A stretch of DNA of 61,517 bases from a virus. Lineage: Duplodnaviria; Caudoviricetes. The DNA is taken from positions 1 through 61,517 of IMG/VR virus record IMGVR_UViG_3300030389_004959. One strand, written 5' to 3'. Numbering within the stretch: position 1 is the stretch's first letter; each line of letters begins with the position of its first letter. The notes beneath the pieces are model-generated. The model was given only the letters and a program-made list of their open reading frames with translations. It searched no databases and was not told the origin of the DNA. The translations under genes were made by a program, and so were the position numbers. Shown one piece after another: positions 1-61,517 of the stretch.

Positions 1-116
1 GCCGGAGTGTATCGGACCAGATCGTGTAGCTCGTCGTTGGAGATATCGCGAGGGATATCCAACGAAGTTAGAGCGGGTAAAATCTGGGCGCGTCGTCTGT
101 CGATTTTGATTAGCAT
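1..116 (-). CDS. Hypothetical protein, N-terminal fragment (runs off the window edge)
   Basis: ATG at 116 preceded by AAAGGA; reads MLIKIDRRRAQILPALTSLDIPRDISNDELHDLVRYTP with no stop; promoter at 160-188 points at it. Confidence 0.6.
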   Translation of the reverse strand, partial: MLIKIDRRRAQILPALTSLDIPRDISNDELHDLVRYTP

Positions 117-159
117 TTTCGTGGTTCCTTTTGTTTGGAGTCTTGCTCGACTCACTTAG

Positions 160-188
160 AGTGTATACCGCCCCGTGAACAGTTGCAA
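160..188 (-). promoter_or_regulatory. Sigma70-type promoter with upstream A-tracts
   Basis: Minus strand TTGCAA (188-183), 17 nt spacer, TACACT (165-160); T-runs at 192-232 on + read as UP-element-like A-tracts. Confidence 0.6.
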
Positions 189-240
189 GGCTTTTTTTTG
201 CGGTTTTCCTTTTTTTTGGTCGGTTATTTTTTGTCCCCGT

Positions 241-265
241 CGTGTGCGCGCGCGCGCGCGTGCGC
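241..265. repeat. 25-bp alternating purine/pyrimidine tract with (CG)7
   Basis: CGTGTGCGCGCGCGCGCGCGTGCGC read directly. Confidence 0.9.
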
Positions 266-288
266 CCGTCGTTGATAGGGCACAGGGT

Positions 289-317
289 GCGCCGGGGGTC
301 ACCATAACCCCCGGCGC
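289..317 (-). terminator. GC-rich hairpin just after the stop of ORF 324-1064
   Basis: GCGCCGGGGGT / ACCCCCGGCGC, 11-bp stem, 7-nt loop; no U-tract. Confidence 0.6.
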
Positions 318-323
318 CGTCAA

Positions 324-1064
324 TCACTTGAGTAGGCCGGATAGATCCGGTCTGTACGCGTTGACGATCGACGCCATATTATCAAACGTATGGCGACCGA
401 TGGAGACCGATTCGACGTTCTGAGTCCCGTCTTGGTTTATCAAAGTAAACCGACGGATCGGGACTTTTGGCGCGTCAATCACTTTATTGATTAGCGAACA
501 TACTTGCGAGATCGACTTAGTTGGGTCCTGCATATACCGCGCCGATTGCGCTTCAGCTCCGGCAATATTCTTTTCAAGTCGAGCTCGAGTAACCGCGCGC
601 CAGTCTACGGTTCCGGGTTGGATTATCTTCTGGTTCGCGTGATTTTCTTCGGCATTGTGGAGCTCAAAACTCCAGAGCTCTGTTTTCTGATCTTTTACGA
701 GTCGAGCCAAAACGCGGTTATCGTTATTCACAATAACCGGGTGAGTCTCAATGGGTCCGCGCGGTTTCCGGTTCTCCCGGTCGATTATACGCTGGTCCAA
801 AATACGCAGAGCCGCGGAAACGACGGTAACGGGGATATTGACACCGTACAGGCTTTGGATGCTCGCGTGCATGTCCAGTGCACTCCATCCGTCCAGACAC
901 TGCCGATCGATATCGACTTGACGCCGTGACGCATGGGTCGCAACGTGAAAGCATCGATTCTTGATAGAGTTATCGCTTTTGGACTTGTGACCTTTTACCC
1001 ATGCGAATGCGCCGGATTGAATAAAAAGGATGAACGGTTGACGTGATACAGCTTTTTTGTTCAC
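324..1064 (-). CDS. Hypothetical protein
   Basis: 246-aa ORF; start overlaps the stop of the upstream gene; followed by a hairpin. Confidence 0.7.
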   Translation of the reverse strand: MNKKAVSRQPFILFIQSGAFAWVKGHKSKSDNSIKNRCFHVATHASRRQVDIDRQCLDGWSALDMHASIQSLYGVNIPVTVVSAALRILDQRIIDRENRKPRGPIETHPVIVNNDNRVLARLVKDQKTELWSFELHNAEENHANQKIIQPGTVDWRAVTRARLEKNIAGAEAQSARYMQDPTKSISQVCSLINKVIDAPKVPIRRFTLINQDGTQNVESVSIGRHTFDNMASIVNAYRPDLSGLLK

Positions 1065-1426
1065 TTTACACCCCCGTAGTTATCGCAATAGTCATAGATT
1101 CCATTCAACCGGTAGACCTCGTCCCGCCAGTTGGTCGAAAACTCAGTCGTGGGACAGTCGGCCTGCTTAAGAAGCGAAACGGGACAGTCCCAATAGACTG
1201 GACCCATTGACTCGTCGATCGCCTTGTATCCCCATTCACCGCCATAGGATGACAGTTTAAAAAGGCAGATAAACGAAGGTCCTTCCTTCGGCTTTATCAG
1301 CATCCATAGATGCCGTCCAAAGTTAGTAGCTTTGCGGTCAATGATGCTGAAGCGATCGCCGCTGTATTGTTTCACAAGGTCGTCAACTACGTCTTGACGA
1401 CTCCGATAACCTGATATCGTTCCCAT
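1061..1426 (-). CDS. DUF6927-like protein (mobile-element/phage family)
   Basis: Motif WGYKAIDESMGPVYWDCPVSLL...WR; start moved to ATG 1426 because of a GGAGAA RBS. Confidence 0.6.
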   Translation of the reverse strand: MGTISGYRSRQDVVDDLVKQYSGDRFSIIDRKATNFGRHLWMLIKPKEGPSFICLFKLSSYGGEWGYKAIDESMGPVYWDCPVSLLKQADCPTTEFSTNWRDEVYRLNGIYDYCDNYGGVK

Positions 1427-1472
1427 AGTGTGTTCTCCATCGGCGGGGTTTATGGTGAATGCCGATACATTG

Positions 1473-1501
1473 AGTTTAGTTGATGCAGTGTAGACCGTCA
1501 A
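1473..1501 (-). promoter_or_regulatory. Sigma70-type promoter
   Basis: TTGACG, 17 nt, TAAACT on the minus strand upstream of ATG 1426. Confidence 0.7.
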
Positions 1502-1750
1502 GTGTACAGTGTAAAAAAAAGTTGATCTATATCAGCTCGTTAGTCCCCGTCGATCGATGCCCTATCATCCGAGGGATGATTCTGAACCATCGGTCAGTAT
1601 TGAGGCCCCAAACTGACCCACGGGTCACATTGATCTAAGTCAAATCCAAATCCAGCTCGATTCCCCATCGTTCAGCTGATGCCCTATCATTCCCCTTCCC
1701 CATCTTGAGAGAGAACGTTGAGAGAAAATACACAGGTATGATTATACGAG
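1502..1750. other. Non-coding divergent region with direct and inverted repeats (possible genome end, pac site or origin)
   Basis: GATGCCCTATCAT at 1556-1568 and 1678-1690; ATCATCC-GAG-GGATGAT at 1564-1580; TGACCC-AC-GGGTCA at 1614-1627; transcription diverges here. Confidence 0.5.
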
Positions 1751-1778
1751 GTATGTGCACACAGGAGGATATCCACAG

Positions 1779-2090
1779 ATGACTGACGCTACGAATGACT
1801 TTGTCATGGTGGATACAGAGGACGACTCAGATCTGGGTTTGTTTCCATTGGAAGACATTGACTTCTCTCTCGACACAGAGTGGTTCTTTGAAGGTGCATG
1901 GTTGGGTCTGGTATCATTCTTGGATGAGGACTATCCAGACGCAACTCTCGGAGAAGCTATGGCATCAGAAGATGATGATGGTCATCTGGCTGTATGGGCA
2001 AGATTTGATTTTGGTGAAAGTGTAATGTGGTTGCGATTCATGACGTTCTCACCGTTTCATTGGACATGGAAGAATGGAGAGTTCAACTGA
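1779..2090 (+). CDS. Small, highly acidic hypothetical protein
   Basis: AGGAGG RBS at 1763-1768; 103 aa with 25 D/E versus 3 K/R. Confidence 0.75.
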   Translation: MTDATNDFVMVDTEDDSDLGLFPLEDIDFSLDTEWFFEGAWLGLVSFLDEDYPDATLGEAMASEDDDGHLAVWARFDFGESVMWLRFMTFSPFHWTWKNGEFN

Positions 2091-3007
2091 TGGAGTGCAT
2101 GGTCTTAGAGCAGTTCTATCCAGTGTCTGGTGTAGACGGTGTAGATGAGAAACCAATCTTTGGTTCTGATGTTGAACAATACAGGACAGCATTGGGTGCA
2201 TCATTTGATGATGAGTTCATCTTCAAGAAAGTCATCAAGTCAAAAGGCAAAGCAAGAACTTGGTTTGTTCCGGGTGATGTCATCTGTCGTCGTATTGGGT
2301 TGACAGAAGATCGTTGTGATTTGCTACGTCCAATGAGAGACAGAGTTTACTCTTCATACAAAGTTGATGTTTCGATTTACGAGGATGAGATTGAACAGGT
2401 CAGACGTGAAGCCATTGAATCTCATAAATGGAAAGCTCATAGACGAAAGACTTTGTTTGTTGTTGTAGATCCTCAGGGCAGAGCTCTTGTTGTAGCAAGA
2501 CAACATTGGGGTGATTCATTCACAGTATTGATGGAACAACTTTGTCCGATGTTGAAGATTCATCAGCAGTATGCATGCAAGCCATACAGAGTTGCTGCGT
2601 CATGGTGTGCTTTCAAAACAATGCATCGATATGCAATGGAACATTGCAATGGAAAGATGAACACCATTCAGTTTCTCAAATGTATGAGACATGCAGAAAC
2701 AATCTATATGCGACGAGTTGCATTGAAGAATAGAACTGGCAGTGGTCGCATCATTCAGATGTACAAGTATCGTGCATTGAAGCATCAAGACTTTTGGGAT
2801 CGTTGCTTCAAGATGATTGATGATGGTCAATCAGTTCCATTGTCAGTTCGTCATGTTCGAGATCATTTCTGTACAAGATGGGTTGCAGTCAGTCCTGATG
2901 AAATGGATTGGTATCTCAGTTGCATATGGTGGCCTGAGTGGAAGCGTGGAGGTCCAGTAAGATTTCAACGTTTCAAGAAAGGCTATGGAGGTAGGATGTG
3001 GAAGTAG
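2090..3007 (+). CDS. Hypothetical protein
   Basis: TGATG stop/start overlap at 2088-2092; about 305 aa. Confidence 0.75.
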   Translation: MECMVLEQFYPVSGVDGVDEKPIFGSDVEQYRTALGASFDDEFIFKKVIKSKGKARTWFVPGDVICRRIGLTEDRCDLLRPMRDRVYSSYKVDVSIYEDEIEQVRREAIESHKWKAHRRKTLFVVVDPQGRALVVARQHWGDSFTVLMEQLCPMLKIHQQYACKPYRVAASWCAFKTMHRYAMEHCNGKMNTIQFLKCMRHAETIYMRRVALKNRTGSGRIIQMYKYRALKHQDFWDRCFKMIDDGQSVPLSVRHVRDHFCTRWVAVSPDEMDWYLSCIWWPEWKRGGPVRFQRFKKGYGGRMWK

Positions 3008-3375
3008 CAACAGACAATACAGAACTTAAGTTGAAGTCTTGTTGTCATCATGTTGAACGACATCTCAGATTAGCAATCAGTGATTGGTATCATTTGTTAT
3101 CAAAGCTTTCGTTGAGTTCAGACACTTGGTTGTTTGATTGTGAATGGTGGATGAAGCAAGTTCCATCACAGTTGGATTTGCCTTGGGCATTTGACAATCT
3201 TCATCAATCGATTCTTAGGCCGGGAATGTTTCATGTCTTGATGACAAGGGTCGATGAGATTTGTCTATCGATGCAACGTCATGATTCAGTTGATTATCCA
3301 AAGAGTATGAAAGAGTTGAGGTCATCATTGCAAACTCTTGAATCTGAAATGAGGTCTTGCAATGTTTCGGTTTGA
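2998..3375 (+). CDS. Hypothetical protein
   Basis: GGAGG RBS upstream of GTG; overlaps both neighbours. Confidence 0.65.
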   Translation: MEVATDNTELKLKSCCHHVERHLRLAISDWYHLLSKLSLSSDTWLFDCEWWMKQVPSQLDLPWAFDNLHQSILRPGMFHVLMTRVDEICLSMQRHDSVDYPKSMKELRSSLQTLESEMRSCNVSV

Positions 3376-3802
3376 CTGTGTGATACCGGGTGCTCCGATT
3401 GGTAAGGGTAGACCGAGAGCAGCCAAGATGGGTAGTCATGTTCGGTTGTATACACCGAAGCGTACTGCAGATTGGGAACGATCAAGTGCATTGATCATGA
3501 AGAATGAATGGCGAGCTGCACCGTGTGACAAGGTTTGTCGTGTTGAGATTGTTGCTGTGTTTCCGAGACCAAAGCGTTTGCTTCGGAAGAAAGACCCACA
3601 TCATAGGCTTTGGCACAGTTCGAAACCAGACATAGACAATGTATGTAAGAGCGTGCTGGATTCTCTGGTGATGGCAGGTGTGATTCGAGATGACACACAG
3701 GTTGTTGAACTACTGGCGAAATCTGTTTATGCATCCAAAGATGAAGGGCCTTGTGTGGAGGTCATGATGTCTTCTATTGACTGCAGTGGTCCAGTTGAGT
3801 AG
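3362..3802 (+). CDS. rusA: RusA family Holliday junction resolvase
   Basis: IPGAPIGKGRPR N-terminus; KPDIDNVCKSVLDSL...GVIRDDTQV catalytic motif. Confidence 0.92.
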   Translation: MFRFDCVIPGAPIGKGRPRAAKMGSHVRLYTPKRTADWERSSALIMKNEWRAAPCDKVCRVEIVAVFPRPKRLLRKKDPHHRLWHSSKPDIDNVCKSVLDSLVMAGVIRDDTQVVELLAKSVYASKDEGPCVEVMMSSIDCSGPVE

Positions 3803-3971
3803 TTTAAATGTGCTGACGAGTCTGTTGACGTGGTGTGGTGACCATATTGACATACAAAGACAAATTGGCCTTCACATAAGTGTTGTTCTCTTTGTCCTCG
3901 GCTGTAGTCTCTGTGCAGTCGAGGACTTTTTTTTATGTTAGATGCGATGTATCATTTTGCTCGGAGGCAGT

Positions 3972-4658
3972 ATGCACGGTGAATCTAAAGGCTCATTGGT
4001 AATCAACATCATGCCGATGAGTGAAAAGGAGATGGAAAACGAGCGATTGAAAAAGATTGCACGAAGTTCTGGCACATACATGGATTCCAAGCCTGAAAAA
4101 GACTGTGGATGTCCCGATGACATGGAAATTGTGCGTGATTTGGACGTAATTTTGTTTGAAAACATGGATGGAATGGTCGAAGCACCGATGTTTGCGATGC
4201 AAGAAATGCCACGTTTTGCTCGCGCTATGGGCGCAAATGATGACGAAATGGCTCAAATTCAGGCTCAAATGGCCATGAAAAAGCTCAAAAATGGGTCGGA
4301 ACCTGCTGCATTATCGGCTTTGAAGCGTGATTTTCGCGATATGAAGAAGTTTGGTGGCGATGATGTTGCCATGCAATTGAGTCGTGAAATGATGCAAGAA
4401 GACATGATGATGGACGACGCGATGATGGACGACATGTTGAGCACTGCCATGACTTCGGCGCCGATGATGTCTCCTGATGATTTGATGACCGAGGCCAAGT
4501 CTGCGATGTTCGAAGAGTTTGGCAGGGATGCAATGTTTCTCATCGAAGACAATCAAGATGGCGTGGTTGTGTTTTCAGTCGATTCACCAGAGATGGGTCG
4601 GGTTCGATACGTGTATGATTCTCAAAGTGGCACCGGTCGTGTCATGCGAGGTGAGTAG
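3972..4658 (+). CDS. Met-rich acidic hypothetical protein
   Basis: GGAGG RBS at 3963-3967; 33 Met in 228 aa. Confidence 0.8.
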   Translation: MHGESKGSLVINIMPMSEKEMENERLKKIARSSGTYMDSKPEKDCGCPDDMEIVRDLDVILFENMDGMVEAPMFAMQEMPRFARAMGANDDEMAQIQAQMAMKKLKNGSEPAALSALKRDFRDMKKFGGDDVAMQLSREMMQEDMMMDDAMMDDMLSTAMTSAPMMSPDDLMTEAKSAMFEEFGRDAMFLIEDNQDGVVVFSVDSPEMGRVRYVYDSQSGTGRVMRGE

Positions 4659-4918
4659 TGGCACGCAAGGGTACTCCGACCAAGGTCAACAGTCCGCGCC
4701 GCATCCGAAAGGGAGAGCCGGGCTACGGACGTAAGAAGTTCGTTGTTCGCGCCAAGAAAGGCGACAAGGAAAAGACCATCCGATATGGTGATGCAAACAT
4801 GGAGATCAAACGAGACAATCCGGCGAGGCGCAAAAGTTTTCGTGCTCGGCACGGATGCGATAAACTCGACGCTGATGATAAATTGATGGCCAAATATTGG
4901 TCTTGCAAAAAATGGTGA
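4658..4918 (+). CDS. Small basic conserved phage protein (RRKSFRARH-C...YWSCKKW family)
   Basis: IRYGDANMEIKRDNPARRKSFRARHGCD...KYWSCKKW, a pattern I recognise from environmental phage ORFs. Confidence 0.75.
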   Translation: MARKGTPTKVNSPRRIRKGEPGYGRKKFVVRAKKGDKEKTIRYGDANMEIKRDNPARRKSFRARHGCDKLDADDKLMAKYWSCKKW

Positions 4919-4923
4919 TTTGA

Positions 4924-5193
4924 ATGCGATACAAGCTCGATGACGACGACAAAACCCTCGCTCACAACTCTGCGGATATGCCCAAGGATCCGAAGAAGGC
5001 GCTGAAGAAGGTTTCATCAAACTTGAAGAAGGCTTCTGCTACACATGCGAAGCAGTCCAAGGTTTTGGCGAAGGCTTCTAAGACTCACGCAAAAGATGCT
5101 GAGACTGTGTCCAAGTTGACCAAGGACATGAAGCGGACCAAGAATCCCGGCTATTCCATGAAGGGCAAGAAGAAGGGCGGCAGCGACTACTAA
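4924..5193 (+). CDS. Small Lys-rich protein
   Basis: 89 aa with internal repeat KASATHAKQS / KASKTHAKDA. Confidence 0.75.
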   Translation: MRYKLDDDDKTLAHNSADMPKDPKKALKKVSSNLKKASATHAKQSKVLAKASKTHAKDAETVSKLTKDMKRTKNPGYSMKGKKKGGSDY

Positions 5194-5202
5194 GCTGAAG
5201 GA

Positions 5203-5421
5203 GTGGTCGTGGATAAGACCGATAAAAAACTCTCGAAGAGCATGCGTCCCAAGAAAAAGCGCAAGTTCAACAAGAAGTACACGAAGGGTTCGCCCAACGT
5301 GAAGCGTCGTAAAGAACTGATGAGTGCGATTGCGGACATCTACGAGAATGAAAAACAGCCGTACTCTGCTGCCGTGAAGAAGAGGCTCGACCGTCTGATG
5401 AAGGAGCGCGACAAGATATGA
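5203..5421 (+). CDS. Small Lys-rich protein
   Basis: AAGGAG RBS before GTG; ATGA overlap with the next gene. Confidence 0.7.
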   Translation: MVVDKTDKKLSKSMRPKKKRKFNKKYTKGSPNVKRRKELMSAIADIYENEKQPYSAAVKKRLDRLMKERDKI

Positions 5422-5663
5422 GCAAGAAGAAGAAAAAAGGCGGGATGGCTGGGCTTGATGCCGCTCAAAAGCAGGTCTACAAGCGTGGTCTCGCTGCGTA
5501 TATGAGCTCCGGCAACCGCCCCAAGGTTTCGCAACACGCATGGGCCATGGCTCGAGTGAAGAGCGAGTTTGGACGCAAAGAGGCTGCCAAGATTCGTCGT
5601 CAGGGCAAGAAGGATGACAGCACGCTCAAGAAGGGCATGCGGAAAAAGAAGAAGAAGAAATGA
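5418..5663 (+). CDS. DUF5824-like small basic protein
   Basis: QVYKRGLAAYMSSGNRPKVSQHAWAMARVKS resembles the family core VYxRGxAAW..GHRPG...WxxARV. Confidence 0.65.
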   Translation: MSKKKKKGGMAGLDAAQKQVYKRGLAAYMSSGNRPKVSQHAWAMARVKSEFGRKEAAKIRRQGKKDDSTLKKGMRKKKKKK

Positions 5664-5836
5664 AAAAAGACCCCGTCGGAAATAAAATCAAGAAACTGAT
5701 GGACGAGGGCAAGCCCAAGAAGCAGGCGATTGCGATTGCACTCAGCATGAAAGAGGATGGCAAGCTTGGTCCTCGAGGGGGCAAAAAAGACGACGCCACC
5801 CTCAAAAAGAACATGCGTGCTAAAAAGAAAACATAG
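5660..5836 (+). CDS. 58-aa basic protein with KQAIAIALS motif (absent from the ORF track)
   Basis: MKKDPVGNKIKKLMDEGKPKKQAIAIALSMKEDGKLGPRGGKKDDATLKKNMRAKKKT; ATGA overlap with the previous stop; fills the gap to the next gene. Confidence 0.8.
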   Translation: MKKDPVGNKIKKLMDEGKPKKQAIAIALSMKEDGKLGPRGGKKDDATLKKNMRAKKKT

Positions 5837-5847
5837 GAGATCGGGTC

Positions 5848-6378
5848 ATGGATTACAGTCGAAGCGTTTCAGAGCGCATGCGTCGGGGCATGCGTGAGGC
5901 TCAGTCGGGTGCTGGGGAGCAGCAGATTTCTGCCGCAATGGACGATGAGTTGGCTGAAAAGCGCAAAGAAGATCGAAGCGCCATGGCAGCCCGAGCTGCA
6001 AAAGCGAAGTCGACCAGCGCGGGGCAGAAAGCCGCAATGAAATCTGGTCTGTTCAAAGCCATGGGCAAGGTTGCAGTGGACGTGGCCAAAGACATGAGCA
6101 AAAAGCCAACCACGGACAATAAAGCATCGCCCACTCCGATGGCAGAAGTGGTGACCACAGACACCGGTAAGGGAACCTTGAAGGCGGGTCCTGCGCTGCA
6201 GTTGGCGAAACCCGGTGATACGCGATTGAAGGGCCAAGCAGGTCTGGACGCTGCAAAATCTGAGTTCGACCGACTGAGTGCTCAACAAAGGGAAACTGAG
6301 AAAATTGCTTCGATGAGCGAAGAGGAGTTCGAAAAGTACTCTCGATCAGGAAAACTGTACAGTCCAAAGAGGATGTAA
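5848..6378 (+). CDS. Ala/Lys-rich hypothetical protein (possible virion/ejection protein)
   Basis: AGGAG RBS; TAATG coupling to the large protein. Confidence 0.7.
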   Translation: MDYSRSVSERMRRGMREAQSGAGEQQISAAMDDELAEKRKEDRSAMAARAAKAKSTSAGQKAAMKSGLFKAMGKVAVDVAKDMSKKPTTDNKASPTPMAEVVTTDTGKGTLKAGPALQLAKPGDTRLKGQAGLDAAKSEFDRLSAQQRETEKIASMSEEEFEKYSRSGKLYSPKRM

Positions 6379-9300
6379 TGGCCACCGAACCAACGATGAG
6401 CGACGATCAGTTGTTGCTCAACAACAGCAGATCCAATCGTCAGTTTGTGCTGCCAGACAGCGCAGACGCAGAGTCAACGCTTCCTGATTTGTTGGGCGAG
6501 ACACTACCGACTTCTCCGGCCTACGAAATTGGGGAACCCAATATGGGTGCGTTGATTGTCGAAGATAAGATTCGTCAGCAAAACGACGATTCAGGATTTG
6601 CGAATCAACTGTTTGGTTCGTTGGAACAAACCATTTTTCAAGACAATCCTCGTTTGAGTGGTCGTGCAATCGAGGGAATGGGTCGCGTCACGGGTATTGA
6701 TGCGATGAAAGAGTTCGGAGAAAACATCGTCCGTGAGTTTGATGAGTCACCTGACAAAGAACGGTTCATCCCCCGAGTCGCATCGTATCGAGACGTGGAT
6801 GGTTTGAACTCTGCGTTGGACTACATGGGCTCGACGCTGGGACAAGGTCTGGGTTCAATCACCATGACGTTGGGTGGGGCTGCTGTGGGCGCCGGTGCTG
6901 GCGCCGCTGTGGGTTCTGTAGTTCCCGGTGCAGGAACTGCAGCAGGAGCCGTGTCAGGGGGCGTAGCGGGCGGTGCAGCCGCAAGTTCATTCTTGTTGAA
7001 CTATGGTGACACCTACGAGTATTTGATGGAACAGGAGGGCATGGACGCCGATGAGGCGGCAAATTTCGCATTGGTCCCCGGCTCCATCATGGCTGCTCTG
7101 GACGCATTCGCTGTTGGCAAGTTGCTGACACCGGTCAAACAAAACGTCGCGTCAAATGTCATTCGCAGAACCGGTCAACTGGCAAAGCGAGGTGCTGGGC
7201 TCGAGGCGATTACAGAGGCCGCACAGCAGGTGGTTCAGGAGTCTGCAGGAGAGTTGGCAGAAGCCACGGGCAAGGCTCCCAACGACATTGAGTTCCGTCA
7301 ACGTTTCGACAACACCGTGAATGCGTTTATTGCTGGTGGATTGACGGGTGGTTTCGTGGGCGCTGCGACATCACCGTTTCAGGTTCCGACTGAGGCTAAG
7401 CCGAAATCGCCGCCACCCTCGAGAGCTAGCTTCCAAGTAAAAGATGACGTCGATACTTCATTAGAAGATCTTCGACTACAAAACCGAGAACGAAAGACTC
7501 GGTTCGACGAACTCAATCAGGAGTTTGGAGCGGGATTCGTTTCACAGAGTGAGTACGATTATTACGCTGCCGAAAATCAAGCAGAGCATGGGTATTTGCA
7601 AACGTACATTGAGTTCTATGAATCTGGCGCCATTCCAAAGATTCAATCATCCCGATACCTCGAACGGCTTCGGAAAGATTTGTCCAAAGGCACAATCGAT
7701 CAGAACGTTTTCAATCTCAAATCTGCGTATCTTTCAGGAACTCTTCGGGCAGTTACCGATCTGAAAGACGAGAAAAAGTTCTCGTTCTACAGGGATCGTC
7801 AAACCGGTGCGGACATAATCAGGGAGAAGTTGATTGCTGCGCGACGACGCGGTGAAGTCGAAGAAGACGTGACAGAAATGACGTTGTGGCTGCTAGATAA
7901 AAATCCAAGCATCGCTACCAATCTTTCGATTTCAGTAAAAAAACGACCTGACGGAGATAAAAGCACCGCTGGACAATATCACAGCAATCCCATCGGCGGA
8001 TTGATGAGGGTTTTCAAAGGCGATGTGGCCAACAGAACGACCGCAGTCCACGAGATCTTGCACCATACGGAACGCACGCTTCCCGAAAACATCCGTCAGG
8101 GTATTTGGGACTCTTGGACAAAGTCCATTTCAAATGAGCTCGCCAACGCCGATGAGCTTGGTTCGGCATACCTTCGATGGGCTTTGGGTGAGGAAGTTTC
8201 GGATCCGAAGACCAATGAGAAAATTAATTCAAAGCGATTCGTAGAAGCGATTTACAACCAAAGACTTCCACGCACTTACTACCAGTACGTGAACCCCAGC
8301 GAGTTTTGGGCGGTGAACGCATCACGGATTGTTCAAGGCAGATTCGATGCGAGGAAAGCTTGGACATCGAGAGCCAGAGTTTGGTTGTCTGAGTTTATTG
8401 AAACAGCGAAGGGCGCCTTTGGTCTCAGATCTGATTCTGCAATCTTGGTCGGCTTGAAGTCTGTCATGGACGGCGATGGGACATTTGTTTCCAAAGATAT
8501 GTTGAGCGGGGGAACGATTTTCAGAGATGTTGACGAGAACGGTCAACCGATTCTTCAATCGATGCTGGATCGAGTGAAATCCGTCTTCAAGAAGCCAGAC
8601 GCTCCTGTTGTAGAAGAAGACCAACCGGGTGACCCAAGTCCGTATCCAACCATCGAAGAATTCGAACAGAGTCAATACGAAGAAAGTTTGGATACAGGAA
8701 CCAAGAAAAAGTTGTCTGAGTTGTTGGAGCAGATTGAGAAACTCAAGGAGTCGAGGAAGAAAGAAAACCTCGAGAAACTCAAACGTGTTTCAGAACAACT
8801 CAAGGATGATCCAAATCAGAATGTACGGCCTACCGTCACTGCAGATTTACCTGCAGTTCAATTGCGTCGAGGGCCACCAGTGGTTGGCACTGATTACGAA
8901 TTCAAATCCATTTTGGGTGAGTCAATCGAAGCACTGAAGCAAGACAAGATTGGTATTGATCAAGTCATACCCACTTTGAAGAGCACCGCGAAAAACAAAC
9001 TCAAAAGTGTTTTGACTGAAAGCGAAATCAAATTCGTTGGAATCCAACGATTCGTGGATCAGAAAAAAGCAGAGGGCCAGAAGTCCATCACAAAGCAGGA
9101 GCTACAAGAATATTTTGAAACCAACAAAGTTGACTTGAACGACAAAGTACAAATAAACCAAGTGCCTCCAAGTTTAAAGAAGGAAAAACAACGTGCAACC
9201 ATTTCAAACAGAGAGGCGTTGTTCGATTTGAGGCAACGGTTTTTCAATACCAGATCTCCCGTAAACATACTTCGACCTCTTCAAGTTGCATACGAACCGA

Positions 9301-11759
9301 ATCTAAGCCTTGAGGAGGAGGTGTTTCTTCCGCTCAATCGAGATCCCGACAATCTCCTGATTACGTTTCTTAGAGCTGTCGATTTTAACATTACGGCACG
9401 ACCGGGGGGAGAAGTTGTATCCCGCAGGGAACAAGAACTTCTCGGTTATACCCCCGATGATGCAACAAACTTCAATTTAGTTGATAACGACGTAATCGAA
9501 TATCTACCCACACAAGCTCTTGGTCATCTATACGAAAATCTATACGGTATTTCCGAAGCAGATCTTAGAGAAATGCCCAGTAGAAAAATCGGGACACTAA
9601 GCCGACTGCGAGCGGCAAAACCAAATCTTGATTTGATATGGCGCAACTTGCGTGGCTTGCAGATGAACCAAGCCGACAAGATCGAACTGATCGCAAGGAC
9701 TCTACAAAATCCAATCAACTACATGCGTCGATTGCCAAAGTACGCTGTTGTAGAAAGGGCAGATGCAAGTCCACAGGATTACTTCCTACCTGCAAGTACT
9801 CCACAAGCATTTGTTCCTACTGAGGTTGTCACTGTAAAAGGAAACGAATTCAGAAGGGTCGGGGGGACAAAATTTTACATTCCCGAGAACATCTTCGAGC
9901 GGAAACAAGTCAACAGAAAAACCCATTCTATTTTGAGCGATCAAGTACCGGGATTCGATAGTTATTTCTATGTCACTGAAAACGATAGAGCGACTACACC
10001 CAAACAACGCATCGAACAGATGTTCAGAGAACTGGAAGAGCTCTTCAAGATAGATGTTAAATTTTATAAAGAAATCGAACGGTATTACGCCGATGCAGTT
10101 GAAGCTGGAGAGGTCACAGGACCTTTCAGTGAAACTGGATTTTTTGAAGGTTTAACGAACGATCCATCATATGATTTCAGCACCCTGTATACGATAGACA
10201 ACATCGAACGCATTGTGGGCGTCAAACAAGCTCTCATGAGAGAGGCACCGTCGATTCTCTTCAGCCCCGAGTTCCAAGCACTTTCAGATTCTCAAGCATC
10301 TCTGAATGTACTGGAACAAAGACTCGCTGAGTTTGACCAACGATCTTTGCCGTATGAGACTCTGACGATCCCCGGTGGCAGTAATTATGGAATCGTCACG
10401 ATTGGTTTCGATACAAAAGAGGAATCTAAGTTTCGAGAGATGTCTAAAGATCCCATGGTTCAGGTCATGTATACCCAAATTCCTGAAGAGTTGGATCAAC
10501 TGGATGACCGTTCTGAAGATTCGGTTCCGCTTAAACCAATAAAAGATTTGGCTCCTGTTGCTCGCGAAAGACAAAAGAAAAATAGAATCGAATACAATGC
10601 ATTCGCGTCTCTCTCCCGACGAATTAGGGCGAAGTACAACATCCCAGAAGACATCCCTGTGCTGAGTATGTTGAACTCGGAGCTCAAATCAGACCCCGAC
10701 CCTGATAAATTTGGGGTTGATTATATGTTCGATCAAGCTGTAAACAACCCATCGAACGTAGTTTTTATGGGTGAACAGTTGGATTTCAGGGAAAGTCATT
10801 TCTCGATAAACGATCTCATCCATATTCGCTTCAAAAAACGAATCGATGAAAACGGAAAGATCTTCTTGTTCATCGAGGAGATCCAATCCGACTGGCATCA
10901 AAAAGGTCGGATTCGTGGATACACGAAAGAACAAAATGAGGTTCTTCGACAAAAATCCGAAAATCAAATCAAAGATCTTGAAATGGAACTCAAAAGTTTG
11001 ATTGACAGATTCTACAGTTCAAATCTAATTCAAGAGCCTGAAGTAGGTGGCTCCGAATTCGAAGATTTCGAATATGGAATGATATATACGCCACAACATG
11101 AGCAGCTCGAACAGCAGTATCTCGATAGTTTAGTTTTCGAAGGGATCAAGCAAGAACGAGAAAGTCGAGGAATCCCTTTTGATGAAGCGTCGATTAGACA
11201 GAAAAAGTCACCCTTCGAAGAGGAATTGACTAGATACTTCGAACTTGTTGGTAGCGAAAACATATCACCCGATGGCACACCATTAGGGGAAGGCCTTCTC
11301 TTCAGGGCTCGAAAGAGACTTGATGAACAAGAGGATGGCCCTGTTCCTCCTGCTCCGCTTTCCAAAACGAAAGAGTGGGCCTCATTGGGTATTCGTTACA
11401 TGCTTCGATACGCTGCAGAAAATGACTTCGAGGGCGTGGCTTTGACGCACGGACTGGCAGCACACGAAAGAATTCAGATGCCAAGAAAATCAGCCGAAAC
11501 GTTCTACGACAAAACTCTCCCGAGTCTGTTGAAAAAGTTGTCTGGAAAACCACTCAAAACAACCGTGTTCGATTTGGGACAAGAGGGTCAGTATTTCAAA
11601 TTCAACAATGAATCTGGCAAAGTGACTTCACAAGTCATTGAGTTTAATGAGGTCACCGACAAGGAAAAGTTTACGCAACCAATCAAGTTGTTCAGTGCTT
11701 TGATTGGTGCGACTTTGTTGAGCGATGAAGAGGAGGCGGAGTATGACGAAGAAACGTGA
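6378..11759 (+). CDS. Large polyvalent (probably virion-injected) protein: glycine-rich membrane helices, zincin-like HExxH domain, EEIQSDWHQ domain
   Basis: GGAAVGAGAGAAVG...GGVAGGAAAS; TAVHEILHH followed by SEFWAVNA; SHF..IHIRF..RIDENGKIFLFIEEIQSDWHQKGR...LGIRYMLRYAAENDFEGVAL. Confidence 0.75.
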   Translation: MATEPTMSDDQLLLNNSRSNRQFVLPDSADAESTLPDLLGETLPTSPAYEIGEPNMGALIVEDKIRQQNDDSGFANQLFGSLEQTIFQDNPRLSGRAIEGMGRVTGIDAMKEFGENIVREFDESPDKERFIPRVASYRDVDGLNSALDYMGSTLGQGLGSITMTLGGAAVGAGAGAAVGSVVPGAGTAAGAVSGGVAGGAAASSFLLNYGDTYEYLMEQEGMDADEAANFALVPGSIMAALDAFAVGKLLTPVKQNVASNVIRRTGQLAKRGAGLEAITEAAQQVVQESAGELAEATGKAPNDIEFRQRFDNTVNAFIAGGLTGGFVGAATSPFQVPTEAKPKSPPPSRASFQVKDDVDTSLEDLRLQNRERKTRFDELNQEFGAGFVSQSEYDYYAAENQAEHGYLQTYIEFYESGAIPKIQSSRYLERLRKDLSKGTIDQNVFNLKSAYLSGTLRAVTDLKDEKKFSFYRDRQTGADIIREKLIAARRRGEVEEDVTEMTLWLLDKNPSIATNLSISVKKRPDGDKSTAGQYHSNPIGGLMRVFKGDVANRTTAVHEILHHTERTLPENIRQGIWDSWTKSISNELANADELGSAYLRWALGEEVSDPKTNEKINSKRFVEAIYNQRLPRTYYQYVNPSEFWAVNASRIVQGRFDARKAWTSRARVWLSEFIETAKGAFGLRSDSAILVGLKSVMDGDGTFVSKDMLSGGTIFRDVDENGQPILQSMLDRVKSVFKKPDAPVVEEDQPGDPSPYPTIEEFEQSQYEESLDTGTKKKLSELLEQIEKLKESRKKENLEKLKRVSEQLKDDPNQNVRPTVTADLPAVQLRRGPPVVGTDYEFKSILGESIEALKQDKIGIDQVIPTLKSTAKNKLKSVLTESEIKFVGIQRFVDQKKAEGQKSITKQELQEYFETNKVDLNDKVQINQVPPSLKKEKQRATISNREALFDLRQRFFNTRSPVNILRPLQVAYEPNLSLEEEVFLPLNRDPDNLLITFLRAVDFNITARPGGEVVSRREQELLGYTPDDATNFNLVDNDVIEYLPTQALGHLYENLYGISEADLREMPSRKIGTLSRLRAAKPNLDLIWRNLRGLQMNQADKIELIARTLQNPINYMRRLPKYAVVERADASPQDYFLPASTPQAFVPTEVVTVKGNEFRRVGGTKFYIPENIFERKQVNRKTHSILSDQVPGFDSYFYVTENDRATTPKQRIEQMFRELEELFKIDVKFYKEIERYYADAVEAGEVTGPFSETGFFEGLTNDPSYDFSTLYTIDNIERIVGVKQALMREAPSILFSPEFQALSDSQASLNVLEQRLAEFDQRSLPYETLTIPGGSNYGIVTIGFDTKEESKFREMSKDPMVQVMYTQIPEELDQLDDRSEDSVPLKPIKDLAPVARERQKKNRIEYNAFASLSRRIRAKYNIPEDIPVLSMLNSELKSDPDPDKFGVDYMFDQAVNNPSNVVFMGEQLDFRESHFSINDLIHIRFKKRIDENGKIFLFIEEIQSDWHQKGRIRGYTKEQNEVLRQKSENQIKDLEMELKSLIDRFYSSNLIQEPEVGGSEFEDFEYGMIYTPQHEQLEQQYLDSLVFEGIKQERESRGIPFDEASIRQKKSPFEEELTRYFELVGSENISPDGTPLGEGLLFRARKRLDEQEDGPVPPAPLSKTKEWASLGIRYMLRYAAENDFEGVALTHGLAAHERIQMPRKSAETFYDKTLPSLLKKLSGKPLKTTVFDLGQEGQYFKFNNESGKVTSQVIEFNEVTDKEKFTQPIKLFSALIGATLLSDEEEAEYDEET

Positions 11760-12021
11760 TTCAAGAGGCCGTCTCCGTGACTACAAGAAAGAGTACGAGC
11801 GTGACCACAAGTCTGACAAAGACAAGAAGGACCGTGCATCTCGAAACGCCGCTCGAAAGAAGATTCGCGACTTCTACAAGAAACATGGCAAAACTCTTTC
11901 CAAGAACTTGGATGTTGACCACAAGGATGGCAACCCTCGAAACAACAAGTCGGGCAACTTGAGGACCATGAAAAAAGGCGACAATCGCGCACGATCCAAC
12001 AGGTTACGCGCGAAAAAGTAG
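11743..12021 (+). CDS. Small HNH endonuclease next to the packaging genes
   Basis: DVDHKDGNPRNN..GNL.......NR; GGAGG RBS before ATG 11743. Confidence 0.8.
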   Translation: MTKKRDSRGRLRDYKKEYERDHKSDKDKKDRASRNAARKKIRDFYKKHGKTLSKNLDVDHKDGNPRNNKSGNLRTMKKGDNRARSNRLRAKK

Positions 12022-12065
12022 TCATTCAAGCGTTGGCTGAGATGCTACTGTTTATTGTGAATAAG

Positions 12066-12074
12066 TGATACGAT
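12066..12074 (+). promoter_or_regulatory. Extended -10 element (candidate late promoter)
   Basis: TGATACGAT; the same pattern occurs at 17632, 27311, 40453 and 57047. Confidence 0.45.
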
Positions 12075-12092
12075 CGATAATACGAGGTTTAC

Positions 12093-12596
12093 ATGGGACG
12101 AAACAACGGAAGATCAGGCGGTACTGAGTTGACCCCTTGGATCGATCCAGAACTTCTGGATTACAAGCCAACTGAACGGCAGTCCGCATTTCGTCGATGC
12201 GTGCGAAACTGTGTTCTGAATGGAAAGTATTTCAAAGCCGATTGGTACAGGGCTAGCTCACGATCTGAGTCGCAGGCTTTCAAAGGTCACCCAGTAACCC
12301 CAAGCGAATTCAAGAAGTGGTCTCAGAAAAAAGCCTTCATGGTTTGGTTTTTTGAAGACTTTCCAGAGGCAGACCCCATCAGTGAACAAGAGTTGCAGAT
12401 GATCGAACACAAGTGGTGGCGAGGCGTTCTCGATGCCATGGATGAGGGTGAAGAGTGGGCGTTCCGTGCATTCGCCAAAGTTCGTTTTGAAGCCCGTAAG
12501 GTCGAGCAGCAGAGGGCAGAAGACAAAGAGCTTTCAGATTTTTTGGGCAACGGGAGCGAAGGCGGCGCTTGGCACATCAATGCACCTGAGGCGTAG
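12093..12596 (+). CDS. Hypothetical protein, probable terminase small subunit
   Basis: Size and position directly upstream of and coupled to TerL; no diagnostic motif. Confidence 0.5.
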   Translation: MGRNNGRSGGTELTPWIDPELLDYKPTERQSAFRRCVRNCVLNGKYFKADWYRASSRSESQAFKGHPVTPSEFKKWSQKKAFMVWFFEDFPEADPISEQELQMIEHKWWRGVLDAMDEGEEWAFRAFAKVRFEARKVEQQRAEDKELSDFLGNGSEGGAWHINAPEA

Positions 12597-14170
12597 TGTC
12601 CAAAAACAACACACAAGTACTGAACCGCAAGTTGGGAGTCATCGCAGAGGACCCTCGTGAGTTCATTTCGCGTTTGAAGCTTGTTGATGAAAAAGGCATC
12701 GAGCGACAGTTCAACACGCCATTCCCAGAGCAGGTGTTGGCGTTGAATGATTTTATGTCTCCCGCAGAAACCATCATTCATTACAAGCCCCGCCAAATCG
12801 GCGATACAACCGTCGCGTCCGCCTACAATTTCGACTACACGTACTGGGCTACAGATCCCGTCAGAACGCTCGTTGTGGCAAACATTTATGAGACCACAGA
12901 TTCAATCTTCGGAAAGCTCCAGCACTTCTACAGGGGGCTTCCAGAGGTTCTCAAAAGACCAGTCGCAAGGTCAAACAAGAAAGAGCTAATCTTCGACGAC
13001 ACTCAGGCCGGATTTAGATGCATGACTGCTGGGGGAAAGGGTCATGGTCGTGGTTGGACGTATCAACGTCTTCATGCAGATGAGCTTGCGTTTTGGCCCA
13101 ATGCAGAAGAGGTATGGGCTTCGGTGACATCGACCATGCACCCCGGTCCGCATCTAAAAACAATCATTTTGTCGACTGCCAATGGACCGGGGAATCTGTT
13201 TCATAAAAAGGTTTTGGCTGCCCGCGAGGCTCAAAGACAAGGCGACGACTCGGTGCAGTTTAGGTTTTTCCGTTGGTGCGATCACCCTGCATATTCATCG
13301 TCAGTTCCTGACGGATGGGAGCCAGACCATGAAGAGTGGGAGCTTGCTCAAGTGCATGGCCTTTCGATGGAACAGTTGTATTGGCGCCATTCGAAGATCA
13401 ACGGCGTCAGTGGTATCGGTTTATCCAAGTTCCGTCGCGAGTACCCACTCACAATCGAGGACGGTTTTGCAGAGTTTGAAGGGTCATGGTTCGATCAGGA
13501 CTACCTGAACGAGGTGTTGTCATCCATCGCTCCTCGAGACGGAGAGTTGCGTATCTACGAACGTCCACAGCCCGGAATCAACTACGCCATGGGGGTTGAC
13601 CCATCATGGTGCAATGGAGGCGACTACGCGGTTGCACAAGTGTTGAGTGCGGACGGTCGACAGGTTGCCACCCTTTCAATGAACAAGGGTGGAGAGATCC
13701 TGTTTGCTACAAAAGCAGCAGAGCTTGCTTCTCACTTCAACAAAGCCAAAACGTTGATTGAAAGCAACCCCGGTGGTGCAGGTCCGGTAGTGATTCGTGA
13801 GTTCCACAAACATCACATCCCTCTGTGGACGCGCCCTGCAGCTCGCGGTCGCAAACCCAGCACAACGCCAGTTTATTGGAGCACGTCTCGAGGTTCCAAA
13901 GAAGAGGGTTACGCACATCTCCGTCAGGTCGTAAACGGAGACGGTCTCACCCTAAATGACGATACAACCGTCCAAGAGTTGATGCACGTTCGCGAGGCCC
14001 ACGGAAAAATTGAAGGTCAAGACGGCTACCACGATGACCACGCAGATGCTTTAATGCTGGCAGAGTGGTGTCGCAGGGGTATGCCTACTGCGAAGCTTCC
14101 GCCTCTATCTTATAAAAGACGTTATGTTGCACACCGCAATCCATTCGTGAATAAACGAGAGCTTAGGTAA
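12596..14170 (+). CDS. terL: Terminase large subunit
   Basis: KPRQIGDTT (Walker A-like), LHADELAFW (Walker B), ILSTANG coupling motif, nuclease motifs MGVDPS..GDYA and HDDHADALMLA. Confidence 0.95.
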   Translation: MSKNNTQVLNRKLGVIAEDPREFISRLKLVDEKGIERQFNTPFPEQVLALNDFMSPAETIIHYKPRQIGDTTVASAYNFDYTYWATDPVRTLVVANIYETTDSIFGKLQHFYRGLPEVLKRPVARSNKKELIFDDTQAGFRCMTAGGKGHGRGWTYQRLHADELAFWPNAEEVWASVTSTMHPGPHLKTIILSTANGPGNLFHKKVLAAREAQRQGDDSVQFRFFRWCDHPAYSSSVPDGWEPDHEEWELAQVHGLSMEQLYWRHSKINGVSGIGLSKFRREYPLTIEDGFAEFEGSWFDQDYLNEVLSSIAPRDGELRIYERPQPGINYAMGVDPSWCNGGDYAVAQVLSADGRQVATLSMNKGGEILFATKAAELASHFNKAKTLIESNPGGAGPVVIREFHKHHIPLWTRPAARGRKPSTTPVYWSTSRGSKEEGYAHLRQVVNGDGLTLNDDTTVQELMHVREAHGKIEGQDGYHDDHADALMLAEWCRRGMPTAKLPPLSYKRRYVAHRNPFVNKRELR

Positions 14171-16395
14171 TGGCAGATTACGAAACATTTCAAGACAGGG
14201 ATTACAGTGGCGATCAAATATCACCACAGTTCATCCATGATCAGTTGAGAGCTCACGACCGCAAGATGAAAGAGGAGCGGAATCAATGGGCTCTCACCAA
14301 AGCTTGCTACACGACCAACTATTGGAAGCACGTTCGTCACCGGAACTACACCGGTAAGCAGCATCAAACTCGAGACAACGAAATCAACGTCGAGGTCAAC
14401 CGTCTCTTCGGCATCATCACCTCGTATCTGGCAGCGTTGTATCCGAGGTCTCAACGTGCAATCGTGATGCCGGACCCCAACGGTGTTGGCGACTCAATGA
14501 AGGCAGAGTTGGCGCTCAATAGGTTCATGGAGTCTGCACGGATTCACCATCGAATCATGACGGCTCTGCGACAGGGATTGTTGTATCCGGGGTCAGGTGC
14601 CAAGATTGGGTACTACGCAGGGCGTGGCAACCCGTTGGACCGTGTTTGGATGAGGGTCATTCCTTGGTGGGAGATGGTGCTCGATTACGACGTCGGAGAT
14701 GCCGAAGACGAACGATTCCGTGGGCATGTTTATTACCGGCCGAAGAAAGAGGTCGAAGAAGAATATGGTCTCAAAAACCTTTCAGGCACGGAACGGGATG
14801 ATTTTTTGCGAGTCGGCTACACCGGCAAAAATGCCGACAGCGGATACAAGCGCGCTTATCCAAAGCAAGACAAGGCGAAAAAAGACAACACAAACTTTGT
14901 GCGTGTTCTTGAGATCTGCAATCTCAAAGACACCTTCGAAGACAAGGAAAACCCCGGAATCTTGTATCAAGGTCGTTTGGAAATCTACGTGCTTGGTCAA
15001 GGCAAGATGTCTCAGAAGCCTGTGTATGTGGGTCCCCTGCCTTTTGCGGAGGTGGATGGACGACCTCTTTCTCACATCATTCCGTTGATTTTCAATCATG
15101 AGCCCGAGTACCCCCTTCGTGGCATGGCTCATGCAGATCGAATCTTGCCTCAGATTCAAGAGTTGAACTCGTATCGATCCTTCATGGCGATGGCGACACG
15201 AAAAGATACTCGTCAGTTCATCACACGAAAGGGAACATTTGGTGCTGATGAACTGACGGACCTTACTGAAGGTCACGATGGTCTGATTTTGCAACTCGAG
15301 CAGGACTTTGATCGTCCTCTGGGTGATGCGATTTTGTCTCTCGGGAATACCCCGATTAGTTCGAACATCGATCAGTACATGGCTTTGGTCGAGAACGATT
15401 TGGATCGGAACATCAGTTTGAGTCCTTCTGCTCGTGGCATCGTCACAAAGGCGACTGCTTTCGAAGTCCAAGCGGTTCAGCAATACACAGAGTCTGAGTT
15501 TGGGATGCATGCATCCATCAAAGATGAATGGCTCACATCGATCCTCAAAGTTGTTCTGAGAGCTTTGATTTCCTGCATGCAGGATTTGGGTGACTCCGCT
15601 GGCGCTTATGAAAATCAAGACGTTGAGTTGGCCGAGGTCGGAGCGATTTCGACGGATCAATCTGTGGAGTCTGTTTTGAACGCAGAAGAGGTTCCCGCAG
15701 ACGGTGCGGATCAACTTGCTGCCGCTGTAGAGCAACAACAGGATGCAGAGCAACAACCGTATGTTGATGAGAATGCACTGCAGGACTTCCAGCCCGACCC
15801 AGAAGAACCCGGAAAGGTTGAGGCAGATGTTTTGACGCTTCGTGATCGCAGGGACTTCGTTGAGGTGACGGTAGAAGATTTGAATGCTGACTTCCAAGTA
15901 AGTTTCTTGGAGGGTGGCGGTGCTCCAATGGACGAGGCTGTTCAACAGCAAAATCTGTTGGGATTGCTTCAACCCTACACCCAACTTTGGCAAGCCTCTC
16001 AACAAGCTGGTCCGGTAGGTTTCTTGTCTCGTCAGTACATGAAGACAATCGCAGAAAAGTTCAATCTGCCCAAGGATCTTCATCCTGATGAGTTGGATTC
16101 AAAGTTCGCGGAAGAGCAGGAGAGAGAAGGTGAAAAACCAACTCCCGCACCACCGCAAGATGATCAACAAATTCTTGAAGAAGGTGCACAACCTGCTCAA
16201 GCTGCAGAGACTCCAGATCTTTCTGATTTGGCTCAACTTCCACCCCAAGAAGCAATTGGCGCGTTACGTGATATATTCGCTAACGATGCAGAAATGCAAC
16301 AAGTATTGGATCAACTTGAAACCTTGCCTCCTGAGCAGCAGAGCCAAATGATTGCGACGATTCTTTCAACTGGAGATCAAGGTGCCACTGTATAG
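14170..16395 (+). CDS. Portal protein
   Basis: 741 aa right after TerL; VNRLF..I...LAALY, RG....ATAFEVQ, acidic Gln-rich C-terminal tail typical of P22-like portals. Confidence 0.85.
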   Translation: MADYETFQDRDYSGDQISPQFIHDQLRAHDRKMKEERNQWALTKACYTTNYWKHVRHRNYTGKQHQTRDNEINVEVNRLFGIITSYLAALYPRSQRAIVMPDPNGVGDSMKAELALNRFMESARIHHRIMTALRQGLLYPGSGAKIGYYAGRGNPLDRVWMRVIPWWEMVLDYDVGDAEDERFRGHVYYRPKKEVEEEYGLKNLSGTERDDFLRVGYTGKNADSGYKRAYPKQDKAKKDNTNFVRVLEICNLKDTFEDKENPGILYQGRLEIYVLGQGKMSQKPVYVGPLPFAEVDGRPLSHIIPLIFNHEPEYPLRGMAHADRILPQIQELNSYRSFMAMATRKDTRQFITRKGTFGADELTDLTEGHDGLILQLEQDFDRPLGDAILSLGNTPISSNIDQYMALVENDLDRNISLSPSARGIVTKATAFEVQAVQQYTESEFGMHASIKDEWLTSILKVVLRALISCMQDLGDSAGAYENQDVELAEVGAISTDQSVESVLNAEEVPADGADQLAAAVEQQQDAEQQPYVDENALQDFQPDPEEPGKVEADVLTLRDRRDFVEVTVEDLNADFQVSFLEGGGAPMDEAVQQQNLLGLLQPYTQLWQASQQAGPVGFLSRQYMKTIAEKFNLPKDLHPDELDSKFAEEQEREGEKPTPAPPQDDQQILEEGAQPAQAAETPDLSDLAQLPPQEAIGALRDIFANDAEMQQVLDQLETLPPEQQSQMIATILSTGDQGATV

Positions 16396-16981
16396 TTTTC
16401 GGTGTAGTGACTGCGGATGGGAAAAAGACAAAATCTTCCGCGCTTCTATGCGGCCATCCGAAATCGATTGCTCGAACTGTGGCCGGTGGGCGAAATACCA
16501 CTTTTCACCATCGAAGCATCAATCAAACGACGCAAAGTACACGACATCGTACAACTCAGAAAAAAAGGGACTGTCGATTCACCAATACAAGTGTCAGGAC
16601 TGCGACTCCGTTTTCGAACGCCTCGTTGAACACAGCAAAGGTGAGGATGTTACAGATACCACCCCTTGCACCGAATGTGGGTCTTCAAACACAAACTGGA
16701 AACCGTCCGTCCGGATTGATCGTTTTAGTGAACAGTTCCCTTATTTCGATAGAGGGTTGGGCGTTTGGTTAAAAAACAAAGAACACCGACGACAAATTTG
16801 CAAAGAAAGAGGCCTCACACCTGTCGGAAACGATGCAAGTGAAGATAGAATATTTTCTGAATTTGATCAACGTCGAGAAAAAGAAGAAAAAGAATACAAT
16901 GATTATGTAGACAGACTTGATAATGCTCCCGAGTTCCGTGAGTATAGGAAAGCTGTAGATAAGGGTCAGATTACACTTTAA
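16382..16981 (+). CDS. Protein with two tandem FmdB-like zinc ribbons
   Basis: PLYSFRCSDCG...CSNCG and HQYKCQDCDSVFE...CTECGS; GGAG RBS before GTG 16382. Confidence 0.85.
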   Translation: MPLYSFRCSDCGWEKDKIFRASMRPSEIDCSNCGRWAKYHFSPSKHQSNDAKYTTSYNSEKKGLSIHQYKCQDCDSVFERLVEHSKGEDVTDTTPCTECGSSNTNWKPSVRIDRFSEQFPYFDRGLGVWLKNKEHRRQICKERGLTPVGNDASEDRIFSEFDQRREKEEKEYNDYVDRLDNAPEFREYRKAVDKGQITL

Positions 16982-16991
16982 GGAGCCCATA

Positions 16992-17609
16992 ATGCCCATC
17001 GAACCAACCACTGGAATGCAACTGCCTGAAAAGGGTGAACCCGGCTTTGAGGAAGCAAAAGCTCAGTTTCCAGAAGTCTACGCCCAAGATCAAGGAATGG
17101 CGGGTCGAGAGCCTCCCGAGATGGCAGGCGATGAAGGCCCTCAAGACATGGGTATGGCGCAAGAGGTTCCTTCTGCACCCATGCCTGAAAAGCCCTACTC
17201 GGTGAACGCGGTCAAGACACTGCTCAAAGAGTTGAACAAGGCGCTCGACAAACTTTCAGGACAAAACATTCCTGACTTGGAAGTCGAGATGGAAACCAAA
17301 GGCGCCAAGCTTGAGGGTCCTCTGCCCGATGAAATCTTTTTGACCCTCGTGGCTATTTCCGAAAGTCTTCGTATGCTGGGAGAAGATTTCGTTGATAAGT
17401 TTGGATTTGATCCCGAGTCGTTGGTTACTGATGCAGATCTGCGTAAAGTAACAGCAACCTTGAAGAAAATGTCCAAAGACAAGAAGCTTGTTGAAGCCAT
17501 GCAAGCTCCCGTTGGTGGAGGCGAAGCGCCTGCAGCAGCACCCCAGCAGCCTTCTGCTCCCGGCTTTTTTGATGAAGATGAGCAGGAACTTGCTGCAAAC
17601 ATGGCTTAA
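16992..17609 (+). CDS. Acidic hypothetical protein in the head module
   Basis: AAGGAG RBS; lies between portal and scaffold. Confidence 0.75.
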   Translation: MPIEPTTGMQLPEKGEPGFEEAKAQFPEVYAQDQGMAGREPPEMAGDEGPQDMGMAQEVPSAPMPEKPYSVNAVKTLLKELNKALDKLSGQNIPDLEVEMETKGAKLEGPLPDEIFLTLVAISESLRMLGEDFVDKFGFDPESLVTDADLRKVTATLKKMSKDKKLVEAMQAPVGGGEAPAAAPQQPSAPGFFDEDEQELAANMA

Positions 17610-17666
17610 AGTTGTTTGATTATTATTTTGATGATAAACTTTTTCGGAATGTGATGGAGATATCGC

Positions 17667-18629
17667 GTGGATGAATTGAATAATACAGAGACGGTCGAGG
17701 CTGCCGAACAGCCTTACACTGGTGATCTTTCGGATGCGGTCACAGACGATGCGATGGATGCCGCACCGTCGGGTGAACAGTTTGAGCAAGATCAAAGCTT
17801 TGAGCCAGAGCCTGAGCCAGAGCCTGCTGTCGTTGAGCATGCAAGCTTCAACGCACTTGATGCTGAGCTCGGCGAAATCGAGGAGTTCAAGCATGACGGG
17901 TTCTACGAAAAGATTGAACAAGATCACATCAAGGACCTTCCTCCGACTGCTCGGCGCATTCTGCACAACTTCCGTATTGATCGAAAGTTGCGTCAAGACC
18001 AGCACGTTCAAGAGATGGAGCAACTCAAGACGGCCATCGAAGAACGAGAAAACAATCTTGCCAATTTGGAACGAGAGTTTTCCCAGCGCCAAGCAGAGTT
18101 TGCGAACCTGATTGAAGATCCAGAAGTTCAAAAACTCTTGAACGAGACGAATGAGGAACTCCCAGACATCTTCACCGAAGAAGGTGTCGAGGCTCGCATT
18201 CAGCGTGGAATCGCGAAAGGTATGTCGGCAATTTTAGAGCCGATGAAAAACGCAGCCGACGTTCAAGCTCGTGAAAACAACTATCTAGAATTCGTCCACA
18301 ACCATCCCGAGATGAAAGACCCCGGCTTCAAGAAAGAAGTCGCAGGCCTTGTTCGTTCGCGGGCTGAGGACGGAATCCCTCTGGCGACACAAGACGCGTA
18401 TCAAATCGTCAAAGCACGTCGTGTGATGGCTCAGCAACAAGCTCGAGCTGCACAAGAACAACGTGCTCGCCAAATGTCTGCACGGCGTATTGGTCGTGCT
18501 GTTTCGGGTGGGAACCCTTCTTCTGGGGAGATTCCTCCCGAGGTCAAAAAGAAGGGTGCCTACGCCATTTCTCAATGGTTGGCAGCTAATCCTGAAGCAG
18601 CCCGAAAAATCTCCCAATCACTCCGTTAA
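17667..18629 (+). CDS. Capsid scaffolding protein
   Basis: Acidic disordered N-terminus, central coiled coil, immediately upstream of the MCP. Confidence 0.75.
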   Translation: MDELNNTETVEAAEQPYTGDLSDAVTDDAMDAAPSGEQFEQDQSFEPEPEPEPAVVEHASFNALDAELGEIEEFKHDGFYEKIEQDHIKDLPPTARRILHNFRIDRKLRQDQHVQEMEQLKTAIEERENNLANLEREFSQRQAEFANLIEDPEVQKLLNETNEELPDIFTEEGVEARIQRGIAKGMSAILEPMKNAADVQARENNYLEFVHNHPEMKDPGFKKEVAGLVRSRAEDGIPLATQDAYQIVKARRVMAQQQARAAQEQRARQMSARRIGRAVSGGNPSSGEIPPEVKKKGAYAISQWLAANPEAARKISQSLR

Positions 18630-18659
18630 CCCTTCCCCTATTTGGAGCATTAGAAAAAA

Positions 18660-19706
18660 ATGGCAGCTACACAACTTACCATCGGTAACGAGCTTCTCTC
18701 GACGACGATGCACATCGTTATGAAGGAGTGGCGCGACAACATTTATACCAGCACTGCGTTCCTCGAAGCACAAACTCGAGTTCACGGTGAAGGTGCGCCC
18801 ACTAAGGCCGGAGGAACTCGTATTGTTCAGCCTCTCGGATTCGGTGAGCACAGCAAGACCACTCGTCTTCAGACTGGTTACGAGCGCATCGACTTGAGCG
18901 TCTCGGACGTATTCCAGCCTGCTGTGTACGACATGGGTCACGTCATCCGCCCCATCGCGATCAGCAGCGAAGAGGAAATGACCAACCAAGGCGATGCAGC
19001 AATCCTTTCCATCCTTGAGAACCGCGTGACCTCGGTCGCAAGTGCTCTCAAGCGGGACTACGTCAAGCACATGGTGCAAGGTGGAGTTTCTCAGTGGGAT
19101 GACTGGAACACCCTGAACGGAATCGACGAAACCGACGGTTTCCTTGAGAACGCTGCAGCAGGAAGTGGTTCTCAAGCCGCTTCGGTCGGTGGTGTCAGCA
19201 AGTCGACCTTTTCGAACAAGACTGGTTGGAACAACCAATTCTTCGACGGCTCGGACTCGTTCAACTCCAACGGTCTCGCTGGACTGTACGACTTGATGGT
19301 TGAAATTGACGCTGTGAGTGCCCAAGGCAAGCCCAACGTCATCCTTGCATCTCGTGCAGGGTTCAAGAACCTGAAGCGTTCGCTGCAGGCTTCTGAGCGT
19401 TACATGGATGAGCGGAGCCTTGACGGCGGTAAGATGAGCACTGTCTTCCAAGGTGTGCCCATCGATGTCGAGTACTACATGCCAAACGCTGGTACCAACT
19501 CGGCTACCAACGAGGCATCGTTCTACTTCTTGAACATGAACGACATCTACACTTGCTGGGATGCCAAGGGCTACTTCGACCTCAGCGACTTCGAAACCGT
19601 TTCTGGTGAGTACGATGTCCGTGCCGCCAAGCTTCGGTGCCGTGGTCAGTTGATGGCCAAGCACCTTGGTTCTTCCGGTCTCGCAGTTAACTTGGACACG
19701 TTCTAA
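18660..19706 (+). CDS. Major capsid protein (HK97 fold)
   Basis: 348 aa; LLSTTM...RDNI, GGTRIVQPL, GYERID, IAISSEEE..NQGDAAILSILE, FQGVPI, FYFLN; strong codon bias. Confidence 0.9.
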   Translation: MAATQLTIGNELLSTTMHIVMKEWRDNIYTSTAFLEAQTRVHGEGAPTKAGGTRIVQPLGFGEHSKTTRLQTGYERIDLSVSDVFQPAVYDMGHVIRPIAISSEEEMTNQGDAAILSILENRVTSVASALKRDYVKHMVQGGVSQWDDWNTLNGIDETDGFLENAAAGSGSQAASVGGVSKSTFSNKTGWNNQFFDGSDSFNSNGLAGLYDLMVEIDAVSAQGKPNVILASRAGFKNLKRSLQASERYMDERSLDGGKMSTVFQGVPIDVEYYMPNAGTNSATNEASFYFLNMNDIYTCWDAKGYFDLSDFETVSGEYDVRAAKLRCRGQLMAKHLGSSGLAVNLDTF

Positions 19707-19716
19707 GATACGACTT

Positions 19717-19743
19717 GGGTGAGGGTCATGTCGGCCCTCACCC
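19717..19743 (+). terminator. Hairpin after the MCP (terminator or mRNA-stabilising)
   Basis: GGGTGAGGG / CCCTCACCC stem; no U-tract. Confidence 0.55.
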
Positions 19744-19780
19744 TACTCCATAGCCATTTAGTCAAAAGAGGGAGGACAAC

Positions 19781-20290
19781 ATGGCAATTCATAAGATCGA
19801 TGGTGTTGATGCCGTAGACGGCGGATCACAGATTAGTTCATTTCCAAAGAAGTTTGTAACGCTTCATTGTAATGGTGCAGTAACCAAGGGCGACTGGGTT
19901 CGTATTGATCTCGACAGTGCAGACGCATCTAAAAACGGTCTTGGAGCTACAGTTGAGCAAGCACCTGCTGCTACTGCTGCTGGAGATCCTTTGGTCTTTG
20001 GTGTTGCCACTGAGACACTTACTGCATCGGGTGATTTGAAGATTCAAACTGCAGGTCTTTTTGGTGACAACACTGCAGGCGGTGGAGCAGCCGTAGTGGG
20101 TTCTGCTGTCACTGCTGGCGGTAAAACGTTGGTAGTGGATGATACGGGTGCTGCTGGACAGGCAGATGTCTACGCATCTGGCACACACACTACTACATTC
20201 CCATGCGGAGTCTCGATTACCGCTGGCGGCGCTGGTGATTACGGAACCAACGAAGCAACCGTCATGATCATCGATCAAGGCTACTTCTAA
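19781..20290 (+). CDS. Probable capsid decoration/cement protein
   Basis: Gly/Ala/Thr-rich 169 aa after the MCP; AVTKGDWV, VFGVATE, KIQTAG pattern; GGAGG RBS. Confidence 0.65.
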   Translation: MAIHKIDGVDAVDGGSQISSFPKKFVTLHCNGAVTKGDWVRIDLDSADASKNGLGATVEQAPAATAAGDPLVFGVATETLTASGDLKIQTAGLFGDNTAGGGAAVVGSAVTAGGKTLVVDDTGAAGQADVYASGTHTTTFPCGVSITAGGAGDYGTNEATVMIIDQGYF

Positions 20291-20323
20291 GCCATATTCG
20301 ATAGCGGGCTCCAAGCCCATTTT

Positions 20324-20364
20324 CGGCTGCTGGGGTATAATGCACCAGCAGCCGTTTTCTTTTT
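20324..20364 (+). terminator. Rho-independent terminator
   Basis: CGGCTGCTGG / CCAGCAGCCG 10-bp stem followed by TTTTCTTTTT. Confidence 0.85.
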
Positions 20365-20377
20365 GTAGGGGTATGTC

Positions 20378-22177
20378 GTGAATCTGAAAGAGCTCACCGA
20401 AGAAGTCAACTCTGCTCTCGATTACAACCCTGACTTGGAAGCGTACAAGAGCCAAGTCGCACGGGTCATCAATCGTCACTATCTGCAGTGCTCCAGTCAG
20501 TACAACTGGTTGTTTCGACAAAAACGCGTGCCCCTCACGCTCCGAGCTGACATCGTAGGAGACGCAACGACCAATAAGATTTCGGTCGGCAATCCCATTG
20601 ACAGCTTTGATGCAAGCAATGTGATCCACTTTGAGGGAACGGCCGATACGCTCCCCACCTACGAGATGCTTGGCAATCCTCTGATTATTCAAGACAACGA
20701 TACCTTTACCAGCAAGACCAGCATTTCTCATGGCGCCAGTGAGCGTGAGTTTACAATCACAGGCATTTTTGACGTAGACAGTCTGAGCGGCACCTCGAGA
20801 GACTATGGTGCGTCAGGTCGATACGGTGGGACGGGTTCTCCAGAATGGCCTGATGGTTATCAACCGGGTGATTTTTCCGGTGTTGTGCTGGATCGTCCGA
20901 TCATCGATCCAAGTACGGATGATGATTCAACCCTTACGACCAAGGACTTCTATACGGATTGGAAGATTGAGTTCCGTCAGTACTATCTGCCATCCGATTG
21001 TGTGGAAGTCTTGGGTATTGTTGACCGTGGCCTCAAGACTCCGGTTCATACTCAGTCTACTGACGCGAGCGGCACGATGTCGATTACTACCTCAGTAAAT
21101 ACGGCTCCAGACCGTGGACGGTTGATCTTCATCGACTCCTCGAAAGAGGAACATCTGTATTTAGACCGCGATTCCACGGGAGATCCTGTGATTGGAATCG
21201 AAGGGATGCCCCGGTCGTTGACCCCCCCAATGGTTCCTCCGATTATCACCGCAATAAATAGCAGTGAAGCTTCCGTAGATCCAAGTTTGAAACTCGCAAA
21301 GCTCATTGCAGGCGACACATACGAATACTGTTACACGTTTGTCTACGCTGGAATGGAGTCTCCACCATCACCCGTTAGCAAGATCACCCTGCCCAAAGAG
21401 GGTCGTTTCTACGCTTGTGATATTCAAAGCGAATCCGTCGAAGGTGATTTTCGTCGTGATGGAACATATGGTCGAACAGAGTCAAAAACCGATGCTCGAG
21501 GTAGTTTCCCCAGCAGTGGGGACATCAAACGTCGCATGAATGGTCGCGTAAAGCGATTCTATCGACGAAAAGTCATGGAACCCGGTGACACTACCTCGCC
21601 TGCCTTCCAAGGCTATCAAAGGTGGTTGCATATCGGAGATCATTTCACTGATGGTTCAGTGCTTGATATCGGGGCAAAGCAACCAATTTTTGGCCCTGCT
21701 GGTTCACCGGACCTTACATTTCCAGATGAGTTCACTGTGGGAAGGCCGGTTTTGGGTTGGCCCCAAGCCGAGTTTCTAAAAAATGGATTCTGGACGTATC
21801 ACGACGGAGAGTTGTCCAAGTTGAAAGTTTTGGACGAATCTGGACCTCGCCAAACGATTCGAGTGTATCGACCACCCAGCCAAGACATGGACGTTGAAAT
21901 CAGATACTTATCTCGACCAAGGCGTCTGGTGGCTGATTCTGATACACCCGAATGGCCAGTTCAGTATCATCATCTTCTGGTCTACATGGCTCTTGCTGAC
22001 ATCTGTCTGCAACATGGCATGAGCACACAGTCTCAGCTCTACGAACGTAAGTCCGAGGAGTTGCTCGATCGGATGAAGCAAAAGTATTTGTCCCGAACAA
22101 ACCGCAAGTACATTCGTCGAGGATTCGATAGAATCGTGTTCGCAGGCGAGCGGTTCGGGGTTCCGACGAAGGTATAG
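20378..22177 (+). CDS. Head-tail adaptor (tail tubular A-like) with large internal insertions
   Basis: N-terminal MNLKELTEEV...INRHY...WLF and C-terminal IRVYRPP...IRY...LVADSDTPEWPVQYHHLLVYMALAD adaptor signatures. Confidence 0.7.
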   Translation: MNLKELTEEVNSALDYNPDLEAYKSQVARVINRHYLQCSSQYNWLFRQKRVPLTLRADIVGDATTNKISVGNPIDSFDASNVIHFEGTADTLPTYEMLGNPLIIQDNDTFTSKTSISHGASEREFTITGIFDVDSLSGTSRDYGASGRYGGTGSPEWPDGYQPGDFSGVVLDRPIIDPSTDDDSTLTTKDFYTDWKIEFRQYYLPSDCVEVLGIVDRGLKTPVHTQSTDASGTMSITTSVNTAPDRGRLIFIDSSKEEHLYLDRDSTGDPVIGIEGMPRSLTPPMVPPIITAINSSEASVDPSLKLAKLIAGDTYEYCYTFVYAGMESPPSPVSKITLPKEGRFYACDIQSESVEGDFRRDGTYGRTESKTDARGSFPSSGDIKRRMNGRVKRFYRRKVMEPGDTTSPAFQGYQRWLHIGDHFTDGSVLDIGAKQPIFGPAGSPDLTFPDEFTVGRPVLGWPQAEFLKNGFWTYHDGELSKLKVLDESGPRQTIRVYRPPSQDMDVEIRYLSRPRRLVADSDTPEWPVQYHHLLVYMALADICLQHGMSTQSQLYERKSEELLDRMKQKYLSRTNRKYIRRGFDRIVFAGERFGVPTKV

Positions 22178-22179
22178 CG

Positions 22180-24708
22180 ATGATCACAACGACTCTACAA
22201 ACGTTCTCGTTGCGAGGGATGGACGAGCGATGGATTGTCAATCCTCAAGACGCTCTGTTGATCACCGACATGACCCATACGCAGAACGATTCGTGGAGGA
22301 CCTCTGGTGGTTTCGATCACGTATGGGAACCTGAGTTGATCACCATTGAGTTAGATTCACAACGACCAGACCAAAACACACCAGACTACGAGCCGGGTGA
22401 AACAGTTAAGATTCCAGAGGTCTACTCTACGATAAATTCTATTCATTGGTTTGCTCAGCACAACGGTGCTCGACAATGGTTGATTTTTGAAGAACAAAAT
22501 TACATTTACGATCCATCTAGCGGCTCAGCGATACCAGATAAATCAGTCACATTGAAGGCTTTTGACGGATCGAAGTTCAAACCAAACGCTACTACATTCA
22601 CGTCACTCCGATCTCCCGTTGAAGTACTCAAACAATACCGCACTCAAAACACGGATTTCTCCACTGAATACGGAAGTCCATCGCAAATCCTCGACGTTGA
22701 TTCTCGAGTTGAAACTCAGTTGTCGATTCGAACTCAATCTCAATCCTACGGTGGTCGACTTTACTTAGTGAACGGGACCGATGAGGCTTTGGTTTTTGAT
22801 GGCGACATCTGCGAAAGGGCTGGATTTGTTTCAAGACCTGCTCCGCCTACGACTATTGCTAGTCAGTTTGAGGCGTCGACGACGTTTGTTTTTGCCGTTG
22901 GCGATTCAACTGCAAAGAACAAATTCATTGAAGGTGAGGATCAGGTAGCCTACCAAACTCACGTCAAAAACGACATCATGAACTATGAAATGGAACGTGC
23001 AGGACCGACCAGTCGAGGGTTCTACAGCCTGCACGAAAACTTTCCGTATTGGGGATTAGCATCCATAAGCGATGCAGAAATCGGAGCAGGAAGGTATCGA
23101 TTCAGATTCAAAGCAAGTTCAACAACGGCGCCTTACAACCCATCGTTCAACAACAATGTTCACATGAGGTTCAACTACTATGCGGCTGAGCAGCAAGACA
23201 CCAGAAAGTGTGGGTATCAATACAAGGTCACTTTTGTAAACGATAGAGGTCAGGAGTCTGAACCGTCACATGCGAGTGGTATTTGTGAGGTAGAGAACGG
23301 CCGTGGTGGTAAACGCAGAGCTCGTCATGGAAAATCTTTGGTTGCGGTCAGCATTCCTGTAGGACCAAAAGAATGCGTAGCTCGACGCATCTATCGGACC
23401 CGTAACTTGTTCGATTCGAATGGAGATTTGTTCACCAAGGGTGATCAACAAACATTTTATTTCCTCAAAGAAATCAGCGACAATCAGTCGAAAGTCTTCG
23501 TAGATGGCCACCCGGACACGTCTCTTGGTGAATTGTTAGCGTTGAGAAATTTGGGGAACTTTCCCCCACGATCTAAGTTTTTGGCCGTATTCAAAAACAC
23601 GATGTTTGCTGCCGGTCAGGAGCAAAACGAGGTTCGATTTTCTGCCCCTCTGGCGCCAGAAAGCTTTCCCGAGGACAACGTGATTATCGTTGGAGATGAT
23701 GATGGCGGTCCGATTATGGGAATGAGGGCCACTAAGAACGCTCTGGTGGTATTCAAAGCTCGAGGCATGTACTTGGTCAAGGGTGACCCAGTAAACGGTT
23801 TTGCCGCGCAGACACTCAACAAAGACGTCGGTTGCATGGCACCAGATTCCATCAAAGAGTTACCGGGCTTGGGCCTTGTGTTTCTCAGTGAAAAATCGAT
23901 TTACTTGCTCGAAGGTGCTTTGGAAAACACAGGCAGCATTACCGGAGTGGTCAACATCGGCACAGAGATTCCGAATCAACTGGAGAGAATCAACACCGCT
24001 GCAGCCATCAGAGCATCATCAGCAGTGTTCCAGAAGGATAAAGAGTATTGGTTGTCGATTCCGATAGACGGTTCTTCTGTGAACAACCTCTGTTTGATAT
24101 ATCACTATGAAATCGGTTCATTCAGCATTCGGGAGAACTTCCCGATTGACTGCATGACTGTTTCGAAAGACCATCGCGGCTACTTATTTTTCGGCAGTAA
24201 CAACTCTACAGATACTGATTTGGCAGGAGTAAACGTTTACTCAAGAGGGTTCTTCACTAAAGGCAGCAGAAGGATTCGTGTCGAACCCCGCTACGAAACG
24301 GTTTCCAACGATTATCAAAGCGTGTTTACAAACTTCCGTCCAGCTCATGTCATGCCTTATTGTGTTGGTTTTGGAGACAATTCGTTGGAGGTCAACTATC
24401 GAGTAAATCGATCGATTGAGGAGGTTCGAGCGGTTTCTCAATCTTCAGATCAACAAGACCCAAACGAAGGTTACCCCGTATACGGATCAGCTAGATATGG
24501 TGTCGACAAATGGATTGCATATCGGCCGATTGTTTTGAGATACGACATCTCGACATCCCATAAAGGTCCGGTTCGTGAGCTTTCCGTTTCATTCGCTTCG
24601 AGGGATGGCAACAAAATAGAAATAATCGGCTACGATTTGGAAGCGAAGACCGGCGAACAAAGAAACATCAAGCCACTCAATAAGGCTTTGCGCTCGAGCA
24701 GGAGATAA
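22180..24708 (+). CDS. Tail nozzle (tail tubular B / stabilisation protein-like beta-propeller)
   Basis: 842 aa; RLYLVNG, YKVTFVN..GQESEPS, VRFS....PESFP, LVVFK, VGCMAPDSI, EYWLSIP. Confidence 0.75.
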   Translation: MITTTLQTFSLRGMDERWIVNPQDALLITDMTHTQNDSWRTSGGFDHVWEPELITIELDSQRPDQNTPDYEPGETVKIPEVYSTINSIHWFAQHNGARQWLIFEEQNYIYDPSSGSAIPDKSVTLKAFDGSKFKPNATTFTSLRSPVEVLKQYRTQNTDFSTEYGSPSQILDVDSRVETQLSIRTQSQSYGGRLYLVNGTDEALVFDGDICERAGFVSRPAPPTTIASQFEASTTFVFAVGDSTAKNKFIEGEDQVAYQTHVKNDIMNYEMERAGPTSRGFYSLHENFPYWGLASISDAEIGAGRYRFRFKASSTTAPYNPSFNNNVHMRFNYYAAEQQDTRKCGYQYKVTFVNDRGQESEPSHASGICEVENGRGGKRRARHGKSLVAVSIPVGPKECVARRIYRTRNLFDSNGDLFTKGDQQTFYFLKEISDNQSKVFVDGHPDTSLGELLALRNLGNFPPRSKFLAVFKNTMFAAGQEQNEVRFSAPLAPESFPEDNVIIVGDDDGGPIMGMRATKNALVVFKARGMYLVKGDPVNGFAAQTLNKDVGCMAPDSIKELPGLGLVFLSEKSIYLLEGALENTGSITGVVNIGTEIPNQLERINTAAAIRASSAVFQKDKEYWLSIPIDGSSVNNLCLIYHYEIGSFSIRENFPIDCMTVSKDHRGYLFFGSNNSTDTDLAGVNVYSRGFFTKGSRRIRVEPRYETVSNDYQSVFTNFRPAHVMPYCVGFGDNSLEVNYRVNRSIEEVRAVSQSSDQQDPNEGYPVYGSARYGVDKWIAYRPIVLRYDISTSHKGPVRELSVSFASRDGNKIEIIGYDLEAKTGEQRNIKPLNKALRSSRR

Positions 24709-24709
24709 G

Positions 24710-25555
24710 ATGGCTTGGAAATTTAGACAGGAACACGTCAAAGATGGAGACGTTATTGAGCCATCGGAGTTTCGAATCAACACGAATGAGTTTGTATCGG
24801 AAATCAACGGTTTCCTCGACTCTGACAACATTGGCAGAGAAGCGATCAACGGTGAACTGGTAGAACGTGGTGCATTCGTTGAAGTGATTGGCCAAGAAAC
24901 AAGTTGTGGATTTTCCTATCTGTTCAATCATCAACTCGGACACTGGCAAAACACAGCATTTCAGATACGGAACAGGGACTTTTCATCTACAGAAAGCATG
25001 GCAATCGATCCTCATTTGGACGGAACGGTCTTAAGTGATCTTCCCAGTGAAAGAGAAAGGCTTCCTCGTAGCAGATTCAATGCTTCCCATGATGGTTTGG
25101 CTATCTGCGAGTTTTCGGGTTTTTGTCAGTGGTCGATACATCACGTCCATCCAGAGTTTGACACTGATGTTGAACCGTCGACAAGTGCACTATCGGAACA
25201 CCCGCATTACTCTTATTATGGAAAACAAAGCAAATACTTCAAACTCAAGTCTTCTTTTGTTTTGTGTAGCATGTGGCGGCTTACTGTGAATGGCATGTCA
25301 GTTGCAGAGACTGGACCGTTGGGCAACGAGTATGAAGCTCATCCCATATACCTTTGTGGAGTATCCCCGGTTCTGAAAGGCAAAGATGTCGATGTTCAGC
25401 TGGAGGGTAGATTCATCTGGTACGCTCCGGGAACAGGAGAGATGATTGAATGTTCTTCATGGGCTCCTCCCATCGATGGTTCGAGTGGTGATACTTGGAG
25501 ACGTGATTGTGCATTGGTTTCTTCAAATCTCATTGTCACCTTGAGGAAGCGATAA
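24710..25555 (+). CDS. Tail-associated protein
   Basis: Follows the nozzle; N-terminal anchor-like segment EINGFLDSDNI. Confidence 0.6.
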   Translation: MAWKFRQEHVKDGDVIEPSEFRINTNEFVSEINGFLDSDNIGREAINGELVERGAFVEVIGQETSCGFSYLFNHQLGHWQNTAFQIRNRDFSSTESMAIDPHLDGTVLSDLPSERERLPRSRFNASHDGLAICEFSGFCQWSIHHVHPEFDTDVEPSTSALSEHPHYSYYGKQSKYFKLKSSFVLCSMWRLTVNGMSVAETGPLGNEYEAHPIYLCGVSPVLKGKDVDVQLEGRFIWYAPGTGEMIECSSWAPPIDGSSGDTWRRDCALVSSNLIVTLRKR

Positions 25556-26379
25556 TGGCGAAGATTGAAAATCCAATCAGCGAGGATCTGCTCGAAGGAA
25601 ACACCCTCACGAAAAAGAGCCTCACGGACACCTATGATGGCATTGATCTCGTCGTTGTCGACGGTGAAAACATTCGAGAGGAGGGTCTTGATCGTAGAAA
25701 TTTCGACCCAGACTGTTGGTATGCAAACTCGGGCAACCGTTGTAAATTAGAGTCTGAAGAATTTTTATTGCGTAGCAACAGAACCGAACGCTGGCAACAC
25801 GTCGAGTTGCCCAACCTTGTTGGTAATTTCGATGGAGATAGACCTTCCATTGCGTTCCGTTGGGATCCTGAATTGGACTCATCTGTGATTATCAGATGTT
25901 CTTTTTTCGCTCGAATGAAAGATCATTTCACCTCTTTTCAAGATGCCATCGATTTTGGTTTGTTGATTATCCCTCCTGATAAAAACATCGCTACAGTGGA
26001 TACATTCCTAAAGGCGCCCCTGAACGGTGGAATCTGGCCATACCAAAGATTTTTTAAAAACAACGTGTTTTCAGAGTACGCAGGCGCATTCAGCAAAGGT
26101 TCAGAAGGTGAATGGAACGAGTATCAGTATGATTTTCGCGGAGGATCTTGTCAGTCTTTTATGCTTCAATCTTTAGGGACTAGCACCTATCGTACTTCTC
26201 ACAGCTTTCGGCCGGATGAAACTGGTGGTCTATCCAATCAAGCCCATTGGTTTAACACCCGTGGGACTGTGGCGGCCTACCTTGTTTTTAGGAACAAGGT
26301 GTACGATACCAGCACAGAAGCCGGACCACCCATTTACATTGATGGTCTTCATTTTGCGGCCACAAAGTACAGGCGATGA
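25555..26379 (+). CDS. Tail-associated protein
   Basis: TAATG coupling; IREEGLDRRNF. Confidence 0.6.
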   Translation: MAKIENPISEDLLEGNTLTKKSLTDTYDGIDLVVVDGENIREEGLDRRNFDPDCWYANSGNRCKLESEEFLLRSNRTERWQHVELPNLVGNFDGDRPSIAFRWDPELDSSVIIRCSFFARMKDHFTSFQDAIDFGLLIIPPDKNIATVDTFLKAPLNGGIWPYQRFFKNNVFSEYAGAFSKGSEGEWNEYQYDFRGGSCQSFMLQSLGTSTYRTSHSFRPDETGGLSNQAHWFNTRGTVAAYLVFRNKVYDTSTEAGPPIYIDGLHFAATKYRR

Positions 26380-26380
26380 C

Positions 26381-27313
26381 ATGAGTTTTGACTACAGGGA
26401 TTTGAAAATTTCGATCGAAACGTCAAATACGATCGATGCCGATCACATCAACGATGGTTCAGATAGAGTCGAAGATTTCATTAATCGTGGTATCAGTCGT
26501 TTAGAGCTGTCCGAAAAAATAGACAACCCAAAGTTGGGAATGCCTGCGAACGCCCATGAGTTCGAGGGTTGGTTGTCCGCAGACAAAATATACAAGCCTG
26601 AGTTTTATGGATCACCATCGCCTCGCATGATGGCAGTGAGCGGACAGACACATTTTCGCGAGTTGCCTGATTCTTGGAGTGACTCTGAACTTTTTCATGC
26701 AGAGCTCGTTGGTTCGAATCCCGTATCCATACCCAACACTGCCACGACCATAAAGTTGAGACAGCCCGCAGTGGTGAACATCATGTGCAGCTTTTACTGC
26801 TTTGAATGGGGTGGTGTCAATGAAGAGCGGAATCAGAGTCAGAGTGCAACTTTGCAACAAAGATTTGGATATGAGGCTCGATCTGCAGGCAACGTGTTTC
26901 TTTCGGTTTCAGGGGACATAGAGCAGTCGACTCAACGGAGAATCTTCACGTCAAACGTCGGACCTATTGGTCATACTTTCAACGTTGCTACGGACGAATT
27001 GCATGATCATATTGTGGCAAATGGATTCATGTTTCTGCCGATGATCGGACGGCATCAACACTTTATGTCCTGTCAACGGCACCTCAAAGAGGGCGTTCAC
27101 GACATTGGCTTGGTGTTCGAGCCAAACCGGCAAACGGAAAAAAATTACAGGATGCAAATCAGGTACGCAGATACCGACAATCGGTATGGTCTGCCCGAGT
27201 CAGACATTCCTCATTTTCCATACCGGAAACACATTATATTCAAAGCTAGAAATCTCATCGTAGACGCCTACTACAAAAGAACCAATGACGTCCCATCATC
27301 TTACTCCACATGA
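26381..27313 (+). CDS. Tail-associated protein
   Basis: ATG 1 nt after the previous stop; beta-rich C-terminus. Confidence 0.6.
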   Translation: MSFDYRDLKISIETSNTIDADHINDGSDRVEDFINRGISRLELSEKIDNPKLGMPANAHEFEGWLSADKIYKPEFYGSPSPRMMAVSGQTHFRELPDSWSDSELFHAELVGSNPVSIPNTATTIKLRQPAVVNIMCSFYCFEWGGVNEERNQSQSATLQQRFGYEARSAGNVFLSVSGDIEQSTQRRIFTSNVGPIGHTFNVATDELHDHIVANGFMFLPMIGRHQHFMSCQRHLKEGVHDIGLVFEPNRQTEKNYRMQIRYADTDNRYGLPESDIPHFPYRKHIIFKARNLIVDAYYKRTNDVPSSYST

Positions 27314-27336
27314 CATAATGAGAAACGAGGTCTGAC

Positions 27337-27828
27337 ATGGCAACAGAGTACGATAGAACCACGAGGGCAGCCGCACGGACTGGTCGCGCTGAAGGAGAAG
27401 CTTCAGGTCGAGCAAAAGGTGCGAGCAAAGGCGCTGCGATTGGAACTGGCGTCGGCGCGGGCGTAGGCGCTGGTATTGGTGCTGCTTTTGGTAACCCCGT
27501 TCTGGGTGCGAAAATAGGCGGAACACTGGGTGGGGCAGTCGGAAAAATATTCGGCGGTAGACGGGGAGCAAAAAAAGGCGCAGAGGAAGGCGAACTCAGA
27601 GCACGTCGTCAATCAGATCGTCAGTTCCGAAAGGATCAGAGAGACGCCCGCAAACGAAAAGTTGCTCAAGAAATCGCAGCAAGAACAAATATCGAATCCG
27701 CTAACTTAATCGCAGCGCAGTCAGTCCAGCCCGATGATTCGGTTTTGATGCAGGCAATGAAACAGGCTCCCATCACGAATCGCGGTCGAGGTCAGTTCGA
27801 ACGATTTGAACAAACATACTTTGGATAA
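27337..27828 (+). CDS. Glycine-zipper protein, probable ejection/pilot protein
   Basis: GAAIGTGVGAGVGAGIGAAFG...GGTLGGAVG followed by a basic coiled coil. Confidence 0.7.
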   Translation: MATEYDRTTRAAARTGRAEGEASGRAKGASKGAAIGTGVGAGVGAGIGAAFGNPVLGAKIGGTLGGAVGKIFGGRRGAKKGAEEGELRARRQSDRQFRKDQRDARKRKVAQEIAARTNIESANLIAAQSVQPDDSVLMQAMKQAPITNRGRGQFERFEQTYFG

Positions 27829-27831
27829 AAG

Positions 27832-29307
27832 ATGGCTACTCAAGAAGAAATCGAAAGCAAAGATCTAATTTTTGATCCTAAAACTGGGGAGTACGTTCCG
27901 AAGACCATCTCCCCTGAGTTGTTTCGTCAAATGAAAGAGACGGAACGTCGCAAGGCAGTCACGGCAGGAGTCGCTGGGATTGTTGGAGAGGCGGCACAGA
28001 TTGGTCTGGGAGCAACGGTTTTCGGAGATCCTGCCATCAAGGCTGCCCAACGAGAAAAGGCGAGGCTTGCTGGCGAGATTGCTAAAGGTCCTGACTACAT
28101 GTCAGAGCAGGAAAAGGCCGACTTTGTAGCCGCATCCGTTGCACCGGCAGAAAGGCAAGCAGAGGCTAGTCGTAGACAGGTACAGGGTATTGCGGCTGCA
28201 ACTGGTAGGTTCGACGCAGGGACGTTGTTGCGGTCCATGGATCGTTCTATCCCCGAAATCACACAAGCCACCCTGAAAGCTAAGAGTGCTGTTGCCGCAC
28301 AAGATGTTGCAGCTCAACAAATTAAAGCAGAAGCAGACGAGCGTAATCGAAACAGAATCGCCAGTGTTGATCAGATGATGCTCAACCTTCGAAACGAGTT
28401 TATTCGTGAACCCCTTCACAGTTTCATCAGCAATGCGGCAAAGTTGACGGGCACGCTGATGGCATATTCACCGGCTGCAACAATCGACGATGAAGTCCAA
28501 AGGTTGCGTGAAGCAAAAGTGCCTGATGATCAGATTAGTGATTTCATTAAGACCTTTCGTAGAAAGCCTCGAAAGGGTGCACAAGCCGCAGACGAGTTGA
28601 TCGCTAAGATGAAAGGCAAGGGCGTTGAAGTAGAGGAAACGAAAACACCACCAAAGCCTGAACCGGTCATGAATTGGACAGACCCATCTTCCGGTAAGTT
28701 CGGTGGTGTTGAGTATCGTTTGGGTGATGACGAAAAGATTCGATACAAAAGTCCAACTACAGGAAAAGAGATCGTCGTAGAAAAGGGAACGAAGGCATAC
28801 GATTCCATCATGGAAATACGTCCTGAGCCAAAAGTTCCTGAAGAACCGATGACTGCAGATGAGTTGAGAGCTGGGGCGGAGCGATCAAAAGAAACTGCAG
28901 AGTTTGAAAAAGAAGCCGGGACAAAACTACAAGGTGCGGCAGAACGCGCTGGATTTGGACAACCTCCATCCGAACGCGGAGCGATGGATACCATGGCTGG
29001 TAATCCAGAACAAAGAGAACAATCCAGAGCGCAAGCTGTTTACAAACAGGTCACTGCTCGTGTCCCCGGCAAACAAGATGCTTTATTTCGCAAGAAAAAA
29101 GACGACGGTTACGCATACGGATTTAAGGATAATGTTTGGACTGTGTATCAAGGCAGGTTTCCTGCTCAACCAGTCAGGCGATCAGGCACAAATGAGCCCG
29201 TGACGTTCACGATTGAGGAAGCTAAAAACAGCAAAAACCCCAATGTTCGAGAGCTTTATGATCTCGCATTGGCCAACAACTTGATCACGTTCGACACTCT
29301 TTTCTAA
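27832..29307 (+). CDS. Probable internal virion (ejection) protein
   Basis: Hydrophobic Gly/Ala helix, then Ala/Gln-rich helices; position after the tail genes. Confidence 0.55.
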   Translation: MATQEEIESKDLIFDPKTGEYVPKTISPELFRQMKETERRKAVTAGVAGIVGEAAQIGLGATVFGDPAIKAAQREKARLAGEIAKGPDYMSEQEKADFVAASVAPAERQAEASRRQVQGIAAATGRFDAGTLLRSMDRSIPEITQATLKAKSAVAAQDVAAQQIKAEADERNRNRIASVDQMMLNLRNEFIREPLHSFISNAAKLTGTLMAYSPAATIDDEVQRLREAKVPDDQISDFIKTFRRKPRKGAQAADELIAKMKGKGVEVEETKTPPKPEPVMNWTDPSSGKFGGVEYRLGDDEKIRYKSPTTGKEIVVEKGTKAYDSIMEIRPEPKVPEEPMTADELRAGAERSKETAEFEKEAGTKLQGAAERAGFGQPPSERGAMDTMAGNPEQREQSRAQAVYKQVTARVPGKQDALFRKKKDDGYAYGFKDNVWTVYQGRFPAQPVRRSGTNEPVTFTIEEAKNSKNPNVRELYDLALANNLITFDTLF

Positions 29308-29333
29308 TCTCATAGATGATCGCGCACTAACTC

Positions 29334-29867
29334 ATGACGCAACGCCTGCTAAATCGTAGACAGTACGGTGAGTTCAAACAGATGCTCGAGCAGGCTCTTT
29401 TAGAAATCCGTCTTCCTGCCGGTATCGTCGACACGGATCACATCGTCCCAAATTCCATCCGTCCTTCGAACTGCAAATTGGATGCGTCTTGGGATTTTGT
29501 TGGCAGTATCAGCGCGAATGGTTCATCTCTTGGCAATGACACGAACGTTGAAGAGCCTGAAGAGCAGACTCAGAACGTCTTTGAGGAGGTTGTTGAGGTC
29601 GATGGTCGGGCTTTGGTTGGCACAGCCAATATCTACTTCCTGAACGCCTTGAATCGAACGGTAACGTTGAAGTTGGGTCAACCATCCAAAAACGTCGGAC
29701 GAAAACTGTTCATCAAAAGAGTCGACAGCAATAAGACTGGTATCTGTCGAATACTCGCAGCCGAGTCAGGCGATTTGGATGGCACTGATGGCATCGAGCT
29801 AGGAACGCTGGAATCTGTTATTCTGATTGCGTCTTCGACCCAGTGGCACGTATTTTCCCGCATTTAG
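29334..29867 (+). CDS. Small protein with a fibre-type C-terminal beta domain
   Basis: VTLKL......VGRKLFIKRVDS.....I......LDG........ESVILI.....WHV, a module common in phage fibre proteins. Confidence 0.55.
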   Translation: MTQRLLNRRQYGEFKQMLEQALLEIRLPAGIVDTDHIVPNSIRPSNCKLDASWDFVGSISANGSSLGNDTNVEEPEEQTQNVFEEVVEVDGRALVGTANIYFLNALNRTVTLKLGQPSKNVGRKLFIKRVDSNKTGICRILAAESGDLDGTDGIELGTLESVILIASSTQWHVFSRI

Positions 29868-29880
29868 ACCGAGGTTTCCT

Positions 29881-31632
29881 ATGGCATTGTTCGACGAATA
29901 TTTCGACGCAAGTTTTGATCGGCAGGGGAGTGCATTCAATCAACTCTTTGGGACTTACGTCGGCACTCTGCTCAAGGAAAACAAAGACCAGTACGCAAGA
30001 GAGTTGAAGGCTCTCGATCCAAGTGGAGAGTTGGAAATTCTATCTGACCTTCGCAAGCAACGTCGAAGCTTGATGGGAGACCTCACAGGTTTGAGTCGTG
30101 GTGGAGACACGTTTACCACAAGCTTCCGAGAGGGTGGTTCAGACGCTGCGAAGGAAGAGCTTCGATTGCAGGAACGAAATAAATCAAAGCTTGATAATTA
30201 CGGAACAGCCTTAGGAGCAACAGCATCCGTTTTGGCAGGTTTATTAGTCAATGAAAAGTCGGAAATAGGCGCTTTAAGGGATTATGACGGAACCGAGGCA
30301 AAACTTGATGAACTCGTCGCTAGAGATGTAGCACAAATTATTGATGCAGCACAAACAGTGAGAGGAGCATCTGCAGAATCAAGAACCAGAGAAGGTAAAC
30401 ACGGTATTGGTGATGCAATCATCGATTTTGCTAAACAGGAGGGCCTGCCGCAAAAAGTACAAGATCTAATTGAAGAATCACTTACGGAAGACTTCAAGCC
30501 CAGTGACGCCGATAGAAGAATATACGAAGACCCTGAAAGTGTAACGGACAGACAGAGGGAGCTTCTCGACGCGATGGATGCAGGAACAAGGACTCGTGGG
30601 TCTAGAACCCGTCGGGGATCAGGTCTTCCATCGGATTCATTATCGAAAAACATTATCGCTCAAATAAAACTTCTTGATTCTCAAATCGAAGCTCAGGAAA
30701 AACGATATCGAGACGCAAAAGATGAGTACCTCGATTTGGCTCGCAATCCCGGCCGAAACTTTGCTACGGCGCCTCTTGGGTCTCGTCCCTCTCGTTTGAG
30801 TAGAGCTCTCGATGTGTATGGAGACTTTCGCTCTGCTGCACCGCAAGCGGCTGAAAGAATGCTCAAAGAATCCGTTGATGCCGGGGAGTTGACGGTCAGC
30901 GATAGGTTTGCTTTTTTGGCGGAATCAAAAGACAGTCTTGGTAGTGCCCCGATCGACGTGATTTTGAATCGTTCCAAAAACATTGAGTTGATTGGTTCTG
31001 CTCCTGAGGGCACTCGTTTGAAGTCTACTGACTTGGATTTGATTCGAGGATCATTAGAGCAAATGAGAGATGCATCAAACGCACCCATTTTTGGGTCTCA
31101 AAACCTTGGCGAAATCAAATTTCCAAACGGCTCTAGTATGCCTTTCAACGAATACCTTGACATTGTTGTAGACAACTTCGACAAAGTTCCAAGCTTCGTC
31201 GAAAAACAGGGCAAAGAAGCCATCGAAAAGTACAAGGCTCAGAACGCAAGAATCGTATCGAAGCAGATTGTCGACTGGTCGAAGACTCAGGATGAGTCAA
31301 AAATCAAAGAAGCCCGAACCAAACACAACTCAGGAAAAGCGGTCAGTGATTCAATCAACCGGATTCAAGTCGCAAAACAGGATTTCGATCGCACTCGTGA
31401 TCAAACAGTGTTGAATGAAACGATCGCAAATGAGTACAACCAATTGAACTCGACCAGCTCTGAGTTGCGCGGTGACATTGGCAACGCCTTTCTGAAGCAG
31501 GTTGATGAGTTCATGTCCACACCGGCGAGGCAGCGTCGGGTGGATTTGTTGAGTTCAGATCTCAATGACTTGAAAACAACTGCAGATAAGTTGATTACTA
31601 TGCCATCGACTGAGTCTGAAGGAGCCATCTAA
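29881..31632 (+). CDS. Probable internal virion protein
   Basis: GAGG RBS before ATG 29881; helical/coiled-coil composition. Confidence 0.55.
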   Translation: MALFDEYFDASFDRQGSAFNQLFGTYVGTLLKENKDQYARELKALDPSGELEILSDLRKQRRSLMGDLTGLSRGGDTFTTSFREGGSDAAKEELRLQERNKSKLDNYGTALGATASVLAGLLVNEKSEIGALRDYDGTEAKLDELVARDVAQIIDAAQTVRGASAESRTREGKHGIGDAIIDFAKQEGLPQKVQDLIEESLTEDFKPSDADRRIYEDPESVTDRQRELLDAMDAGTRTRGSRTRRGSGLPSDSLSKNIIAQIKLLDSQIEAQEKRYRDAKDEYLDLARNPGRNFATAPLGSRPSRLSRALDVYGDFRSAAPQAAERMLKESVDAGELTVSDRFAFLAESKDSLGSAPIDVILNRSKNIELIGSAPEGTRLKSTDLDLIRGSLEQMRDASNAPIFGSQNLGEIKFPNGSSMPFNEYLDIVVDNFDKVPSFVEKQGKEAIEKYKAQNARIVSKQIVDWSKTQDESKIKEARTKHNSGKAVSDSINRIQVAKQDFDRTRDQTVLNETIANEYNQLNSTSSELRGDIGNAFLKQVDEFMSTPARQRRVDLLSSDLNDLKTTADKLITMPSTESEGAI

Positions 31633-31633
31633 A

Positions 31634-33148
31634 ATGACACCCGAAGAATACGCCAGAATGATGGGTCTTGCACCTGCAGGTAGTCAACCAAAACAAAGTG
31701 ATGAATCCATCATCAGAGACAATCTGAATCGAAACGCGAAAGATTTCCGTGTCAGACCAGATCGATCTATTGAGTTTCGAGATCGTCGCGGGAACCTGAA
31801 AATCGTCGAGCGCGGAACCAAAGGATATGATGCTGCTCGTGAACAGTTGAAGCCTGCTCAAATGGCAGAGCTGAATCGTCTGAATGAACAGGTAGCTATA
31901 GACGATCGCAGGATTGGAGTTGAAGCCGCTGCTCGAGAATTTTTGTCTCCACCTCTTCCTGAATCACCGCCAGAAGAGATTTTTCCTGAAGAACTCGCAC
32001 GCATGCCGGTTCGACGGCAGGATCCAATCAACACCCGTTTTGGTGAATCTTTGACCGATCTTGGTGTGATGCAACAACGACAAGATGAGCGTTCGGAGGC
32101 TCGTCAGCAACAATCTCAAATCAACGAACGGACTGCTGAATTATTGCCTTTAATTAAAATTGCAGAAGATGAACTCAGGGAATCTCAAGAATCAAAACGA
32201 TTGTTTGACTCTGGTCTTGGCAATCGACAAGATTCAATCAATGCAACTGAACTGGTTAGAAGAGAAAATCGGTTGAGAGATTTACAAAACGAGTTGCGTC
32301 AGACTCGTTCAGGCGTTTTGTTAGAAGAGCAAGTTGAAGATCCATCAAGAGCCTTGGACGAACTTCTTAAAAACATCGATGCAACAGAAAACAGCCTGAG
32401 AGAAAATGACTTTCAAAGACAACAAATTCGTAAGCGAATAAACCTTTTAGAAAAGCAAAAAGCGGATCGAACTTTTTCGGGTCCATTGGGCCGAGCTATA
32501 TATGGTCCATTGGGCGCAGTCGTTCGTGGAATTACTCCCGGCGTGCCGGTTTTGGGTCCTGAAGACACTGAAATTCGTCAATTAGAACAACAGTTGTCTT
32601 CCCTTTATGATGGACTTTTTCAAAACGTTTTTGCACTCAATCAGATGAACAATCAAGCGTCAACGATTCGATCACTCGAACCGCTTCCGTTGTCAGAGCG
32701 GGAAGTAGAAGATCTTGAGGGCAAACCCCGCTTTGAAATGAGAGATTTTTCAAAACCCATGGAGCAAGAGCGAAGTCGGGTTGTACCTAACATTGAGGGC
32801 GATCCCTTTGCGAGCGGATTGCCGATTCCACCCCGACTTACACCTGATGCAGTCACTACATTTCAAGATACCCTTCAGCCTGATCCGACCGAGATGCAAT
32901 CATCTCTATTGACCGAAGAAGAGATTGCTGGGGCAAGAGCAGCTGGGATGACACAAGAGAATCTCTTGAAGCTACCATCCGGTAAAATCGTACCCAGTGA
33001 GATTCAGCCAAAGTCTGATGATGAGATCCTGCAGTCATCAATGATTCCTGATGCATTTCAACGGTTCGGGACGGAAGAAGTCGATGCATCTGCGGAAAGA
33101 TTGGAACGCGATACAGGTATGTTCGGTAGTCCGGGTCGTCGATTCTAA
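31634..33148 (+). CDS. Probable internal virion protein (coiled coil)
   Basis: 504 aa, Glu/Arg/Gln-rich; GPLG repeat. Confidence 0.55.
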   Translation: MTPEEYARMMGLAPAGSQPKQSDESIIRDNLNRNAKDFRVRPDRSIEFRDRRGNLKIVERGTKGYDAAREQLKPAQMAELNRLNEQVAIDDRRIGVEAAAREFLSPPLPESPPEEIFPEELARMPVRRQDPINTRFGESLTDLGVMQQRQDERSEARQQQSQINERTAELLPLIKIAEDELRESQESKRLFDSGLGNRQDSINATELVRRENRLRDLQNELRQTRSGVLLEEQVEDPSRALDELLKNIDATENSLRENDFQRQQIRKRINLLEKQKADRTFSGPLGRAIYGPLGAVVRGITPGVPVLGPEDTEIRQLEQQLSSLYDGLFQNVFALNQMNNQASTIRSLEPLPLSEREVEDLEGKPRFEMRDFSKPMEQERSRVVPNIEGDPFASGLPIPPRLTPDAVTTFQDTLQPDPTEMQSSLLTEEEIAGARAAGMTQENLLKLPSGKIVPSEIQPKSDDEILQSSMIPDAFQRFGTEEVDASAERLERDTGMFGSPGRRF

Positions 33149-33162
33149 ATTTGGAGAGCAGC

Positions 33163-36100
33163 GTGGCGGAAGAAACAGACACATTTTTAGAGGTATTTGG
33201 ACCTGCTCCAACCACTCCTGCCTCAGATGACGACCTTTTGATGGAATCGATGATTTCTCCGGTCAGTGTCGAGGAACCCGCAGAAGAAATCGAAGTTGAG
33301 GTCGAGCCCACTCCATCAGAAACACCTAATGTACTTACGGCTGAAGAGTCTCTGAGAAAGATTCGACGTAGGGGCAGAAGGGCTCCAGTGGGATTCGAAA
33401 GAAGACCTGAGACTATGGCTTCTGGAGCCGAGGAAAGTTCGTATCGCAAAATCAGAGACCATGTATTTCAAGGTCAAAGAAATGAGGGCAAAAGCGTCAA
33501 AGAGTCATACGACATTGCCCGTAAAACAGCCAACCATGCGTTTTTGTACGGCTTGCTTGATGACCCCCCATTAGAAGACTTCGAACCGCCTACAGGCATC
33601 GTACAGGCCACTGGACGAGTTCTGGCAAGACGACGTCTCATCGACACAAAAGATGCTGGTGATGCTCAGTCGTCTGCCGAAAAACGAATGGCAGATGTTC
33701 GAAAGCAAGAACGTGCATATCGGGCTCTGATCGAAGAAGAGGGGTCGATGGCAGCGTTGGCTAAAGCTTGGTCGAGCGGTCCAAAAATGACTCAGGAAGA
33801 AGCCGACGCAGCGGGTATTGATATTGCTGGTCGACAAGAGTTTTTTGGTAGGGACTTAGCAGAGGGCGTTGATCCCGAAGTTGGATTTTTAGAGGACCCT
33901 TACATCCCATATGGACTGAAAAACATCCCAAACCTGATTGAGCGGGCGGCAATCAAGACAAACATTCCGAACATGTTCGCGAATCTGTTTCTTGAAGAGG
34001 ACGAAAAACAGGCTTTCATCAAAGAAACAAACTTGGCACTCCCCACAGAAAACTTCGAAAGGATTGTTGAAATCGTCGAACTAAATTCAGAACGGGGCAA
34101 GACTGATGAGGAGACCAAAAAAGAGTTAAAGAATCAACTCGCGTTTGCTCTGACCATGCAATCATTTCGTGATTTGCCTTCTGGTTTTCAGGTAAAAGAA
34201 CCCTCGATCGATGCATTCGAAGCAGAGGTAACAGCCAACCCAGATTTTTTTGTGGAAAGCCCGCACGAGCCACTTGCGAACGCAGCAAAGTTGGTTTTGG
34301 ACAAAGCCGACAAAAAGAAAATTCAGTTCGAATTGAATCGTGTTGCTTTGGGATACATGCCAAACTCTGTGATTGCAGGCAGCATTCCATCTACCGTGAA
34401 CCTCATAGATGAGGCCGTCGCCTCCGCCCGTCGAGTCATCAAGGCCAAAGGTGAGGCAGGTAAAGCTTCAAGGGTGCTCGCTCAGAGATTTGCAGACACA
34501 ACATTCTCAACTGAAAAAATTAATGACGAAGTCATGGTCGTTGAGAACACCTTTGGCAAGGTGATGCGAATGCTTGGCTTGTTCACAGAAGGCGTTGCTG
34601 AACTCGATGTCACGGGTGGCACTCGTGCCGAAGATGTCAATGAGCTGTTGAGGTCTTTTGGATTTGGCGAGTCGACGATTCAGAAAAGAATGGACATTAC
34701 CAAACGATACGGTGTTCCTCTGCCGGGTCCAGACTTCTTGATGACGTTGCCTTTTCTTCCGGCGAGTAGAGATTTCTACTACAACTACGGCATTCGCGAC
34801 ATTGAATCTACTTGGCTGTCTCGTGTATTGGGTAATCTCGCGACTGGTTCGGTCGGAAACACCGTACACATGACGGACGAGGCACGAAAGGACGGATTCG
34901 AACGAGGGGACTCAGAGTTCCACACGAAGCTGTTCATCGGTGGTTCTTTAGATTTTATTGTCCCTTGGGAAAAACTTCACATTGGGCCTGTTGCTCACGC
35001 GACCAAGGCAGCGGCTCGAGGTCGTCAACTTGTAAAACTCTTAAATGCACCCGGATACAAGACAAGAGCATTTCTGGCAGGTGCATCTCCCGCACTTTAC
35101 GACCGTCTATACAACGTCTCCGAGCGTGCACAATTGGCATTGGACTACATTCAGTCTCGTGTTGGTAAAAAACCGACAGTTGAAAAACTGCAACGCATTC
35201 TTGATGAAGATGATTTGGCTCAACAGGCAGTCGGAAAAAAACAACCACTGCCCAAAGTTCAAGATGGTCGTCAGGTGGAAGGCCTCACTCTCAACGAACG
35301 AAACTTTGCCGAAGATTTAGTGCGTCGTATGGAAGGTGGTCAATCATTCCGTGCTGCCTTCGAAGACATCAAAAAGGGGTACAAGCCCGACGTGTTCGAA
35401 ACCGCTGCCGACGTAGCAACAGCAGTCACACGACATGTCATGGAAACCGACGAAAGTCTGTATCTATTTAGTCGTGGCAAGCCCGGTTCACCAAACTACA
35501 AAGCGGGAATCATTCCGTGGCAACTCGAACCACAAATCGAACGAGCCATGGGTGTGTCGGGAATCAAATACGCAGATGTCAAAGCCGCATTGAAGAACGA
35601 TATTGGTGGCGCGGCAACAGGGTACTTGGAGGGTCTCCGTGCACTCAGGAATTCAGGGTCCGATCTGGACACGTTAGATCTTCGCACATCGGAGCCGTAC
35701 CTTAAGTTTCGTAAAGGTCTCGAGTCGTTAGTCAAAAGTGGAGAAATGACACCCGAACAGAAGGTGGTTTTGCTCGCCATAATGGAGACCCGTGCTCACA
35801 ACTCCGCTGCTGCGACAATTTTCCGCACCATCAAAGAACCCGAAGATTTTTTCAAGAACGCGAAAATCAAAACAAGTCGCGTCAAAAATGCAGACGGCTC
35901 TACCGGACCCACAAACGTTCGAATTGTAGTTGGTAAAAAGACTGCAGATATCAATCTCAAGTCTGTTGATAAATTTATTGATATCCTCAAAGCAGACGAC
36001 AATCTTTCGATGCGTCGTTTGTTTGGAGGCGACAACGAACTATTGATCGATTTGATGGGTAAGGCTTGGACATCGCGGTTTATCGGTCGCTTCGACAATG

Positions 36101-39100
36101 TTGAAAACAGCAACAAAGCACAGAAGATGACCACGAACATGTTGAGTGACGACGGACGAAAAGCGGCCGAAGAAAAACTCCGTGCGATCATCGAGGCCAG
36201 CGGGCGATTGAGCACCGACACTGTGATTATGCGTGAGTTGTACGCAAATCTCGCATCTGTATACGGTCGGACGGGTGAGGCATTCAAAAAAGCAGCACTG
36301 ACGAAATCCAAGATTATTAAGTTGGACAACCTTTTGAAGCCCGATCAGTTCTTCAAAAACGCCGCTGTAGTTCTGAACAGGGGTCGTCCGCGTAGGCCGG
36401 GAACAATAGTACGTGTCAGTAACGACTTCGCGGAACGAGTGACCGGTGAAATCAAGCGTGCTGCGGGAACCAAACGAGTTTTCGCAGACATCGACGTGAA
36501 CCCAGAGTACGTCCGACAGTCAATGGGTGTCACGAAGCGTACAACACAAATAGACGCTCCCGATGCTTTGGCGAGAGCCGTAGGCTATGTCGTCGCGGAA
36601 ACGATGAAGAAGTCCGAACAGCAGCGGGCTCTTTCGGGAATGGCTTTGACACGTTTGACACCTGCAACTTTCGCAGCTCGAAAAAACGTGAAGGTGATTC
36701 GTAGTCGAGTCAACGGACGAATGGCTGCTGTGTTGGGAATCCAAAAGCGATCTGCCCTCACCGGCAACGTATACTTGGATGCGAAGAATCTTAAAGAAAT
36801 GGCTGATTCGAAGACTCAGACCCTCACATTGTCTCAGGGTCAACAAGATGCTTTCAAGGTGTTCTTGCAACGATTGGCATCGGAACCATTTGTTGCAAAT
36901 AAAATTCCAGACGAATTGGTAGGACCAAACGGTCGAGTTGACCAGATATCGTTTAAAAACTACAACCGAGTGGTTGAGCTCGTCACCGACGTAGAAGCCT
37001 CATCATTCTCTCGTCGAACTGTTTACACTGAAGCCATCCCCCGTTCGCTTGCCTATGCACTGCTTGGATCGATGCGGGCAAAAGGCGCTGATATCGTGCG
37101 TGCGACTGGATTTTTAGAAGATCAAATCGCGTTCGTTCGATCCAAGTTTTTCTTGGATGATCCACTGAGAATGGTTCGTCCAGAGTTAAAAGAGGTGATT
37201 GAGGCAGAGATTGCTAAATTGCAGCAGACGCGCTCTGAGGTAGTCAAGTTGATTCGTGATGCTCGTCGTGCAGATCCTGACGCTTCTATCGAACAAATAT
37301 TCGACATGTTGAGAAATCAACTCGAGACCGACATGAGAATCACCATGGATAAGGTTGATTTGATTGTAGGTGAGTACGATTTGGTAACGGGTAAACCCGG
37401 AAAGAAAGGCATGTTGCATATTCTGAATGAGTTTACGCAATCTGAAATTTCTAGAGTAAACCGAGATTTTGCCAAATCTCAAAAGAAACAAGCGCCCAGC
37501 TTCAGAGAGGGCGAACAAGCCATCGTAGAAGGCACAGACATTATCGAAGAACCCGGTGCACGCGCGAAGTACACCATGTTTGTTCCTCCAAACATTTCAA
37601 GAATCCAGTATCTCACTCGAAACACCACTCGGTCTATGCTTCAGCATTTGTGTGACACTGGAGGCATCAATGGAATCTCTGAACGTGTCAGCACCGCTCT
37701 TCAAATTTTGGAGGGATACTCCTCTGCTAAAGGAATGACCAAAGCAGATCTTGCAAAACTCAGTGATCAAGATCGAGTGATGATTGCATCAGCAATCATG
37801 ACTATTCGGGACCAGTTGACTGAACACGCAACATACCTCAAACACCGTGGCGGTAAGATTCTTTCGTCATTGGCAGGAAAACGATTTAATCTAGATCAGG
37901 TGCCAGAGTTCAAAAGTGGCACAAATTCAACTGCGGCAGCTGCAGCAGCGTACAAAGCCTTTCACCGTGGTGGTGACGGCTTTCGTATCTTGTACGACAC
38001 GATGATTCGTTATGCTGCAGAGGTTGGTGCCGATCCTGAAAAAATGGCTCGATATAGCCCTGCTCAAGCGTACTTGGAAATGGTTGTGCGATTGATGGCA
38101 GAAGATAAAATCTTGGGAATGTACGACCAACTGATCAAGGTTGGTATGCCCGGTGCGCGTGAAAACTACAGGATTCCACGTCGCAAAATATCACCAACCG
38201 GCGCAGAGTATTCAATCGAAACACCTCACGCCTTTCACATTCGTGTCCGCAACTACATGGACATGATTTTCAATCGTTCGAGGGACATCAGAGAACAAAT
38301 TGAACTACCTGATGGCAGGATTATTACTCGTGAAGCCGGTGGTCCCGGTGCGGATTATCCTACTGCTGCATTCGAACGTTTTCACAGACGATTTGATTCT
38401 GATCCAGAAAAGTTCGAAGACTTGGACGCAGCACTTGCAGCGGAGGAGGCACTCGTTCGTTTTGGAGTCAGAACGCAATCTGCCGGTGAAGCGTTGACAG
38501 AAATCGTGTTTCCTGACGGCTCGGTCACGTATGGACCCGCTGGTATCAAACAGTTTATCGATGATGCTATTGAACGCACTGCAGCAGTTGGTTTTTCCTA
38601 CGACACAGTAATTTCTAACAGGTTGAGTATTGAAGAGTTCGGCGCTCCCTTCGCTCCTGAGATTCAAAAAACGGGAAGAGTGAGAAGCTTTGCCTCTGCT
38701 GCATCTGCATTCAGAACTCTTCAGGATATGTTCCCGATTAGTTTTTCGATGATTAAACGCGGTATCACTACAGGTATTTTTGTACCGATACCTGCTTACT
38801 ACGCAGCAAACTTTTTGGGCGGCGCTCTGCAGTTGGTCACGGCTGTCAATCCAGTCAAAGCCGCAAGTATGCTAGTAAAAAATCCAAAGATGGTCGGCGC
38901 CGTGATGGCTCGCATGTTTGGTGATGGAGAGCAGTTCAGCAGCACGGCAGGTGGAGCCATAGGTGCAATCACTGGCGGTGTTGCAGGTGGGCTTGCAGCC
39001 GGTCCGTTGGGCGCAGTCGCAGGAGTAGTCGGCGGTGCAGCCGGAGGTGGATTTACAGGAAGAAAGATCGGACGCGGTTATCAACCATTCGGCAACCACA

Positions 39101-40410
39101 TCATCGTCGCGAAAAACGGAATGATTTACAACGCGGACCAAGTTGCGGAACTTTCGAATCTTTACGGCCTAAACTCAAGTTTCATTACGGCTGAAACCCA
39201 ACGTTCGATGGCAGACGATGTACAAAACTACCTGAGGGAAAACCCAACCCTTTTACAAAAAGGCAGTAAATACGGCAGTGCTTGGAACGATTACTTGGCC
39301 GACTGCGCTACTGCAATCGACAACTTTTATCGCGTATCTATTTTCGTCGATCAACTAAATGACGGTATTGCTCCAAGTCAGGCGGCATCTTTGGCTCGTC
39401 GAGCTGCGTTCGACTATGGAGCTCTGACCGACTTTGAAAAGAAGTTCATGCGTCAGTTCATTATGTTTTACAGCTATCTAAGCAAAAACATGGAACTGTT
39501 TTACGACACGATGATGACCGAACCCAGTCGAGTCACCAATCAACTACGATTGTCAAACGGTCTTCAAAGGGCAACATTGGAGGACGATCCCCAACTCGTC
39601 TTGCCTGCTTGGTTCCAGCCAAGAGCAATGGTAGGCATGCGAGATGCTTTGACAAATACACATGCAATCGACAGTCGTATGTATGTCATGCCTCCAATCC
39701 CTATCACAGACAGTTTGTTGACAATTCTTGACGTGTACGACACTGTGCGAGGCGATGAAGAATCAGTTCGGAAACTGTTTGCAAAACAGACACCGTGGGT
39801 GCAAGCGTTCGCTATCTCTGCTCTCAAGGTCGACCCATTCTATGGCACCGAAATTGATCGATACAACAAGGTTCCACCGTGGCTCATGGAGTTCGATTTG
39901 GCTATTACAGGTGGATTCCTTCGAAGGACACTGAAGGTTCGCAAAGAGACTCATCGAAACAATCGATTGAGGATTCTTGAAGGTGACGAGGATCGACAAT
40001 ATTTTCGAGCACACGAGGGAGTCGCTTGGTGGTACTTCAGGAATATGCTTCAGGTGCCGGGTGCAGGACGTTCAATGTTGGTGATCGACCAGTTGGATCG
40101 AACAAATCTTGGCGTAGTTGAAGGCATGACTGAGTTGCTTCGAACTCTTCGTGTACGAGCGGAGGAGGCTGGTCTTGCAGATGAACGAGAGTTTGAGTTC
40201 TTGGAAGGTGATACCGCTGATCCGAGAGTAGGATTCGATGTAGTTGACGAGTTTCTTGGCTTGTTTGGTATTCGAACACAACTTGTTCCGAACGCGGATT
40301 TTGCTCGAGCTCGAATATTGCAAGACATCAACATGACATATAAGAAGAAGTATCCACAATCTCAGGATCCGCTTGAGCAAGCACTCGAAAAGATCATAAT
40401 CGTCGAATAG
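33163..40410 (+). CDS. Giant internal virion/ejection protein (about 2415 aa)
   Basis: GGAG RBS before GTG 33163; glycine zipper near aa 1930-1965; C-terminal AAFDYGALTDFEKKFMRQFIMFYSY motif typical of large ejection proteins. Confidence 0.7.
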   Translation: MAEETDTFLEVFGPAPTTPASDDDLLMESMISPVSVEEPAEEIEVEVEPTPSETPNVLTAEESLRKIRRRGRRAPVGFERRPETMASGAEESSYRKIRDHVFQGQRNEGKSVKESYDIARKTANHAFLYGLLDDPPLEDFEPPTGIVQATGRVLARRRLIDTKDAGDAQSSAEKRMADVRKQERAYRALIEEEGSMAALAKAWSSGPKMTQEEADAAGIDIAGRQEFFGRDLAEGVDPEVGFLEDPYIPYGLKNIPNLIERAAIKTNIPNMFANLFLEEDEKQAFIKETNLALPTENFERIVEIVELNSERGKTDEETKKELKNQLAFALTMQSFRDLPSGFQVKEPSIDAFEAEVTANPDFFVESPHEPLANAAKLVLDKADKKKIQFELNRVALGYMPNSVIAGSIPSTVNLIDEAVASARRVIKAKGEAGKASRVLAQRFADTTFSTEKINDEVMVVENTFGKVMRMLGLFTEGVAELDVTGGTRAEDVNELLRSFGFGESTIQKRMDITKRYGVPLPGPDFLMTLPFLPASRDFYYNYGIRDIESTWLSRVLGNLATGSVGNTVHMTDEARKDGFERGDSEFHTKLFIGGSLDFIVPWEKLHIGPVAHATKAAARGRQLVKLLNAPGYKTRAFLAGASPALYDRLYNVSERAQLALDYIQSRVGKKPTVEKLQRILDEDDLAQQAVGKKQPLPKVQDGRQVEGLTLNERNFAEDLVRRMEGGQSFRAAFEDIKKGYKPDVFETAADVATAVTRHVMETDESLYLFSRGKPGSPNYKAGIIPWQLEPQIERAMGVSGIKYADVKAALKNDIGGAATGYLEGLRALRNSGSDLDTLDLRTSEPYLKFRKGLESLVKSGEMTPEQKVVLLAIMETRAHNSAAATIFRTIKEPEDFFKNAKIKTSRVKNADGSTGPTNVRIVVGKKTADINLKSVDKFIDILKADDNLSMRRLFGGDNELLIDLMGKAWTSRFIGRFDNVENSNKAQKMTTNMLSDDGRKAAEEKLRAIIEASGRLSTDTVIMRELYANLASVYGRTGEAFKKAALTKSKIIKLDNLLKPDQFFKNAAVVLNRGRPRRPGTIVRVSNDFAERVTGEIKRAAGTKRVFADIDVNPEYVRQSMGVTKRTTQIDAPDALARAVGYVVAETMKKSEQQRALSGMALTRLTPATFAARKNVKVIRSRVNGRMAAVLGIQKRSALTGNVYLDAKNLKEMADSKTQTLTLSQGQQDAFKVFLQRLASEPFVANKIPDELVGPNGRVDQISFKNYNRVVELVTDVEASSFSRRTVYTEAIPRSLAYALLGSMRAKGADIVRATGFLEDQIAFVRSKFFLDDPLRMVRPELKEVIEAEIAKLQQTRSEVVKLIRDARRADPDASIEQIFDMLRNQLETDMRITMDKVDLIVGEYDLVTGKPGKKGMLHILNEFTQSEISRVNRDFAKSQKKQAPSFREGEQAIVEGTDIIEEPGARAKYTMFVPPNISRIQYLTRNTTRSMLQHLCDTGGINGISERVSTALQILEGYSSAKGMTKADLAKLSDQDRVMIASAIMTIRDQLTEHATYLKHRGGKILSSLAGKRFNLDQVPEFKSGTNSTAAAAAAYKAFHRGGDGFRILYDTMIRYAAEVGADPEKMARYSPAQAYLEMVVRLMAEDKILGMYDQLIKVGMPGARENYRIPRRKISPTGAEYSIETPHAFHIRVRNYMDMIFNRSRDIREQIELPDGRIITREAGGPGADYPTAAFERFHRRFDSDPEKFEDLDAALAAEEALVRFGVRTQSAGEALTEIVFPDGSVTYGPAGIKQFIDDAIERTAAVGFSYDTVISNRLSIEEFGAPFAPEIQKTGRVRSFASAASAFRTLQDMFPISFSMIKRGITTGIFVPIPAYYAANFLGGALQLVTAVNPVKAASMLVKNPKMVGAVMARMFGDGEQFSSTAGGAIGAITGGVAGGLAAGPLGAVAGVVGGAAGGGFTGRKIGRGYQPFGNHIIVAKNGMIYNADQVAELSNLYGLNSSFITAETQRSMADDVQNYLRENPTLLQKGSKYGSAWNDYLADCATAIDNFYRVSIFVDQLNDGIAPSQAASLARRAAFDYGALTDFEKKFMRQFIMFYSYLSKNMELFYDTMMTEPSRVTNQLRLSNGLQRATLEDDPQLVLPAWFQPRAMVGMRDALTNTHAIDSRMYVMPPIPITDSLLTILDVYDTVRGDEESVRKLFAKQTPWVQAFAISALKVDPFYGTEIDRYNKVPPWLMEFDLAITGGFLRRTLKVRKETHRNNRLRILEGDEDRQYFRAHEGVAWWYFRNMLQVPGAGRSMLVIDQLDRTNLGVVEGMTELLRTLRVRAEEAGLADEREFEFLEGDTADPRVGFDVVDEFLGLFGIRTQLVPNADFARARILQDINMTYKKKYPQSQDPLEQALEKIIIVE

Positions 40411-40499
40411 TTTTCATAAGTCGGCCATCGGTTACCGCTTAATGCAAAACCATGATACTATTTTTTCGCAACCTTACCCTTCCCCATATGGAGTAAACA

Positions 40500-41249
40500 A
40501 TGTCTCAAATCCCTGAACTTATGGGCGGTCGTCGCCTTTCTCATGACGCAGTAAGCGACAAAGGCTTTTACACGACTGGAGTCGGAGGAAAAGTTCAAAT
40601 CTTCTCTGATTTTATTGGAAATGGCGCACTGCCTCTTGCGGGTGCGACTGGCTCTGGGGCGTCGTTGTTCGTCAATCACGATACATCTTCCTCAGGCGCT
40701 CCGACATTCGATCACTTGGCTTTGGCTGACGGTGTTTATCGGATGAAGTTCTCTAACACTGATGAAGATCAAGAGTTGGCATTGTACCTTGGCGATGATT
40801 GCTGCATTCCTCCGACCAAGAATCCAATTTTTGAGGCTCGATGCAAGATTACCGGAACTTTGAGCGCCGATGATCGAATCGTTATTGGTCTCGCATCTGC
40901 TCGAAACGCAACGCTCGACAACATCGTTGACCATGTTTGGTTTCGAATCGAAGGCAGCGTGAACATTTTGGCAGAAGGTGACGACGGCACAACCGACAAC
41001 GATGACAACGATACTGGTGTCGATTTTACCTCTGGTACATTTCACACTTTCAAAATCGATATGAGTGATTTGGAAGACGTGAAATATTTTGTAGATGGAT
41101 CCCAGTGCACCCTGCCTGAAAAGATCAACGTAAGCCAAATGGCTGCGGGCGATCTTCTTCAGCCATACATTGAGATTCAGAAGGATGCTGGCACTGTAGA
41201 GCATTCTATCGATGTAGATTATATCTCGGTGCTTTGGGACCGAAGCTAA
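40500..41249 (+). CDS. Beta-sandwich (ConA/LamG-like) structural protein
   Basis: FSDFIG, FEARCK, DTGVD.....FHTFKID......VKYFVDG, IDVDYI. Confidence 0.55.
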   Translation: MSQIPELMGGRRLSHDAVSDKGFYTTGVGGKVQIFSDFIGNGALPLAGATGSGASLFVNHDTSSSGAPTFDHLALADGVYRMKFSNTDEDQELALYLGDDCCIPPTKNPIFEARCKITGTLSADDRIVIGLASARNATLDNIVDHVWFRIEGSVNILAEGDDGTTDNDDNDTGVDFTSGTFHTFKIDMSDLEDVKYFVDGSQCTLPEKINVSQMAAGDLLQPYIEIQKDAGTVEHSIDVDYISVLWDRS

Positions 41250-41267
41250 TCCTGAACCACTGATTCG

Positions 41268-41285
41268 GGGGGCTTCAATGCCCCC
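41268..41285 (+). terminator. Small hairpin
   Basis: GGGGGC-TTCAAT-GCCCCC after the stop at 41249. Confidence 0.4.
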
Positions 41286-41311
41286 TCAATCCCTTCCCTT
41301 TGGAGGCTGGC

Positions 41312-41776
41312 ATGGCTTCAGGTTTTATCAAAAATCGCACAACGCCCACCATCACAAAAACTGGTGGTTTTTCAAGTGCGATTGAAATCGGAAAAACTCA
41401 ATCCGGTGATGATGGTCACGATGCACGTTCAAGACCTTTGCCGGGTTCTGGTTCATTGTCTCATGTCGATTTTATTTTCAGTGGGGCTGACTCCGGTTCT
41501 GTTCTCAAGTTCGATTTGAGACTGACCTACGACTCGGCGGGCAGGGATCCCGTCCTTCCTCCACTTGCTGCACAAACAACAAAAAATGGCCGTGTATCTC
41601 CCAATGTCAAAATGCAAGTCATTGACATGGGGGTTCGGTTTTTCTTTACAGCTCCGTCAACTCAGACAACGGCTGGAAGCATTTATGCATTTGTAAACGC
41701 ATCGTCTTTGACCGGTGACTCGGACAATCAAGTTGTTGTTGATACCATCCGAGTCCACTGGAACGATAAAGTCTAA
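41312..41776 (+). CDS. Hypothetical structural protein
   Basis: GGAGG RBS before ATG 41312. Confidence 0.65.
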   Translation: MASGFIKNRTTPTITKTGGFSSAIEIGKTQSGDDGHDARSRPLPGSGSLSHVDFIFSGADSGSVLKFDLRLTYDSAGRDPVLPPLAAQTTKNGRVSPNVKMQVIDMGVRFFFTAPSTQTTAGSIYAFVNASSLTGDSDNQVVVDTIRVHWNDKV

Positions 41777-41787
41777 GGAGCTCCGCA

Positions 41788-44070
41788 GTGGCTAATTTCT
41801 TCAAAAGCGATTTGGTGATTGACACATTGAACACCAATGGTGATGTCGTCATTGATGGAGACCTGACTGTAAACGGAGACACAACCACCGTTTCCACTAC
41901 AAACAGTGTCATTGCCGATAAGCTTATTGAGTTGGCAAACGGCACAACTGGTTCCGCATCCGGGGACGCGGGTATTATCATCGAGCGGGGTGACGATACA
42001 AACGTCTTCATCGGGTTCGACGAAAGTGAGGACAAGGTCACGTTTGCCACCACCTCCGCCACGGGCGCTTCTACTGGTGACCTCACACTCACTGACGCGG
42101 CCCTCAAGACTGGCGCAATCACGTCTTCTGGTGTTGTGACTGCCACAGGTTTTACGATCGGCAGCGCAGCAATCACCGAAACAGAGCTTGAGATTCTGGA
42201 TGGGGCAACACTGAGCACTGCGGAACTCAACAAGCTTGATGGCTCAACGGCCGGAACAGTTGTCGCCTCCAAAGCCGTCACGGTCGACACCAACAAAGAC
42301 ATTACTGGGTTCCGCAACGTCACGCTCACAGGCGAGTTGGATGCTGGATCGCTAGACATCAGTGGTGATGCGGACATCGACGGCACGCTTGAAGCAGACG
42401 CCATAACGGTGGGTGGCACCGCATTGAACACGGTAATTGCGGGTGTAACCGTTACTACTGCGACGAACGCCACCAACGCAACGAATGCGACGAATGCAAC
42501 GAACGCATCGCATGTCCTTGTCACAGACAATGAGAGCGCCAACGAAGAGAACCTGATTACTTTTGTTGAAGACGCAACGAGCAGCACGGGCAACGTTGGT
42601 CTGGAGATGGATGGCAACCTGACCTACAACCCGAGCACTGGGACACTGTCCAGCACAGTGTTTTCCGGCAGCGGCGCCAGTCTAACGACACTCAATGGGT
42701 CAAACATTTCATCTGGTACAATTGCGGCAGCCCGAGTCGCCACTCTGAATCAAGACACGACAGGCACGGCTGCTATTGCGACCACCGTAACCGTTGCTGA
42801 CGAATCATCCGACACCACATGCTTCCCATTGTTTGTGACGACAGCAACAGGAGATCAAGCACCAAAAAGTGGCAGCAACCTCACGTTCAACTCATCAAAC
42901 GGAACGCTTACTGCGTCAGAGTTTTCGGGTGGTGGTTCGGCCATCACGGGACTTGACGGTTCAAACATTGGTTCAGGCACGGTCAACGCGGCTCGCATGG
43001 CCGCAGCCCAGACTGCGATTACATCGCTCGTGAACACCAGTCTTGAGATCGGTAGGGACGCGGACAACCGGATTAAGTTCGGCTTAGACAATCAGATTAT
43101 CTTTGAGGTTGATGGTGGCGACAATGTCATCTTCAAGACTGGTGGGGAGATCGAGGCGACATCATTGGACATCAGCGGCGATGTCGATGTGGACGGCACG
43201 CTTGAGGCGGACGCCATCACTGTTAACGGTGCCGCGTTGGCAGCTTCTGCCACAACGGACACGACCAATGCCGCCAACATCGGGTCGGGCACGCTGGCCG
43301 CAGCTCGCATGGCCGCAGATCAAACCGGCATCGGGTCCATCAAAAACACTGCGCTAGTCGTTGGTCGGGACAATGACAACCTGATCGACTTTGCAACCGA
43401 CAACGAAGTCAAGGTACGAGTCAACGGTGCTGACCTTGTCAGTATTACAGGAGGCAGTTCTCTGCCGAACGTGTCGGCCACGGCAACATCCGGCACAAAC
43501 CAAGACGGTAAGAGCATCACGCTCGGTGGCGGGCTGGGCACCGGAACTGGTTTACCCGGCTCTGTCGAGATTACGTCTGGTATTCCGACATCGAGCGGCA
43601 GCAACGCGCATACGGCAACGCCGGTTGCGATCTTCGATACTTTCGGTGTCACCAGCAACTTCGGCGGCGTTGCAAACTTGGCGAACGACACCGGCGTTGG
43701 GGAGGTCGTCTTTTTTGGAACCGAAGACGCTAACGACTCGCTCGCAGCCGGGCGCCTGATGTATCTGCACCCAGGGGGGACATGGAAGTATGCGGATGCA
43801 GACGCTGTAGGTTCCACAAATTCCCTTATTGGTATTGCACTGGGTGACGCCATCAGCGCAGGGATTCTGCTGAAAGGATTTTTCAAACTGAACAGCTACA
43901 TCGAAGGCACGTTCGCGGCTGGGCAACCCTGCTACGTCAGTGAGGCCGCATCAGAGATTGATTTCACGGCTCCATCGGCTGCGGGAGACCACGTTCGCAT
44001 CGTTGGGTATGGAACAGCCACCACGAACGTCATCTACTTCAATCCGTCATCCACAACCATTACGCTCTAA
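41788..44070 (+). CDS. Tail (or head) fibre protein with internal repeats
   Basis: Thr/Gly/Ala/Ser-rich; GDLTVNGDTTTVSTTN; SLDISGD.D.DGTLEADAITV twice; SNI.SGT..AAR three times; (ATN)5. Confidence 0.85.
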   Translation: MANFFKSDLVIDTLNTNGDVVIDGDLTVNGDTTTVSTTNSVIADKLIELANGTTGSASGDAGIIIERGDDTNVFIGFDESEDKVTFATTSATGASTGDLTLTDAALKTGAITSSGVVTATGFTIGSAAITETELEILDGATLSTAELNKLDGSTAGTVVASKAVTVDTNKDITGFRNVTLTGELDAGSLDISGDADIDGTLEADAITVGGTALNTVIAGVTVTTATNATNATNATNATNASHVLVTDNESANEENLITFVEDATSSTGNVGLEMDGNLTYNPSTGTLSSTVFSGSGASLTTLNGSNISSGTIAAARVATLNQDTTGTAAIATTVTVADESSDTTCFPLFVTTATGDQAPKSGSNLTFNSSNGTLTASEFSGGGSAITGLDGSNIGSGTVNAARMAAAQTAITSLVNTSLEIGRDADNRIKFGLDNQIIFEVDGGDNVIFKTGGEIEATSLDISGDVDVDGTLEADAITVNGAALAASATTDTTNAANIGSGTLAAARMAADQTGIGSIKNTALVVGRDNDNLIDFATDNEVKVRVNGADLVSITGGSSLPNVSATATSGTNQDGKSITLGGGLGTGTGLPGSVEITSGIPTSSGSNAHTATPVAIFDTFGVTSNFGGVANLANDTGVGEVVFFGTEDANDSLAAGRLMYLHPGGTWKYADADAVGSTNSLIGIALGDAISAGILLKGFFKLNSYIEGTFAAGQPCYVSEAASEIDFTAPSAAGDHVRIVGYGTATTNVIYFNPSSTTITL

Positions 44071-44073
44071 CAA

Positions 44074-45249
44074 ATGCCTGATTACACAAAAGTCAACGAC
44101 GTTGCAGCCGCAGACATTGTTGAGATCAACGGGGTAGCTTACGCGTCGATCGCAGAATGCAATGGTCTGACGTCGCCATCGTTGGGCGCTACCCGTTGGG
44201 TGATTGGTGCGGACGATGCATTGATTGCCCACGCCGCAAACAGCGACCGAACATCGTGGACAACCTACGACAGCATCGCCAGCGCAGACACCAACGACAA
44301 CGACTTCGACATTGCATTTGGAAAAGACAACAGTGGAAATGGCATTTACATTTGCACACGGGACGGTGGAGCGCGTGAGCTTCAGGTATCAGGCACCGAT
44401 GTGACCTCGACCGCCTCTTGGACCGACGTTTCGACCAACGCGGCAGCAGAAGGTGGAGGAGCAACCAGCAAAAAGAACATCATGCAGATTTTGTGGGGTG
44501 CTCGATCGGATGGAACCGTTTCCGGTACTTGGATGGCTGTTGGTCACCAAGGAGACGAAGACATCTATCGATCTACGGATGGAGGCGCCAACTGGAGCGC
44601 AATCGATCTTTCGAGCCTTTCAGGTCACAGTAGCAGCGTTTTTATCAATGGAATTGCTAGCGATGGATTAGGGAAGTGGGCCTTCGCTCAAGCCAATCGT
44701 TTTTACTACAGCACGAACGATGGTGCTTCCTTTGCTGTGTCAACTCCTTTTAGTAGTGGGCAAGGCAAAGGAGTCCCCGGACGAATCCATGCGATTATAT
44801 TCACTAACAACTCTTGGGTGATCATGTACAGCAACAGCTCGCAGATCCACGTCCGCTCCTGTGCTGCGTCTGATATCACTGATTGGGGAGACGAAGTTCG
44901 ACTGAACAATCTTTTGCACATGTCGAGCAATGGAGACAAGGGGCAGATGGCTGCCGACGCTTCAGGTCGTGTAGTTGCAACAACGAACAGGAACGAAGCT
45001 GATCTGTACTACTTCGATGTAAATGGCAAGGTTATCAGCAACAGCAACCTTGTGACTTTGAGCATGTCCAGTGACAATATTCGAGATGTTGCGACCGATG
45101 GATCAACATGGCTGCTCGCTTGTACCGATGGTGATGTTTGGGAGTCCACAAACGCCGGTGCATCGTGGAGTCAGATTGCCGATAATCAAGGCGCAGACAG
45201 TTCAGATGACTTCACATCTGTTACGTGCGACGTAGTCCTACCCCTCTAA
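44074..45249 (+). CDS. BNR/Asp-box beta-propeller, probable receptor-binding protein
   Basis: YRSTDGGANWS, YYSTNDGASF, WESTNAGASWS Asp-boxes. Confidence 0.8.
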   Translation: MPDYTKVNDVAAADIVEINGVAYASIAECNGLTSPSLGATRWVIGADDALIAHAANSDRTSWTTYDSIASADTNDNDFDIAFGKDNSGNGIYICTRDGGARELQVSGTDVTSTASWTDVSTNAAAEGGGATSKKNIMQILWGARSDGTVSGTWMAVGHQGDEDIYRSTDGGANWSAIDLSSLSGHSSSVFINGIASDGLGKWAFAQANRFYYSTNDGASFAVSTPFSSGQGKGVPGRIHAIIFTNNSWVIMYSNSSQIHVRSCAASDITDWGDEVRLNNLLHMSSNGDKGQMAADASGRVVATTNRNEADLYYFDVNGKVISNSNLVTLSMSSDNIRDVATDGSTWLLACTDGDVWESTNAGASWSQIADNQGADSSDDFTSVTCDVVLPL

Positions 45250-45268
45250 ATTTTATTAGGAGCGAATC

Positions 45269-45649
45269 ATGGCAATGACACCCGAACAAGAGCAACAACT
45301 CGAAATCATTGAAGAGCGATTGAAAGCCAAAGGCGCGACTCTCACGCCAGCTCAGAAAGCGGTTCTAATGAAAAGTCCGTCGATGATGGAGTTGATGGGT
45401 AAAAAGCCACCGTCAAACATGATGCCAAAACCAAAAATGCAACAGACCGGCAAGGCAATGAAGGACATCAATCCAGATAAAGAGGCCGGTCCTGCGAAAG
45501 ATTTGCCTGACTTCCCTCAACGGCTTGCAGAAGATTCAGCCACAAGGGCACAAGCTCTTCAAGAAATGGAAGAAGAAAAAAGGCGCAGGGAAGGAGTTCG
45601 ACAACTTCAAGAGTCCGCTAAAAAAGAAGAAGAGGCTATGAACCGATAG
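45269..45649 (+). CDS. Hypothetical protein
   Basis: AGGAG RBS; Met/Lys/Glu-rich. Confidence 0.7.
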   Translation: MAMTPEQEQQLEIIEERLKAKGATLTPAQKAVLMKSPSMMELMGKKPPSNMMPKPKMQQTGKAMKDINPDKEAGPAKDLPDFPQRLAEDSATRAQALQEMEEEKRRREGVRQLQESAKKEEEAMNR

Positions 45650-46021
45650 ATGGCACTGTCGAAGACCAAGTTTGAGGATGCTTTTGACTACAAAGTCATA
45701 CATGAAACGGTGTGCAACAATACCGCAATTGTGAACGCGTCTTCGGAGCCGGGATTCATACATTCCATAACTTTGACCAACGCAATCAACAGCGCAGCGT
45801 ATTTCAAGTTTTTTGACGCCGCATCTGTGACAATGGGCACGACCGTTGCAGATCTTGTTTTGCGGGTTGCTGCGAGTAGCACGACGGTGTTCAGCATTCC
45901 TGATGGATTGCCTTTTACGTTTTTAAGTTTTGCATGCACCGTAAACCCAAATCCACAAGACAACACAGCTTTGACCGCCAACAGCGGTGAAACAGTGGAC
46001 GTCAAGATTGTCTGCACTTGA
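45650..46021 (+). CDS. Small beta-rich protein, paralog A1
   Basis: Aligns by eye with 57081-57446. Confidence 0.75.
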   Translation: MALSKTKFEDAFDYKVIHETVCNNTAIVNASSEPGFIHSITLTNAINSAAYFKFFDAASVTMGTTVADLVLRVAASSTTVFSIPDGLPFTFLSFACTVNPNPQDNTALTANSGETVDVKIVCT

Positions 46022-46027
46022 GGATCC

Positions 46028-46420
46028 ATGTCTACAGCAACATCAACAAGCGCAGTTACCGAACTCGGCGGCAAGTATGTGCTCGATCGGACGTGCACAG
46101 GTGCCAACGGCGCAAGCACGAATGTGACGGGTGGCACAGGGAGTATTTTTCTGATTCAAATCAATAACGAGGCCAACTCATCTGCATCGTTTTTGAAGAT
46201 TCGCGACAATACGACAGCCACCCCCGGAACGACGACAGCAAACGGCGCCGGTACCCCAGATTTTACGTTCAAGGCCCCGGCGCACAGTAAAATTACCTAT
46301 GCTATTCCCGGTGGAGCCGCGTTCGGTTCGGGCTTATCGATGTGGTGTGTAACGGGAACAGAGGTTGGAAACTCATCAGACCCTGCCTCGAGTGTCATCG
46401 TCAAACTGATTACAAGCTAA
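46028..46420 (+). CDS. Small beta-rich protein, paralog B1
   Basis: Aligns by eye with 57454-57822 and with A1/A2. Confidence 0.75.
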   Translation: MSTATSTSAVTELGGKYVLDRTCTGANGASTNVTGGTGSIFLIQINNEANSSASFLKIRDNTTATPGTTTANGAGTPDFTFKAPAHSKITYAIPGGAAFGSGLSMWCVTGTEVGNSSDPASSVIVKLITS

Positions 46421-46422
46421 CC

Positions 46423-46827
46423 ATGAGTGAGATTTGGAAAATGGAACCTGTGACTTTGACAGCAATCGCCATTCTGGCCGCTCTCGGGGCTGGGTTTGGT
46501 GCGGGATGGGGTCTGAAGCCTGATGCTGGAGCAAAAGCGATTGAAGCCCAAACAGAAGCGATTGCTGAGCTCAACAGCGGTAATCAAGAGTTGGTTGCCA
46601 AAGTTCAACAAGTCGCAGTCACAAATGCAGAGAAAGAAGCGTCGATTGCTGAAAAACTGACCGACGTTCCCCCACCTTGCGTTCCAGATTTAGGGGGAGA
46701 CCCCATGTCTATGCAGTGCATGTGGGCTCTTTGTATTAGAACAGGTGAAACAGATAGGCAACGATGCGAGCCTGCAAAGTTGACCGATCAACTATTGAGT
46801 TCATATAGTTGTCCTGAACCTGATTGA
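46423..46827 (+). CDS. Membrane-anchored coiled-coil protein with Cys-rich C-terminus (spanin-like?)
   Basis: LTAIAILAALGAGFGAGWGL TM segment, coiled coil, five Cys. Confidence 0.5.
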   Translation: MSEIWKMEPVTLTAIAILAALGAGFGAGWGLKPDAGAKAIEAQTEAIAELNSGNQELVAKVQQVAVTNAEKEASIAEKLTDVPPPCVPDLGGDPMSMQCMWALCIRTGETDRQRCEPAKLTDQLLSSYSCPEPD

Positions 46828-46838
46828 TTGGAGCTGAC

Positions 46839-47135
46839 ATGGATATGAAAGACTTCGCAGTGCCGGGAATGACAGTTATTTTTGCGGCTGGTGTGTCGTT
46901 TGCCTCATTCGAATCGTCTGCTCAAGATGTCGAGGACTTGAGTCAACGACTCAATGCAGTCGAATCGAGCGTGGGTAAGCAAGAGGTCGTCGATGTTAAA
47001 ATTGAAGGTATTGAAAAACGTCTTGATAAAATGGAAGACATTGTTCAAAAGATGCTGGACATTCAGCAGCGGCAGGCTGTCAACATCGCACAAATCTGCC
47101 AAGCAACCAACGCCAACTGCAGTAGTGGTAACTGA
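46839..47135 (+). CDS. Membrane-anchored coiled-coil protein
   Basis: GGAG RBS; hydrophobic N-terminus then heptads IEKRLDKMEDIV. Confidence 0.6.
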   Translation: MDMKDFAVPGMTVIFAAGVSFASFESSAQDVEDLSQRLNAVESSVGKQEVVDVKIEGIEKRLDKMEDIVQKMLDIQQRQAVNIAQICQATNANCSSGN

Positions 47136-47136
47136 T

Positions 47137-47724
47137 ATGCATCCCGATATTCTGGACTACGCGAAATCCTTAGGCCACACCGTGTTTTTGAACGGTGAAT
47201 ACAACATCAACATCATCGGTATCCGCAGTGCGAATCACGAACCAAATCGTTTCGACGATACGATTCATTGTGTATACAAGGATGAGGATGGTGATTGGAT
47301 TCAAAAGTCTTGGCCCTGTACAACAGAACCGGGCAAGTATTGGCTCGAGAATCCAACCAATGTGAACGGAACTGCCGTTTTGGTTCCCGGTCAGTATCGC
47401 AGCGTTTGGAAGATTGACCTGCATCAAGGAAAGTACGAGGCTCTGTGTCAGCGTAACGGCACTGTGAAGGTCTATCGAGACGACAACAAAGACGACATCA
47501 TTGACTGTGACCCTGACAGCATCAGTGAGGGTTACTTCGGCATCAATATCCACAAGGCAGGAGCGCATTCCACTCAAATCGATAAGTGGTCTGCAGGATG
47601 CCAAGTGTTTGCCAACGAGTCTGACTTTGACGAGTTTATGGACGTCTGTCGTAAAGCGCGAGACAAGTGGGGCAACGCATTTTCCTACACGTTGATTCTT
47701 GAAGATGAGAAAGGCTTGGTCTGA
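47137..47724 (+). CDS. Putative endolysin with L,D-transpeptidase (YkuD)-like His/Cys motif
   Basis: CTTEPG, LVPGQY, FGINIHKAG......WSAGCQVF; flanked by holin-like genes. Confidence 0.65.
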   Translation: MHPDILDYAKSLGHTVFLNGEYNINIIGIRSANHEPNRFDDTIHCVYKDEDGDWIQKSWPCTTEPGKYWLENPTNVNGTAVLVPGQYRSVWKIDLHQGKYEALCQRNGTVKVYRDDNKDDIIDCDPDSISEGYFGINIHKAGAHSTQIDKWSAGCQVFANESDFDEFMDVCRKARDKWGNAFSYTLILEDEKGLV

Positions 47725-48032
47725 TGGAGGCGTTGGTCGACTCACTATTAGCAGACGGCCACCTCGGAGTATTTGCGGCCTTCTTGCTGTATCAGTTCAT
47801 CACGATGCAGAAGCGTCTCGATAAGCTTGTGGAAGGCTTTCAAGAACAAGTGGAACAAATGCGGGCGGAGTACAACGAGCGTACTGAGAGGATGCGTGAG
47901 CGTTACGACAATGTCATCAAAGAATATCGTGACCGGGAAGACTCACAGTCTAAGGACTTTTTGATTGCACGTACAGCGGTCCACAATGACATCGTGGCCA
48001 AGCTTGAACGCATTTTGGATCGAAACAAGTAG
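47724..48032 (+). CDS. Holin-like protein (single TM plus coiled coil)
   Basis: GHLGVFAAFLLYQFI then a charged coiled coil; BhlA/UviB-like layout; TGATG coupling. Confidence 0.55.
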   Translation: MEALVDSLLADGHLGVFAAFLLYQFITMQKRLDKLVEGFQEQVEQMRAEYNERTERMRERYDNVIKEYRDREDSQSKDFLIARTAVHNDIVAKLERILDRNK

Positions 48033-48038
48033 GTCCTG

Positions 48039-48677
48039 ATGGAGTGCGTGGTACAAGAAGGGTCTGACTGTAAACTTGATGTGGGCTCACCGATTCGCAT
48101 TTACGATGAAAAGCCTGTTGAAGAGGAGAAAAAACCTGTGGCAAACGAAACGAAACAAGAGGCACCGAAACCTCCCCCGACACCCGCAAAGGCCCCGGAT
48201 CCTGTTCCAGAGCCTCCACCAGCGGTTGTTGAGACTGCAGCAACTCCTGCTGTGCCTGAGCTTGTAGAGTCTGTTGGGGTTGCTCAGGACATCACAGCGG
48301 CTGCTGACGCCGCTCAATCTCTTGGGGGAGACTATGCCCCCATGGTAGCGATTGCATTAGCTGGTATGGCTGTTGCCGGTGGATCCAAGGCGTGGAGCTA
48401 CTACCGTGACCGTGCCGAGCAGAAGCATGAACAAGAGATGCAAAAGCTCAAGATCGAAGCACAGTCCAAAGGGATGGACGGACAACAACCTCCTGCGTGT
48501 CAAGCCGCAACACAAAAGATGCAGGCTGAGTTGGACGACGTAAAGTCAAGGCTGAGCGCCGTTCAGAAGAAGACATCGATGATCTCGGCAGACTTTGACG
48601 GCGAAGATGTCGAGCGTCAGATCAAGCGCATGAAAAAGCGAATCGACGAGTTGTTTGAGATTACCGAGCAGAAATGA
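48039..48677 (+). CDS. Membrane protein with Pro-rich linker and coiled coil
   Basis: PKPPPTPAKAPDPVPEPPP; MVAIALAGMAVAGG TM segment; C-terminal heptads. Confidence 0.65.
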   Translation: MECVVQEGSDCKLDVGSPIRIYDEKPVEEEKKPVANETKQEAPKPPPTPAKAPDPVPEPPPAVVETAATPAVPELVESVGVAQDITAAADAAQSLGGDYAPMVAIALAGMAVAGGSKAWSYYRDRAEQKHEQEMQKLKIEAQSKGMDGQQPPACQAATQKMQAELDDVKSRLSAVQKKTSMISADFDGEDVERQIKRMKKRIDELFEITEQK

Positions 48678-49057
48678 TTGTCACTGCGCTGATATTTTTG
48701 GGTACGTTTGTCATCCTTCCAGCGGGCTTGAGTTTTGCTATTGAGGGAGACGGGCGCCCCAAAAAAACTAAATCGAAACCCGTCGAAGTTGTTCCAGAAC
48801 CCGAGCCAGAGCTCGAGCCAGAACCTGAACCTGAAATCATTGTTGAGCCGCAGCCAGAACCTGAAATGGTGCCAACAACTGTCGTGACCATCTCACCCAA
48901 GTGTGAAGATGAAGATTCCATCACTCGACTTCGTAAAGCCACATTCAACTTCTTATCTCAAGTAAACAACTTGCCTTCAGACATATCGTTCAATATCGTC
49001 GACTGCACACAAGAAGGAATGGTCGACATCGAGATTATCGAGGTTCCGAAGGACTAA
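48674..49057 (+). CDS. Membrane-anchored protein with (Glu-Pro)n linker
   Basis: N-terminal TM/signal sequence; PEPEPELEPEPEPE. Confidence 0.65.
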   Translation: MIVTALIFLGTFVILPAGLSFAIEGDGRPKKTKSKPVEVVPEPEPELEPEPEPEIIVEPQPEPEMVPTTVVTISPKCEDEDSITRLRKATFNFLSQVNNLPSDISFNIVDCTQEGMVDIEIIEVPKD

Positions 49058-49063
49058 GCCCAA

Positions 49064-49130
49064 CCCCCCACCCGGTAGGAATCGCCCATGCTGCCGCCCC
49101 GAGCGTGGGACAAGCGATATGGGTGGGGGG
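49064..49130. terminator. Long interrupted hairpin between convergent operons
   Basis: CCCCCCACCC/GGGTGGGGGG, ATCGC/GCGAT and CCATGCT/AGCGTGG nested stems. Confidence 0.65.
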
Positions 49131-49141
49131 CTAGGGGGACG

Positions 49142-49747
49142 TTATTTGCCAGTTGGAGCTGCTGCTACACCTTGTGTGGGTGCGATTGCATCGTTGAGCA
49201 TGTCCAGAACCCTCGACAATCCCTCTGGGGGTCCATCATCGCGAGCAACGACCTTTACGTCATACTTTGCGCTGTTGTCGCTGCTACGGCTGTTCTCGCT
49301 GTGATTAGCCACAGATCCGTGCACGGTGACCTCACAGGAAAACAGACCTGCGTTGTACTTTGCTTTAGCCGTCAGATCGGCTTTGCTGTCAGAGGTAGTC
49401 TTGCTTGATGTCGACGACTTTACCTCCATGGTGAACCGTACCTCTGCTTCTTTGACCGAAAGCGAAGGAGTGTTGATGATGGCAAGCAGCGGGACCTGAA
49501 GGTCGACCTTCTGCATCGTCGTGTTGCCTGCAGCGTCTTGCACTGGCTTATTGAAGCCAAAGTCTACGGTGCGTGCTGAAAGGTTGCCCTTTCCGTCATC
49601 GTTGAGACCAACGTCCTTGATGAAGTCACTTGATGCCTTTGCAAGCAGTGTTTGAGCATTACAGGCGGCTTTGAGTGGACCACCAATCAGTTGCTCCATT
49701 GGGAGACCACCAAACTGGTCTGACATCTTTACGAGTTGATCTGCCAT
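49142..49747 (-). CDS. DUF2589 family protein (long form)
   Basis: FGGLPMEQLIGGPLKAACNAQ..LA, VPLLAII..PSL, FTMEVKSS, SAKY.V.V.A....PPEGLSRVLDML. Confidence 0.85.
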   Translation of the reverse strand: MADQLVKMSDQFGGLPMEQLIGGPLKAACNAQTLLAKASSDFIKDVGLNDDGKGNLSARTVDFGFNKPVQDAAGNTTMQKVDLQVPLLAIINTPSLSVKEAEVRFTMEVKSSTSSKTTSDSKADLTAKAKYNAGLFSCEVTVHGSVANHSENSRSSDNSAKYDVKVVARDDGPPEGLSRVLDMLNDAIAPTQGVAAAPTGK

Positions 49748-49756
49748 GAATGACTC

Positions 49757-50251
49757 CTACGGAAGCAGTTTGATGAGTTGGTCATCGATTCTTGCATAAC
49801 CCTCTGGGGGCTCACTGCCCTTGAAGATCAACTTCAGTTTAGCAGCGTTGCTTTCTTTTTGGAACCAAGACGGTGTTTTGGCGCATGGCCTCACCATCAA
49901 CTTGCCTTTTTTCTTGTCTGATGTGAGACCAGAGATCTCGACCGACATCTCAACCTCAAGCGTATCCACCCGAAGACTTTGTCCAGTAGTGAGGGACTGG
50001 AGCGGGACCGGTACTCTTTTGTGTACCAGTACTCCATCTTCCCATGTTGGCAGCTCCATGACGACCATGCGAGGTGCATATACGTGTCTTCCGTCGTCAT
50101 CGGTAATCGGCTTTCCATTCTCATCGACCTTCAACTCCCAAAACTCTTGGTTGGTAATTGAATCCAACTCATGACGTTCTGCAATGTCGGTCGCCGCTAT
50201 AACAGCGGACTGAATAGAATGAACGATGTCATCTAAAGAATGGTCAGCCAT
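49757..50251 (-). CDS. DUF2589 family protein (short form)
   Basis: LDDIVHSIQSAV, VPLQSL....SLRVDTLEVEM, LIFKGSEPPEGYARI. Confidence 0.75.
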   Translation of the reverse strand: MADHSLDDIVHSIQSAVIAATDIAERHELDSITNQEFWELKVDENGKPITDDDGRHVYAPRMVVMELPTWEDGVLVHKRVPVPLQSLTTGQSLRVDTLEVEMSVEISGLTSDKKKGKLMVRPCAKTPSWFQKESNAAKLKLIFKGSEPPEGYARIDDQLIKLLP

Positions 50252-50266
50252 GACAAACGACTTTCA

Positions 50267-50929
50267 CTACTCTTGAAAATCGCTTGGCATTTCTTCGAAC
50301 TTGTCATCGGCTTTTGTTTCGGCTTCAGCCTTGGTCTGAGGAGTAGTAGACGCTGCAAACGCGGCGATGAATTGCTTCATGAGTTCTTTCAGCTCGGTAT
50401 CATTGGAGGCGTTTCCTTGCGCCTGAATCGCTTCGATCAACTCCTTGTTCGAGCCACTGACATCCACTTGAACATCGACCAAAGGAACACCATTTTGGTA
50501 TTTCAGATCCTTTTCATTTTTAGCATCGACGTATTTGACGGCAAGCATAATGGAATCGTCATTCGACAAGTTAGGCCGGATATCCACCTCGTAATCCATG
50601 ATGACCCATTGACCATTTGGTTGCACCAACCTGATGTGTTTGTGCATTGATTGCAGGGTCTTTTCGATTTGATCACGATAAATCGCTTCGTCCACGAAGT
50701 TGAGCATACCAGAGAGCCGCCATTCTGCCTTTTTGATTTTGGACCGGTACCCTGAAAACTCTTTCTTCGATTTTTTGTCGATCACTCGATTGGACATTTC
50801 ATCCTTCAAGATGTCGAGCAAAACTCCGGGTTGAATGATGAACTTGCGCTGCTCCTTGGAGCTAGCTTTCTCGGACATCATCAATTTGTACGGCGTGGTG
50901 TTGCTTGCAGCTTCGTCGAGTAGCGACAT
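50267..50929 (-). CDS. Hypothetical protein
   Basis: AGGAGA RBS; 220 aa inside the operon. Confidence 0.75.
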   Translation of the reverse strand: MSLLDEAASNTTPYKLMMSEKASSKEQRKFIIQPGVLLDILKDEMSNRVIDKKSKKEFSGYRSKIKKAEWRLSGMLNFVDEAIYRDQIEKTLQSMHKHIRLVQPNGQWVIMDYEVDIRPNLSNDDSIMLAVKYVDAKNEKDLKYQNGVPLVDVQVDVSGSNKELIEAIQAQGNASNDTELKELMKQFIAAFAASTTPQTKAEAETKADDKFEEMPSDFQE

Positions 50930-50937
50930 TTTGTCTC

Positions 50938-51813
50938 CTAAGACGTAAAGTCTTCTTCAGGTTCGGGGAGTTGTTGTTTTGCCTTCTCTACCAACTTCTT
51001 GACTTTCGATTGGCGTTTCGGCTTGGATTCAATTTCTTCTGATTGAACATCAATAACATCTTCAACAGATTTGTTGTCTTGATCATCAACATTTTCATCT
51101 ACGGTGTTGATTTCAACGGTGTTTGAAAAATCCGATTGGATGTCGTGCTCCAAAACGGCTGATGTTTTTGGCGTGAGCGGCAGGTACTTACAGATTCTAC
51201 GGATGACGGTCTTTCGCCACATTTCTTCCGTGTGCTGCGCCCAAGGGCCAGACTCTGGGCTTCGTGATGATTTTCGGATCTTGTTGATTTGATCTTTTCT
51301 CATGACCTCAACTTGTCGTTGACCGTCTTTGAAAAAGCATACTGCATAGGCCAAAAGCAAATCACCGGGATTGTCGTGACACTTTTTATGTTTAAGTACT
51401 TCACCATTTTCTAAATCAAAATGATGTTCAAACTCATCGTTTTCGTACACAACCTCTGCCTTGAAGTGTGCTACTTCTCCTGATCGTTTCACGAGGTCCA
51501 TCAGCCCTGTGTACTCAATCCACAACTCGGCATTGTAACCTTTGGATTTTTTATCCCACATGGGTACGAGAGATGCTCGATGAAGAACTCCACCTGCGAC
51601 CAAGTCCAGCTCACACGCCTTGGCAAGAGCCATATAGACTGACGCTGGGCTGCATTGAACCAGTCGTTCATTTTTGACAGCCTCGAACATCGCAACTCGA
51701 ATGATCCTATCCACGTCTGTGCCGGGTGGAGCAATCTTGATCAGGCTTTGTCGTTTGCCTTCCAAGTATTCATTGAGTTGAGTCACCTTGTCTCTGGTCG
51801 ATAATGCAGTCAT
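50938..51813 (-). CDS. recT: RecT family single-strand annealing protein
   Basis: LVQCSPASV, IEYTGLMDLVKRSG, VVYENDEF, PW..HTEEMWRKTVIRRICKYLP. Confidence 0.93.
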   Translation of the reverse strand: MTALSTRDKVTQLNEYLEGKRQSLIKIAPPGTDVDRIIRVAMFEAVKNERLVQCSPASVYMALAKACELDLVAGGVLHRASLVPMWDKKSKGYNAELWIEYTGLMDLVKRSGEVAHFKAEVVYENDEFEHHFDLENGEVLKHKKCHDNPGDLLLAYAVCFFKDGQRQVEVMRKDQINKIRKSSRSPESGPWAQHTEEMWRKTVIRRICKYLPLTPKTSAVLEHDIQSDFSNTVEINTVDENVDDQDNKSVEDVIDVQSEEIESKPKRQSKVKKLVEKAKQQLPEPEEDFTS

Positions 51814-52766
51814 TTTTCCTCTGAAACCCGCAGTGTCCGGGTGCTTGGTACTTCGATAACGAACTCTTGATACAAATCTGGATGGGCTTCTCGGAATGCA
51901 TCTTTGTCGAAGACTTTTCTAGCTCGACCTTTTTTCCAAGTTGCGACTCCTGCGATGCCCAAAGAATCACCAATTTTAGACCGGAGCAGGTTTTCCAACT
52001 CTTTTTTCTTGGTCTGAACTTTCTTCAGTTCTTTTTTGACTGCAATAATTTTCTCGTGGAGGTCTTTTTCTGCAGTCGTTGCAACCCTCAAATCATCACT
52101 TTTTATTCTTGGATTCAAGGCTGCGAGAACCTTCATGCAAGCATCTGTAGCATCTACATCTGGAGGGACTTGTCGCTCAACATGGGTGTCCCACCAATCA
52201 CATGCAACCTGCAGTATTGATTCTCCCAACTCCTTGTCTCTTTCGATTCGATACACTCGGAAGTCATCGAGACTAAAAAGCGTTGCGATGTCCCAATAAG
52301 GGGCATCAAATATTTCCATGTAGACACGCATCTGTATTTCTACATCTAGTGGGACATCAGTTGTTCCACTGTCTCCCCAGCCCCTTCGAAACCGTCGCGT
52401 CTTTGCGTCCATTCCAAACCGAACGCCATTGTGCTCAACAAGTCGATCTGGTGTTCCGAAGATGCGTGGCCGGGTTTGATGCCATGTCAGTCCTTCTTCC
52501 CAAAGCTTGCACCCTTCCCCTAGATGAAGCTGGTAAAACTCACAAACATATTTTTCCATCACCCGACCACGCATCAAAATTGCATCGTCGTAATCATCAG
52601 TGTCGAACAGACCTGTTTTCTCAGACCAGATCTTGAAAGCACTCCCCTCGAATGAACCAACTTTTTCTGATGCATCGGCTCCTGCCATCATGATGCAGGC
52701 AACATCCGTGCCACCCAAACCTTTCTTGCGTTCGGCAAGCCAAGCCTGTCGTTCTTGTTGGTTCAT
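51810..52766 (-). CDS. YqaJ / lambda-exonuclease family recombinase
   Basis: WLAERKKGLGGTD, GRVME, GTPDRL, MDAKT, QMRVYM. Confidence 0.92.
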   Translation of the reverse strand: MNQQERQAWLAERKKGLGGTDVACIMMAGADASEKVGSFEGSAFKIWSEKTGLFDTDDYDDAILMRGRVMEKYVCEFYQLHLGEGCKLWEEGLTWHQTRPRIFGTPDRLVEHNGVRFGMDAKTRRFRRGWGDSGTTDVPLDVEIQMRVYMEIFDAPYWDIATLFSLDDFRVYRIERDKELGESILQVACDWWDTHVERQVPPDVDATDACMKVLAALNPRIKSDDLRVATTAEKDLHEKIIAVKKELKKVQTKKKELENLLRSKIGDSLGIAGVATWKKGRARKVFDKDAFREAHPDLYQEFVIEVPSTRTLRVSEEK

Positions 52767-52784
52767 GGTTCCTCTCTTTTGGTG

Positions 52785-52813
52785 AGTCTACTGATTAACT
52801 GTAAGTGTGTCAA
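52785..52813 (-). promoter_or_regulatory. Sigma70-type promoter for the recombination operon
   Basis: TTGACA, 17 nt, TAGACT. Confidence 0.8.
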
Positions 52814-52829
52814 GGAGCCACACGTTGGA

Positions 52830-52858
52830 TGGACAAAATGTAGTTTTTTCGATAGTCT
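52830..52858 (+). promoter_or_regulatory. Divergent sigma70-type promoter for the Cro-like gene
   Basis: TGGACA, 17 nt, TAGTCT. Confidence 0.6.
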
Positions 52859-52878
52859 ACAAATCAAAGGTGTGTCTG

Positions 52879-53118
52879 ATGATCATCGCTGAGTATCGAA
52901 AAAGTTTGCCCGGAAAAAGCACTCGAGTTTCATTTGTTCAATGGTTGAATGGTGAGTTGACTCGTTACGATATGAAAATCAGCATCGGCTACTTGCGTGA
53001 TCTTGAATACGGACGCAAAACTCCTTCGCTACCGCTGGCGATTGGCATTGAGCGGGCGACAGGAGGTGTGGTCTCTGTAAGAGAATGGCCGGGGTTGTCC
53101 CCAAGTTTACGTTTATAG
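52879..53118 (+). CDS. Cro/XRE-like HTH regulator
   Basis: ISIGYLRDLEYGRKTPSLPLAIGIERATGGVVS..EW. Confidence 0.88.
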   Translation: MIIAEYRKSLPGKSTRVSFVQWLNGELTRYDMKISIGYLRDLEYGRKTPSLPLAIGIERATGGVVSVREWPGLSPSLRL

Positions 53119-53126
53119 GAGAGAGC

Positions 53127-53459
53127 ATGAGTCTCAAAGAAAAAGTAGATAGAATTCGTTCAGCACGCAAGCCGGGTCGATTTATCATTCCGGGTTTCGA
53201 CACAAACGATGTCCTGAACACATTGTTTCAATATGTGGATCATTTGGAAAGTGAATCGAGTGATGTGAAGTCCTTGCGAGTCAAGGTTGGAATCCTCGAA
53301 GCAAAAATCAGTGCGGGAGCGGATGGCAAGTTCGGCACCAAGGATGACAAGGTCACTCTGTCTCGTGCCAAAACAACCCGCAAAAAGTCGCCTGCGAAGA
53401 AAAAAGCAGCGACGAAAAAACCTGCAGCAAAAAAAACTGCGACTAAAAAGAAGTCCTAA
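53127..53459 (+). CDS. Protein with coiled coil, DGxxGTxDD loop and histone H1-like tail
   Basis: SAGADGKFGTKDD; KKSPAKKKAATKKPAAKKTATKKKS. Confidence 0.75.
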   Translation: MSLKEKVDRIRSARKPGRFIIPGFDTNDVLNTLFQYVDHLESESSDVKSLRVKVGILEAKISAGADGKFGTKDDKVTLSRAKTTRKKSPAKKKAATKKPAAKKTATKKKS

Positions 53460-53680
53460 GTATCGAACTCTTCGGACATAGACAGCAGCAGCTCCATGGT
53501 TGCTGCTGTCTTGACGTTTCTTAGGTGGTCGTCGATCGCCTCTTTGACATGGTTCTTCGTCATTGAGGAGACCACAAAGTCTTGCTCCTCATCACAAACT
53601 TGGATTGCATCATCTTCGTATGCAACCTTCCAATCTTGTGGTTGTTTCCACTGTTTGAGTATGTGCTTTGTAATATTCAT
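53456..53680 (-). CDS. Hypothetical protein
   Basis: ATGA coupling with the upstream gene. Confidence 0.6.
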   Translation of the reverse strand: MNITKHILKQWKQPQDWKVAYEDDAIQVCDEEQDFVVSSMTKNHVKEAIDDHLRNVKTAATMELLLSMSEEFDT

Positions 53681-54264
53681 TGCATGTCTATTAGGTTTCG
53701 TTTTCCTACGCCCTTTTGAGTAATCAATATATTACTGCACCAATGACTAATGATGTCTTTCATCATCTGACATGCGAGCTCTTTCGACTGTCGCTCATAA
53801 GATTTGCCCTTCATTACGCAAATGTCCCAACAAACGTCTACGATTTTACAAAGCTGTGAACGTACTGGTTGAGTAATCGACATCAGTTGGTATGGACTCA
53901 ACGTAATCCAAGCCCAAATTTGATCGAGTTGTTCGTCATCGAAAACGTAACCGTCGTCTTCTTTTTCAATCAACTTTTCAATCACAGCGGTTTGGAATCG
54001 ATCTGCCTCCTGAATCTCAATCCAATCATCTCCAAAGCAACCTTCTAGAATGAAATCGACACCAAAACCCATCACTGAAATGTGATGACCGTATTCACAG
54101 AACTGTTTTACGTTTGTAGCTTCTGAATACAACTGGAAAGTTTCGTTACCGGGAAACGAACGTAATGTGCTGGACGAGCTTTTTGAACAAATAAACATTT
54201 TGTCTTGCTCTGTCAGGTACTGGTCGATGAAATCGATGACTTCGTTTGATTTCCAATCATGCAT
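53677..54264 (-). CDS. Hypothetical protein
   Basis: Likely start ATG 54264 right after the VirE stop. Confidence 0.65.
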   Translation of the reverse strand: MHDWKSNEVIDFIDQYLTEQDKMFICSKSSSSTLRSFPGNETFQLYSEATNVKQFCEYGHHISVMGFGVDFILEGCFGDDWIEIQEADRFQTAVIEKLIEKEDDGYVFDDEQLDQIWAWITLSPYQLMSITQPVRSQLCKIVDVCWDICVMKGKSYERQSKELACQMMKDIISHWCSNILITQKGVGKRNLIDMQ

Positions 54265-54265
54265 G

Positions 54266-55621
54266 TCATCTTCCCTTGGCATCGTCATTGTCCACGACAA
54301 CTGCAGGTTGTTCAAGATTCAGAACATTATCTGTGTTGATTTTGACCCATACATATTTACGGTCCCCATAAATCCTACGACGGACCCGCTCATGACCCAG
54401 TTGTCGCATGATGTCGCCTACTCTCATCTCAGAAGCCCTGCTCATTTGATATTTATCAAGCTTCAATGCATTTTCCATAAGGTCTGTAGTCGAACAGTTC
54501 ACTCCGTTTGCAGTGATGTAGCGTTCAAGAATCTCCTGCCACGGGTCGTACTGACGATATTCAGATGATTTTTCGTTGAGTTGATCTTGAGTATCGTCTT
54601 CCAGCCACCATTTTTCGCCATTTTTGTAAGCGATGACGGCTTCTGCCCACAACTGCTCTCGATTGTGTTTTGTCCATTCGAAGTCCATAGTGCCAACCGT
54701 AAGGGGCCAAAACCGACGGGAACCCGTCGAATCTGTGATGAACTCCTCTTTGTTCGTGGTTCCGCAAAATGAAACGCTCCGCTTCCAAACAACGGCGTTT
54801 CGATTGAACTTGGGGCGGAATATGTCCTCTTGAGCAGACAGGAACGCTTTGACGCTTGAGTTTGCTGCTTTCCTGATGCCATCAAGCTCAGCAACTTCGT
54901 AAATCCACGCTCTGTGAATCTGCATATACGCATCGGTAGAGCCAATATTCATGGTGGTATCACCGAAGTATTCAGAAGACGCGAGGATTCGGAAGGTGCT
55001 GCTTTTCTTTGCACCCTGTGGTCCAATGAGAATCAGCACGCAATCGGCTTTACATCCCGGTTCCATGGCGCGCGCTACACATTGAATCATCCATTTACGA
55101 CCCATTTCTCGAGCCAACTTTGTATCATCGACGCCGCATGCTCGAATGACCCATTCACTGAGTCGAGGAACGCCGTCCCATACCGTATCGTTCAACCAGT
55201 CGACCAGCGGGTTTTTTGCATTGAGCTTGGCAACGTAGGCGCAAGCCTCTGCAATCGACTGCGTCGTGAACTCGACGCCATAAGTTGATTCAATCTCTCC
55301 TTTGACCTCAGTGTAGTCGGTGTCTTCAATCATGCGGTCTTTGAAGTAGACGGCTTTGCTAAATTGATTGAGCCAAATCTTTTTCTTCCATCTCTTATCT
55401 TTCTTGAGCATGACCAAAAGATTGGAGATGTTTTTCGCCACCTTCTCGGTTCCGTCCCTCATGACGGTCATTTTCAAATGACGCAAGACGCCAGAATCAA
55501 TCGAATTCGAATCCGCTTCAACGCCAGCTGCCTCTGCCATCTTCAACAGATCAGAAAGACGCGGTGAACCGGGCTGACCATCCAAAACCGCATCCAAATC
55601 AATCACCGCTGCCTCCTGCAA
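54266..55621 (-). CDS. VapE/VirE family P-loop helicase (replicative)
   Basis: WDGVPRL, LILIGPQGAKKSS Walker A, WIYEVAEL, FCGTTN, DSTGSRRFWP, QLWAEA. Confidence 0.92.
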   Translation of the reverse strand: MQEAAVIDLDAVLDGQPGSPRLSDLLKMAEAAGVEADSNSIDSGVLRHLKMTVMRDGTEKVAKNISNLLVMLKKDKRWKKKIWLNQFSKAVYFKDRMIEDTDYTEVKGEIESTYGVEFTTQSIAEACAYVAKLNAKNPLVDWLNDTVWDGVPRLSEWVIRACGVDDTKLAREMGRKWMIQCVARAMEPGCKADCVLILIGPQGAKKSSTFRILASSEYFGDTTMNIGSTDAYMQIHRAWIYEVAELDGIRKAANSSVKAFLSAQEDIFRPKFNRNAVVWKRSVSFCGTTNKEEFITDSTGSRRFWPLTVGTMDFEWTKHNREQLWAEAVIAYKNGEKWWLEDDTQDQLNEKSSEYRQYDPWQEILERYITANGVNCSTTDLMENALKLDKYQMSRASEMRVGDIMRQLGHERVRRRIYGDRKYVWVKINTDNVLNLEQPAVVVDNDDAKGR

Positions 55622-56603
55622 ACTTCTCGAGTGGAATCCTGTAAGTTGTTGTGCCCGGCAACTGCAATTGAATAATGTTCGCGTACTCCCGGCCTTGTTT
55701 GTCTGCGTCTGTCCCCACGTACACTTTTATATTTTTAGGGATGTTTAGTTTTGAAATCGCAGAGAATGACCCAGATGTTCCTCCCAGTACAGCAAGTTTG
55801 AGTTTCAGGTCCTCTACTTCAGCGGAACATTTCACGAAATCAGTCAGACCCTCGACGAATAGGACACCGTCAAGTTCGCATTGTTGTCCTCGAATCATTC
55901 TCACGGCAAATCGATTTGGCATGAACAGACCTTTTGCCTCGAATCCTTTTGGCCAGAGCGTCTTTGGTCCCGTCTCGACGGGCTCTATTGCTCTGCCGTG
56001 AACACTGACGAACTGACCCGTTTCGTCGAATGCTGGAACGATGATTCGCCAAACCTTGCTTCGACCGTAGGGCCACCATGAGGGCCAATCTAAACGACGA
56101 TCTTGCGGTGTGACACGAACCACACCAGATCGAGCGACTGCGTCCAAATCCAAATTACGACTCTTGAGAAAATGCAGGGCCTTGTCGTTGCTGTCCAACT
56201 CACTCAACTTGCGAGAGTGTTTCCATAGCGCATGAACTTGTTCTTTCGGTGGTCGATCACCCCTGAGCTTTTTATGCTCTGTATTTACAGGGGCACCATC
56301 TGCAATCTCTCCCTGAAACCAAACCTGCACTTTGTCTTTTTGATCGTTGCTGAGGGACTTGAATTTTGAACCCGCTAAGGAGTACGACACAAGGTCAATC
56401 CCAGATCCACCTGCACCACATCGATGGCACTTCCATCCCGTGTCGTCTGTCCTAAGACCTATTGTTCCTCGTTTGTCTTTTGAACCCCGCTCCAGTGCAT
56501 GACAGTTGGGGCATGGGCCAAATGAATTACTTTTTCTGGGTTGCAATCCCAGTCTCTGCGCTACTTCTGATACTGCTATTCTTTCTGCTTGCTGTAACCA
56601 CAC
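55599..56603 (-). CDS. Primase-like protein (zinc finger plus TOPRIM)
   Basis: CPNCH...WKCHRCG; FVEGLTD; GTDADKQG. Confidence 0.8.
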   Translation of the reverse strand: MWLQQAERIAVSEVAQRLGLQPRKSNSFGPCPNCHALERGSKDKRGTIGLRTDDTGWKCHRCGAGGSGIDLVSYSLAGSKFKSLSNDQKDKVQVWFQGEIADGAPVNTEHKKLRGDRPPKEQVHALWKHSRKLSELDSNDKALHFLKSRNLDLDAVARSGVVRVTPQDRRLDWPSWWPYGRSKVWRIIVPAFDETGQFVSVHGRAIEPVETGPKTLWPKGFEAKGLFMPNRFAVRMIRGQQCELDGVLFVEGLTDFVKCSAEVEDLKLKLAVLGGTSGSFSAISKLNIPKNIKVYVGTDADKQGREYANIIQLQLPGTTTYRIPLEKFAGGSGD

Positions 56604-56668
56604 GGGCGGATCTCCATCTGTACGGATTTGAGGGGAAGGGTGGAGTTTTCGATGCTACTGCAATCGAA

Positions 56669-56941
56669 TCATTCCCGTTCAATCTTGTACTTGAGCTTGC
56701 CCTCAGATGTGATCCAGAGTTGCATTGAGATGCCCTCGTGCTCTCGTGTGCGCTGAGCATATTTAACAAGGGTGTTGACAGATACCGGTTCACGGTCGCC
56801 CTTCAACGCATGCCAAAGATGTGAGTGAGAAACACCCAGCACTTGTCCCACTTGTCGAAACGAACCTCCGATTTCGTTGTACAAAGCTTGAAGCGCAGGG
56901 TTTGTGTCGATGATAAATTTGTCATCCTGTTCGGCGGGCAT
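56669..56941 (-). CDS. HTH DNA-binding protein
   Basis: SFRQVGQVLGVSHSHLWHALKG; AGGAGA RBS. Confidence 0.75.
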   Translation of the reverse strand: MPAEQDDKFIIDTNPALQALYNEIGGSFRQVGQVLGVSHSHLWHALKGDREPVSVNTLVKYAQRTREHEGISMQLWITSEGKLKYKIERE

Positions 56942-56965
56942 GTGTTGTCTCCTGTTGGTGTTGGC

Positions 56966-56994
56966 ATCGTAGTAAACGCCGCAATCTGTGTCAA
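56966..56994 (-). promoter_or_regulatory. Sigma70-type promoter for the replication operon
   Basis: TTGACA, 17 nt, TACGAT. Confidence 0.8.
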
Positions 56995-57080
56995 AAAATG
57001 TATCTACATTTAGAGGATGCTATTCGGCGTCGAATGCTATAGACTTTGATACAATAGTTTCAAACCAGCTTGGAGAAGCA

Positions 57081-57446
57081 ATGACACTCAAGGTAACGGG
57101 ATTTGAGTCTGCAGGTGCATCGTACAAAATCGTCAGTGATTCGGACTCAGACGAAAACCCTGAGTTGGACGTCACTGGGGCATCTGGAAAGATCTACTCA
57201 ATCGATATTAGCAACGGTGCGGGAACCAACACCTCCTACACAAAATTTAAGCTCACCTCTGGCACTGTGGCGGCCGGAACTACCGAGCCTGACATGATGC
57301 TGGTTGCTCCACCAAGCTCAGCAAAGCAGTACGTATTTCCTGCAGGTCTGGATTTTACTCAGTTGAGTTTTTGGACGACACGGAATCCTGCTACATCGGA
57401 TCAGACTGCTCCAAACACAACTATCGTTACCATTCTTTGTTCCTGA
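57081..57446 (+). CDS. Small beta-rich protein, paralog A2
   Basis: GGAGAA RBS; similar to 45650-46021. Confidence 0.75.
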   Translation: MTLKVTGFESAGASYKIVSDSDSDENPELDVTGASGKIYSIDISNGAGTNTSYTKFKLTSGTVAAGTTEPDMMLVAPPSSAKQYVFPAGLDFTQLSFWTTRNPATSDQTAPNTTIVTILCS

Positions 57447-57453
57447 GGTTCCC

Positions 57454-57822
57454 ATGGCAGTCACGACCAGCACAGCATCCAATCCACTCGTAGTCAACAT
57501 CGTCACGGACCTCGACTCTGATACCACAGTTGAAACTGCTGCAACTACCGCTCAGAATCTATTTTTTGTGGAAGTAACGAATCCAAACACAGTTGCGGTG
57601 TACACCAAGTTTTTTCAGGCATCGAGCAACTCGTCAATCTCAGGTCAGCACTACATTCAGTTGTACTGCCCCGCAAACACAACTTGCTACACATACATCC
57701 CGGTTTCGACTCCTATCTCAACGGGTCTCGAGTTCTACTCTTCAATCAACCCCGGAGCGTTGAACTCGCAAACAAATCCGACTGAAGATGTGATTGTAAA
57801 GATCGGTCTGACCGGACAATAG
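57454..57822 (+). CDS. Small beta-rich protein, paralog B2
   Basis: GAGG RBS; similar to 46028-46420. Confidence 0.75.
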   Translation: MAVTTSTASNPLVVNIVTDLDSDTTVETAATTAQNLFFVEVTNPNTVAVYTKFFQASSNSSISGQHYIQLYCPANTTCYTYIPVSTPISTGLEFYSSINPGALNSQTNPTEDVIVKIGLTGQ

Positions 57823-57823
57823 T

Positions 57824-58816
57824 TTAGTCTTTCGACTCCCCTGCGGTGTCACACATACCCCATCGGACGCATCCCATTTCTCCGGGGGGAGCTGCGAACA
57901 ACTCGAACTGTTTGCCACCCCATTTCGTTCGTGACCATTCGACCACTCGTTTGATGGGCCAAGTGTCCCCATTTCGTTTTCCCGTCTCTGGGTCGGGTCT
58001 ACTTGTCGGGTTCTGAAACCACGTCGGAGGATTCAGCCCCAGAGAATCAATCGATTCTCCTCGAGCTTCGTACCGTGCAATCGCCAACTGATGTACGTCT
58101 CGTTCAAGATCCGCGAGAAGTTCAATCCGCTCTGGAAAGTTTGCTGCCATCATTCGAATCTCGCTTTTGCGAGCAAACACGCAAGGGTAGCACCCTACCC
58201 GTTCAGAAGGATTTTTACCCAAGTACAACGGGTTGGGTCTGACCCCATACTTTTGATGAATCTCGATAACGTCTTCGACTTTCCATTTATGAATGGGTCG
58301 CCATACTTCACAGTCAAAAGTGTCCGACCACTCCCATTCGTCCATGGCGGCACGGGATGCAGACTCTTGTGCACGTATTCCAACGACGTTCAGCGGCTCA
58401 TCTTCCATGTTCTTGAGGTAGTCTCGAGCTGGGAACACTTTGACCGATTGGGTGCACCATCGACGGATTCGACTGGGAAACATGCCTTTGTGAATCACCC
58501 AGCGAACCATCGGAGAGTACCAGCCAAGACGTTTTTCATACTTTTGCGCCAAGGCCTCGAGCTCTGGCGTGGCCAACTCTTTCTTCGCCACCAGACGTTT
58601 GATTGGACCTACGACGTCAGGAAGGTAGTTCTCAACGTAATCGTAGGTATCAGGGTGCTCCCATCCTGTATCGAAGAAGATGGCCTCATAGTCGAGACCA
58701 AGCTCCTTCATATACAGACATGCAGCCGTGGAGTCCTTCCCTCCACTGACTGAAACCACAACAGTGCGGTCTCCGATTTTTTCTTTGACCTCTTCAATGT
58801 CGTGGTAGTCGATCAT
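57824..58816 (-). CDS. PAPS reductase family (PP-loop) protein
   Basis: VSVSGGKDSTA, FFDTGWEHPDTY, RWCT...K..P, GIRAQESASRA, RPIHKW, RVGCYPC. Confidence 0.9.
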   Translation of the reverse strand: MIDYHDIEEVKEKIGDRTVVVSVSGGKDSTAACLYMKELGLDYEAIFFDTGWEHPDTYDYVENYLPDVVGPIKRLVAKKELATPELEALAQKYEKRLGWYSPMVRWVIHKGMFPSRIRRWCTQSVKVFPARDYLKNMEDEPLNVVGIRAQESASRAAMDEWEWSDTFDCEVWRPIHKWKVEDVIEIHQKYGVRPNPLYLGKNPSERVGCYPCVFARKSEIRMMAANFPERIELLADLERDVHQLAIARYEARGESIDSLGLNPPTWFQNPTSRPDPETGKRNGDTWPIKRVVEWSRTKWGGKQFELFAAPPGEMGCVRWGMCDTAGESKD

Positions 58817-59205
58817 TAGAACGGAATCTCTTCACCCATGCCACCAACAGGAGGTCGTGGAGCAGGTTGTTCAATGTTTTGTTTGTCGGGACGACTCAAA
58901 AACTCCACACGATCGGCAACAATCTCCGTTGTTTTGCGTGGATTGCCTTGTTTGTCTTCGAATGAACGATTTTGAATCCGACCTTCGACAATAACCTTGG
59001 ACCCTTTGTCCAAAAACTTGCTGCAGTTGTCTGCTTGATTGCCAAACACGACAATCCGATGCCAATCAGTCTGATCGACCCACTCATCGCCTTTTTTTAC
59101 GCGATTATTCGTCGCAACACTGAAGTTACACACGCTTGTTCCGCTGTTTGCCTTGCGTAGGTCGGGCGCTTGGCCCAAGTTGCCACTGATAAAGACCCTA
59201 TTCAT
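58816..59205 (-). CDS. ssb: Single-stranded DNA-binding protein
   Basis: MNRVFISGNLGQAP, TDWHRIVVFG, KGSKVIVEGRI, C-terminal EEIPF. Confidence 0.96.
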   Translation of the reverse strand: MNRVFISGNLGQAPDLRKANSGTSVCNFSVATNNRVKKGDEWVDQTDWHRIVVFGNQADNCSKFLDKGSKVIVEGRIQNRSFEDKQGNPRKTTEIVADRVEFLSRPDKQNIEQPAPRPPVGGMGEEIPF

Positions 59206-59214
59206 AGTCTCTCC

Positions 59215-59493
59215 TTAGTTGGTGGGTGTTCTCTTGCTTGTTTGTTGTATCAACTCTGTTGGCGCGTGGCCAACAGATGATTCTCGAATCATTTCGCGCA
59301 CATCATCCAATAAAAGTTCTGCAGTCAGCTCACGGTGATGACATACGGTGCATTTTCGAAGCCTGATCACAAAATCCATCGTATACCAAGCAACAACGGC
59401 AGATCCTTTCTTTACTTCGGCGCCCTTACCGGGTTTGCATGGACTTCGTGTCCCTATCACCTTTGTTTTGCCGCCACATCGACTACAGACCAT
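59215..59493 (-). CDS. NrdR-like zinc-ribbon protein (no ATP cone)
   Basis: CSRCGGKTKVIGTR...IRLRKCTVCHHRELTAE. Confidence 0.65.
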   Translation of the reverse strand: MVCSRCGGKTKVIGTRSPCKPGKGAEVKKGSAVVAWYTMDFVIRLRKCTVCHHRELTAELLLDDVREMIRESSVGHAPTELIQQTSKRTPTN

Positions 59494-60916
59494 GCTCACA
59501 GACCTCTGCAATCGATTTCACCTTGCAACCAAGATCTGTGTAGAGTTTTTGACGCTTCTTATGCATGTTGTACAGCCACGGTGCGGCGTCCACCATGTCG
59601 ATTACGATCGGAAGTTTCTTGTTTGGAGCGTATCGCATGATTCGTCCGATGCGTTGTTGTATGCGTCCCATCGATTTGGTCGGCGTCGTCAGAATCAACG
59701 TATCGAGTCCGGGCAGATCCAGCCCTTCATCTGCAACTGACGTGGCGAACAATGCTTTAATTTGACGATCTTCAGCAGCCTTGAGCGTTTCACGACGTTG
59801 CTTTTTGGTCATCGCACCTACAAGTGTCGCAGAGGGGATGCCCGATTCTGCGCTGGTCTCAGCCAACTCAATGCAGTGCTTCACTCGGCCGGAAAGAACC
59901 AACACTTGGCGACCTTGTCCAACGTGACTGTGAATCAACTTCATGATCATCTCATTGCGATTTTCGTCTCCACACATCTGATTGATTTGACGACCCCAGT
60001 CAGAGTGAGGGAGAGGTTCCCAATAGGTTGGAAAGAACTTCACCATCGGCGAAAGAACGCGCCCCTCATCGATCAAATCTTTCGTTTGAATCTGCTTCAC
60101 AGCAGCTCCGAAGTGCCAGTACATGATGTCGCTGAGACCATCAGGTCGGTCTGGAGTGGCAGTCAACGCGAGTCGATAGCTCGCAGGCATCCCAAACATC
60201 ACAGCACTGAACGTGGTCGCAGGAACGTGGTGGGCCTCATCGACAATGCACAGACCAAACTGCTTTCCGAAGCTCAGCAAATCATCGAAGCGCATCCGTG
60301 CCAAGGTCTGAAAGCTTGCAACGACAATGTCCCCAGAGTCATCCTTCTTTCCATTCCCATAAAGTGTGACGTGCGGGGGTTTGATTCCGGTCCCCGACTT
60401 CAACTGGGCATTGATTCGCTCTGTCCACTGGCTCGCCAAGTCTGCTGTATGGACCAGCACGATTGTTTTGACGCCTTTGCACTTTGTAATCGCACCCAGA
60501 CCCATCATTGTCTTTCCCGCCCCACAGGGCGCCACGATGATGCCATTACGATGAGCTCTGATCCAACGATCCACAGCGTCGTTTTGATAATCCCGCAACG
60601 ATATTCCATCTGCGAACTCGTATGGCTGGATGTCATCCATCATCCCGGTCCGAAAAAGCATCTTCAGTTTGTAGGGAGACATGTCGATTCCTCTCGGAAT
60701 CATCAATCCTCCACCCCACGAATGCCAGAGCGGGATTGTCTGACATGCATGAATGTGCTTGGGCGGCATAGAAACGTACTTGTTCTTGGCATGCAAAGCC
60801 TGAGCCTGAGCAAAAGCAGGGTTCTTGCATTTGTATTTGTTCTTCAGCTCATCAATGTAGGGGCATCCCGGCTCAAGGAAGTACCCTCCACTTACTACGC
60901 AGCGGTGATCGTTCAT
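59483..60916 (-). CDS. SF2 DEAD/DEAH-box helicase (UvsW/XPB-like)
   Basis: LRDYQ, APCGAGKT, DEAHH, LTATPDRPDG, EGLDLP, QRIGRIMR; GAGGA RBS before ATG 60916. Confidence 0.95.
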   Translation of the reverse strand: MNDHRCVVSGGYFLEPGCPYIDELKNKYKCKNPAFAQAQALHAKNKYVSMPPKHIHACQTIPLWHSWGGGLMIPRGIDMSPYKLKMLFRTGMMDDIQPYEFADGISLRDYQNDAVDRWIRAHRNGIIVAPCGAGKTMMGLGAITKCKGVKTIVLVHTADLASQWTERINAQLKSGTGIKPPHVTLYGNGKKDDSGDIVVASFQTLARMRFDDLLSFGKQFGLCIVDEAHHVPATTFSAVMFGMPASYRLALTATPDRPDGLSDIMYWHFGAAVKQIQTKDLIDEGRVLSPMVKFFPTYWEPLPHSDWGRQINQMCGDENRNEMIMKLIHSHVGQGRQVLVLSGRVKHCIELAETSAESGIPSATLVGAMTKKQRRETLKAAEDRQIKALFATSVADEGLDLPGLDTLILTTPTKSMGRIQQRIGRIMRYAPNKKLPIVIDMVDAAPWLYNMHKKRQKLYTDLGCKVKSIAEVCEHGL

Positions 60917-60928
60917 GGTGTGTCCTCT

Positions 60929-61073
60929 TGAAATGAATCCCGTTGCCGCAATACTTCTACTCACACGGGATGGGTGAGGTAAGGATACTCCTCGGTCCTG
61001 CTCCCATGGTGACCGAGACTATCGAGTGGTCCGTTGCGACTGCCTTCACACTCGATACAACAATGAAATGAAT
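60929..61073 (-). ncRNA. Candidate structured leader / ncRNA: three hairpins between 10-bp direct repeats
   Basis: Stems at 61020-28/61049-57, 60991-97/61011-17 and 60937-43/60965-71; TGAAATGAAT at 60929 and 61064. Confidence 0.4.
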
Positions 61074-61074
61074 A

Positions 61075-61517
61075 CTATTTACTGATAGCCGAAATCACTT
61101 GATCGACATTGGAAACGTACAGAGCAAAGATCTCTTCGTCATTGTCCCACTCCAACATCCTCTTCTGACCATCAATCATCACAAACGTCATGGTCTTGTC
61201 GGAAAAGACGTCGAACTCTTCAACATCTTCAGTTCCGTTTGATTCATCTACAATCTTTACGAACGATCTAGATGACTCAGGCTCTGGCTCCGCTCCGTCG
61301 GTAAACCCCTCAGACATGTCAGGCCACGGAATATCATCGTCGATTTCGTCATCGATGTCCTTCTCTGACAGTCGCGGCAGCGTTGAGGCGATTTCAACTG
61401 GAATCTCTTCCTCGTCAGTGTCCGCTACCATCTCATGGCGCTTGCGAAGAAGAACATCCTCTGGATCAATCAATGGTGCCGAAGTCGTTCCGAACGTGAA
61501 GTCTGAGGTCGGGTGCC
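61075..61517 (-). CDS. Acidic hypothetical protein, C-terminal part (frame open to the window edge)
   Basis: No in-frame stop between 61473 and 61517; very D/E-rich. Confidence 0.7.
   Translation of the reverse strand, partial: HPTSDFTFGTTSAPLIDPEDVLLRKRHEMVADTDEEEIPVEIASTLPRLSEKDIDDEIDDDIPWPDMSEGFTDGAEPEPESSRSFVKIVDESNGTEDVEEFDVFSDKTMTFVMIDGQKRMLEWDNDEEIFALYVSNVDQVISAISK

Follow-up and report, generated by a model that had tools for sequence, protein, structure and literature searches.

A conserved pair of DUF2589 genes in tailed phages and bacteria as a probable new means of breaching the cell membrane

Holins are small proteins with alpha-helical transmembrane segments, and protein release of the holin/endolysin type is classed as type 10 secretion. 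In beta-barrel pore formers, the stem is a polar stalk whose tip consists of two amphipathic strands joined by an aromatic turn. Toxins of the aerolysin/ETX-MTX2 type are secreted and attack from outside, while a preprint describes Pepco and EACC1 as cytoplasmic pore-forming effectors, Pepco being a single 117-aa protein that is activated by C-terminal cleavage (bioRxiv 10.1101/2025.11.14.688446). For the Pfam family DUF2589 (PF11655), a search of the full-text literature, with supplementary family lists outside its range, returned passing mentions only and no assigned function. An up-regulated tandem cluster, AF0414-AF0417, is given for Archaeoglobus fulgidus (PMC3949148), and DUF2589 appears as a table row for Bacteroides fragilis (PMC11402942). 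A literature search joining holin, beta-hairpin, pore-forming toxin and endolysin yielded unrelated reviews only. Herein, we analysed a tandem pair of DUF2589 genes in a virus genome, together with its relatives in other phages and in bacteria.

The window, that is, the whole stretch of DNA that was analysed, spans 61,517 bp; it is a linear virus record, estimated to be 85% complete. Its structural and lysis genes form a block on the plus strand, and its replication and recombination genes form one on the minus strand. The DNA of the window occurs in marine metagenome runs of several studies, and for the large terminase the nearest cultured phage was Roseobacter phage CRP-7, at merely 27.5% identity. 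The pair closes the minus-strand block at its 3' end and consists of a short gene coding for 164 aa (49757-50251, minus strand) and, after a spacing of 9 nt, a long gene coding for 201 aa (49142-49747, minus strand). Both ORFs matched PF11655, the long one with 149.3 bits (E 1.4e-43) and the short one with 59 bits (E 9e-16), exceeding the gathering score of 23 bits and making both proteins members of the family by score. A search of the genome recovered the same two proteins again. Neither protein matched any Pfam family besides DUF2589, and the ESM Atlas search returned DUF2589 clusters alone. PHROGs, including those of structural proteins, NCBIfam and PADLOC gave no match to the long or short protein, and the PADLOC-DB 2.0.0 defence models (E ≤ 0.1) returned nothing for the two proteins or for the adjacent 220-aa ORF.

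Pairwise BLASTP detected no similarity between the long and short proteins (E 3.1). However, an HMM built from short-type sequences matched the long protein with an E value of 6.2e-13, and hhalign comparison of the long-family and short-family alignments gave a probability of 99.1% (E 1.5e-18, 173 columns), indicating that the two are old, diverged paralogues. The original prediction had described a cassette of two tandem paralogues, which agrees with the shared family, the profile match and the pairing in related loci reported below. In a Kyte-Doolittle scan, the maximum mean over 19 residues was 0.98 for the long and 0.94 for the short protein compared with a threshold of 1.6, indicating no N-terminal hydrophobic or transmembrane segment, which is in line with the earlier statement that neither protein has a signal peptide. 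In this the pair differs from the secreted aerolysin/ETX-MTX2 toxins. It also differs from holins in that it has no transmembrane segment, looks soluble, comprises two paralogues and is far more conserved than its neighbours.

The long protein has a Ser/Thr-rich stretch at aa 111-159 (49271-49417, minus strand), which the translation and the column profile resolve into a polar stalk and an amphipathic tip. The peptide that had been singled out as a hairpin corresponds to aa 123-146 within this stretch (49310-49381, minus strand; turn at aa 132-135), and the short protein has no such stretch, as the original prediction had it. An alignment of the long protein and 69 representatives that are 30-53% identical to it comprised 70 sequences. 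The region aa 100-170 measured 71 residues in 30 of the 70 homologues and 67 residues in another 22, so that 52 of them fell into two length classes, and the interval between two conserved motifs, MEVKS and TR, was 40 or 44 residues in most. The difference of 4 residues between the classes amounts to two per strand, indicating that the strand register is kept.

The column profile was made from the 30 sequences of the window's length class (71 residues over aa 100-170). In these homologues, aa 101-110 alternate as a core strand, and aa 111-122 are wholly polar. Alternation resumes at aa 123-131, with the consensus A-S-L-D-A-S-A-K-A, followed by a turn at aa 132-135 (consensus G-W-G-P) and a second alternating segment at aa 136-146 (consensus F-S-A-S-V-K-V-S-G-S-V). 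Residues 147-159 are again wholly polar, and aa 160-168 alternate as a core strand. The hydrophobic positions were 123, 125, 127, 129 and 131 on one side of the turn and 136, 138, 140, 142 and 146 on the other; across aa 123-131 and 136-146, the hydrophobic fraction was 0.63-0.97 at these positions compared with 0.00-0.03 at the alternate ones. Because it is conserved across homologues as diverged as these, the pattern is far beyond chance. Within the phage lineage, the conservation of the hairpin equals that of the core, with 92-99% identity per 10-residue block, whereas the short family has a variable, charged segment at this position instead. The stems of beta-pore toxins (aerolysin/ETX-MTX2 and protective antigen) share with the long protein the amphipathic hairpin of about 2 x 10 residues, the Ser/Thr flanks, the aromatic tip and the longer polar stem.

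The AlphaFold2 model of the long protein, obtained from a 70-row alignment (pLDDT 77.4, pTM 0.56), consists of a helix at aa 17-47, a small sheet, a hairpin with strands at E100-133 and E136-169, and a helix at aa 175-188 after the PPEG motif. The short model (pLDDT 71.7) has the same core topology without the long hairpin. Burial of the hairpin in a globular fold would speak against a pore-forming role; the model draws it extended and unpacked from the core, with pLDDT below 50 at the tip (aa 117-153). Foldseek searches against solved structures gave no significant match, the best E values being 0.30 for the long and 0.48 for the short model. PDB sequences, searched by sequence and by profile with the two proteins and with alignments A1, A3 and A6, yielded nothing below E 0.4, and profile searches of PDB sequences with the pair's alignments nothing below E 2.4. 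Aerolysin, LSL, parasporin-2 and the anthrax protective-antigen pore chains were among the Foldseek rows, all non-significant, and other weak, non-significant rows were FliF MS-ring, tail tube polymers, leviviral coats and baseplate parts. The proposal of an aerolysin/ETX-type pore former is supported as far as the conserved amphipathic hairpin and its Ser/Thr-rich flanks are concerned; for fold and sequence there was no significant match. Since the toxin folds appear as non-significant rows only, the likeness to aerolysin-type toxins is limited to the hairpin. A prediction of the long and short proteins as a complex (alignments A1 and A3), run uncontrolled, scored 0.01 and 0.10, where the mark is 0.32, and carries no weight either way.

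Searches with the long protein produced 1,103 matches at E ≤ 0.001 among 1,396 candidates, and the 120 matches listed were 82-99% identical; the short protein had 135 matches among 178 candidates. Clustered at 50%, the family comprised 1,693 representatives (E ≤ 0.001). Among GenBank phage records, tblastn matched the long protein to one 4-kb faecal fragment and found nothing for the short protein or for two divergent relatives. We compared 80 related IMG/VR loci (L001-L080) with the window. In 74 of them, the long gene had a short-type gene upstream; in five, the contig ended too early to leave room for it, and one lacked an anchor. The two genes were 6-9 nt apart in 60 loci, and 14 loci had a variable extra ORF in between.

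Identity comparisons were restricted to loci containing all of the compared genes. In 41 such loci, the identity to the window was 91% for the long and 89% for the short protein, compared with 43% for the 220-aa ORF (orf220), 48% for RecT and 47% for YqaJ. In 20 loci, it was 92% for the long protein, 75% for the endolysin, 78% for the Rz-like protein and 50% for the 127-aa protein of the lysis region. The dN/dS ratios were about 0.04 (long) and 0.05 (short), values that are rough because dS, at about 1-2, is near saturation. Such low ratios at this dS indicate that the high identity reflects selection and not recent transfer. By these measures no other element of the neighbourhood is as constrained as the pair, which, judged from gene identities, follows the lysis side in its evolution more closely than the recombination side.

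Upstream of the pair on the minus strand are a YqaJ/RecE-like exonuclease (51810-52766), RecT (50938-51813) and orf220 (50267-50929), which has no family match and a poor Atlas model. The short gene begins 15 nt after orf220, the last ORF of this recombination module, so that the order is YqaJ-like exonuclease, RecT, 220-aa ORF, short and long, as originally predicted. The recombination genes are co-oriented with the pair, yet by the identities given above they evolve separately from it. A TTGACA promoter had been placed at 52813, and a TTGACA-17-TAGACT site is indeed present there, but it has no statistical weight, because 3 promoter-like sites occur in the region compared with 6.2 ± 2.3 in shuffles. 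Early expression of the pair had been deduced solely from this consensus match, which is no better than chance, and is not supported; in other phage lineages the pair is found among late or lysis genes.

On the plus strand, the convergent lysis region (46824-49057) ends 85 nt from the long gene. It starts with a 103-aa protein with one hydrophobic segment, followed by the endolysin (ORF 46954-47724, plus strand; PHROG family match at aa 89-248), a 102-aa protein and the Rz-like protein (48039-48677, plus strand; PHROG match), and it ends with the 127-aa protein, which has an N-terminal hydrophobic segment. The small proteins of the region gave no PHROG holin match. In position, the pair adjoins this lysis region, though on the opposite strand. 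The spacer between the convergent operons (49058-49141) contains a 15-bp G+C-rich stem, a candidate two-way terminator, although this reading is weak because the fold energy of -46.2 kcal/mol has a z score of merely -1.45 relative to shuffles.

A scan of bacteria with one genome per species revealed 424 relatives among 454 candidate stretches, from which the best 80, with 47-59% identity, were kept. The carriers among these 80 include Xanthomonas, Luteibacter, Massilia, Paraburkholderia, Vibrio and Marinomonas, as well as Desulfobacterota, Myxococcota, Lachnospiraceae, Selenomonadaceae and Treponema. Two or more DUF2589 paralogues were present in 79 of the 80 loci, the exception lying at a contig edge, indicating that the tandem habit of the window is typical of the family. 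A third conserved gene of about 88 aa, which we call c1, was found in 78 of the 80 loci, most commonly directly after the long gene (order short-long-c1, seen 44 times). Its protein has one nearly invariant Cys and has no Pfam family and no PDB relative. The window's phage lineage differs from the bacterial loci in this gene, c1 being missing from the window and from its 80 viral relatives. Two other viral contigs, L163 and L197, contain c1. Small ORFs that follow the pair in three further viral contigs (L172, L211 and L212) were tried as c1 and proved unrelated, with an hhalign probability below 1%.

Many bacterial long forms have a C-terminal extension rich in Lys, Glu and Asn, which looks like a coiled coil by eye (seen in 3 sequences). 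A search for fusions among proteins of 353-2000 aa gave 121 matches; among the 120 listed, PF11655 stood alone except for one protein that also carried PF18029, and no wall-hydrolase domain was fused to DUF2589. The distribution of the family was rare and patchy. Among 301 genomes sampled evenly in the class of one carrier, 3 had it, the carrier included, and it was found in none of the 14 control genomes, an absence that may explain why the family is unstudied.

For the 80 bacterial loci, neighbours were defined as same-strand ORFs chained to the cassette by gaps of less than 200 nt, using mechanical ORF calls. The Pfam scan covered 119 downstream neighbours, and the 25 most frequent of 44 families were listed, the other 19 having no more than one or two members each. 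Wall-active families were Glyco_hydro_19 (GH19; 13), PG_binding_1 (8), CHAP (6), muramidase (1) and Peptidase_M15_3 (1), and the others included DUF4231 (6), Phage_integrase (6), RIP (3), Trans_reg_C (3) and Colicin-DNase/WHH (2). Among the 25 families listed, there was no R-body (Reb) family, no protease or sensor family, and no RecT or YqaJ family. GH19 was found in Oxalobacteraceae and Burkholderiaceae, PG_binding_1 in Desulfobacterota-type loci and CHAP in Lachnospiraceae. With the wall-active families in different lineages, their counts represent few independent events, though the enzyme families are unrelated. Representatives of GH19 (4), CHAP (2) and PG_binding_1 (2) had no hydrophobic segment anywhere, the N-terminus included. 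Moreover, hydrophobic segments were absent from all same-strand genes near the cassette in 7 of the 13 GH19 loci, and in 3 further GH19 loci the DUF2589 long-type ORF alone had one. The recurrence of cell-wall hydrolases without export signals points to envelope breaching; at least 51 of the 80 bacterial loci had no wall enzyme among the scanned neighbours. The superinfection exclusion and anti-grazer toxicity suggested originally were unsupported.

When viral sequences were scanned again from another lead sequence, nine loci outside the window's lineage were added. In L179, the short and long genes are followed after 3 nt by an endolysin and then by small membrane proteins, and in L211 they are followed by an 88-aa ORF and an endolysin (phrog_7, E 4.8e-19). 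A two-transmembrane (2-TM) holin (phrog_2359, E 8.8e-7) precedes the short and long genes in L172, where the pair lies among head and virion genes, and a 2-TM protein precedes the pair in L212. The pair of L182/L183 is located between an SbcD-like nuclease and an exonuclease, with no endolysin or holin directly beside it. In L197, a 195-kb contig, the order is long, c1, two ORFs and short. The likeness to holins and pinholins lies in this company, signal-less endolysins in L179 and L211 and a holin gene in L172, with wall enzymes lacking export signals beside the bacterial cassettes as well, and in the job that we propose.

Judging from sequence and gene context, the pair probably represents a novel means of opening the cell membrane. 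The most economical reading, which we put forward tentatively and hold to be somewhat short of an even chance, is that the pair forms a two-subunit, soluble-to-membrane beta-barrel pore that acts on the cytoplasmic membrane from inside in a holin-like manner. A soluble assembly of long and short subunits would convert into the pore. The long hairpin, of about 50 residues, would contribute a polar Ser/Thr base and, at its far end, two amphipathic strands of about 10 residues joined by an aromatic-glycine turn; several long copies would join their hairpins into a barrel, the tip of which would cross the lipid bilayer. The short subunit may be a partner that the ring cannot do without, or it may cap, nucleate or restrain the assembly. 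Because the pair is made in the cytoplasm without export signals, the target would be the host cytoplasmic membrane, attacked from inside. Late in infection, the opened membrane would allow wall hydrolases without signal peptides to reach the cell wall. What the analysis shows is the paralogy, the conserved pairing, the hairpin pattern, the lack of signal or transmembrane segments and the recurrent neighbourhood. That the subunits oligomerise and enter the membrane, when they do so and what the short one contributes are the parts of this scheme that we infer.

Several results count in favour of this pore: the conserved architecture of the hairpin, its length classes and its extended form in the AlphaFold2 model, the strong purifying selection and the conserved short-long pairing. 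The signal-less wall enzymes downstream, the pairs adjacent to an endolysin or holin (L179, L211 and L172) or to a 2-TM protein (L212), and the end of the window's pair so close to the convergent lysis region point the same way, and Pepco and EACC1 provide a prokaryotic precedent for cytoplasmic beta-barrel pore effectors. Against it count the lack of a fold match to any pore former, the low confidence at the hairpin tip, the location of the pair on the recombination strand, the presence of other holin candidates in the window, a conservation unusually high for a lysis gene, and the many bacterial loci without a scanned wall enzyme. In a more general form, DUF2589 short/long pairs might represent an unrecognised ancient class of membrane-lesion proteins, soluble two-paralogue beta-barrel 'holins' common to tailed phages and bacteria, which would release signal-less wall hydrolases and toxins across the cytoplasmic membrane, a way of lysis or protein release unlike that of alpha-helical holins, of spanins or of known secretion systems. 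We regard this wider claim as rather doubtful.

A membrane pore made inside the cell could also serve a different purpose, as an effector of death or exclusion, in abortive infection or competition in bacteria and in superinfection exclusion or host shut-off by depolarisation in phage. This is essentially what the original prediction proposed. The rare, patchy distribution, the integrases after the cassette in 6 loci, the toxin-like neighbours (RIP in 3 loci, colicin-DNase/WHH in 2) and the 6 DUF4231 membrane proteins are in agreement with it, as are the co-orientation of the window's pair with recombination genes, early in many phages, and the precedent of Pepco, EACC1 and gasdermin effectors. 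However, no PADLOC defence model was matched, and no protease or sensor was among the families listed downstream. One would not expect an accessory gene for exclusion to surpass all others of the region in conservation throughout the lineage, and the recurrent wall hydrolases would be left unexplained. We therefore consider this purpose unlikely.

The conservation, which is at the level of structural proteins, would also suit a soluble assembly that never enters a membrane, such as a ring, tube, cage or filament, in which the hairpins would make up either a free-standing beta-barrel or a cross-beta spine; such an assembly might carry or scaffold the hydrolases and toxins, or be a virion-associated part. 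The stalk is polar on both faces, like barrels standing in solvent, ring and tube proteins are among the weak, non-significant fold rows, the L172 pair lies among head and virion genes, and the C-terminal extensions of the bacterial long forms look like coiled coils (by eye, 3 sequences). The alternating hydrophobic face and aromatic turn beyond the polar stalk are hard to explain in such an assembly, though, neither protein matched a structural-protein PHROG, and the bacterial cassettes lie outside recognisable virion gene sets, so we give it a low probability. As for an accessory role in YqaJ-RecT recombination, such as that of a DNA-end or membrane-anchoring factor, the pair is on the same strand directly behind the recombination module, and that of L182/L183 lies between two nuclease genes. 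But the recombination genes are 43-48% identical where the pair is about 90%, neither RecT nor YqaJ was among the families listed for the bacterial neighbours, other phage lineages have the pair in lysis or late regions, and no nucleic-acid-binding feature was seen, all of which makes this role very improbable. The rest of the probability is reserved for some reading that we have not considered.

If the pair does form a pore from inside, its place among described systems would be as follows. As the preprint describes them, Pepco and EACC1, together with bacterial gasdermin, are likewise small signal-less proteins with proposed or shown pores in the membrane of their own producer. Pepco differs in being one protein, whereas DUF2589 comprises two paralogues and, in bacteria, the 88-aa third gene, with no sequence match between them; in addition, the families listed downstream of DUF2589 include no protease. 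By this analogy Pepco and EACC1 are a precedent in kind and not relatives of the pair. With type 10 secretion, the cassettes share candidate membrane-lesion proteins and a wall hydrolase, sometimes with signal-less toxin-like cargo (RIP, colicin-type DNase). They differ from it in that most cassette operons have no canonical holin, and any secretion by them is hypothetical.

The DUF2589 family is large, with its 1,693 representatives, abundant in marine viral metagenomes and under very strong selection. Since no solved relative was found, a solved DUF2589 structure would very likely define a new fold. Should the pore reading be true, phage lysis and bacterial protein release would have a third way across the cytoplasmic membrane, in which a beta-barrel, rather than helical holins, does the breaching.

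The endolysin ORF, as listed at 46954-47724 on the plus strand of the window, matches its family only over aa 89-248, and it overlaps the upstream 103-aa gene (46824-47135). Translation probably begins instead at the in-frame Met near 47137; the protein read from this position would be approximately 195 aa long, with no hydrophobic segment. Elsewhere, the plus-strand block carries two very large ORFs, at 6378-11759 (+; 1,793 aa) and 33151-40410 (+; 2,419 aa). Between the lysis region and the convergent minus-strand operon that ends in the long DUF2589 gene, an inverted repeat rich in G+C, whose stem measures 15 bp, was located at 49058-49141. It may serve as a two-way terminator; its folding energy was not significant relative to shuffled sequences (z -1.45). 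A phosphoadenosine-phosphosulfate-reductase-like gene was also observed in the replication block (57824-58816, minus strand; phrog_424, E 9.9e-58).

In 14 related viral loci (L001, L003, L005, L006, L010, L012, L014, L018, L022, L023, L042, L047, L065, and L077), the short paralogue was separated from the long one by an additional, variable ORF (83-363 aa). Several of these inserts, mutually unrelated, shared an ...LMENMRKK-like tail immediately before the start of the long gene. The short-long junction resembles a hot spot for insertions at which the translation-start region is conserved.

Among the bacterial loci (the best 80 of 424 relatives, L083-L162), a third, strongly conserved gene of approximately 88 aa, c1, accompanied the DUF2589 pair in 78 of the 80, placed either directly 3' of the DUF2589 genes or between them. 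One example lies at 8658-8924 of bacterial locus L084. The residues R, G, P, N, P, G, F, H, Y, G, F, and P were invariant in c1. Neither a Pfam family nor a PDB relative was found for it, and the gene is missing from the phage lineage of the window. Toxin-like genes without export signals followed some bacterial cassettes on the 3' side (L104:9378-10013, L095:4339-5328, and homologues), namely a ribosome-inactivating-protein family gene in three loci and a colicin-type DNase/WHH nuclease gene in two. Lachnospiraceae cassettes were accompanied by DUF4231, CHAP, and integrase genes.

Among the bacterial and metagenomic long-type relatives (P0262, P0248, P0271, P0276, and P0287), an Ala/Thr/Gly-rich insertion of ~150 residues occupied the loop preceding the VPLL strand in some. 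In addition, 121 relatives measured 353-426 aa, and the three of them whose sequences were inspected had a C-terminal extension of ~190 residues, coiled-coil-looking by eye. The DUF2589 core is tolerant of large surface additions.
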